Assembly: GCA_964016885.1 (NCBI GenBank)
Contig: OZ024740.1
Location: 11,222,001 to 11,286,000, forward strand
Source of the DNA: Eledone cirrhosa
Lineage: Eukaryota
Reading direction: 5' to 3'
DNA: 64,000 bases
The position numbers and the translations under genes are program-made. The notes beneath the pieces were generated by a model. The model had not been told where the DNA came from, made no database searches, and saw only the letters and a list, made by a program, of their open reading frames with translations. Positions 1 to 64,000 of the stretch are shown one piece after another; position 1 is the first letter of the stretch, and each line of letters opens with the position of its first letter.

Positions 1-214
<214 letters not shown>

Positions 215-216
215 AA

Positions 217-1971
217 GCTTGGAAGTGTCTCTATGAAAGGCTTCTAAATGAGGAGAACAAATGGGAGAAAGACAGTCTCCCCCACATCGACCCAATAGAG
301 GGACCAGCAGTGTTAGTCCAGGGTAGTACAATAAGCAAGGCAATCAAAGATATGAAGACGGGTAAGGCGGCTGGTCCTTCGGAAATAGTTGCTGAGATGC
401 TGAAGGCATCTGGTTCGGTGGGACACACCATGGTCACCCGGATAGTTAACCAAGTCGTACAGAATGGGGTTGTTCCGAAGGACTGGCGTAGCAGCATCAT
501 CGTTAACTGCTATAAGGGAAAAGGAGATGCCCTAGATAGGAGTAACTATAGAGGCATTAAATTAATCGACCAGGTCATGAAGGTCACGGAAAAAGTAATA
601 GCGCAACTAATCAGAGAGAGAATTGATCTAGATGAAATGCAGTTCGGATTTGTGTCAGGCAAAAGTACCACAGACGCTCTTTTCATTGTATGACAACTAC
701 AGGAGAAGTACCTAGCTAAAAGTAAACCCCTATACTTAGCTTTCGTCGACTTGGAGAAAGCCTTCGACAGAGTCCCCCGTTCCATTATCTGGTGGTCTCT
801 TAGAAAACTAGGTGTTGACGAATGGCTTGTGAGAGCTATACAAGCCATGTATAAAGAAACAGTCAGTAAGGTTAGAATTAACAACGAATATAGTGAAGAG
901 TTTAGCGTAAAAGTTGGTGTCCATCAGGGCTCTGTTCTTAGCCCCCTACTATTTATTATTGCCCTTCAGGCTATAATAGAGGAGTTCAAGACCGGCTGCC
1001 CATGGGAACTCCTATACGCAGATGATCTAACGCTCATAGCTGAATCAATAACCGAACTAGAGAAGAAATTCCAAACATGGAAGCACGGCCTAGAATCAAA
1101 AGGCCTTAAAATTAACCTGGCTAAGACTAAAGTTCTAGTTTGTAGGAAAGAAAATATGGCGGCAGTCCCATCGGGGAAATGGCCATGCTCAGTGTGTAGG
1201 AAAGGCGTAGGTAGAAACTCCATTTTATGTCCCAAATGCAAAGTATGGGTGCATAAAAGATGTAGTGGGATCACAGGCAAGCTAACTAAGAACATAGATT
1301 TTACATGCGGCCGGTGCTCTGGTGCAATAAGTAGCAGCAAGTGCCCACAAAATACTAGCTCCTTCAACTGCGCAGAGGGTTCTATAGAAATAGTGGACAG
1401 CTTCCGTTACCTGGGTGACAAAATCAGCAGTGGGGGAGGGTGCTCTGAAAGTACAGTAGCTAGAGTCAGAACTGGATGGAAAAAGTTCAGAGAGCTTATA
1501 CCACTATTAGCCGCTAGAGGGTTCTCCCTAAAAATGAAAGGCAGGTTATACGATGCCTGCATACGAACAGCAATGCTGCATGGCAGTGAGACCAGGGCAT
1601 TGTGTGCAGAGGATATACGCAGACTAGAGAGGAACGAAGCTTGCATGCTCCGCTGGATGTGCAATAGTAATATACGTGAACGGCAAAGCATAAACAAACT
1701 AAGGAAAAAATTAGAAATAAGAGGGATCAGATGTTATTTACTCGAGAGAAGGCTACGTTGGTACGGTCACGTGATGCGCATGAAAGACGACAGCTGTATA
1801 ACAAAGTGCAGGGCAATAAAGATAGACGGTAGCCACGGAGTAGGCAGACCCAGAAAAACATGGGACGAGCTGATAAATTCCGACCTCACACGCTTACACC
1901 TCTCCAAGACAATGTCACTGGACCAAGACCTTTGGCGGTACTCAGTAATAGAGAAGACCTGCCTTACCTAA
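217..1971 (+). pseudogene. RTE ORF (RT with inserted PHD finger); in-frame TGA at 691-693
   Basis: ORFs 310-693 and 751-1971 are in one frame, separated by TGA in LFIV*QLQE where family B has LFLVRQMQE (probable CGA>TGA). Confidence 0.88.
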
Positions 1972-2138
1972 ATACAAAGTAAAAACCTACTACAGTCAGT
2001 AGGCATCTCTATCAAAACACCCCCCGTCCCACCACCTCCACCCCATCCACACCGCCCCTTTCAATGTACAGTTATGTTGGTCCCACAACATCCAGGCCGA
2101 AACAAATGAGATCGTGTAGGTGTCACGACAAAAAACAC

Positions 2139-2370
2139 ACAGTCCACGCTGTAAATGTGGCCGTGTAGGCAACACGGTAAAAACCTCCCAGCCCCACACT
2201 GTAAATGTGGTTGGTGTTAGGAAGGGCATCCAGCTGTAGAAAACCCGCCAGACAGTCCACGCTGTAATGTGGCCGTGTAGGCAACACGGTAAAAACCTCC
2301 CAGCCCCACACTGTAAATGTGGTTGGTGTTAGGAAGGGCATCCAACTGTAGAAAACCCGCCAGACAGTCC
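2139..2370 (+). repeat. 112-113 bp tandem duplication in the RTE 3' UTR
   Basis: Two near-identical units bounded by ACAGTCC at 2139, 2252 and 2364. The sister copy (2587-4155) has one unit. Confidence 0.9.
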
Positions 2371-2471
2371 TATGCGAGCAAGACAACCACTCTTGCCTCA
2401 AGTGGGAAAACCCCCGTCCAAACCCATGCAAGCGTGGAACACGGACGCTAAACCTGATGATGATGATGATG

Positions 2472-4155
<1,684 letters not shown>

Positions 4156-4176
4156 ATATATATATATATGTATATC

Positions 4177-4208
<32 letters not shown>

Positions 4209-4304
4209 TATAACGAAGGAAATGTGGTAAGGAACCAGGTGGACCATAACGCACCAAAGTACTCAATACTTGAGGTAGTAGAGTGGGTAATAGGAACCAG
4301 TAAG

Positions 4305-4398
4305 ACCCCGACAGCTGAGCTCAAGCCGTTTCGACGGCTAATTCTGGACTAAATGAAAATTTATCCTGGTATTTAAATAGCCGATCTTCTCAAGGGGT
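4305..4398 (-). ncRNA. Type-I hammerhead ribozyme, U3:A8 core variant (inverted pLTR copy)
   Basis: Reverse complement of 6800-6893. Confidence 0.75.
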
Positions 4399-5033
4399 AA
4401 TTCCATATATGGTCAAAGTGATTGTCAAAAATCAGTAGTAATTCTGTGGTTGCAAATTAGTAGGGGAGATGGTGGCTAAACCTGCCAGTAGGAGAAAGAG
4501 GGGAGGGGGTGGAGTAGACCCAATCAAGCGTTGGTAGTGCCAGCTACAGCTGGGCATGAGGTCAAAGAAGATACAGGGGAGGGGGAGGGGGAGGAAGTCG
4601 GAACGGTAGGTAGAACAATGGGGGGTAGAAATATATAGGAAAGAAAAGAAAAAATACTGAGAGTGAAGAAAAGCAAATAAGTGTAAAGAAAAAAGTAAAG
4701 TAAATTAAATTCTACGACCTAGGTCTCAGGCTATTGTAAGGCTAGAATAAAATAAAGAAAGAAAGAAAGAAGTTAAGAAATAAATAAATAAAGAAATAAC
4801 GAAATAAGTAAAAGAACTAGGTGGGACGAAATAGGCAAGGACCCTTTTAAGAGGTATAAGTACGTAAATGATACGGTGACGGGTCAACAAAAGGGGCCAA
4901 AATACTAAAGAGACTACCACGAAATAAACAATAAAGGTTTCCATCCCGGGCCAGCAACGACCCAGTGCAGCAAAGTGAACTTGTACGAGATAATAATTCT
5001 GAGTCCCGAGAAAAATATATACTAATGCTAACT

Positions 5034-5699
5034 CTATTCTTTAGGCTCATTGAAAAACACTTCCCATTACAACACTGCTACCACAACATAATTAACAAAA
5101 ATACCATCAAACTCTCTTACAGCACTACACCAAACTTCGCACAAAACATTGTCTCCTCTAACAACAAAAAATTCAACCCCGATGGCAGAAATAACCTAAA
5201 TAGCAGTGGAGAACCGGCCAGGAGGTGTAACTGCCCGGATAGATCTATTTGCCCACTCGACAATAGATGCAGAGACCGTAATGTGATCTACCAGTGCAAC
5301 GTGAGGACGGATACCTCCAACAAAGCCTATATAGGACTTACCGCATGTGACTTCAAGACCCGGCTATACCAACATAGACATACCTTCCGAAACCCGGCCC
5401 GGCGTCACGCCACTACACTTTCGGGCCACATATGGTACCTCAAGGACAACAACATCATCTATGATCTCACTTGGAGGTTACTGTCCAGAGCCAATTCTTA
5501 CACGGGAGGACGCCGTCCGTGCAATTTATGCTCAGAGGAAACTTTACAAATGCTGTTTTCGACGGACCAACTCCTAAACAAGAAAGATGAACTGGTCACT
5601 GCATGTAAACATAGATTGCGTAGGACTTACCTCGCCCTCAAACCCCATAATGACCCGGGGGGGGGGGGGGGGGGGGGGGGGGGTAGACTACGGCTATAA
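5034..5699 (+). pseudogene. Partial tandem copy of the PLE C-terminus (Cys linker + GIY-YIG endonuclease)
   Basis: Nearly identical to 8600-9238. The terminal G-run is about 28 G here versus 8 G at 9223-9230, which changes the C-terminus. Confidence 0.88.
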
Positions 5700-6799
5700 C
5701 ACCCCACTTGCCGATTTTGCAATGGGTAACCCCTGCTTGCCAAGGAAGACGTAAGATCCTCTTTGTATTCTTTTATCGCTTCCTTTATTTCCTTCCCCCC
5801 TCTCTCCTTAGTCCTTCTACCCCAGCTCTTCTCCTTTGTCGGCGTCTTTTCTCGCCCACCCGAGGCTGCCCTTTGGCCCCATGTAGCCTTAGTACCCCCA
5901 CCACCCCCTCCCCTAGTCTATGATAGATTTGGCGGACTCCGCCCTTTATAGCAGTTGGCTTAGACCCCGGATACTTGCCCCCTTTTTCCGACCGCTCCCA
6001 CTATTCTCTGTGCCCTCTATATTTCTTAGTGGCACTTATGCCTTATTTTTTCGTTTCAGTATTTCTTGCTTCGCTTTTCTTCTGGGCGGGGTGGATTCTG
6101 AATTTATTTCTCCGTATTCTACCTTTATTTCGTACGAACTTTCATGTAGCTTGTTTTAGATCTTTTAGAGTTAGCATTAGTATATATTTTTCTCGGGACT
6201 CAGAATTATTATCTCGTACAAGTTCACTTTGCTGCACTGGGTCGTTGCTGGCCCGGGATGGAAACCTTTATTGTTTATTTTGTGGTAGTCTCTTTAGTAT
6301 TTTGGCCCCTTTTGTTGACCCGTCACCGTATCATTTACGTACTTATACCTCTTAAAAGGGTCCTTGCCTATTCCGTCCCACCTAGTTCTTTTACTTATTT
6401 CGTTATTTCTTTATTTATTTATTTCTTTACTTCTTTCTTTCTTTATTTATTTTATTCTAGCCTTACAATAGCCTGAGACCTAGGTCGTAGAATTTAATTT
6501 ACTTTACTTTTTTCTTTACACTTATTTGCTTTTCTTCACTCTCAGTATTTTTTCTTTTCTTTCCTATATATTTCTACCCCCCATTGTTCTACCTACCGTT
6601 CCGACTTCCTCCCCCTCCCCTCTGTATCTTCTTTGACCTCATGCCCAGCTGTAGCTGGCACTACCAACGCTTGATTGGGTCTACTCCACCCCCTCCCCTC
6701 TTTCTCCTACTGGCAGGTTTAGCCACCATCTCCCCTACTAATTTGCAACCACAGAATTACTACTGATTTTTGACAATCACTTTGACCATATATGGAATT

Positions 6800-6893
6800 A
6801 CCCCTTGAGAAGATCGGCTATTTAAATACCAGGATAAATTTTCATTTAGTCCAGAATTAGCCGTCGAAACGGCTTGAGCTCAGCTGTCGGGGT
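6800..6893 (+). ncRNA. Type-I hammerhead ribozyme, U3:A8 core variant
   Basis: Stem I ACCCC/GGGGT; core UUGAGAA (6805-6811); stem II GA(T)CGGCTA/TAGCCGTC; GAAA (6866-6869); stem III ACGGCT/AGCTGT; GUC site with predicted cleavage after 6888. Confidence 0.78.
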
Positions 6894-7078
6894 CTTACTG
6901 GTTCCTATTACCCACTCTACTACCTCAAGTATTGAGTACTTTGGTGCGTTATGGTCCACCTGGTTCCTTACCACATTTCCTTCGTTATCTAGCTCCTACC
7001 CCCGTAGTAGAGCACTTTCCGACCCTACCACGCCGTATCCAGACTTTTCCGCTAAGCTCAATTCATTTCACCCGCACC

Positions 7079-9238
7079 ATGCGAAAACACAACATTGACT
7101 TCTCTACCAAGAACATCCCAATCCCACCGAAAAAACTTTACCTTCGGATGCTCACGCAAAAAATCGATCTATTTGCGAAAAGACTTAGATGGAGAACTTT
7201 TTTCTATGACAGATATTGCGACAACCAAGACTTCGGCACCAAGGAGAGATTCGGATTTATTACCTACAAATCTCCGCCCCTGAACCCCTTGCTCGCACCC
7301 TTCGAGAATGACCTCTTCCAACTGGTCAAGAACATTAAATTTAAACCCAGACACAACCGATTCCTACAAAAACTCCGTAGCAACCTAACAGAGTATGATA
7401 ACACAAATGACATCATGGTGCATTCGGATAAAACTGGGAACCTATACTTTGTCAACCCTGACAGATACCACACACTGATCAGGAGCAGCCTAAACTCCAC
7501 CTATAAAAAGGCCAACCACTCTTGCATCGAGGACATAAATCGAGATGGACAACAAATCACCTCCAGCCTCGGGGTCGCCGACCGCACGGAACCTCTAGAC
7601 CCACGGACACCATACTTCACACTGAAGGACCATAAATCCGATTTTGACCGTAAACCCTCTATCAGGCTTATTAACCCAACGAAGTCCGACATAGGGAGAA
7701 TCAGCAAAAAAATCCTAGACCGCGTGATACCAAAAGTCAAGCAACACACCCGACTTAGCCTATGGATCAACACCCAGGAAGTAATCTCCTGGTTCAGCAA
7801 TATGGAGGATAAACGAGAAACTAAATTCATACAGTTCGACATAGAGAGCTACTATGCTTCAATCACCTTACCGCTACTTACTGCCGCCTTGGACTTCGCC
7901 GAAACACTTGTGCCCATCACCGACCAGGAAAGAAAAATCATCCTCCACGCCAGGAAGACAGTCTTACTCTTTGACGACTCTAAATGGATAAAAAGAGCTC
8001 CCGACTCACCCTTCGACGTCAGCATGGGCGCCACGGATTCGGCGGAGGTCACAGATCTTATAGGATTATTCCTAATAGCCAAACTCACTGATATGTTTCC
8101 TGCATTCGGTGGTGGATTGTACCGTGATGATGGGCTCCTTACCCTTAAAGGGTACAACCCCAGTAGTACAGATCGGGTCCGGAAACAATTAATCAGATTC
8201 TTCCGCGACTGGGGATTTAAAATAACCCTACAAACGTACCTGACCCGAGTAAACTTCCTGGACGTGACCCTCGACCTCGAAAACGACCTGTACTACCCAT
8301 ACAGGAAACCTAATGACAATCTGCACTACATCCACCGCCGATCAAACCATCCTAGGAACATCACAAACAACCTGGTCAAAAACATCTCCCTCCGCATATC
8401 CCGTTTGTCAGCTAATGAGCGGATATTCGATGAACATGCGCCTTATTACAACCAGGCCCTCAAGCGGAGTGGTTTCCGGGAGGAAATATCCTACTGTCCA
8501 GCTCCCATTAGCGGAACCAGCAGGAGACACCGCCGCTCACGCAATGTAACATGGTTCAATCCTCCCCACAACGCAGAGGTGACAACTCCCATCGGGAAAC
8601 TATTCTTTAGGCTCATTGAAAAACACTTCCCATTACAACACCGCTACCACAACATAATTAACAAAAATACCATCAAACTCTCTTACAGCACTACACCAAA
8701 CTTCGCACAAAACATCGTCTCCTCTAACAACAAAAAACTCAACCCCGATGGCAAAAATAACCTAAATAGTAGTGGAGAACCGACCAGGAGGTGTAACTGC
8801 CCGGATAGATCTATTTGCCCACTCGACAATAGATGCAGAGACCGTAATGTGATCTACCAGTGCAACGTGAGGACGGATACCTCCAACAAAGCCTATATAG
8901 GACTTACCGCATGTGACTTCAAGACCCGGCTATACCAACATAGACATACCTTCCAAAACCCGGCCCGGCGTCACGCCACTACACTTTCGGGCCACATATG
9001 GGACCTCAAGGACAACAACATCACCTATGATCTCACTTGGAGATTACTGTCCAGAGCCAATTCTTACACGGGAGGACGCCGTCCGTGCAATTTATGCTCG
9101 GAGGAAACTTTACAAATGCTGTTTTCGACGGACCAACTCCTAAACAAGAAAGATGAACTGGTCACTGCATGTAAACATAGATTGCGTAGGACTTACCTCG
9201 CCCTCAAACCCCATAATGACCCGGGGGGGGTAGACTAG
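7079..9238 (+). CDS. PLE polyprotein: reverse transcriptase + C-terminal GIY-YIG endonuclease (about 719 aa, intact)
   Basis: ATG at 7079 (the track's 6932 start is a non-ATG extension). RT motifs FIQFDIESYY, SMGATDS, GLYRDDGL, VNFLDVTL. CxC-x5-C-x5-C linker (CNCPDRSICPLDNRC), VIY..AYIG, downstream CNLC; this layout matches Hydra-clade PLEs. Confidence 0.9.
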   Translation: MRKHNIDFSTKNIPIPPKKLYLRMLTQKIDLFAKRLRWRTFFYDRYCDNQDFGTKERFGFITYKSPPLNPLLAPFENDLFQLVKNIKFKPRHNRFLQKLRSNLTEYDNTNDIMVHSDKTGNLYFVNPDRYHTLIRSSLNSTYKKANHSCIEDINRDGQQITSSLGVADRTEPLDPRTPYFTLKDHKSDFDRKPSIRLINPTKSDIGRISKKILDRVIPKVKQHTRLSLWINTQEVISWFSNMEDKRETKFIQFDIESYYASITLPLLTAALDFAETLVPITDQERKIILHARKTVLLFDDSKWIKRAPDSPFDVSMGATDSAEVTDLIGLFLIAKLTDMFPAFGGGLYRDDGLLTLKGYNPSSTDRVRKQLIRFFRDWGFKITLQTYLTRVNFLDVTLDLENDLYYPYRKPNDNLHYIHRRSNHPRNITNNLVKNISLRISRLSANERIFDEHAPYYNQALKRSGFREEISYCPAPISGTSRRHRRSRNVTWFNPPHNAEVTTPIGKLFFRLIEKHFPLQHRYHNIINKNTIKLSYSTTPNFAQNIVSSNNKKLNPDGKNNLNSSGEPTRRCNCPDRSICPLDNRCRDRNVIYQCNVRTDTSNKAYIGLTACDFKTRLYQHRHTFQNPARRHATTLSGHIWDLKDNNITYDLTWRLLSRANSYTGGRRPCNLCSEETLQMLFSTDQLLNKKDELVTACKHRLRRTYLALKPHNDPGGVD

Positions 9239-9917
9239 GGCTATAACACCCCACTTGCCGATTTTGCAATGGGTAACCCCTGCTTGCCAAGGAAGACGTA
9301 AGATCCTCTTTGTATTCTTTTATCGCTTCCTTTATTTCCTTCCCCCCTCTCTCCTTAGTCCTTCTACCCCAGCTCTTCTCCTTTGTCGGCGTCTTTTCTC
9401 GCCCACCCGAGGCTGCCCTTTGGCCCCATGTAGCCTTAGTACCCCCACCACCCCCTCCCCTAGTCTATGATAGATTTGGCGGACTCCGCCCTTTATAGCA
9501 GTTGGCTTAGACCCCGGATACTTGCCCCCTTTTTATTTATTTCTTAACTTCTTTCTTTCTTTCTTTATTTTATTCTAGCCTTACAATAGCCTGAGACCTA
9601 GGTCGTAGAATTTAATTTACTTTACTTTTTTCTTTACACTTATTTGCTTTTCTTCACTCTCAGTATTTTTTCTTTTCTTTCCTATATATTTCTACCCCCC
9701 ATTGTTCTACCTACCGTTCCGACTTCCTCCCCCTCCCCTCTGTATCTTCTTTGACCTCATGCCCAGCTGTAGCTGGCACTACCAACGCTTGATTGGGTCT
9801 ACTCCACCCCCTCCCCTCTTTCTCCTACTGGCAGGTTTAGCCACCATCTCCTCTACTAATTTGCAACCACAGAATTACTACTGATTTTTGACAATCACTT
9901 TGACCATATATGGAATT

Positions 9918-10011
9918 ACCCCTTGAGAAGATCGGCTATTTAAATACCAGGATAAATTTTCATTTAGTCCAGAATTAGCCGTCGAAACGGCTTGAGCTCA
10001 GCTGTCGGGGT
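9918..10011 (+). ncRNA. Type-I hammerhead ribozyme, U3:A8 core variant (3' pLTR copy)
   Basis: Identical to 6800-6893 at offset 3118; predicted cleavage after 10006. Confidence 0.78.
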
Positions 10012-10057
10012 CTTACTGGTTCCTATATATATATATATGTATATATATATGTATATA

Positions 10058-10122
<65 letters not shown>

Positions 10123-10127
10123 GTATA

Positions 10128-10169
<42 letters not shown>

Positions 10170-10206
10170 GAAAGATTTGAATGGATACAGTTTAGTTGAA
10201 AGGAAT

Positions 10207-10323
10207 TTATTGACACGTGTTTCTATAACAGTTACATAACCTAAAACAGCTATCTACAAACTTTTAGTTATGCAGACATTCAATATTTCAATGTTATTAT
10301 TTACTGTCATTTCATCAGAATAA
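10207..10323 (-). ncRNA. Type-I hammerhead ribozyme with long stem II, in a TA-flanked island (about 10169-10381)
   Basis: Minus strand: TTATT-CTGATGA-aATGACAGT...ACTGTTATa-GAAA-CACGTG-TC-AATAA. Stem I 5 bp, palindromic stem III, GUC site. Confidence 0.8.
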
Positions 10324-10381
10324 TATTACTGAGGACCTATTTAGTTTTTATAGAGAATATTACAACACAACGGAAAATACT

Positions 10382-11071
<690 letters not shown>

Positions 11072-11292
11072 GGGAGCAGCATCTGTTAGGGCAAGACGTG
11101 TTTTCTTGGGCTCTGCTAGAGTCAGCAGCAACACACAACCACGTGTTGCTACACACACACAAGAGGAAAGAGAAAATTTAAAATTATGAGACCAATAGAG
11201 ATATGTACATTTATATATTTATATCTAGATATTGCTATTATCATTTACAGTCCCTCTGTGTTTAATGTATGTTCATTAGTATATGTGTTGTT

Positions 11293-11582
11293 ATTTCTGC
11301 TTGCATTTTGCATATATCTATATATATGCTTGCGTGGACCCCTCTCAAAAATTCGTTGGATTTTCTAATTGGATACCCTAACACTGGATACCAACACTGA
11401 ATACACCTGAACTTCTACCAGAAATCTTTCGTTGTCATTTCTGCTTGCATTTTACATATATAGATATATATATCAATGGTTGCGTGGACCCCTCTTAAAG
11501 ATTCGTTGGATTTTCTAATTGGATACCCCGAAACTGGATACCAATTACTGAATACACCTGAACTTCTACCAGGAAATCTTTC
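11293..11582 (+). repeat. About 144-bp degenerate tandem duplication
   Basis: ATTTCTGCTTGCATTTT...TTGCGTGGACCCCTCT...GAACTTCTACCAG occurs twice (starts 11293 and 11437). Confidence 0.85.
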
Positions 11583-11908
11583 ATATCAGTGAAAATTTTC
11601 TTTTCTTTGCTTCATATATATATATTATATATACTTGTCCGCCATTGCAAAAGGCCATCAATTCAAAATTTTGAAGAGAGAGGAAAAGAGAGAAGGGATC
11701 TATGAACTTGTAACATCTCACTGACCCCCCCCCCCGTCACCACACTAACAATAACGCCTACACTCGCTCCCCACCATCACCACATTACTCTAAGGTCGCT
11801 GTCCTGTCCCCTGTTGACATACTGCTGACTCTCTTTTGATGTATGTATGTGTATATACATATGTGTATGTGTGTGTATATGTATATCTCAGTGGATGCGA
11901 CCAGATTT

Positions 11909-12245
11909 CAACACAGCAACAACTACAACAACAACAGCAGCAACACCAACAACAACAACAACAACAGCAACAACACCATCGTCTGTGTTGAATGTGTGTG
12001 TATGTATTTGTATATATGCGACAGCAATAACAGCATCAACACCATTGTCTGCAGCAACAGCAGCAGTGAAATGAAGGACAACAACAACAGTAACAACTAC
12101 AATAACAACTACAGCACCAACAACTGTCACCACCATCACTGACCATCCACCACCACCACGCTGATACCATCCACCACCACCACACTGACACCATCCACCA
12201 CCGCCATTACCAGCGTAAACAAACAATTATTATTGTTATTGTTAT
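11909..12245. repeat. (CAA/CAG)n, (CCA)n and (TTA/TTG)n low-complexity sequence
   Basis: Direct reading. Confidence 0.85.
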
Positions 12246-12468
12246 TATATACAAGCCGAACTGGACTGGGAAAGGTCAACAGTTGACATGATAGTGATTT
12301 TGACGATTTTGACTTTGATTTTGATTTTGTATCAGTACTGTCGGTAATATATGTATATATATATATGTTTGTGAGTGGTGTGCGTGATTGTATGCATGAA
12401 TGAGTGTTGGTATGTGTGGTTGTGGTTTGTATGCATGAGTATTAGTGTGTGAGTCGTGTCAATAAATT

Positions 12469-12497
<29 letters not shown>

Positions 12498-12500
<3 letters not shown>

Positions 12501-15500
12501 TGACCATGCTGTAAAATGGAGGGGTAGAGAGGGCCCTTGAGTCTACTTGAGTCTAGTAAGACATCCTCTCTAGTGCTGGTGGCACAAATAAAAGCACCCA
12601 GTCCATGCTGTAAAGTGGCGCTGGTGTTAGGAAGGGCATCCAACCAGTGTATCAATGCCAAAAAGCTTATCAGCACAGCAACAAAACAGCATAGAAAAAT
12701 ATGAAGACGTCGCATCTCAGAGTTGCAACACTTAATGTTGGCACTCTCAGAGGTAGGTCTGCTGAAATAGCGGAGATGCTGGAGAGAAGGCAGGTGGATG
12801 TGTGCTGCGTGCAAGAGGTGAGATGGAGGGGTGCCTCTGCGAGACTAGTCGTAGGCAAGCGTCTTAGCTATAAGCTATTCTGGGTAGGTAAGGATGATGG
12901 GTTAGGGGGAGTAGGCATTTTCCTGGCTGAGAAATGGATCAATAAGACAATAGAGGTAGTTCGAGTTAGTAATCGAATAATTAAGCTTAGATTAGTTGTA
13001 GGTAGGAGACTACTGACAATCATCTCGGTCTATGCTCCCCAAGCAGGCCTAGGCAAAGATGAGAAAGACTGCTTTTATGAGCAACTTTTGCAAACAACCA
13101 CAATGACAGAGGACGGAGACATCGTTATGCTAGCAGGAGACTTCAATGGTCATGTTGGACAGCTCCAGGATGGTTACACTGGGGTACATGGTGGGCACGG
13201 TTACGGTTCAAGAAATGAAGAAGGAGTGAGACTTCTTGAATTTTGTGATGCAAGTACATTGACTATTTGCAACACAAACTTCCAGAAACCTGCCAATCAC
13301 CTAATAACCTACAAATCTGGTGAGCACATAAGCCAGATTGACTTCCTGCTAGTTAGGCAGCGGGACAGGCAGATAGTGTCTAATACCAAGGCATACCCTG
13401 GGGAAGAATGTACCCCACAGCATAGGTTAGTTGTTAGTGATATCTCAGTAAGCAAGAGATGGAATGAGACATATAGGAAGGTGTGGAGAAGAAAGGTCTG
13501 GAAGCTAAAAGACCTTTGACTAAAATTCAAATTTAGGAAAGCCCTTCAAGATGTATATGACGAAAAAGAAGACGATTTAGAGACGTATGACATAGATAAT
13601 AACTGGAAGTTCTTACGTGACAACTTGCTGAAGGCTACTGATGAAACCTGTGGCTGGAGCAGAGCTCCAACCAGACAGAGAGTGACCTGGTGGTGGAACA
13701 GCAGTGTAGATAAGGCTATTAGAGACAAAAGACTAGCATGGAAGGCTTGGAATAAGGGTGGGAGTAGGGAAGAATATACAGCCACTAAGAGAGAAGCTAG
13801 ACGTCAGGTGTACTTAGCACGCAGGGAGGCAGAGAGTAGGAGGTTTGCCAATGTTCTGCGACGGGAAGATCAGAGGCGTGCGGTGTTCCACATTGCAAGG
13901 CAGTGTGTCAATGCAAATCAGGATGTTGTTGGTGATAAATGTGTCCGGGATGATGCCGGTGTACTTAGTGTCACGAATGACCAGAAAAAGGAGGCCTGGA
14001 AATGTCATTATGAGAGACTGATGAATGTGGAGAACGAATGGGAGAGAGAGAAATTACCCTTGGTAGATCCGACAGAGGGACCAGCTATTGAGATTGACGA
14101 ATATAGGGTCCAAGAGGCGATTAGGGAAATGAAAAATGGTAAGGCGGCCGGACCATCGGGAATAGTTGCTGAGATGCTGAAGGCATCAGGGGACGTAGGC
14201 ACTAAACTGGTTGCACGCATAATCAATCAGGCTATATATGGTGGTGTCATACCCAAAGACTGGTGCAGCAGTATTCTCATAAATTGCTACAAAGGTAAAG
14301 GGATGCTTTGGAGAGGAGCAATTATAGGGGTATAAAACTGATAGATCAGGTTATGAAAGTGGCAGAAAGGATTCTAGCACAACTAATTAGAGAAAGGGTC
14401 AAACTAGATGAGATGCAGTTTGGTTTTGTGCCTGGGAAGAGTACAACAGATGCCCTCTTCTTGGTGAGACAAATGCAAGAGAGGTTCTTAGAGAAGAATA
14501 AGCCACTATACTTAGCCTTTGTTGACCTAGAGAAGGCCTTTGATAGGGTACCCCGATCTGTCATCTGGTGGTCCCTAAGGAAGCTGGGTGTTGAGGAATG
14601 GCTTGTAAGGACAGTGCAAACTTTGTACAGAGGTACTCTCAGTAAAGTCAGGGTAGGAATGGAGTTTAGTGAGGAATTCCAGATACAAGTAGGAGTACAT
14701 CAGGGTTCGGTCCTCAGCCCGCTCTTGTTCATTATAGTCCTCCAAGCCATAACAGAGGAGTTTAAGACTGGCTGTCCATGGGAACTTCTCTATGCTGACG
14801 ATCTGGCTCTTATGGCAGAATCAGTAGAGGAGCTAGAGAATAAATTCCGGCTATGGAAACAGCAGTTGGAAGCAAGAGGACTGAGAGTAAATCTAGCTAA
14901 GACAAAAGTGTTGATGAGTAGAAAAGAGGACAAAACCCTGATTCCGTCAGGGAAATGGCCATGTTCGATATGCAGAAAAGGAACTGGCATAAATTCTATA
15001 AAATGCACACAATGTAGGTCCTGGGTACACAAGAGATGTAGCGGGATAGCAGGCAAACTAACAGGTAGGGAGAAATATGTATGCAGTAGATGTACAGGGA
15101 AATTAGACAGTAGAAGTCGCACTGATAGACACATTTTTCAAATGCGAGAGGGCGCTATAGAAGTGGTGGATAGCTTCCGGTACCTAGGAGATCAGATTAG
15201 CATGGGAGGAGGGTGTTCCGAGGCCATAGTATCTAGAATAAGGACGGGTTGGAAGAAGTTTAGGGAGCTGCTTCCTCTGTTGACGAAGAAGGGTTTCTCC
15301 TGCGTACGAAAGGCCGGTTGTATGATGCCTGTGTGAGGAGCGCGATGCTGCATGGTAGTGAGACATGGGCAGCTACCGCAGAAGATATGCGACGGCTGGA
15401 GAGAAATGAGGCAAGCATGCTCCGTTGGATGTGCAGTGTAAATGTGCGTGAACGACCCAGCATAAATGTGTTGAGAGAGAAACTGTGTCTGAGAGGGATA

Positions 15501-15790
15501 GAATGTAGTGTACGGGAGAGGAGACTGAGGTGGTATGGACATGTGATGCGCATGGAGGATGACCGATGGGTGAAGAAGTGCCAGGAAATGCCAGTTGAAG
15601 GAAGACGTGGTAGAGGTAGACCACGAAAAACATGGGCGGAGGTGGTGAGAACAGACCTCAGATCATTGAAGCTCACGGTGGAGATGACGAGGGACCGTGA
15701 CGAGTGGAGAGATGCTGTGCTGAATAAGACCCGTCCCACCCTTGCAAGCAGGGAAAAGCGGACGTAAAATGATGATGATGATGATGATGA
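12498..15790 (+). mobile_element. RTE-clade LINE, family B, near full length but inactivated
   Basis: APE endonuclease (ATLNVGTL, VCCVQEVRW, AGDFNGHVG, SQIDFLL, QHRLVV), RT, PHD insert and RTE C-terminus. Stop at 13517-13519, frameshifts near 14300 and 15300. (GAT)n tail into (TA)n. Confidence 0.93.
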
Positions 15791-15797
15791 TATATAT

Positions 15798-15844
<47 letters not shown>

Positions 15845-16110
15845 CATATATATATACATACATATATATATATATATACATATATATACATATATATATA
15901 TACATACATATATATATACATATATATATATATACATATATATATATACATATATATATATACATATATATATATATACATATATATATATACATATATA
16001 TATATACATATATATATACATATATATATAATACATATATATATATATACATATATATACATATATATATATATATACATATATATACATATATATATAT
16101 ATATATACAT

Positions 16111-16144
<34 letters not shown>

Positions 16145-16310
16145 ATATATATATATATATATACATATATATACATATACATATATATACATATATATAC
16201 ATATATATACATATATATACATATATATATATATATATACATATATATACATATATATATATATATATACATATATATACATATATATATATATATATAC
16301 ATATATATAC

Positions 16311-16341
<31 letters not shown>

Positions 16342-16700
16342 CATATATACATATACATACATATATATATATATATATATACATACATATATATATATAT
16401 ATATATACATACATACATATATATATATACATATACATACATACATACATATATATATATACATACATATATATATATACATACATATACATATATACAT
16501 ATACATATATACATATATATATACATATACATATATATATACATATATATATACATATATATACATATATATATACATATATATATACATATATATATAC
16601 ATATATATATATATACATACATATACATATATATATACATATATATACATATACATATACATACATATATATACATATATATATATATATATACATACAC

Positions 16701-16731
<31 letters not shown>

Positions 16732-16778
16732 CATACACATATACATATACATATATATACATACACATATATATATAC

Positions 16779-16809
<31 letters not shown>

Positions 16810-16836
16810 CATACATATACATATATATATACATAC

Positions 16837-16868
<32 letters not shown>

Positions 16869-16900
16869 ATACATATACATATATATATACATACATATAC

Positions 16901-16935
<35 letters not shown>

Positions 16936-16946
16936 CATACATATAC

Positions 16947-16991
<45 letters not shown>

Positions 16992-17036
16992 CATATACAT
17001 ATATATATACATATATATATATATACATACATATAC

Positions 17037-17113
<77 letters not shown>

Positions 17114-17117
17114 CATA

Positions 17118-17169
<52 letters not shown>

Positions 17170-17250
17170 CATATGTATATACATATATATATATATATAT
17201 ATATACATACATATATATACATATATATACATATATATATACATATATAT
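15790..17250. repeat. (TA)n/(TACA) microsatellite, about 1.5 kb
   Basis: Direct reading. Confidence 0.98.
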
Positions 17251-17554
17251 GTAGATAAATCTACCAAGAGTTTACGGTAGTGTCCAATCCGTATGAAGAA
17301 CTCAATGTAGTCCGGATATCATGGAAAGAAGAGATGCAATGAAAAATCACTTTCGGTGAAAGATAAACGGAATACAGAGTCAAGATAAAATATTAAAAAA
17401 ATAATGAATAAAACAATGAAACAGTTCCTTATATTAAACAAAAAAAGTTCATTATTTAACGATCGTTTCTAGGATATATATGTGTTAGAATTGGCAATTC
17501 TAACACATATATATCCTAGAAACGATCGTTAAATAATGAACTTTTTTTTGTTTT
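17251..17554. mobile_element. Foldback mini-element (PLE pLTR-like; same family as 48648-49071)
   Basis: Near-perfect palindrome centred at 17494 (arms about 17436-17554). Each arm carries the HHR 3' half (CCTA-GAAA-CGATCG-T). Left end GTAGATAAATCTACC is shared with 48648. TA flanks. Confidence 0.75.
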
Positions 17555-21449
<3,895 letters not shown>

Positions 21450-21497
21450 AATAAAATTAAATAAAAGTCAAATGATTAAAATTTACCTTCGTTTATT

Positions 21498-21552
21498 ACT
21501 GCTATATATATTTCAGTGACAGCCATCTTTGGCTGTGACCTCTTCAGGCAGT
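21498..21552 (-). ncRNA. Minimal type-I hammerhead ribozyme
   Basis: Minus strand: ACTGC-CTGAAGA-GGTCACAGCCA(AAGA)TGGCTGTCACT-GAAA-TATATA-TA-GCAGT, then AATAAA and a tail into (TA)n. Confidence 0.82.
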
Positions 21553-21690
21553 TTGAATTAGTATGGTATAGACAAGTACATATGTTGTTTAGGTGTATGA
21601 TATTGTCAATACTCTGATATGCCCAGTTCCTTGTTGGGTTGTTAATTCACTGGGGAACTGGAGTCATATGAATTCAAACAAACGAATTTT

Positions 21691-21890
21691 NNNNNNNNNN
21701 NNNNNNNNNNNNNNNNNNNNNNNNNNNNNNNNNNNNNNNNNNNNNNNNNNNNNNNNNNNNNNNNNNNNNNNNNNNNNNNNNNNNNNNNNNNNNNNNNNNN
21801 NNNNNNNNNNNNNNNNNNNNNNNNNNNNNNNNNNNNNNNNNNNNNNNNNNNNNNNNNNNNNNNNNNNNNNNNNNNNNNNNNNNNNNNNNN
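21691..21890. other. Assembly gap (200 N)
   Basis: Run of n characters. Confidence 0.99.
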
Positions 21891-24800
21891 TGTGGGTGGT
21901 GTAAGTGGTGTAGTAGTGTAGTGGTGTAGTAGTGTAGTAGTGTAGTGGTGTAGTGGTGTGGTGGTGTAGTAGTGTAGTAGTGTAGTGTGTAGTAGTGTAG
22001 TAGTGTAGTGGTGTAGTGGTGTGGTGGTGTAGTAGTGTAGTAGTGTAGTGGTGTAGTAGGTGTAGTAGTGTAGTGGTGTAGTAGTGTAGTAGTGTAGTAG
22101 TGTAGTAGTGTAGTGGTGTAGTAGTGTAGTAGTGTAGTGGTGTAGTGGTGAGGTGTGGTGTAGTGGTGTAGTAGTGTAGTAGTGTAGTGGTGTAGTGGTG
22201 TAGTGGTGTAGTAGTGTAGTAGTGTAGTGGTGTAGTAGTGTAGTAGTGTAGTGGTGTAGTGGTGTAGTGGTGTAGTAGTGTAGTAGTGTAGTGGTGTAGT
22301 GGTGTAGTAGTGTAGTGGTGTGGTGGTGTAGTAGTGTAGTAGTGTAGTGGTGTAGTGGTGTAGTAGTGTAGTGGTGTAGTGGTGTGGTGGTGTAGTAGTG
22401 TAGTAGTGTAGTGGTGTAGTGGTGTAGTGGTGTAGTGGTGTAGTGGTGTGAGTAGTGTAGTGGTGTAGTGTGTAGTGTGTAGTGGTGTAGTAGTGTAGTA
22501 GTGTAGTGGTGTAGTGGTGTAGGTGGTGTGGTGGTGTAGTGGTGTAGTGGTGTAGTGGTGTAGTAGTGTAGTAGTGTAGTGGTGTAGGTAGGTGTAGTGT
22601 GTAGTGGGTGTAGTGGTGTGGTGGTGTAGTAGTGTAGTAGTGTAGTGGTGTTGTGGTGTAGTGGTGTGGTGGTGTAGTGGTGTAGTAGTGTAGTGGTGTA
22701 GTAGTGTAGTGGTGTAGTGGTGTGGTGGTGTAGTGGTGTAGTAGTGTAGTAGTGTAGTGGTGTAGTAGGTGTAGTGGTTTAGTGGTGTGGTGGTGTAGTG
22801 GTGTAGTGGTGTTGGTAGTGTAGTAGTGTAGTGGTGTAGTGGTGCGATGGTGTAGTAGTGTAGTGGTGTAGTGGTGTTGTGGTGTAGTAGTGTAGTGGTG
22901 TGGTGGTGTAGTAGTGTAGTGGTGTAGTGGTGTGGTGGTGTAGTGGTGTGGTGGTGTAGTGGTGTAGTAGTGTAGTAGTGTAGTGGTGTGGTGGTGTAGT
23001 GGTGTAGTGGTGTAGTGGTGTGGTGGTGTAGTGGTGTGGTGGTGTAGTGGTGTAGTAGTGTAGTAGTGTAGTGGTGTGGTGGTGTAGTAGTGTAGTGGTG
23101 TAGTGGTGTGGTGGTGTAGTGGTAGTGGTGGTGTAGTGGTGTAGTAGGTGTAGTAGTGTAGTGGTGTGGTGGTGTAGTGGTGTAGTGGGGTATTTGTAAG
23201 TGGTTGTGTAGTGGTGTAGTGTGTAGTAGTGTAGTGGTGTGGTGGTGTAGTGTGTAGTAGTGTAGTAGTGTAGTGGTGTGGTGGTGTAGTGGTGTAGTGG
23301 TGTGGTAGTGTAGTGGTTGTGTAGTGTAGTGTAGTGGTGTGGTGTGTAGTGGTGTAGTGGTGTAGTAGTGTAGTAGTGTAGTGGTGTGGTGGTGTAGTGG
23401 TGTAGTAGTGTAGTGGTGTGGTAGTGTGTGGTGTAGTAGTGTAGTGGTGTGGTGGTGTAGTAGTGTAGTGGTGTAGTAGTGTGTGTGTGGTGTGTAGTGG
23501 TGTAGTAGTGTAGTGGTGTGGTGGTGTAGTGGTGTTGTAGTGTAGTAGTGTAGTGGTGTGGTGGTGTAGTAGTGTAGTGGTGTGTGGTGTAGTAGTGTAG
23601 TGGTGTAGTGGTGTAGTAGTGTAGTGGTGTAGTGGTGTAGTGAGTAGTGGTGGTGGTGAGTGGTGTAGTAGTGTAGTAGTGTAGTGGTGTAGTAGTGTAG
23701 TGGTGTAGTAGTGTAGGTGTGTGGTGGTGTAGTGTGTAGTGGTGTGGTGGTGTAGTTGGTGTGGTGTAGTAGTGTGTGGTGTGGTGGTGTAGGGTGTAGT
23801 GGTGTAGTGAGTGTAGTAGTGTAGTGGTGTGGTGGTGTAGTAGTGTAGTGGTGTGGTGGTGTAGTAGTGTAGTGGTGTAGTGGTGTAGTGGTGGTGGTAG
23901 TAGTGTAGTAGTGTAGTGGCTGTAGTAGTGTAGTGGTGTAGTGGTGTAGTAGTGTAGTGGTGTAGTGGTGTAGTGGTGTAGTGGTGTAGTAGTCGTAGTA
24001 GCTGTAGTGGTGTAGTGGTGTAGTAGTGTAGTGGTGTAGTAGTGTAGTAGTGTCGTAGTGTAGTAGTGTAGTGTGTGGTGGTGTAGTAGTGTAGTGGTGT
24101 AGTAGTGTAGTAGTGTAGTAGTGTAGTGGTGTAGTGGTGTAGTAGTGTAGTGGTGTAGTGGTGTGGTGGTGTAGTAGTGTAGTAGTGTAGTGGTGTAGTA
24201 GTGTAGTAGTGTAGTGGTGTAGTAGTGTAGTAGTGTAGTGTGTAGTGGTGTAGTAGTGTAGTGTGTAGTGGTGTAGTAGTGTAGTGGTGTAGTAGTGTAG
24301 TAGTGTAGTGGTGTAGTGGTGTAGTAGTGTAGTAGTGTAGTGGTGTAGTGGTGTGGTGGTGTAGTAGTGTAGTGGTGTAGTAGTGTAGTGGTGTAGTAGT
24401 GTAGTAGTGTAGTAGTGTAGTGTGTAGTGGTGTAGTAGTGTAGTGGTGTAGTGGTGTGGTGGTGTAGTAGTGTAGTGGTAGTAGTGTAGTGGTGTAGTAG
24501 TGTAGTAGTGTAGTAGTGTAGTGTGTAGTGGTGTAGTAGTGTAGTGGTGTAGTAGTGTAGTGGTGTGGTGGTGTGGTGGTGTAGTAGTGTAGTGGTGTAG
24601 TAGTGTAGTAGTGTAGTGGTGTAGTAGTGTAGTAGTGTAGTAGTGTAGTGGTGTAGTGGTGTAGTAGTGTAGTGGTGTAGTGGTGTGGTGGTGTAGTAGT
24701 GTAGTGGTGTGGTGGTGTAGTAGTGTAGTGGTGTAGTGGTGTGTGGTGTAGTAGTGTAGTGGTGTAGTAGTGTAGTGGTGTTGTGTGTAGTAGTGTAGTG

Positions 24801-27800
24801 GTGTAGTAGTGTAGTGGTGTGGAGTAGTAGTGTAGTGGTGTAGTAGTGTAGTAGTGTAGTAGTGTAGTGGTGTAGTAGTGTAGTAGTGTAGTGGTGTAGT
24901 GGTGTGGTGGTGGTAGTGTAGTGGTGTAGTAGTGTAGTAGTGTAGTGGTGTAGTGGTGTAGTGGTGTAGTGGTGTGGTGGTGTGGTGGTGTGGTTAGTGT
25001 AGTGGTGTGGTGGTGTGGTAGTGTAGTGGTGTAGTAGTGTAGTGGTGTAGTGGTGTAGTGGTGTAGTGGTGTAGTAGTGTAGTGGTGTAGTAGTGTAGTG
25101 GTGTAGTGGTGTAGTAGTGTAGTAGTGTAGTAGTGTAAGTGGGTAGTGGTGTAGTAGTGTAGTGTGTAGTAGTGTAGTGGTGTAGTGGTGTAGTGGTGTA
25201 GTGGTGTAGTGTGTAGTGGTGTGGTGTGTAGTGGTGTAGTAGTGTAGTGGTGTAGTGGTGTAGTGGTGTAGTGTGTAGTGGTGTGGTGGTGTAGTGGTGT
25301 AGTGGTGTAGTGGTGTAGTGGTGTAGTGGTGTAGTAGTGTAGTGGTGTAGTGGTGTGGTGGTGTAGTGGTGTAGTGGTGTAGTGGTGTAGTGGTGTAGTA
25401 GTGTAGTGGTGTAGTGGTGTAGTGGTGTAGTAGTGTAGTGGTGTAGTGGTGTAGTGGTGTAGTGGTGTAGTGGTGTAGTGGTGTGGTGGTGTAGTGGTGT
25501 AGTGGTGTAGTGGTGTAGTGGTGTAGTGGTGTAGTAGTGTAGTGGTGTGGTGGTGTAGTAGTGTAGTGGTGTGGTGTGTAGTGGTGTAGTGGTGTGGTAG
25601 TGTAGTAGTGTAGTGGTGTGGTGGTGTAGTAGTGTAGTGGTGTAGTGGTGTAGTAGTGTAGTAGTGTAGTGGTGTGGTGGTGTAGTAGTGTAGTGGTGGT
25701 AGTAGTGTAGTGGTGTAGTGGTGTAGTGGTGTAGTGGTGTGGTGGTGTGGTGGTGTGGTAGTGTAGTGGTGTGGTGGTGTGGTAGTGTAGTGGTGTAGTA
25801 GTGTAGTGGTGTTAGTGGTGTAGTGGTGTAGTGGTGTAGTAGTGTAGTGGTGTAGTAGTGTAGTGGTGTGGTAGTGTAGTAGTGTAGTGTGTAGTAGTGT
25901 AGTGGTGTGGTGGTGTAGTAGTGTAGTGGTGTAGTAGTGTAGTAGTGTATGTGTGGTGGTGTAGTAGTGTAGTGGTGTAGTGGTGTAGTAGTGTAGTAGT
26001 GTAGTGGTGTGGTGGTGTAGTAGTGTAGTGGTGTAGTGGTGTAGTGTGTAGTGGTGTAGTAGTGTAGTGTGTAGTGGTGTGGTGGTGTAGTAGTGTAGTG
26101 GTGTAGTGGTGTGGTGGTGTAGTAGTGTAGTAGTGTAGTGGTGTAGTGGTGTAGTAGTGTAGTAGTGTAGTGGTGTAGTAGTGTAGTGGTGTGGTGGTGT
26201 GGTGGTGTAGTGGTGTAGTGGTGTGGTAGTGTAGTAGTGTAGTGGTGTGGTAGTGTGGTAGTGTAGTAGTGTAGTGGTGTGGTGGTGTGGTAGTGTAGTG
26301 GTGTAGTGGTGTAGTAGTGTAGTGGTGTAGTGGTGTAGTAGTGTAGTGGTGTAGTGGTGTAGTAGTGTAGTGGTGTGGTGGTGTGGTGGTGTAGTGGTGT
26401 AGTGGTGTGGTAGTGTAGTAGTGTAGTGGTGTGGTGGTGTAGTAGTGTAGTGGTGTAGTGTGTGGTAGTGTAGTAGTGTAGTGGTGTGGTGGTGTAGTAG
26501 TGTAGTGGTGTAGTGGTGTGGTAGTGTAGTGGTGTAGTGGTGTAGTAGTGTAGTGGTGTAGTGGTGTAGTAGTGTAGTAGTGTAGTGGTGTAGTAGTGTA
26601 GTGGTGTAGTAGTGTAGTAGTGTAGTGGTGTAGTAGTGTAGTGGTGTGAGTGGTGTAGTGGTGTGTGGTGGTGTAGTAGTGTAGTGGTGTAGTGGTGTAG
26701 TATGTAGTAGTGTAGTGGTTGTGGTAGTGTAGTGGTGTGGTGGTGTAGTGGTGTGGTGGTGTGGTGGTGTAGTAGTGTAGTGGTGTAGTGTGTGGTAATG
26801 TAGTGGTGTAGTGGTGTAGTAGTGTAGTGGTGTAGTAGTGTAGTGGTGTAGTGGTGTAGTGGTGTGGTAATGTAGTGGTGTAGTGGTGTAGTAGTGTAGT
26901 GGTGTAGTGGTGTAGTGGTGTGGTGGTGTAGTGGTGTGGTGGTGTGGTGGTGTAGTAGTGTAGTGGTGTAGTGGTGTGGTAATGTAGTGGTGTAGTGGTG
27001 TAGTAGTGTAGTGGTGTAGTAGTGTAGTGGTGTAGTGGTGTAGTGGTGTGGTATTGTAGTGGTGTAGTGGTGTAGTAGTGTAGTGGTGTAGTGGTGTAGT
27101 GGTGTGGTGGTGTAGTGGTGTGGTGTGTGGTGGTGTAGTAGTGTAGTGGTGTAGTGGTGTGGTAATGTAGTGGTGTAGTGGTGTAGTAGTGTAGTGGTGT
27201 AGTAGTGTAGTGGTGTAGTGGTGTGGTGGTGTAGTGGTGTAGTAGTGTAGTGGTGTAGTAGTGTAGTAGTGTAGTGGTGTAGTAGTGTAGTGTGTAGTAG
27301 TGTGTAGTGTAGTGGTGTAGTAGTGTAGTGGTGTGGTGGTGTAGTGTGTGGTGGTGTGGTGGTGTAGTAGTGTAGTGGTGTAGTGGTGTAGTAGTGTAGT
27401 AGTGTAGTGAGTGTGGTAGTGTAGTGGTGTGGTGGTGTAGTGGTGTGGTGGTGTGGTGGTGTAGTAGTGTAGTGGTGTAGTGGTGTGGTGGTGTAGTGGT
27501 GTAGTAGTGTAGTGGTGTAGTAGTGTAGTGGTGTAGTGGTGTTAGTGGTGTGGTAATGTAGTGGTGTAGTGGTGTAGTAGTGTAGTGGTGTAGTGGTGTA
27601 GTGGTGTGGTGGTGTAGTGGTGTGGTGGTGTGGTGGTGTAGTAGTGTAGTGGTGTAGTGGTGTGGTAATGTAGTGGTGTAGTGGTGTAGTAGTGTAGTGG
27701 TGTAGTAGTGTAGTGGTGTAGTGGTGTAGTGGTGTAGTAGTGTAGTGGTGTAGTGGTGTAGTGGTGTAGTGGTGTTGGTTGTGTGGTAGTGTAGTAGTGT

Positions 27801-27870
27801 AGTAGTGTAGTGGTGTTAGTGGTGTAGTGTGTGGTGGTGTAGTAGTGTAGTGGTGTAGTGGTGTGGTAAT
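21891..27870. repeat. About 6-kb satellite of 8-bp units TGT(A/G)GT(A/G)G
   Basis: Mosaic of TGTAGTAG, TGTAGTGG and TGTGGTGG; almost no C on the + strand. Confidence 0.97.
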
Positions 27871-27937
27871 TGTAGTAGAATGGCTGGTATCTAGGGGCGT
27901 TATGGGGGTGGTGAGGGTAATAGTGAAGAGTTATGTT

Positions 27938-27982
<45 letters not shown>

Positions 27983-29056
27983 CGTAGTAGTAGTAGCTAG
28001 TAGTACGTGGTTGGTCTTTAGGAGGGGTGGGAGCCAGAGTGGTTGTGGGCGGTTGGGAGGGGTGAGGGATGGTGTAGCGGTGGCAGCCGGTGGGAGTAAA
28101 GTGTAGTGGTGGGAGGGGGACAGTATCGTGGTAGGGGTTGGGAGAGGTGTACGCGTTGTTGTGCTAGAGGGGGACAGGTGGGAGATAGTGTCGTCATGGG
28201 TGAGACAAGGTGGTAGTAAAGAGAAGGTAGTAGTGGAGGTGGAAGTAAGGAAGGGTTAGGGGTGGTATGGGTGGGGGAAGGTGGGTATGGTGGTAGTGGA
28301 GGCCGTGGTGGTGGTGGTGGCCCTAGTGGAGGTGATGGTGGTGGTGGTGGTAGTAATGTAGTAGAATGGCTGGTGGTGGTGATGGTGGTTGGCGATGATG
28401 GTGGTGATGGTGGTGGTGGTGGTGGTGGTGGTTGTGGTGGTGGTGGTGGTAGTGGTGGTGGTGGTGGTAGTGGTGGCGGTGATGGTGGTGGTAGGTGATG
28501 GTAGTGGTGGTGGTTGGTAGTGGTGGCGGTGATGGTGGTGGTGATGGTGGTGATGGTGTTGGTGGTGATTGTAGTGGTGGTGGTGGTGATAGTGGTGGCG
28601 GTGATGGTGGTGGTGTTGGTGGTGATGGTGGTGGTGGTGGTAGTGTTGGCGGTGATGGTGGTGGTGGTGGTGATGGTAGTGGTGGTGGTGGTGGTGATGG
28701 TGGTGCTGGTGCTGGTGGTGGTGATGGTGGTGGTGATGGTGGTGTTGGTGGTAATGGTGTTGGAGGTGGTAGTGGTGATGATGGTAGTAGTGGTGATGGT
28801 GATGGTGGTGGTAGTGGTGATGGTGGTGGTAGTGATGATAGTGATGGTGGTGTTGGTAGTGGTGTTGGTGGTAGTGGTGTTGGTGGTAGTAGTGGTGGTG
28901 GTGGTGGTGGTGGTGGTGGTGGTGGTGGTGGTGATGGTGGTTGTGGTGCTGGTGGTGGCGATGGTGGTGGTGGTGTTGGTGTTGGTGGTGGTAGTGGTGA
29001 TGTTGGTGGTGGTGGTGTCGGTGGTGGTGTTGGTGGTGGTGGTGGTGGTGGTGGTG
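27871..29056. repeat. (GTA)n and degenerate (GGT)n low-complexity sequence
   Basis: Direct reading; gives poly-Gly/Val/Pro pseudo-ORFs. Confidence 0.92.
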
Positions 29057-29125
29057 TATATTGTGACAATGCTTGTGGCGTAGGTCGCGTTAATTACGAT
29101 TATGTGTCTGTGTCTTTAGGTTTAC

Positions 29126-29213
<88 letters not shown>

Positions 29214-29289
29214 GTCTGTGTGTATGTATATGTGTGTGTGAGTGTATATATGATGTGTATCGATGTATGTTTCATGTGCTGCTACATCG

Positions 29290-29643
29290 GAGAGAGAGAG
29301 AGAGAGAGAGAGACTGTATGTGAGAGAGAGAGAGACAGAGTGGGAGAGAGACTGTATGTGAGAGAGAGAGACAGAATGGGAGAGAGACTGTATTAGAGAG
29401 AGAGAGAGAGAGAGAGAGTGGGAGAGAGACTGTATTTCAGAGAGAGAGAGAGACAGAATGGGAGAGAGACTGTATGTGAGAGAGAGAGTGGGAGAGAGAC
29501 TGTATTTGAGAGAGAGAGAGAGACAGAATGGGAGAGAGACTGTATTTGAGAGAGAGAGTGGGGGAGAGACTGTATTTGAGAGAGAGAGAGAGACAGAATG
29601 GGAGAGCGACTGTATGTGAGAGGGAGAGTGGGAGAGAGACTGT

Positions 29644-29679
<36 letters not shown>

Positions 29680-30033
29680 ATGGGAGAGAGACTGTATTTG
29701 AGAGAGAGAGTGGGAGAGAGACTGTATTTGAGAGAGAGAGAGAGACAGAATGGGAGAGAGACTGTATTTGAGAGAGAGAGAGACAGAGTGGGAGAGAGAC
29801 TGTATGTGAGAGAGAGAGACAGAATGGAAGAGAGACTCTATGTGAGAGAGAGAGTGGGAGAGAGACTGTATTTGAGAGAGAGAGTGGGAGAGAGACTGTA
29901 TGTGAGAGAGAGAGACAGAATGGGAGAGAGACTTCATGTGAGAGAGAGAGTGGGAGAGAGACTGTATTTGAGAGAGAGAGTGAGAGTGGGAGAGAGACTG
30001 TATGTGAGAGAGAGAGAGTGGGAGAGAGACTGT

Positions 30034-30070
<37 letters not shown>

Positions 30071-30085
30071 AGAGAGACTGTATTT

Positions 30086-30121
<36 letters not shown>

Positions 30122-30435
30122 ATTTGAGAGAGAGAGAGAGATATAGTGGGAGAGAGAGAGAGATATAGTGGGAGAGAGACTGTATGTGAGAGGGAGAGAG
30201 TGGGAGAGAGTCTGTATTTGAGAGAGAGAGTGAGAGAGAGAGTGGGAGAGAGACTGTATGTGAGAGGGAGAGAGTGGGAGAGAGACTGTATTTGAGAGAG
30301 AGAGAGAGAGAGTGGGAGAGAGACTCAATGTGAGAGGGAGACAGAGAGGGAGAGAGACTGTATGTGAGAGAGAGAGAGAGGGAGAGAGACTGTATTTGAG
30401 AGAGAGAGGGAGAGAGAGAGAGGGAGAGAGACTGT

Positions 30436-30472
<37 letters not shown>

Positions 30473-30488
30473 AGAGAGACTGTATTTT

Positions 30489-30565
<77 letters not shown>

Positions 30566-30679
30566 TAGTGGGAGAGAGACTGTATGTGAGAGGGAGAGAG
30601 TGGGAGAGAGTCTGTATTTGAGAGAGAGAGTGAGAGAGAGAGTAGGAGAGAGTGGGAGACAGACTGTATTTGAGAGAGA

Positions 30680-30747
<68 letters not shown>

Positions 30748-30772
30748 ATGTGAGAGGGAGACTATGTGAGAA
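29290..30772. repeat. GA-rich minisatellite (TGGGAGAGAGACTGTATKTGAGAG(AG)n)
   Basis: Recurring GACTGTATTTGAG/GACTGTATGTGAG core with variable (AG)n. Confidence 0.95.
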
Positions 30773-30826
30773 AGATATATCTTTCTAACAGATAGATAGA
30801 TGATTATGTATGTAGGTACATACTAA

Positions 30827-33800
30827 CATACATTCTACATATTAGACACATACACACATTCTACATACTTAGACACATACATACATACATTCTACATATT
30901 AGACACATACACACATTCTACATACTTAGACACATACATACATACATTCTACATACTTAGACACACACATAAATTCTACATACTTAGACACATACATACA
31001 TACATTCTACATACTTAGACACACACATACATTCTACATACTTAGACACATACATACATACATTCTACATACTTAGACACACACATACATACATTCTACA
31101 TACTTAGACACACACATACATACATTCTACATACTTAGAAACATACATACATACATTCTACATACTTAGACACACACACACATACATTCTACATACTTAG
31201 ACACACACATACATACATTCTACATACTTAGACACACACATACATACATTCTACATACTTAGACACACGCATACATACATTCTACATACTTAGACACATA
31301 CATACATTCTACATACTTAGACACACACGTACATACATTCTACATACTTAGACACACACATACATACATTCTACATACTTAGACACATACATACATTCTA
31401 CATACTAAGACACATACATACATACATTCTACATACTTAGAGACACACATACATACATTCTACATACTTAGACACACACATACATACATTCTACATACTT
31501 AGACACACACATACATACATTCTACATACTTAGAAACATACATACATACATTCTACATACTTAGACACACACACACATACATTCTACATACTTAGACACA
31601 CACATACATACATTCTACATACTTAGACACACACATACATACATTCTACATACTTAGACACACGCATACATACATTCTACATACTTAGACACATACATAC
31701 ATTCTACATACTTAGACACACACGTACATACATTCTACATACTTAGACACACACATACATACATTCTACATACTTAGACACATACATACATTCTACATAC
31801 TAAGACACATACATACATACATTCTACATACTTAGAGACACACATACATACATTCTACATACTTAGACACACACATACATACATTCTACATACATAGACA
31901 CATACATACATACTACATACTTAGACACATACATACATACATACATACAACATACTTAGACACATACATACATACATTCTAGATACTTAGACACATACAT
32001 TCATTCTACATACTTAGACACATACATACATACATTCTACATACTTAGACACATACACACATACATACATTCTACATACTTAGACACATACATACATACA
32101 TTATACATACTTAGACACACACATACATACATTCTACATACTTAGACACATACACACATACATTCTACATACTTAGACACATACATACATACATACATAC
32201 ATACATTCTACATACTTAGACACAGACATACATACATACATTCTACATACTTAGACACATACATACATACTACATACTTAGACACATACATACAAACTAC
32301 ATACTTAGACACACACATACATACATACATTCTACATACTTAGACACAGACATACATACATACATTCTACATACTTAGACACATACATATATACATTCTA
32401 GATACTTAGACACATACATACATACATACATTCTACATACTTAGACACATACACACATACATTCTACATACTTAGACACATACATACATACATTCTACAT
32501 ACTTACATACATACATACATTCTACATACATAGACACATACATACATACATTCTAGATACTTAGACACATACATACATAGATTCTACATACTTAGACACA
32601 CACATACATACATTCTACATACTTAGACACATACATACATACATTCTGCATACTTAGACACATACACACATACATACATTCTACATACTTAGACATATAC
32701 ATACATACATTCTACATACTTAGACACATACATACATACATTCTACATACTTAAACACATACACACATGCATACATTCTAGATACTTAGACACATACATA
32801 CATTCTACATACTTAGACATATACATACATAGATTCTACATACTTAGACACATACATACATACATTCTAGATACTTAGACACATACATACTTAGACACAT
32901 ACATACATACATTCTACATACTTAGACACATACATACATACATACATACATTCTACATACTTAGACACATTCATACATACATTCTACATACTTAGGCACA
33001 TACATACATACATTCTACATACTTAGACACATACATACATACATTCTACATACTTAGACACATACATACATACATTCTACATACTTAGACACATACATAC
33101 ATACATACATTCTACATACTTAGACACATTCATACATACATTCTAGATACTTAGACACATACATACATACATTCTAGATACTTAGACACATACATACATA
33201 CATTCTAGATACTTAGACACAAAACATACATACATACATTCTACATACTTAGATACATACATACATACATTCTAGATACGTAGACACATACACACATACA
33301 TTCTACATACTTAGACACATACATACAAACATTCTACATACTTAGACACACACATACATACATTCTAGATATTAGACACATACATACATACATTCTACAT
33401 ACTTAGACACATACATACATACATTCTACATACTTAGACACATACATACATACATTCTACATACTTAGACACATACATACATACATTCTACATACTTAGA
33501 CACATTCATACATACATTCTAGATACTTAGACACATACATACATACATTCTAGATACTTAGTCACATACATACATACATTCTAGATACTTAGACACATAC
33601 ATACATACATACATTCTACATACTTAGACAAATACATACATACATACATTCTAGATACTTAGACACACACATACATACATACATTCTAGATACTTAGACA
33701 CATACGTACATACATTCTACATACTTAGACACATACATACATAGATTCTATATACTTAGACACATACATACATACATTCTATATACTTAGACACATACAT

Positions 33801-36800
33801 ACATACATTATACATACTTAGACACATACATACATACATTCTACATACTTAGACACACACATACATACATACATTCTACATACTTAGACACATACATACA
33901 TAGATTCTACATACTTAGACACATAGATACATACATTCTAGAAACTTAGACACATACATACATACATTCTACATACTTAGACACATACATACATACATTC
34001 TACATACTTAGACACATACATACATACATACATACATACATACATACATACATACATACATACATACATACATACATTCTAGATAATTAGACACATACAT
34101 ATATACATTCTAGATACTTAGACACATACATACATACATTCTACATACTTAGACACATTCATACATACATACATTCTACATACTTAGACACATACATACA
34201 TACATACATTGTAGATACTTAGACACATACATACATACATTCTAGATACTTAGACACATACATACATACATTCTACATACTTAGACACATACATACATAT
34301 ATTCTACATACTTAGACACATACATACATACATTCTACATACTTAGACACATACATACATACATACATTGTAGATACTTAGACACATACATACATACATT
34401 CTACATACTTAGACACATACATACATACATACATTCTACATATTTGACACATACATACATACATACATTCTACATACTTAGACACATTCATACATACATT
34501 CTAGATACTTAGACACATACATACATACATTCTACATACTTAGACACATACATACATACATACATACATACATACATACATACATACATACATACATACA
34601 TACATACATACATACATACATACATACATACATTCTAGATACTTAGACACACACATACATACATTCTAGATACTTAGACACATACATACATACATTCTAC
34701 ATACTTAGACACATACATACATAGATTCTATATACTTAGACACATACATACATACATTCTAGATACTTAGACACATACATACATTCTACATACTGAGACA
34801 CATACATACATACATTCTACATACTTAGACACATACATACATACATACATTCTACATACTTAAACACATACATACATACATTTTAGATACTTAGACACAT
34901 ACATACATACATACATTCTACATACTTAGACACATACATACATACATACATTCTACATAATTAGACACATACATACATACATTCTGCATACTTAGACACA
35001 TACACACATACATACATTCTACATACTTAGACATATACATACATACATTCTACATACTTAGACACATACATACATACATTCTACATACTTAAACACATAC
35101 ACACATGCATACATTCTAGATACTTAGACGCATACATACATTCTACATACTTAGACATATACATACATAGATTCTACATACTTAGACACATACATACATA
35201 CATTCTAGATACTTAGACACATACATACTTAGACACATACATACATACATTCTACATACTTAGACACATACATACATACATACATACATTCTACATACTT
35301 AGACACATTCATACATACATACATTCTACATAATTAGACACATACATACATACATTCTGCATACTTAGACACATACACACATACATACATTCTACATACT
35401 TAGACACATACATACATACATACATTCTACATAATTAGACATATACATACATACATACATACATACATACATACATACATACATACATACATACATACAT
35501 ACATACATACATACATACATACATACATTCATACTAGATACTTAGACACATACATACATACATTCTAGATACTTAGTCACATACATACATACATTCTAGA
35601 TACTTAGACACATACATACATACATTCTACATACTTAGACACATACATACATACATTCTACATACTTAGTCACATACATACATACATACATTCTAGATAA
35701 GTAGACACATACATATATACATTCTAGATACTTAGACACATACATACATACATTCTACATACTTAGACACATTCATACATACATACATTCTCCATACTTA
35801 GACACATACATACATACATACATTCTAGATACTTAGACACATACATACATACATTCTAGATACTTAGACACATACATACATTCTACATACTTAGACACAT
35901 ATATACATACATTCTACATACTTAGACTCATACATACATACATACATTGTACATACTTAGACACATACACACATACATACATTCTACATACTTAGACACA
36001 TAAATACATACATTCTGCATACTTAGACACATACACACATACATACATTCTACATACTTAGACATATACATACATACATTCTACATACTTAGACACATAC
36101 ATACATACATTCTACATACTTAAACACATACACACATACATACATTCTAGATACTTAGACACATACATACATTCTACATACTTAGACATATACATACATA
36201 GATTCTACATACTTAGACACATACATACATACATTCTAGATACTTAGACACATACATACATACATTCTACATACTTAGACACATACATACATACATTCTA
36301 CATACTTAGACACATACATACATACATACATACATTCTACATACTTAGACACATTCATACATACATTCTACATACTTAGGCACATACATACATACATTCT
36401 ACATACTTAGACACATACATACATACATTCTACATACTTAGACACATACATACATACATTCTACATACTTAGACACATACATACATACATACATTCTACA
36501 TACTTAGACACATTCATACATACATTCTAGATACTTAGACACATACATACATACATTCTAGATACTTAGACACATACACACATACATACATTCTAGATAC
36601 TTAGACACAAAACATACATACATTCTACATACTTAGATACATACATACATACATTCTAGATACTTAGACACATACACACATACATTCTAGATACTTAGAC
36701 ACATACATACATACATTCTAGATACTTAGACACATACATACATACATTCTACATACTTAGACACATACATACATACATTCTACATACTTAGACACATACA

Positions 36801-38867
36801 TACATACATACATTCTACATACTTAGACACATTCATACATACATTCTAGATACTTAGACACATACATACATACATTCTAGATACTTAGACACATACACAC
36901 ATACATACATTCTAGATACTTAGACACAAAACATACATACATACATTCTACATACTTAGATACATACATACATACATTCTAGATACTTAGACACATACAT
37001 ACATACATTCTAGATACTTAGACACATACATACATACATTCTACATACTTAGACACATACATACATAGATTCTACATACTTAGACACATACATACATACA
37101 TTCTAGATACTTAGACACATACATACATACGTTCTACATACTTAGACACATACATACATTCTACATACTTAGACACATACATACATACATACATTCTAGA
37201 TACTTAGACACATACATACATACATTCTAGATACTTAGACACATACATACATACATTCTACATACTTAGACACATACATACATACATACATTCTACATAC
37301 TTAGACACATACATACATACATACATTCTAGATACTTAGACACATACATACATACATTCTAGATACTTAGACACATACATACATACATTCTAGATACTTA
37401 GACACATACATACATTCATACATTCTACATACTTAGACACATACATACATACATTCTAGATACTTAGACACATACATACATACATTCTACATACTTAGAC
37501 ACATACATACATACATACATTCTAGATACTTAGACACATACATACATACATTCTACATACTTAGACACATTCATACATACATTCTAGATACTTAGACACA
37601 TACATTCATACATTCTAGATACTTAGACACATACATACATAGATTCTACATACTTAGACACATACATACATTCTAGATACTTAGACACATACATACATAC
37701 CTTCTACATACTTAGACACATACATACATACATTCTACATACTTAGACACATACATACATACATACATTCTACATACTTAGACACATTCATACATACATT
37801 CTAGATACTTAGACACATACATACATACATTCTAGATACTTAGACACATACATACATACATACATTCTAGATACTTAGACACATTCATACATACATTCTA
37901 CATACTTAGACACGTACATACATACATTCTAGATACTTAGACACATTCATACATACATTCTAGATACTTAGACACATTCATACATACATTCTACATACTT
38001 AGACACATACATACATACATTCTACATACTTAGACACATACATACATACATTCTACATACTTAGACACATACATACATACATACATACATTCTAGATACT
38101 TAGACACATTCATACATACATTCTACATACTTAGACACATTCATACATATATACATTCTAGATACTTAGACACATTCATACATACATTCTACATACTTAG
38201 ACACATACATACATACATTCTACATACTTAGACACATACATACATACATTCTACATACTTAGACACATACATACATACATACATACATTCTAGATACTTA
38301 GACACATTCATACATACATTCTACATACTTAGACACATACATACATACATACATACATTCTAGATACTTAGACACATACATACATACATACATACATACA
38401 TTCTAGATACTTAGACACATACATACATACATACATTCTAGATACTTAGACACATACATACATACATACATACATACATTCTAGATACTTAGACACATAC
38501 ATACATACTACATACTTAGACACATACATACATACATTCTACATACTTAGACACATACATACATACTACATACTTAGACACATACATACATACATACATA
38601 CTACATACTTAGACACATACATACATACATACATACATTCTAGATACTTAGACACATACATACATACATACATACTACATACTTAGACACATACATACAT
38701 ACATACATACATACATTCTAGATACTTAGACACATACATACATACTACATACTTAGACACATACATACATACATTCTACATACTTAGACACATACATACA
38801 TACTACATACTTAGACACATACATACATACATACATACTACATACTTAGACACATACATACATACAT
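30827..38867. repeat. About 8-kb minisatellite, modal 31-bp unit CATTCTA(C/G)ATACTTAGACA(CATA)n
   Basis: Fixed core TTCTASATACTTAGACA plus variable (CATA)n; internal higher-order duplications. Confidence 0.97.
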
Positions 38868-39106
38868 AAAGAGATATACTCAGAGAGAGGAAAGAAAATG
38901 AATGAAAAAGAGTGAGAAAGAAGGTGGTAATATGAGAGAGGACGAATTGTGAAAAGGGTAAAGAGGAGAGTGGGAGGGTGAGAAATACATGTATAGGTGA
39001 TATATATATATATATATACATATATATCTATATATATATATATATATGTGTTGATTTAAAACTTCACTCCTCACAAGTGTTTTTTAAGCTTCATATCATG
39101 TTTCCC

Positions 39107-39177
39107 TATTTTATCTGATGATAACGCAAATATCATCCCATGATGATATTTGTTTTTGAAATGCGCATAATAAAATA
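39107..39177 (+). ncRNA. Type-I hammerhead ribozyme in a TA-flanked island (about 39048-39209)
   Basis: TATTTTAT-CTGATGA-taacgCAAATATCATC(ccat)GATGATATTTGttttt-GAAA-TGCGCA-TA-ATAAAATA. 8-bp stem I, 11-bp stem II core, palindromic stem III. Confidence 0.85.
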
Positions 39178-39230
39178 CTTGGAACTCTTTTAACCATCTT
39201 TTGATCTTATATTATATATACATATATATA

Positions 39231-39420
39231 TAGGAAATGGTAAGATCCCGACAGCAGAGCTCAAGCTGTTTCGACGGCTATGTCCAGAAATAGCCGTCGA
39301 AACGGCTTGAGCTCTGCCGTTGGGGTCTTAGCTTTTCCTATTTACTACTCTACTACCCTAAGTATTTAGTATTCTGGTGCGTTATGGTCCATCTGGTTCC
39401 TTACCACAATTCCTTTGTTA
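39231..39420. mobile_element. Foldback mini-element derived from the pLTR family of the 4210-10025 PLE (diverged)
   Basis: Inverted short arm 39231-39281 plus forward arm 39282-39420 homologous to 6849-6987; TA flanks. Confidence 0.82.
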
Positions 39421-39462
39421 CATATATATATATATATCCAGGGGGTGTAACTCTCTCTCTAC

Positions 39463-39493
<31 letters not shown>

Positions 39494-39684
39494 ATTAGTA
39501 TATCTACCAACATATGTATACAGATGTATACCCATGCTAGCAAATATATATGTTATGTCTCATTACGTAACTATATTTATTCCCTTACAGAAACTAATTA
39601 GTTGGAGTGAAAATTTTAGTAAGTTAATTTTTAATTTTTAAAATTTTCTTATTTTACGTCTTTCATATATATATATGTGTGTAG

Positions 39685-39763
<79 letters not shown>

Positions 39764-40035
39764 AATAGACAGATAGATATACAAATAGATAGATAGATAG
39801 ATAAATTTCTATTTATTTGCCACGAGGGCACAAAAGAAGGGGACATTTACACAGTGGGGGAGTTTACATAAATCGAGTAAAGAAAAAAGGAATAACAATA
39901 ATAATATAACAATAAAAAGTCCTCAAAAGGGAGGGGGCGTGTTGGGGATTGCACACACCCCCGAAAAGTGTGCAACTCTTTTCGCGGGGGAAGCCCAGAG
40001 AGGAGGCGCTCCCCCTTTCCTCTTCACTTCTTCAC

Positions 40036-43000
40036 CTACAGAACAATGTAGAGAGAAGGCCCATTTACACGGGCCATTCTCGCTTCTTTCACCCACCTTT
40101 CATAAAACTGTCTGGGACCAAGCACTTCTCTCTCCATCCTGATTCTTCTTCCGAAGTGGTATCGGAAGAAGTAAACCAGGTGATGGCCGGAGAGAAAGTC
40201 ACCCGACCTCAGACCTTTCAGGCGCGTCCACCACACAACCTCTTTCATCATGGCTATTACGCACAGAAAGACCGCCTCTGCTTCATTTCTGAAGGGAGGA
40301 GGCGGCTTGATGTTCACCACAGACTCGGCGGTTAATCGAATCGGCGCCACACGCGACAGCAGTCGTTCGACGTAGCCCCACAGATCGGCAACGCCCGGGC
40401 AGTGTACCAGTGCATGCGCAACGGTTTCCTCGTCGCGCACGCATCTGGGACAGATCTTTTTCGCGGGATCCCTGCCCGGGCGCCCGTGTCTGTAGAGCTT
40501 TTCTCGAACGGGCAGAGCCCCCCGGTAACACTGCCAGGCTAGGGACCTCTGGAAGTTGTCCATGGGTCCCGGGCCGAAAGTTCTACCGAACAGGCTGGCC
40601 AGTTCGTCCTCCTCCATGCCTAGCGACTCTCCAAGGGTGTCGTCGCCCCTGCTAGCCACCAACCCTCTATAGAATGTCGAGGTGGATTCTCCACTGACAG
40701 TCGGGTCCGCTTGCCAGATAGCCGTGAGCGCCTGGGCACACTCAGTGTGCCAGTTGCCCAGTTTTCTCGGTCTTTGCTTCACCCAGGATTGCAGTTCGGT
40801 GAGCGAGACGAGCTGTGGGAAGGCTCGCCTCACAAACGGGGCCCACACCGGCTGACCGTTGAGGAATACCTGTAGATGCCGTAGCCTCAATGCGTGCCTA
40901 CGCATCAACAGCCACGGCATACCCAGCCCTCCTTTCGAAGGGTGCTGGCAGCAGATGGATCTCCTCACCATGGGAGGCCGCTTCTTCCAGAGGAACTGGA
41001 AGAGCATGCGTTCCATGATGGTGAGCTTTTCCTTGGGGCAAGGCACGACGGTCAGGCGGTAGTAGATGACGGACGCTATGTAAGCGTTCGTCACCTCCGC
41101 CCGACCTTTCAGTGATAGTTTGCACTTGGCCCACTTCTGGGTCAGCGCAAACACCCTGCTCGTCACCTCGCCCCAATTCTTCTCCACCTGGAGGTCCGGT
41201 CCGAACCAGACCCCGAGCAGCTTCACCGGGCCCTCCGTCCACCGCCCGACGACACCGTCTAACGGCATCGGTTTGCCCCTCCACGTTCCGAGTTGCAAAC
41301 CGACTGACTTGTCCTGGTTCAGCTTAGCCCCCGTCAGCCTTTCGTATTCCTCCAGTAGGGTGGCGATCGCCCCGATTTCCGAGGCGTCCGCCACCATTAC
41401 TGTTACGTCGTCGGCATAGGCCGAGACTGCTTTGTGCAATCCCGGTTCCAGGGGTATGCCCCGCAGCAACTCCAACTTCCGCAGCAGTGGCTCGAGAGTC
41501 AATACGTACAGAAGGGAGGAGAGGGGGCACCCCTGTCTGATGGATCGGGTGATTTGAAACGGCTCCGAGAGGTAGCCGTTTACTTTAATCCTAGAGTAGA
41601 TGTTGCCACTGTGCATGGCAGAAATCCAGCCCCTGAAAACGGGTCCGAAGCCCGCCGCCGCTAGCACCGCATCCAGGTAACCATGGTCGACCCTATCGAA
41701 CGCCTTAGATTGATCCAAGTTGATCAGGGCCCCACCAAAGCCGGGTTCGTAGCCAACCCTCTCTATGATGTATCGCATGAGGTGGAGGTTGTCGTGAATG
41801 GACCTGGACGGGATAGCGCATGTCTGCGCGTCTCCCACCAAACCACCCACCACAAGCGCCAACCTCTTCGCCAACACCTTGGCCAAAATCTGTAACTCTG
41901 CATTCAGCAGAGTTATGGGCCTAAAGTTACTTAAGTCGTCCCCCTTGCTCTCGTCCTTCCTCACTAGCGTGACCACGCCCTTGGTCACAGAACAGGGAAT
42001 TCTCCCGTTCTGTTGCCAGTTGCAATAGACAGCCTCGAGGAGTTCGGAGAACAAGACCGGCATAGCTAAATAAAGTTCGTATGGTAGACCATCGAGACCC
42101 GGGGATTTGCGTCTGCTGCATTGGCTGAGCGCTTCCCCGATTTCAGTGGCTGTGATTGGCCCTTCGCAGCACTCCGCTTCGCCGCTCGAAAGACGCGGTA
42201 GACCGTCGAGGTATGGACCGAAGTCCACATCCCCGTCCGGCCCCCCGCCACCTCCGAACAGTCGAGCAAAGTGCCTTTGAAAGGTCTCGCACATTCGCTC
42301 AGGTTCAAGGATCACCCGTCCATCCTGGTCTCGCAAAGACCGAATGGTGGATTTAATCCCACTCTTGGCTTCTGTCACGCGGGCCCAGCTAACAGCTTTG
42401 GTCCCCTCGTTTCCTAAAGCACGTATTTTACTTCGGACAACGCAGCCTTCGTGCTTCGCGTCAAAGAACTGGCTCAATGCCGTTCTCGTCGCTAACACTC
42501 TGGCTACGTCTCCGCTCCTAATCGCCTCTTCTAGTTTATCTGTTAACTCCCTTTCCCTCCTATTTCTATTCGCCGCTAGTTCCTTACTGTAACCTATCGA
42601 ACTTACTCTAATCTCTCTCTTTAGAGATATCCACCACCTACTGTTGACGATCGCTCCCGTCAACCGCATCTTAACTAAGCTACTAATCCGGTTTCTGTAA
42701 TCTTTCTTTGTCGGTAAGGACAAGTTCATCTTCCAGTAACCGGGACCCTGTCTATGCGTTCTATCAAGGTTGACCACGCAGGTCACTAATTTGTGATCTG
42801 AATAGCCAACCATGATCAGTTCTGGACAACTAAATACGTCCCTATCCTTACTCCTAACCAAAAACCTATCTAGGTACGATCTAGATTGTCCACTGCGGTT
42901 TGCCCAGGTCCAGGTTGGCGCAGTTGGACAATCTAGTCGAAATCTATCGACCAGGTCGAATCGATCGAGTAACCCCTTGAGGCTGCTACACCCCCCTCTA

Positions 43001-43464
43001 TCGGGACATGCCCCTGCATAGTCCCAACGCGCATCTAGGATTCCATTCCAGTCCCCCACTAAAAGCAGGGAACGCGACGTTCCTAGAAAAGTCTCCAGAC
43101 GTTGGAAGAAGTCGGCTCTCTCCGCCCCGAAGGGAGCATAAAGACCGACCAGTCTGAAAGCCCCGCCTTCACCACCTCCGACGTCCAGCACCATTAATCG
43201 ACCCCCCGGGTCCGAGTGAACAATCTGTACGTCGAGAGTTAGACGTTTATCCAGCAGTACGGCAACTCCCCCCCCGCCTCCGGGTTGACAGAGAGATGCG
43301 TGCATCTCAAAGTCATCGAAGGCGGGCGCCAGCTGTCTCACGCTGCTGATCCGACTCTCGCAAACAACCATCACATCTATACTTTGTGACCTGAGGTCAC
43401 TTAGAAGCTTTGCTTGCTTCCAAGCTGAGCTCAGGCCACGCGCGTTCAAACAGCCAACTCTCAA
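40036..43464 (-). CDS. ORF2: APE endonuclease + RT + C-terminal zinc finger (uninterrupted, no ATG at the N-terminus)
   Basis: GCLNARGL, VGDWN, SYLDRF, SDHK; KSPGLDGLP, NFRPITLLN, DQSKAFDRVDH, IRQGCPLS, AYADD; CPRC..ETVAHALVHC. Confidence 0.9.
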   Translation of the reverse strand: MRVGCLNARGLSSAWKQAKLLSDLRSQSIDVMVVCESRISSVRQLAPAFDDFEMHASLCQPGGGGGVAVLLDKRLTLDVQIVHSDPGGRLMVLDVGGGEGGAFRLVGLYAPFGAERADFFQRLETFLGTSRSLLLVGDWNGILDARWDYAGACPDRGGCSSLKGLLDRFDLVDRFRLDCPTAPTWTWANRSGQSRSYLDRFLVRSKDRDVFSCPELIMVGYSDHKLVTCVVNLDRTHRQGPGYWKMNLSLPTKKDYRNRISSLVKMRLTGAIVNSRWWISLKREIRVSSIGYSKELAANRNRRERELTDKLEEAIRSGDVARVLATRTALSQFFDAKHEGCVVRSKIRALGNEGTKAVSWARVTEAKSGIKSTIRSLRDQDGRVILEPERMCETFQRHFARLFGGGGGPDGDVDFGPYLDGLPRLSSGEAECCEGPITATEIGEALSQCSRRKSPGLDGLPYELYLAMPVLFSELLEAVYCNWQQNGRIPCSVTKGVVTLVRKDESKGDDLSNFRPITLLNAELQILAKVLAKRLALVVGGLVGDAQTCAIPSRSIHDNLHLMRYIIERVGYEPGFGGALINLDQSKAFDRVDHGYLDAVLAAAGFGPVFRGWISAMHSGNIYSRIKVNGYLSEPFQITRSIRQGCPLSSLLYVLTLEPLLRKLELLRGIPLEPGLHKAVSAYADDVTVMVADASEIGAIATLLEEYERLTGAKLNQDKSVGLQLGTWRGKPMPLDGVVGRWTEGPVKLLGVWFGPDLQVEKNWGEVTSRVFALTQKWAKCKLSLKGRAEVTNAYIASVIYYRLTVVPCPKEKLTIMERMLFQFLWKKRPPMVRRSICCQHPSKGGLGMPWLLMRRHALRLRHLQVFLNGQPVWAPFVRRAFPQLVSLTELQSWVKQRPRKLGNWHTECAQALTAIWQADPTVSGESTSTFYRGLVASRGDDTLGESLGMEEDELASLFGRTFGPGPMDNFQRSLAWQCYRGALPVREKLYRHGRPGRDPAKKICPRCVRDEETVAHALVHCPGVADLWGYVERLLSRVAPIRLTAESVVNIKPPPPFRNEAEAVFLCVIAMMKEVVWWTRLKGLRSGDFLSGHHLVYFFRYHFGRRIRMEREVLGPRQFYERWVKEARMARVNGPSLYIVL

Positions 43465-43469
43465 TTTAT

Positions 43470-45332
43470 CTATTTTGGTGTTGAAAGTGAAGAAAGAAAA
43501 GCACTTACCTCTCCGGGTTGCGTAATTTCCATGGCATCAGGTGTGTTGGGTGGAGGGATGTTTTGTGGTGGTGTGGGGGTACACGTGTGTGGTGGGGTTG
43601 GGGTATTTGGAGTTGTGTCAGGGAGAGGGGCGGTTATGGGGAAATCTTTCAAGAGGACGCGATTCAACGGTTTTAAACAGGGGGGGCTCACGTCCCGTCT
43701 AAATTGTTCTTTTAAGGAACGATAAAGGTCCAGAGGGACCTTTATCATTTTTAAATGGGTGAAGTTCTCTGTTGAGATAAAGTTTGGCCCTTCGGTCTGC
43801 ACCATAGGGTTATTGTTTATTAATTTAACCAGTTTTTTGTTTTCTTTATTTATATATGTGTATTGCAACGTCTTTTTTTGTGATGCTGTCAATGTTTCGG
43901 AGAGGGGAGGCGCAGATTTATTTTTGTTTGTTGAGGGTGGGGTGTTTTTGATTGGAGTTGGTGTTTGTGTGTGGGTTATTTGTGGTGTGCTGGGTGTGTG
44001 TTTTCTTTTTTTTCTTTTAACTTGTCTGAAGGCTTCTCCTCCTTCTTCTTCAGAAGTTGGGGGAAACTCTTCAGCGCTAGGTGGGAGGGACGTGTTGTGT
44101 GGTTGTTTTTTTTTTGCGGGAGGGGTAGATTTGTTACTGTTTTTTTTATTATTTGTTTGGAATGGGTTTTGTGGTGGTGGTGGTGGTAATGTTTGTGTCG
44201 TGCTTGTGGTTGGTAATGGTGGTGGTGATGTTTGTGTTGTGGTTGGTGGTGGTGATTTTTGTGTCGTGCTTGTGTTTGGTGCTGGTGGTGGTGATGTTTG
44301 TGTTGTGTTTGTGGTTGGTGGTGTCTGTATTTTGTTTGCTGTGTGTGGTATTAGTGTATTTTTGGAGGTGGGTGGTGCTGGTGTACTGTTTGTGGTGGGT
44401 GTGGGCAATAGTCCTTTTTGGGGGATACGTTTCGGGCAGTTAGCCTTAACGTGTCCCCTTTCCATGCATAAATAGCATGCTGGTCTTCTCCCCTCTACAA
44501 TTATGTCTATTGGGGTAAGGTCATCCAGCCAGATGCGATCCGGGATTTGTGCTATTCTTTCGGGCCTCATTTGGACTAGTATGTCGAGGCCCATTCCCAG
44601 GAACGCATCTCCAGTTGCCCTCCCCATTGACAGCATAGTGTCTTCGCCCATATCAATGAAGCCAGCAATAGCCCACCAGAAGTCCATTGTGGGCAGCATT
44701 GTTTTTACTTTTACCCTCTGTGTTCTTCTACCCATGTAGGAGGGATAGAAGCTATATGTTGTCGACGAGAGTGGGCTTAGGGAAAGCTGAACCGCCGTTT
44801 CTTTGTCTCTTGTTAGGACCGAAATGCTGCCATAGAGTCGGTCCTTTCGTATGAAGAGAATATTCTTCATATAGTCTTTTAGGACTAACTCTATTTCCAT
44901 TTGGCTGGGCTGTGCTGGCTTTCTTGACTGGTTTAGTATAGTTCTGTATATAACTGTGTTTTCTGCTCTGGCTTTCTTGAATTCTGGGGGGGAGTTAATG
45001 GAAAACATTCCGTTTTCCCCCAAAACAATATGTTTCTTTGCTTCGGCCAGTTTTTCTCTGGCGGCAGTTAGGTCAATTGGTGTGTATGTAATGGATTGCT
45101 TTGTTTTCTGGGCGAAAGTTGCCCTGTCGTTATTTGTATTATTTTCTGTTTGTTTGTTTTCTGTTTGCTCATTTTCCTTAACATTTGTTTTTTCATTTTG
45201 TTTGTTTGTTTCAATGTCTAATTTTGTTGTAATTATTTTTTGTTCTTCAGACTTGGGGGGCGTGGCAGAGCTAATGGCAGACATGTCTGCCATCTTTTCC
45301 GCCATGCTGCCAAGAAAGAAATTTTTCGGCAA
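43470..45332 (-). CDS. ORF1: gag-like protein with CCHC zinc knuckle and Pro/Thr-rich linker
   Basis: CYLCMERGHVKANC knuckle, basic KRKKRK patch, position upstream of ORF2. The probable start is the ATG at 45305 or 45293. Confidence 0.82.
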   Translation of the reverse strand: MPKNFFLGSMAEKMADMSAISSATPPKSEEQKIITTKLDIETNKQNEKTNVKENEQTENKQTENNTNNDRATFAQKTKQSITYTPIDLTAAREKLAEAKKHIVLGENGMFSINSPPEFKKARAENTVIYRTILNQSRKPAQPSQMEIELVLKDYMKNILFIRKDRLYGSISVLTRDKETAVQLSLSPLSSTTYSFYPSYMGRRTQRVKVKTMLPTMDFWWAIAGFIDMGEDTMLSMGRATGDAFLGMGLDILVQMRPERIAQIPDRIWLDDLTPIDIIVEGRRPACYLCMERGHVKANCPKRIPQKGLLPTPTTNSTPAPPTSKNTLIPHTANKIQTPPTTNTTQTSPPPAPNTSTTQKSPPPTTTQTSPPPLPTTSTTQTLPPPPPQNPFQTNNKKNSNKSTPPAKKKQPHNTSLPPSAEEFPPTSEEEGGEAFRQVKRKKRKHTPSTPQITHTQTPTPIKNTPPSTNKNKSAPPLSETLTASQKKTLQYTYINKENKKLVKLINNNPMVQTEGPNFISTENFTHLKMIKVPLDLYRSLKEQFRRDVSPPCLKPLNRVLLKDFPITAPLPDTTPNTPTPPHTCTPTPPQNIPPPNTPDAMEITQPGEVSAFLSSLSTPK

Positions 45333-45517
45333 AAATAGATATTTATTTTACCCCCTAAAAAGGGGGTAAATGCAAAAATGTTTCCCTAAATAACAGGGGT
45401 TAGTGTTCCAAATGTGTTGCACTAAAAAATTTATCCGGTACTTACAATAGTAAGGGTAAATCCCGATGGAATAGCGGAGCCGATGCGAAGCGTGTCTTAC
45501 TCTATCAAGATAGATAG

Positions 45518-45569
<52 letters not shown>

Positions 45570-45914
45570 CATAATATATACATACATGCATACATATATA
45601 CATACATACACACATTAATATATGTATGCTTAAAGAGAGAAACGTTGAGAAAGGAACGAAAGATGAATGAAAGAGAAAGACAGAGTTGAGAGAGAAACAA
45701 TGAGAGAACGAGTTGGGGAAAGTGAGATATTAAAGAGATAGAGAGGGGAAAAGTGAGAGATTAAAGAGATAGAGAGTGGGAGAAGTTGTAAGTTTGTAAA
45801 AGACAGAGATTGCGAGAAGAAAGTAGCTGTATGGAGGATGAATACATTGATGATGAATGGACGTGACTTCCGCATCCTAGTTACCGCCTACCACCCTACC
45901 TCACTATCACATGA

Positions 45915-46450
45915 ATGGTGGGGGCGGTGGTAGCAGGGAAACTGGTGCTAGTGGTGGCGGTGATGGTGGTGGTGATGGCGGTGATGGTGGTAGTGCCGCA
46001 ATTGTTGCTAGATGTGGCGGAGTTGTCGGTGTGGTGGTGCTGGTGGTGGTGTTGTGGTGGTGGTGGTGGTGGTGGTGGTTGTGGTGGTGGTAGTGCTGCA
46101 ATTGTTGGTAGTTGTGGCGGAGATGTCGGTGTGGTGGTGGTGGTGTTGGTGGTGGTGGTGGTGGTGGTGTTGGTGGTGGTGGTGGTGGTGGTGGTGGTGG
46201 TGATGGTGGTGGTGCTGGTGGTGGTGGTAGTGCTGCAATTGTTGGTAGTTGTGGCGGAGATGTCGGTGTGGTGGTGGTGGTGTTGGTGGTGGTGGTGGTG
46301 GTGGTGGTGGTGGTGGTGGTGGTGGTGATGGTGGTGGTGGTGGTGGTGGTGATGGTGGTGGTGCTGGTGGTGGTGGTAGTGCTGCAATTGTCGCTAGATG
46401 TGGCGGAGATGTCGGTGTGGTGGTGGTGGTGGTGGTGGTGGTGATGGTGG

Positions 46451-46487
<37 letters not shown>

Positions 46488-46625
46488 GTGGGGGGGGCTG
46501 CAATTGTTGGTAGATGTGGTGGATGTGTCGGTGGTATTGTTGGTGGTGATGGTAGACATGTATGTAGTGTTGATGGAGGTGGTGGTAATGAATGTGGTGA
46601 CGGTGGTGGTGGGACGGGGGTGGTA
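45915..46625. repeat. Compound minisatellite: about 40-bp core separated by variable (GGT)n
   Basis: GTGCTGCAATTGTTGGTAGTTGTGGCGGAGATGTCGGT-like core at about 45991, 46091, 46228, 46377 and 46497. Confidence 0.88.
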
Positions 46626-46739
46626 GGGGCAATGCTGCTGCTGCTGGCCGGAAGTGTGAATGAGGTGTCACCCATTTTCTTATCTATGTCTGAACAAAGG
46701 GGAAGGATGGCGGGAAAGATCCCTTATTGATGATTAAGG

Positions 46740-48418
46740 AGCTTTGCGGAAAGCGGTGTCGGCCTACGCCGATGACGTGACAGTAATGGTGTCGACGGCC
46801 TCCGAAATCGAGGCGGTCGGCACCTTACTGGAGGAGTACGAAAGGTTCACAGGGGCTAAGCTGAACCGGGACAAGTCGATCGGTTTGCAACTCGGCACGT
46901 GGAGGGGCAGACCGATGCCCTCCGATGGCGTCGTCGGACGCTGGACGGAGGGCCCGGTGAAGTTGCTCGGGGTCTGGTTCGGACCGGACCTCCAGGTGGA
47001 GAAAAACTGGGCGGAGGTTACGAACAGGGTGTTTGCACTGACCCAGACGTGGGCCAGTTGCAAACTATCCCTGAAAGGTCGGGCGGAGGTGGCGAACACC
47101 TACATAGCGTCCGTCATCTACTACCGCCTGACCGTAGTGCCCTGTTAAAGGGAAACCCTCACCAAGATGGAGCGCGCACTCTTCCAATTCCTTTGGAAGA
47201 GGCGGGCTCCTATGGTGAGGAGATCCATCTGCTGTCAACACCCTTCGAAAGGAGGGCTGGGGATGCCGTGGTTAATGATGCGTAAACACGCATTAAGGCT
47301 ACGGCACCTCTACGTATTCCTCACCGGTCAACCGGTGTGGGCCTCGTTTGTGAGACGAACCTTTCCCAGACTCGTCTCACTCACCGAGCTGCAATCCTGG
47401 GTCAAGCAAAGACCGAGAAAACTGGGCGCCTGGCACACTCAGTGTGCCCAGGCGCTCACCGCCCTCTGGCAGGCGGATCCGGTTATCAGTGGAGACTCCA
47501 CCGCAACATTCTATAGAGGGCTGGTACGCAGCAGGTGCGACGACGCCCTCGGAGAAGCCCTAGACATGGAGGTGGACGAACTGGCCAGCCTGTTCGGTAG
47601 GACATTCAGCCCGGGACCTATGGACAACTTCCAGAAGTCTCTGGCCTGGCAGTGCTACCGAGGGGCTTTACCCGTTCGAGAAAGGCTCTACAGACACGGG
47701 CGCCCGGGTAGGGACCCCGCCAAAAAGATCTGTCCCAGATGCGTGTGCGACGAGGAAACCGTTGCACACGCATTGGTACACTGCTCGGGCGTAGCCGATC
47801 TGTGGGGCTATGTCGAACAACTGCTGTCAAGGGTGGGACCGATCCGGTTGACCACCGAGTCTATTGTAATGATCAAGCCGCCTCCCCCCTTCAAAGATGA
47901 AGCAGAGGCGGTGTTTCTGTGCGTAATAGCCATGGCGAAAGAGGTTGTATGGTGGACGCGTCTGAAAGGACTGAGGTCAGGCACCTTTCTCTCTGGCCAA
48001 CAACTGGTCCGTTTCTTCCGATATCATTTCGGAAGAAGGATCAGGATGGAGAGAGAGGTGCTCCACCCCAGTCGTTTTTATGAAAGGTGGGTGAAAGTGG
48101 CGAGAATGGCCCGTGTGAATGGGCCTTCTCTTTACATAAGCCTGTAGGTGGAAAAGAGGAAGGAACGAGGGAGCACCCCCTCTCTGTGCTCCTGAGGAAA
48201 AGGGTTGCACACTTTTTTCGGGGGTGTGTGCGACCTCCCAAGGCGCCTCCTCTCTATTGAGGATTTTGTTATAAATTTTATTTTTTGTTATATTTTATTT
48301 TATTTTTATATTTTGTTATTGCCTCCTGCTTATTGAGGACGCCTTTTTGTGTAAACTCCCCCCTTTGTACTTGTCCCACTTTTGATGCCCTGGTGGCAAA
48401 TAAAAGAAACATATCTAT
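46740..48418 (+). mobile_element. 5'-truncated Tx1/L1-type LINE related to family A
   Basis: AYADD to C-terminus closely similar to 40036-41430; TAA stop at 47146-47148; 3' end GGCAAATAAAAGAAACATATCTAT. Confidence 0.9.
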
Positions 48419-48479
48419 AGGAAAGAGAGGAGAGAGATAGAGGGTAATATATATATATATAGAGAGAGAGAGAGACTTT

Positions 48480-48518
<39 letters not shown>

Positions 48519-48574
48519 AGGGTTGACGGACCCAGCATATTTATCTATGCCAGTACCGTATGTTTATGTATATA

Positions 48575-48630
<56 letters not shown>

Positions 48631-48647
48631 AAATATATATATATATG

Positions 48648-49071
48648 TAGATAAATCTACCAAAAAGTACGGTAGTGTCCAATCCGTATGAAGAACTCAA
48701 TGTAATCCAAGTATCATGAAAAGAGAAGATGTATTCAAAAATTTTTTTCGATGAAAAACACAGGAAAACAGAGTCAAGATAAATTAATAAAAATAATGAA
48801 TAAAAACAAAGACAAAGAAACAGTTCCTTATATTAAAAAATTCATCATTTTACGATCGTTTCTAGGATAGATATTATTTCTGAAGACAGCATAAATATGT
48901 GTAGGTATGTATATTCCCTCTGATAGTTTGTAAAAATTTTACATACATCTATATGATATACATACCAACACACACACATATATATCCTAGAAACGATCGT
49001 AAAATGATGAATTTTTTAATATAAGGAACTGTTTCTTTGTCTTTGTTTTTATTCATTATTTTTATTAATTT
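48648..49071. mobile_element. Foldback mini-element carrying a complete HHR
   Basis: About 48782-48872 is inverted at about 48979-49069; left part homologous to 17251-17480; TA flanks. Confidence 0.8.
48872..49009 (+). ncRNA. Type-I hammerhead ribozyme with about 100-nt stem II
   Basis: TATTATTT-CTGAAGA(48880-48886)-stem II incl. ATATGTGT/ACACATAT and GGTATGTATAT/ATATACATACC-GAAA(48990-48993)-CGATCG-TA-AAATGATG. Confidence 0.78.
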
Positions 49072-49127
49072 AATATATATATATATATATATTATGTATA
49101 TATATATATACATATATATATACATAA

Positions 49128-52288
<3,161 letters not shown>

Positions 52289-52501
52289 TATATATATATA
52301 TACAGGGAGTGTAACTTGGAGTTACTGCAGGTTCACCCGGGTGAGCACTCGATATTTAGGTTCGCTTCTGTGTTGAGCTGCCGATTATTGAGTCGGGTAA
52401 GATCGATACAGATCGAACCTTGAGCTGATCAGTGGCGAAACGGGCGTCACCTACCAATAAATGTAATGAAGGAGTAACCAATCGTCCTTGTTATCCTTTC
52501 A

Positions 52502-52719
<218 letters not shown>

Positions 52720-52805
52720 TATATTAAACTTGTTTCACTCTACTAATGTATTGAGTACTTTAAAGGAGTACTCAATACCGAAGTGGAGTTTTAATATTCA
52801 TTATT

Positions 52806-52991
52806 GGTAGATTGGCAGTATCGAGGTTCGAACGCCATGCTTTGCGGCAGAAGGTTACGTCCCTTTACGATCTGAGTTCAAATCCTGCCGAGGTTAACTT
52901 TGCCTTTCATTCTTACGAGGTCGATAAAGTAAAGTACCAGTAATGCAGTGGGATAATTGCTGGCTTGTGCCAAAAGTAGAAAGAATTATTA
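52806..52991 (+). mobile_element. tRNA-derived SINE with MESC/Meta-like body
   Basis: A-box-like TGGCAGTATCG; B-box GAGTTCAAATCC (52874-52885); GCCTTTCATTCTTACGAGGTCGATAAA..AGTACC body; ATT tail. Confidence 0.78.
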
Positions 52992-52994
52992 AGG

Positions 52995-53129
52995 CTAAGA
53001 ATGTGATTCTTGTTACTCTGGAGTTTCGCCTGTTTAACCTCGTCAGGATTTGAACTCGGGACGAAAGGGGCCATAAATCTATGCTGCAAAGCATGGCGTC
53101 TGACGCTCTACCGATACTGCCAACCCACC
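52995..53129 (-). mobile_element. Second SINE head of the same family, opposite orientation, different tail
   Basis: Minus strand GGTGGGTTGGCAGTATCGG...CGCCATGCTTTGC...GAGTTCAAATCCTGACGAGGTTAA. Confidence 0.72.
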
Positions 53130-53253
53130 GAGCAGTGTAAAAATGTTTATTTCACAGGCTAATTATGAAACGCATTGAAACACGTGTAAGACTTTCCAGT
53201 ATTCAATAAATGATTCATTGAATATCGTCATGTGCTTTGTTTTCAATTAACCA

Positions 53254-53338
<85 letters not shown>

Positions 53339-53340
53339 AA

Positions 53341-53638
<298 letters not shown>

Positions 53639-54959
53639 CGCACATGGTCGAAAGAAGGTCATGAAATCGCTCCCGTAAGTTTTTGATTTTTAACATATTT
53701 AAATCAATTGTGAAATAACAATTCTTAGTACAAATGATGCATAAGCACCAGACTCAAGTCTCAGGAAAATTCGGATCCATAATATATTGTTATATCGCTC
53801 AAATATTCAATTTTGTAATATACATTTTACATTCAAAAAAGAAAATGGTTATAAATGGAAGAAAACCCCCTCTGTCTACACTATATAGAACAGCCAAATA
53901 ACAGCAATTTCACAAACACCACAAACTAGATACACCACCTACCCCACCACTCCTCTGTGTACACTAAATACAACAGCCAGATAACGGCAATTTCACCACC
54001 ACCACCGCCAATCCCAGCATAATAATTATAATTACTATTATTATTGTCTCAAGTTTTCACAAAATGTTTAATTCCAATATAAAGTAAATATGTCAACACA
54101 TATACGCGACTAACCGCATAGATTCACCGATCAAACAAAAATACAGTCTATTCAACAAAACTCAGTAACGACAACGCCATCACTACAGTGACCGCCGCCA
54201 TAACCCATCCATCATTGCTACCACTATCCCATCGCCGCCGCCGCCACTCCTTCATTGCTGCCACCGCTATTCCCCCATTACCTTCTGTTAACTTACGAAA
54301 GGGGAAGGTGGCGGTATCACTAGACAATGTTAATAAACAATATTAATATTTAATTTTGGATCAGGAATGTTAGAGTCGAAAAGGAGAAAAATGGCAAAAT
54401 GACTAAATAGCTAAATTGCTAAAGATAATTTCACCACCAACACCACCGCCACTACCACGCTTAAAACTCTGGTCAAGTTGCCTCGGCCGCTATTTCTACT
54501 CCAACTTCAACACCATCGCTACAGTACTACGATCACATCACCACCGCCACTGCCTCATTATCGCTGCCGCCGCTATTCTCTCCCACTGCCTCCTGCTAGG
54601 TACTACTAGCACAGCACCGCCACCACCACCACCGCCACTGCTTCACTATCACTGCCGCCGCTATTCTCTCCCACTAGCCCCTGCTACATCGTAGTGTCCC
54701 CACTAAAAGAGGAAGGCATCAAAATATATAAATAGACTGAATTGATGACCCGGTCAAAATCAAAAAGCCAAAATTCAAAATCAAAGCAGCACAGCAACAA
54801 CGAAAAACGTAAAGAAAAGAAAAATGAAGAGAAAAACAAACAGACGGACAGAGAAGGGAAGGGAAAAACTAAGTCAGACATTCAAACATTACATTACAAT
54901 GAAACTTATGCCTGTTTGTTTGTTTGTTTATTTATGTTCGTCTACAGCGTGATAATGCC

Positions 54960-57900
54960 ACACAAAAATCACCGGGAGTGACGAAATCACCGGAGGTGAT
55001 GAAATCACCGGTGGTTATGTAACCATACATTCGCCAATCCTCGATAAGAGTGTTTAAATGTCGAACCTAAACAGTTCGAATAACGGTGAAATGGAGACTA
55101 GAATGTCATGTGACAGACTCTCGCCCAACAGGTGCTCCCTGGCTCAGCAGCAGGGACCTGGCTGTCAACCAAATACTGCTGGTGTCGGAGGAAGAAGAAG
55201 AAGGAAAGGGACCAGAACCAACTGGACGAAAGAATTGAATAGAACTGTTATGCAATGTTACCTGAAGAGTAACCCCAAGGAGAAAGGTTATAGGAAACGG
55301 ATGCATAACATCTGGAACGAGATTGGTCTATTTAAATTAGATGAACAAAAATTGGCCGGGCAGGCTCGGGTAATAAGAACTAATGGGTGGATAAGCGAGC
55401 TGGAACTGGAGGAACTGGGCAGAGAGATTAGCTTGGAAATGGAGAGTGGAGTATGCCAGGCAAACGAGCCAGTGGGAAATGAAGGTGAGGAGGTCGAGAA
55501 AACGGAGGAACCACCCGAAGCAGACAATGATCTGAATGCTGAGATAAATAATACCTGGAACAGAGATACGGCCACTGAGGAGATGAATGCTGACGGGCTA
55601 GGACAAGATTTGGTTGATATCCTAAACTTAGTGGTAGATGAATTGAACAATGATAGTGGGAAACCTATGAACCTAAGATTTGTAGACAGGAAAAAGTTAA
55701 AAGAAACAACAGCTAAGGTAAACAAAGTCATCCCATACCTTGAGGCGAGGAGCCTTCACCAGTGCAACAATATCCTCAAAGCAACAGCAAATACGGTGAG
55801 GAAACTACTTGGTATAAAAGCGAGAGGAAACAACAAACAAGAAAGATCAGAGCCTTGGTTGAAGAAACGACTGAGTGGTCAAATCAGGGAAATGAGAAAT
55901 GACATTGGAAAGCTTGAGTCCCTACTGAATGGGACACTAAAAAACATAGACACTAAAAATAGACTGGAAATAAAGTACAAAACTAGGAGGAAAAAGCTAA
56001 ATATTATCATAGAGGAACTGAAGCAACGCATTGTAGCAAAGAGTGCAAAAATCAGGCGATACGAGAACAGAGTCAGTCGGTATAGACAGAACCGCATGTT
56101 CGACAACAACCAGAAGATGCTGTTTGGACAGCTTGAAGGGAAAGAAAGAGGCAACGACTTGATCCCTGAGGCGGAACAAACTAAAACATTCTGGAGAGGA
56201 ATATGGGAGCAGGATGTTAAACATAATGACCAGGCAGTGTGGATTGAGACAGTGCAGAAGGAGATTAGTGAACAGGCACACCAACAAACTGATTTGAGTA
56301 TCACAGTTGAAACTCTTAAGGGGCAGGCCAAAAAACTAACCAACTGGAAATCACCAGACCCAGATGGTGTGCAGGGGTATTGGATTAAAAATATAACATC
56401 CCTCCACCCGAAACTGACAACCATGTTCAATGACTGCTTGATGTCAGGTGAGTGGTTGACAAAAGGTACCACAGTTCTGATAATGAAAGACCGAATCAAG
56501 GGTAATGATGTTACCAACTATAGACCTATCACATGTCTGTCCGTAATGTGAAAACTGTTGACAAGCATTATGTCTGAGGAAATCTACCATCACCTCCACA
56601 TAAACAACTTGTTACCGGACAAACAGAAAGGATGCCGAAAGAAGTCACGTGGTAGAAAGGACCAGTTACTTATTGATAAGGTGGTAATGAGGAATTGCAA
56701 GAGGAGACACACTGGTCTTGCCATGGGATGGATAGACTACAAAAATGCATTTGACATGGTGCCTCATTCTTGGATCCCCAAAAGCCTGGAGATCTTCAAG
56801 GTGGCAGATAACATCAGACAGTTGTTGGGCAAAAGTATGAGGTCCTGGGAAACAGAGTTAACATCAGCTGGAGAATCCTTGGGAAGCGTGAAGATCAAGA
56901 GAGGTATCTTCCAGGGAGATAGTCTGTCCCCTCTGTTGTTTGTCCTTGCCCTGATGCCCCTGACCAGTGTACTGCGAAAAGTGAGAGCAGGATACGGGTT
57001 GGGAAAGGGAGGGCTTACCATCAATCACCTCCTCTTCATGGACGATCTTAAGCTCTTCGGGAAGAGTGAGGAGTTGGATGTGCTTGTTGACACTGTCCGT
57101 ATTTTCAGCAATGATATATGTATGCAATTTGGTATTAGTAAGTGTGGAGTGCTTGTGATGAAGAGGGGTAAATTGAGCAGAAGTAACGGAATCCAGGTAC
57201 CAACAGGTGAGATGATAAAGGAAATTGACTCTGAAGAAGGATACAAGTATTTGGGTGTTCTGGAGGCTGATGACATCAAGAACAAAAAAATGAAGGAATT
57301 GATAAGAACTGAATACATTCGGAGAGTAAGGAGCGTATTAAAGTCACATCTGAACAGTAGGAATGCCATAAGTGCAGTAAATTCCCGAGCTGTGTCTATT
57401 ATTAGGTACAGTGCGGGAATTCTGAGATGGAATGTTGCTGAACAAAAAGAAATGGATAGGAAGACTAGGAAGCTATTGACTATCTACAACATGTTCCACA
57501 AGAGGAGTGATGTCGATAGACTCTACTTAAGGAGATCTGAAGGTGGAAGAGGTCTTATCAGCATAGAGGACTGTGTTCAGATGGAGAAAAACAACCTACA
57601 CAAATACGTGACTGATAGTAAGGAGCCACTGCTCAGAACTGTACTGAAGGAGGGGACAATAGACCAGGGGATGTCCAAGGAGGAAATAACATCAAGGAGA
57701 AAGAGCAGCCTTCAGGAAAAATCCCTTCATAGTACCTTCTTTGAGAAAACTGAATTCAGAGATCCACAGACATGGAACTGGTTGAAAAGAGGAGACCTTA
57801 AAAAGGCTACAGAAGGAATGTTAATGGCTGCGCAGGAGCAGGCTCTCAAAACGAAGTGGTTGAAACACCATATTTACAAGGAGGAGGCTAGCCCACTGTG

Positions 57901-58572
57901 CAGGATCTGTGGAGAGAGAGAGGAGACTGTGGCTCACATTGTATCCGAGTGTAAACACCTAGCCCAGACTCACTATAAGGGCTGGAGACATGATGTGATG
58001 GGTAGGGTGATCCACTGGCACCTATGCAAAGTAAACAATTTACCACATTCTGAGAAGTGGTATGAGCATAAGCCAGAGTCGGTGATAGAAAACGATCAGG
58101 TGAAGGTGATGTGGGATTTTAGGATACAGACGGACAAGAAACTGGAACACAATAGACCTGACCTGGTGGTTGTGGACAAAGAAAAAAGATCGTGCCTGAT
58201 TGTGGATGTGGCCTGCTCATTCGACACGAGAGTGCAAGAGAAGGAGAGGGAGAAAATTAACCGATACCAGGACTTAAAGTGGGAGGTAAAAAGGATTTGG
58301 AACTGCCATGAAGTCAAAGTGATCCCGATTGTCATAGGCGCACTAGGTACTATCTCAAAAAGTTTCCAGGGATGGTTAAAGAAAATTGGCCCCTTCACGC
58401 TTTTTGGAACGCTTCAAAAGGCATGCTTGCTGGGAACAGCAAGAACGCTCCGATACGTCCTGAATATCTGAGGCTGGAGGTAGTGGCTTGATATTCATTT
58501 CAACAAACTTTCCAGTTAACTAACATCAATGACTGAGACTCAAAGAATAATAATAATAATAATAATAATAAT
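54960..58572 (+). mobile_element. R4/Dong-type RLE non-LTR retrotransposon with (TAA)n tail (5' boundary approximate)
   Basis: One long frame with RT, CCHC and PD-(D/E)xK endonuclease; short 3' UTR then (AAT)n at 58545-58572. Confidence 0.88.
55058..58471 (+). pseudogene. Dong/R4 ORF, split by a TGA at 56549-56551
   Basis: NYRPITCLSVM*KLL (conserved W codon); [64 protein letters not shown]. Confidence 0.88.
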
Positions 58573-61500
58573 GTTTTCTTTATTAACCACAAGGGTTCAC
58601 ATAAAGTAGACATTAAGGACAGTACAGGACAATACAGGACGGTACAAATGGGCATTTCTGCGTGTAAAAAAACAGAGGTTGAAATAAAATAACAAAGAAA
58701 AATTCCCCAATAGGGGGGAGACTTCCAAGGGACATTTGTGGAGAAAGCCCATTAAAAGACCACAGTGGCCCTGACCACCAGGGCAAGTGCCCTCTCCCAG
58801 TTTTCCACCTTTAATTTACAGACACATACTCAGAGAAGGCCCATTCATTCGGGCCATACTTGCTTCTCTCACCCATCTTTCAACAAAATGCTGGGAAGAG
58901 AGCACTTCCCTCTCTACCCTGATTTTCCTTTTCAAATGAAATTTGAAAAAGTTAATCAGGGCATCACCTAAGAGTTAAGTGCTCGTCTTCAGCCCTTTCA
59001 AACGTGTCCACCATACTATCTCTTTCGCCATGGCCACCAGACAGATAAAAACTGCCTGCCCTTCCAGGCTAAAGGAAGGGGGCGGGGCAATCCTCACGAT
59101 GGACTCAGCTGATAGCTGGATCCGTCCTACACGTGACAGCAGGTGTTCGACATAAACCCACAAGTCAGCAATGCTCGGACACTGGACGAGTGCGTGCAGG
59201 ACGGTTTCGTCGCCCTGCGCGCATCTCGGACATGCCCGGCTGACGGCACCTCCATGCCTGTAGAGTTTATCCCGAACTGGCAAAGCTCCTCGGTAGCACT
59301 GCCAGGCCAGGGATTTCTGGAAGTTGTCCATAGGCCCCGGCCCGAAAGTCCTTCCGAAGAGATTGGCTAGTTGATTTTCGTCGACGCCTAGAGTTTCTCC
59401 AAGTACGTCGTCGCTCTTCCCCTCCACTAATCCCCTATAGAACGCCAAGGTGGAGTTTCCACCGATCACATTGCCCGATTGGTCGAGGGCTGTGAGCGCC
59501 TGAAGACATTCCAGTCTCCAAGCGCTCCCTCTCGGTCTTCGCTTGACCCAGGACTGCAGCTCCGTCAAGGAGACGAGCTGGGGAAAAACGTGTCTTGCAA
59601 ACGGCGACCACACCTGATCACCGTCGAGGAAGAGGTGGAGATGTCGTGGCCTGAGCACGTGTCTGCGCATCATCAGCCACGGCATGCCCAGCCCTCCACG
59701 TAGCGGGTGTTGACAGCAGATGGACCGCCTGACCATCGGAGCGCGTCCCTTCCACAAGAAGCGAAAGAGCAAACGCTCCAGCGCAGTCAGGCGGGGCTTA
59801 GGACAAGGTACGACGGTCAGGCGGTAGTAGATGACGGATGCGATGTACGCATTCGCCACCTCCGCTCGACCTTTCAGGGATAGCTTCCTCTCGGCCCATT
59901 TCTGGGTGAGAGAAGCCACCCTGCTCGTCACCTCGTCCCAGTTTTTGTCCGTCTGGAGGTCTGGACCGAACCAGACCCCTAGCAATTTAACCGGTCCGTC
60001 CGTCCAGCGCCCGACGACGCTGTTGGACGGCATGGACCTGACTCTCCAGGTGCCGAGCTGCAGGCCCACTGACTTTTCCTGGTTGATCATTGCTCCTGTC
60101 ACCGCTTCGTATTCTCTTAGTGTAGTGCCGATCGCCTCGATGTGTTTGGCGTTCGACACCACTACGGTGACATCGTCGGCATATGCTGACACGGATCTTC
60201 CGCATCCTAGTTCGCGCGGGACCCCCCTCAACGTCTCCAGTTTGTGCAGTAATGGCTCGAGAGTCAATACGTACAATAGGGACGAGAGGGGACATCCTTG
60301 GCGGACCGAGCGCATGATGTTGAACGGTTCCGAAAGGTGACCGTTCACTCTCACTACAGAGCAGATGTCGCTGTGCATGGCAGCGATCCAGCCTCTGAAG
60401 ACGGGCCCAAAGCCAGCCGCCCTCAGGACTGCCGCTAGGTAACGATGGTCGACCCTATCGAAGGCTTTCGACTGATCTAAATTGATCAAAGACCCACCCA
60501 GGTTCCCTAGCTACCCTCTCTACGATGTATCGCATGAGGTGGAGGTTGTCGTGGATGGATCTGTCGGGAATGGCGCATGTCTGTGCCTCTCCCACCAGAC
60601 CACCAACGACAAGCGCCAACCTCTTTGCTAGCACCTTGGCCAAAATCTTGAACTCTGTTTTTAGCAGAGTTATAGGCCTAAAATTATCTATGTTATCCCC
60701 CTTGTTCGGATCCTTTCTCAGCAGCGCCACCGCTCCTCGGCTCACAGAGCTGGGAATTCTCCCGTTCTGTTGCCAGTTGCAGTAGACGTCCGCCAAGAGG
60801 CCTCCGAACAAGTTTGGCATTTGTACGTAAAGTTCATAGGGCAGACCATCCAAACCAGGCGATTTACCTCTTGTGCAACTGGTCATTGCATCCCGTACTT
60901 CAGCGGTTGTTATCGGCTTTTCGCAACACTCCGCCTCAGTGGCCGAAAGCCGCGGCAGTCCGTCGAGGTAGACATTAAAGTCCATCCCTTGATCCGGCCT
61001 GCCACTGCCCCCGAACAGTTGAGCGAAGTGTCGTTGAAAAGCTTCGCACATTTGCCCGGGATCGAGTAGCATGCGCCCGTCGTGGTCCACCAAAGACCGG
61101 ATCGTGGCTTTGTTGCCACGACGCGCCTCCGCCACTCGGGCCCATTGAACGGCTTTCGTCCCCTCGTGTCTGAGAGCACGCACCCTAGCTCTGACAACGC
61201 AGCCTTCGTGCTTTGCATTGAAGAGTTGGTCAAGGGCCAATTTCGCCGCAAGTACGTCGGTCGCGATGCCTTTGCTAAGCGCCTCATCTAATTTTCTAAC
61301 TAATTCTCCCTCTGCTCTATTTTTCTCTATTGCTAAAGTCTTACTAAACCTAATGGACTCTATTTTAATTGCTCTTTTCAGAGCAAACCACCACTTGTTG
61401 TTGACGATGGCCCCCGTCAACGCCCGCTTAACTAGTTCGCTAATCCGGTCTCTGTAGGTCTTGCGCGCTGGTAAGGACGCGTTTAGCTTCCAGTAGCCGG

Positions 61501-64000
61501 GTCCTCGTCTATGAAGCCTATCTAAGTCAAGCACACAGATCACGAATTTGTGGTCCGTGTAGCTGACTATCTTGAATTGTGGACATCCTATGCTAGACCT
61601 ATCTATTTCCCTACAAAATACTCTATCTAGATATGATCTGGATGACCCTATGCGATTTGTCCAAGTCCACATTGGTACATTCGGGAAATCCATTCGGTAC
61701 CTGTCAGACAGTTCAAAACGTCTGAGCAGGTTGGTGAGACTCTTGCACCCTCCTTCCCTATCCACTAATCCCACACAATCCCAGCGTGCATCTAAGATCC
61801 CGTTCCAGTCGCCCACTAACACTAAAGAGCGGGACGTTCCAAGAAAGGTCTCCAGACGCCGGAAGAAATCAGGCCGCCCTGCTCCTGTCGGGGCATAGAC
61901 GGCCACTAACCTGAAAGCTTGCCCGTCTCCGCTGGTCACGTCCAGCACCACCAACTTACCTTCTGGGTCCAGGAAGATGGCCCGTATGGCAAGATCCAAA
62001 CCTCTCCGAAAAAGCACAGCAACTCCTCCCCCCGATCCCGGACGGCTGGGAGATGCGTACACATCGTAGCCGCCGAAGATCGGTGCGAAAGCCTGTGCTT
62101 CGGAGATTCTGGTCTCGCTGATGGCCACTACATCTATGTTTAGTGACCTGAGGTCGTTGAGCAGGTGGCCCTGCTTCCATGACGACCCCAAGCCACGCGC
62201 ATTTATGCTGCCTATTCTGAGTGAGGTCATGTTGAAAAGGAGTGGAAAAGATGGGAAAGACCACTTACCTTACTTCTCGTAGGGGAAGGACGGTTTTTCC
62301 ATCCTTTTCACTGCTTGTGGCCTCCTCAGGAAGGATGTCCTTATAAATCCTCCTGGAGAGTGCTTGTCGGAAGTCTCCGATGTCTTTGGGGAATTTTTGT
62401 TTTAGTGTCATGTACGTTTTCTGTGTGATGCGAGTGATTTGTATGTGTGGAGGTGGTGTGAATTTTGGGGTTGTTGTGTAGTCTTTTTCTGTGATGCTGG
62501 TGTTGTGTTGGATGTAGTGCAATAATTGCTTGTTGTTCAAATTTAATGCTGTGTAGTGTGTATCGTTTTGGTTGTTTTGTTTTGTTTGCGTTTGTTGTGG
62601 GTTTGTTTCTGTTTCGCATTTTGGTGACTTTTGTGGTGTAGGTGATGGTGGTGTTGGAGTTAATGATGGTGATGGTGTTGGTGTTTGGGTTGATGGGGTT
62701 GGTGATGCTGGTGTGGATGGTGGCATATCTGTCCTAACTTTTTTGTTTCTTAGTTTATTTGTTTCCCTCTGTATTTTGTTTTTGGAGGGGGAAGGAAGAG
62801 AATTTTTTCTTTTTTGGTTTCTTTTTTTTTTCCGGATATCGTTTCCCACTCCTCGTCGTCACAATCTCTCTCTAGTTGTGATAGGCCGGGGAGTGGAAAA
62901 TCCTCCACAGCCGTTAGTTTTGGTTGTGGTGTGGTGGATGGTGTAGGCGCTGGTGCTAGTTCTGAAGCGTTGGGTGGTGGTGGTGTTGGTTTTGCTGGTG
63001 GTGGTAGTGGTGTTGGTTTTGCTACTGTTGCTGGGGTTGTTGCTGTTATAGTTGCTTCTGTTGTTGCTGCTACAGTTGTTGCTGCCATCTCTGCTACTGG
63101 TGGTGTTGATGGTTGTGTCACTGGGGTGGGTAGGAGAGGTGGCCTCAACCTTTTAGCCTGAGGGCAGAAAGCCCTTAGGTGGGTTCCTTCACCACCAACG
63201 ACACACCTAGGTCTTCTGCCCTCGACAATTACCGTGAGGTGGCTGCCGTCAGTGAGGTCTATTACCTCTGGGATCTCCTCAATGATTTTTTGGTCCGCTT
63301 GGATCAGGAGCTCCATCCCAGATCCGGACCAGTTTTCCTGCTTTTCTTTTGCTATTGTTATTATTTTCGTGTTGGCCTCGATGCCAGCGATGACAGCCGC
63401 TATTAGCCAGGGAATTTCGATGGCCGGTGGAACGTGGGTCACCCTGATCTTTACGAGTCTCTGGCCACAATAGCTTGGGACGAGTGTGAAGTCGTCACTT
63501 TTTAATGGGGCCATGGAGTGTTCTCTAGCCTCCTCTGGTGTTTCAAAGAACACATCCACGGTTCCATACTTTTGCCCACGTCTGATGTGGGTTTTTCTTG
63601 CCCACACATGTCTCAAAGCTTTTTGGATTTGGGACTCGGATGCCCGTTCCACTCGGCGCGATTTTACATTTTTTGTTCTATACGACACGGTGCACTGGCG
63701 CCGATGCTCCATTTTATTAGGTGGGGGGGGGGTGAGACTGACCCTGTACCCATCTTTCTTTACCATTTGTTTGGCATTTTCTAAATCTTCTTGAGTTACC
63801 GTGAACGCTTCGAATTGTTTTGCTACGATGGCGAAACTGAGGGTCGGTTTTATAATGTCATTGTTGTTGTTGTTGCTATCGTTAGTATTAATTTTATTTT
63901 CAGTTGTGGTGGTGGTGACGTCAGTCGTCTTTGGTGGGGAAGAGTCCATTTTGCTTGATTTCATTTCGACGTCACGAGTTAATTTATTTTTTTCTTCTTT
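58573..64000 (-). mobile_element. Tx1/L1-type LINE, family B, frameshifted; 5' end runs off the window
   Basis: ORF1 63964-62265 (frameshift at an A-run near 62830; degenerate knuckle CVVGGEGTHLRAFC). ORF2 from ATG 62230 with frameshifts near 60490 and 58975; APE, AYADD, CPRC..H..C motifs. Confidence 0.92.

What the first reader, a model, noticed from the sequence alone, without database searches (positions are those of the whole stretch)
6800..10011. U3:A8 core-variant hammerheads bracket an intact PLE ORF and define a 3118-nt monomer
Seen: UUGAGAA replaces CUGAnGA, while stems I-III, GAAA and GUC are intact; three identical copies are present. Predicted cuts after 6888 and 10006 would release a 3118-nt RNA containing the whole ORF (ATG 190 nt downstream of the first cut). 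Known: positions 3 and 8 form a Watson-Crick pair, so C3U+G8A is compensatory. Inference: read-through transcripts are processed to unit length, possibly circularised. The inserted DNA runs through the cut site and ends 19 or about 100 nt beyond it, which fits a circular or uncleaved template and would explain the partial-tandem layout.
Basis: partly seen in the sequence, partly recalled or inferred. Interest (0 to 1): 0.8.

Follow-up and report, generated by a model that had tools for sequence, protein, structure and literature searches.

The report
Penelope retroelement's hammerhead leaves cleavage scars
This is a Penelope-like jumping gene flanked by two hammerhead-shaped RNAs with an already described core variant; hundreds of its genomic copies begin exactly at the predicted cut site, so the ribozyme likely cuts in the living germ line, but the normal unit is about 3.55 kb and the 3118-nt length comes from a deletion found only in this copy.

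Summary
Observation confirmed: three identical type I hammerheads with U3:A8, an intact 719-aa ORF, cuts predicted after 6888 and 10006. The element is a Hydra-clade Penelope-like element. U3:A8, paired ribozymes about 3 kb apart and the circular-template idea are in print (Cervera and de la Pena 2014). Correction: 3118 nt is a private 427-nt deletion; 15 other copies measure 3523-3577 nt. New, from the genome's ~15,700 exact copies of the cut-site flank: (1) insertions are two head-to-head arms, one ending 19 and one ~99 nt past the cut, copied from one template; (2) segments start exactly at the cut 379 times (about 5 in 6 true junctions) versus 29 and 13 at control positions, and 11 loci carry untemplated A/U tails exactly at the cut (0 of 35 at a control site): likely a record of cleavage in vivo; (3) about 86% of sampled arms stop 33-44 nt upstream of the cut, with an extra G (89:11 over C), likely a capped start inside loop II that omits the catalytic half; (4) 16 of 18 longer-than-unit arms ignore both stops, favouring a circular or end-jumped template. 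No RNA data; circles are inferred.

The parts
4207..5036 (-). Inverted second arm of the same insertion: outer end about 99 nt past the cut, inner (5') end 722 nt upstream of the cut; keeps most of the segment deleted in the downstream repeat
4305..4398 (-). Third hammerhead copy, identical to the other two; predicted cut after 4310
5034..6888 (+). 5'-truncated upstream unit (pseudo-LTR): last ~220 codons of the ORF plus full-length 3' UTR
5988..6413 (+). 427-nt segment present here and in other copies, absent from the downstream repeat
6794..6905 (+). Hammerhead 1, type I, U3 (6805):A8 (6810); core motif 6800-6893, distal stem I pairs 6794-6797 with 6902-6905; predicted cut after C6888; palindromic loop III
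6844..6848 (+). Inferred capped transcription starts inside loop II: A6848 (main, 40 nt before the cut) and A6844 (minor)
6860..6873 (+). Alternative hairpin that hides GAAA; pair probability 0.24 in the whole ribozyme, 0.76 in an RNA starting at 6848
6905..6908 (+). First inferred reverse-transcription start (+17 to +20; TA shared with the target), at the foot of extended stem I
6985..6988 (+). Second inferred reverse-transcription start (+97 to +100); the stretch between the two is the PLE 'tail', here about 80 nt
6951..6992 (+). 13-codon out-of-frame upstream ORF
7079..9238 (+). Intact 719-aa Hydra-clade PLE ORF: reverse transcriptase (DKT 117-119, YRDD 348-351), CxCx5C linker 572-580, GIY-YIG endonuclease from 591
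9533..9534 (+). Junction of the private 427-nt deletion, in a T run; one match in the genome
9918..10011 (+). Hammerhead 2, identical; predicted cut after C10006; the arm ends at 10025 in (TA)n
52107..52292 (.). Short head-to-head insertion of the same subfamily (+19 arm and +99 arm, both lacking the ribozyme's 5' half), the commonest product genome-wide
39230..39420 (.). Short head-to-head insertion of a sister subfamily (86-88% alike)

Best explanation
A Hydra-clade Penelope-like retroelement carries a U3:A8 type I hammerhead in each pseudo-LTR that likely cuts read-through RNA after C17 into units of about 3.55 kb, whose ends are likely closed by ligation or crossed by a jumping reverse transcriptase, so that copying gives longer-than-unit, partial-tandem inserts. 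Shown by sequence: the fold, the ORF, the unit length, insertion into (TA)n, and two head-to-head arms ending +19 and about +99. Inferred steps: (a) the protein cuts both strands of (TA)n and primes two cDNAs on one RNA, at +19 and at +99, and the two cDNA ends are joined, giving the inverted repeat and the tail (0.85); (b) a Pol II start inside loop II (A6848) makes a capped mRNA that holds only the substrate half of the 5' ribozyme; priming near its 5' end runs off after 50-140 nt and leaves the ~200-bp palindromes that make up most copies (0.85); (c) RNA that holds the whole ribozyme is cut in vivo; priming on a cut, unclosed RNA runs off at +1 (0.9); (d) because both priming sites lie at the 5' end of a cut monomer, only a closed or end-jumped monomer can give long copies; this regenerates the pseudo-LTR (0.6).
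For: Cut: segments that start exactly at +1 behind two non-matching bases 379 against 29 at -3 and 13 at +5 (long arm only), of 15,733 exact +1..+19 copies; 25 of 30 inspected were true junctions, 20 separate insertions, and in 13 of the 16 with a partner arm the partner also stops within -1..+2. 144 head-to-head junctions have both arms at the cut; 26 of the first 50 carry untemplated or re-copied bases between them. 26 of 29 arms joined straight to (TA)n near the cut start at +1. 11 loci (12 matches) among the first 100 of 116 carry 5-30-nt untemplated A/U-rich inserts exactly between C17 and +1, one of them 28 A; at a control bond 7 nt upstream 0 of 35 inserts are untemplated. Cap: (TA)n-S-A6848 gives G 89: C 11 in the first 100 of 108, template base T, but extra G in only 2 of 29 at +1. 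85 of 90 scored arms stop at -33..-44, 36 at -39/-40; 12,980 junctions have both arms in that zone; 6 of 40 read-throughs are jumps from about -40 onto RNA that itself begins at about -40. One template: 26 of 28 short pairs are one +19 and one +99 arm, the +19 arm reaches further 5' in 7 of 26, so it is no fold-back copy; arms and repeats within an insertion differ at 0-4 shared polymorphic sites, different insertions at a median of 9-25 for segments over 400 nt. Closed template: 16 of 18 ORF-continuous arms start upstream of -100, none at -33..-44 or +1. Core: first 100 of 2,186 matches with positions 3, 7, 8 left open are all U3/G7/A8; sister copies keep U3:A8 in 5 of 7 while position 7 varies; 26 of 26 published Hydra rows have C3:G8.
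Against: No RNA evidence; nothing was assayed. Microhomology also makes junction hot spots: 163 seamless junctions sit at the 8-bp loop III palindrome, and 20 of the first 50 double +1 junctions are blunt and could come from a CG overlap. About 1 in 6 of the 379 is a fifth G, not a junction (5 of 30). The repeat in a sister subfamily is weak: 708 against 91, but about 65 of the first 100 are a five-G variant. No compensatory change among 8 aligned ribozymes. Cut-site starts are only some 2-4% of arms. Tandem arrays exist (five ribozymes 3542-3543 nt apart) and could supply uncut multimers. At L254 and L255 one arm stops at +1 while the other crosses a tail, so that RNA was not a covalent circle. 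In the anole PLE the ribozyme was dispensable in vitro and no reads ended at its cut (PMC11167929).
Confidence: 0.7

Rival explanations
1. The ribozyme cuts, but cutting is a side path or a brake; long copies come from uncut multimeric transcripts of tandem loci, as in the anole element.
For: Cut-site starts are a few percent of arms; 2,186 copies hold the whole ribozyme 5' half, so their templates were continuous across it; a multi-unit array exists; PMC11167929 found unprocessed RNA to be the main substrate in vitro.
Against: Only one array of two or more whole units among the first 100 ribozyme matches, yet long inserts carry many different haplotypes, each uniform within itself (77 shared polymorphic sites); linear copying shortens the upstream repeat at each generation; untemplated tails sit inside arms that continue 120 to over 900 nt upstream.
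Confidence: 0.22
2. The ribozyme is an inert fold; arms end at +1 and at -40 because reverse transcriptase pauses there or repair picks short overlaps.
For: Palindrome-driven junctions are as numerous as double +1 junctions (163 against 144); folding z-score is ordinary; no covariation; a competing hairpin hides GAAA.
Against: Overlap cannot explain arms joined straight to (TA)n at +1 (26 of 29), untemplated bases between two +1 ends, A/U tails only at the scissile bond or the extra G only at -40.
Confidence: 0.06
3. A 3118-nt RNA is the family's working unit, the missing 427 nt being an intron.
For: PLEs can hold introns (PMC2377424); this copy could release a 3118-nt RNA with an intact ORF.
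Against: The gap has no GT-AG ends and lies in a T run; its junction occurs once in 3.0 Gb; the same insertion's upstream repeat and inverted arm keep the segment; 15 of 15 other units are 3523-3577 nt.
Confidence: 0.02

Closest known systems
Hydra clade of Penelope-like elements (Craig et al. 2021, PMC8557442; includes Hydra-1_Obim of octopus)
   Same: Single ORF, C-terminal GIY-YIG, DKT, CxCx5C linker, CxxC and CxH, no CCHH, (TA)n targets, type I hammerhead near the 3' end, inverted truncated copy and tail.
   Different: U3:A8 where all 26 listed rows have C3:G8; RWR for RWK; longer stems II and III and a 37-nt loop II; unit about 3.55 kb where the paper says generally under 3 kb; tail about 80 nt.
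Schistosoma Cercyon PLE hammerheads (Cervera and de la Pena 2014, PMC4209133)
   Same: U3-A8 core variant (about 1,300 hits), pairs about 3 kb apart around an ORF, close opposite-strand pairs, and the cleave-circularise-copy model.
   Different: Those are minimal ribozymes without helix III that need dimers; this one folds a 6-bp helix III alone. That paper had no in vivo evidence; here the insertion junctions map the cut.
Anolis Poseidon element PAc (Frangieh et al. 2024, PMC11167929)
   Same: Both DNA strands cut and extended, two internal start sites that define the tail, AT-rich targets, hammerhead upstream of the starts.
   Different: No cut-site ends were found for PAc; here each inverted arm uses one of the two starts, and cut-site ends and a capped start are recorded in the genome.
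R2 elements with HDV-like ribozymes (Eickbush et al. 2013, PMC3774820)
   Same: Genomic 5' junctions reflect where the ribozyme cut the template.
   Different: Other ribozyme class and retroelement class; R2 primes at the RNA 3' end, not next to the cut.
Animal non-LTR retrozymes (PMC7229834; bioRxiv 10.64898/2026.07.22.740005)
   Same: Type I hammerheads cut tandem RNA to monomers that are closed into circles, likely by RtcB, and are linked to PLEs.
   Different: Retrozymes are short non-coding tandem repeats; this element is autonomous, and its short copies are inverted pairs lacking the catalytic half.

Membership tests
Penelope-like elements, endonuclease-bearing | Single ORF with reverse transcriptase and GIY-YIG endonuclease | tested here: met
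   719 aa, FDI and YRDD motifs, VIY-x-YIG at 591-608; 2,054 homologues, the best with the GIY-YIG family PF01541 on record. Pfam and PDB give no direct hit.
Penelope-like elements, endonuclease-bearing | Partial tandem (pseudo-LTR), inverted 5'-truncated copy, tail at one end | tested here: met
Penelope-like elements, endonuclease-bearing | RT groups with telomerase RT in a tree or by fold | not tested
   No tree built; the structure prediction had not finished.
Hydra clade | RWK and DKT motifs | tested here: met
   DKT at 117-119; RLRWR at 35-39 (K to R; R also in 4 of 14 aligned homologues).
Hydra clade | CxCx5C linker, CxxC and CxH around the E/N residues, no CCHH | tested here: met
   CNCPDRSIC 572, CNLC 670, CKH 698; definition from PMC8557442 section 11. 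Motif order matches Hydra-1_Obim by eye; no alignment to it was run.
Hydra clade | Insertion into (TA)n | tested here: met
Hydra clade | Canonical C3:G8 hammerhead (reported trait, 26 of 26 rows) | tested here: not met
   U3:A8 in the first 100 of 2,186 copies; a compensated variant, not loss of the ribozyme.
Naiad/Chlamys clade | N-terminal endonuclease, no canonical hammerhead | tested here: not met
   Endonuclease is C-terminal (definition).
Type I hammerhead ribozyme | Three helices around the core, stem I open, NUH cut site, G10.1-C11.1 | tested here: met
Type I hammerhead ribozyme | Watson-Crick pair between positions 3 and 8 | tested here: met
   U3:A8; natural U3/A8 and its activity in vitro are stated in PMC3088659.
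Type I hammerhead ribozyme | Covariation in the stems | tested here: inconclusive
   84% of cells paired, 0 compensatory pairs in 8 close relatives.
Type I hammerhead ribozyme | Self-cleavage at C17 | not testable with these tools
   Indirect genomic support only.
Circular-RNA retroelements (retrozyme-like pathway) | Covalently closed monomer RNA | not testable with these tools
   No RNA run listed; indirect for and against (L254, L255).

The most novel reading that the evidence does not exclude
This family's insertion junctions are an in vivo record of a PLE life cycle: the hammerhead cuts, the cut ends get tailed, closed or jumped, rolling copying rebuilds the pseudo-LTR, one RNA is primed twice to give the inverted arms, and a promoter inside loop II splits the ribozyme so that the capped mRNA escapes cutting and seeds more than ten thousand 200-bp palindromes.
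Probability: 0.55. Interest if true: 0.78.

Novelty: new variant of a known kind. Interest (0 to 1): 0.6.

Why it matters
What PLE hammerheads do in vivo is open: Cervera and de la Pena proposed cleavage and circles without in vivo evidence, Craig et al. call the function unclear, and Frangieh et al. found the ribozyme dispensable in vitro with no reads at its cut. How pseudo-LTRs are rebuilt is also open. Here one young, high-copy family with intact ORFs (this copy and 7 of 15 others) gives base-level predictions: 5'-OH at 6889, tailed or cyclic-phosphate ends at 6888, a cap at 6848, priming at +19 and +99, a ~3.55-kb closed RNA. The same junction census can be run on any PLE family from assemblies alone. 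The short palindromes may be mistaken for MITEs in repeat annotation (inference).

Tried and rejected
Rfam: no hammerhead match in the window or in 6700-7000. Pfam and PDB sequence searches: nothing useful. DNA similarity search of the own genome returned nothing, as it skips common words; exact patterns were used instead. No RNA holder listed; four contig sets were laid instead: ends at 6908 and 6988 run into TA repeats in X1 and X4, at 6988 also in X5; no joint across the 427-nt gap was listed, but reads were cut at 6395-6459, so this says nothing on the deletion. Structure prediction not finished. Naiad, my first guess from the N-terminus, rejected by domain order. Intron for the 427 nt, rejected. 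Splice acceptor at -39/-34 as cause of the stop zone, rejected: no constant upstream exon at the junctions, extra G instead. Fold-back of one cDNA as source of both arms, rejected for 7 of 26 pairs and for the long inserts; not excluded at L251. The five-ribozyme array is not used as proof of rolling copying: units 1 and 3 share three variants against units 0 and 2, which fits a later DNA duplication. The first cap test was blurred by partner-arm bases (43 G, 42 C, 15 A of 100) and was repeated on (TA)n junctions only. Earlier findings of the scan: three look-ups, nothing. Two papers on 3:8 exchanges and dimeric PLE hammerheads were not held.
Full report
Observation. The motif is there as described. 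The 94 nt at 6800-6893 are identical to 9918-10011 and to 4305-4398 on the minus strand and fold into a type I hammerhead with U3 at 6805, A8 at 6810, a bulged stem II, GAAA, a 6-bp stem III with a palindromic loop, and GUC ending at C6888; stem I extends through an internal loop to 6794/6905. A descriptor finds it once in the unit and in 0 of 300 shuffles. Energy alone (z -0.96) and Rfam do not flag it. Positions below count from the predicted cut: C6888 is 0, G6889 is +1.

What the element is. The ORF 7079-9238 (719 aa) has RT motifs, DKT, a CxCx5C linker, a C-terminal GIY-YIG domain, CxxC and CxH, and no CCHH: the definition of the Hydra clade of Penelope-like elements (PMC8557442 section 11), whose members include an octopus family with the same run of motifs (compared by eye). 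2,054 homologues among 8,000 scored candidates; the best 120 are 38-54% identical. The host is a 3.0-Gb animal genome rich in (TA)n; I did not identify it. All 26 Hydra hammerhead rows in that paper's File S2 have C3:G8. Here the first 100 of 2,186 matches with positions 3, 7 and 8 left open all read U3/G7/A8, and 7 sister copies, found with a pattern allowing Y at 3 and R at 8, give U:A 5, U:G 1, C:A 1 with position 7 free. No stem covariation appears in these 8 close sequences.

The unit is not 3118 nt. The window locus is one insertion: an inverted arm 4207-5036, then 1.5 units 5034-10025, in (TA)n. The upstream repeat and, for most of its length, the inverted arm hold 427 nt that the downstream repeat lacks. 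The gap has no splice ends and its junction occurs once in the genome. 15 of 15 other two-ribozyme arms of the subfamily measure 3523-3577 nt, 7 with ORFs of 717-724 aa; four units of a tandem array measure 3542-3543; one sister copy measures 2772.

Two arms, one template. There are 15,733 exact copies of +1..+19. Inserts are head-to-head pairs: 26 of 28 short pairs have one arm ending +19 and one about +99, as do most long ones. The +19 arm reaches further 5' in 7 of 26 pairs, so it is not a fold-back copy of the other. Within an insertion, arms and repeats differ at 0-4 of the shared polymorphic sites they cover; between insertions the median is 9-25 for segments over 400 nt (30 insertions, 77 sites, low-complexity columns masked). 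This fits the anole enzyme, which cuts and extends both strands and starts at two internal sites (PMC11167929), and resembles L1 twin priming (recalled).

A capped start inside the ribozyme. Of 90 arms scored from the first 100 places, 85 stop at -33 to -44, 36 of them at -39/-40, and 5 run past -60; 11 places were left out of that script because they were held in other loci, 9 of them long, which gives about 87 of 101. The anchor needs -31..+4 intact, so it cannot see +1 starts. 12,980 junctions, sister subfamilies included, have both arms in this zone. Where A(-40) joins (TA)n through one G or C, G wins 89:11 (first 100 of 108) though the template has T; at +1 an extra G appears in 2 of 29. 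An untemplated G is the known trace of a copied cap (recalled from L1 work), and the site looks like a Pol II initiator (recalled consensus). Six of 40 read-throughs past +99 are jumps from about -40 onto RNA that runs from about -40 to +141..+918. So a capped RNA likely starts at A6848, in loop II, and lacks the catalytic half; its 3' half prefers a hairpin over GAAA (0.76 against 0.24). Drosophila Penelope also has an internal promoter in the pseudo-LTR (PMC2377424).

Scars at the cut. Segments starting at +1 behind two non-matching bases: 379; at -3: 29; at +5: 13, long arm only. Of 30 inspected, 5 are a fifth G and 25 are true junctions from 20 insertions; 13 of 16 partner arms also stop within -1..+2. 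Both arms reach the cut in 144 junctions; of the first 50, 26 have untemplated or re-copied bases between them, 20 are blunt and 4 have one arm at -2 or -5. 26 of 29 arms joined to (TA)n start at +1. Between C17 and +1, the first 100 of 116 inserts are 63 extra G, 22 local duplications, 3 single A/T and 12 matches at 11 loci with 5-30 untemplated A/U-rich bases, one with 28 A; at the bond -7/-6 all 35 inserts are duplications. These map both an RNA 5' end at +1 and an RNA 3' end at C17. Against: the loop III palindrome draws 163 seamless junctions, so the blunt class proves nothing; the sister-subfamily repeat is weak (708 against 91, about 65 of the first 100 a five-G variant); cut-site starts are only a few percent of arms.

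Closed template. Both priming sites lie just behind the cut, so a cut linear monomer yields at most 99 nt unless its ends are closed or jumped. Of 18 arms continuous into the ORF among the 40 hits, 16 start upstream of -100, one at -23, one at +48, none at -33..-44 or +1: their template was neither the capped RNA nor a 5'-cut linear RNA. A circle or a jump across ends held by stem I explains this; so do uncut multimers from tandem arrays, of which one was seen among 100 matches. At L254 and L255 one arm stops at +1 while the other crosses a tail into the upstream unit, which means a nick and a jump; at L251 both arms carry the same 5-nt insert, which fits a ligated RNA or a fold-back. Animal retrozyme monomers are closed by RtcB in vitro (PMC7229834).

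Comparison with print. Natural U3-A8 and its activity in vitro: PMC3088659. U3-A8 in PLEs, pairs about 3 kb apart, close opposite-strand pairs and the circle model: PMC4209133. Ribozyme cuts read from insertion junctions: R2, PMC3774820. I found no report of cut-site or cap scars in PLE junctions in nine searches of the open library (one search concerned R2); subscription papers are not covered. Seen: PMC4209133 parts 1-2 of 4; PMC11167929 parts 1-2 of 4 and passages; PMC8557442 passages, section 11, supplement part 2 of 59 and search hits; bioRxiv 10.64898/2026.07.22.740005 part 1 of 5 (supplements not seen); passages of PMC3088659, PMC2377424, PMC7229834; abstract of PMC3774820. Unseen supplements of PMC4209133 and PMC11167929 may hold related junction data.

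Verdict. Its value lies in the family's junction record, which makes the in vivo role of PLE hammerheads testable at single-base level. New variant of a known kind; interest 0.6.

Noticed in passing
L062:7171-10000 and L063:1-742 (G000:C1 about 91,489,170-91,492,740): About 65 near-identical head-to-tail copies of a 55-nt piece of the ORF at the junction of the two arms, behind a 4.5-unit tandem; repeated re-copying by a telomerase-related enzyme or a later minisatellite expansion.
   Followed up: no
L061-L062: Units of the array alternate: 1 and 3 share three variants against 0 and 2.
   Followed up: partly
L261, L280 and 5 more of the first 100 matches: Runs of A directly upstream of A(-40), between the two arms; jump onto a poly(A) tail or untemplated addition.
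   Followed up: partly
L082, L093, L095, L096, L107, L115; L109, L112, L134: Template jumps from -40, or from +1, onto internal positions of the element's RNA (+141 to +918).
   Followed up: partly
window 5657-5683 and 9223-9230: G run just before the stop codon, 27 long upstream and 8 downstream; length changes would alter the C-terminus. The frame is also open back to 6878, across the cut site.
   Followed up: no
L259-L295, L310-L312: Several sister subfamilies vary in the stem I internal loop but keep GGGGU, the +19 end and the +99 end; one unit measures 2772 nt.
   Followed up: partly
window 800-1984 and 2972-4156; 12701-15336: RT-bearing ORFs of another non-LTR family (RTE-like by recalled motifs), two of them as a 94% inverted pair directly beside the PLE.
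   Followed up: no
window 40036-45305 (-), 46744-48156, 58975-63964 (-): Two-ORF LINE copies with endonuclease and RT (L1/Tx1-like by recalled motifs), one with an intact 1111-aa ORF2; an 86% inverted pair 40027-41439 / 46744-48156.
   Followed up: no
window 55058-58471 (+): Non-LTR element with RT and a C-terminal restriction-like endonuclease (R4/Dong-like by recalled motifs), ORF split into 497 and 633 aa.
   Followed up: no
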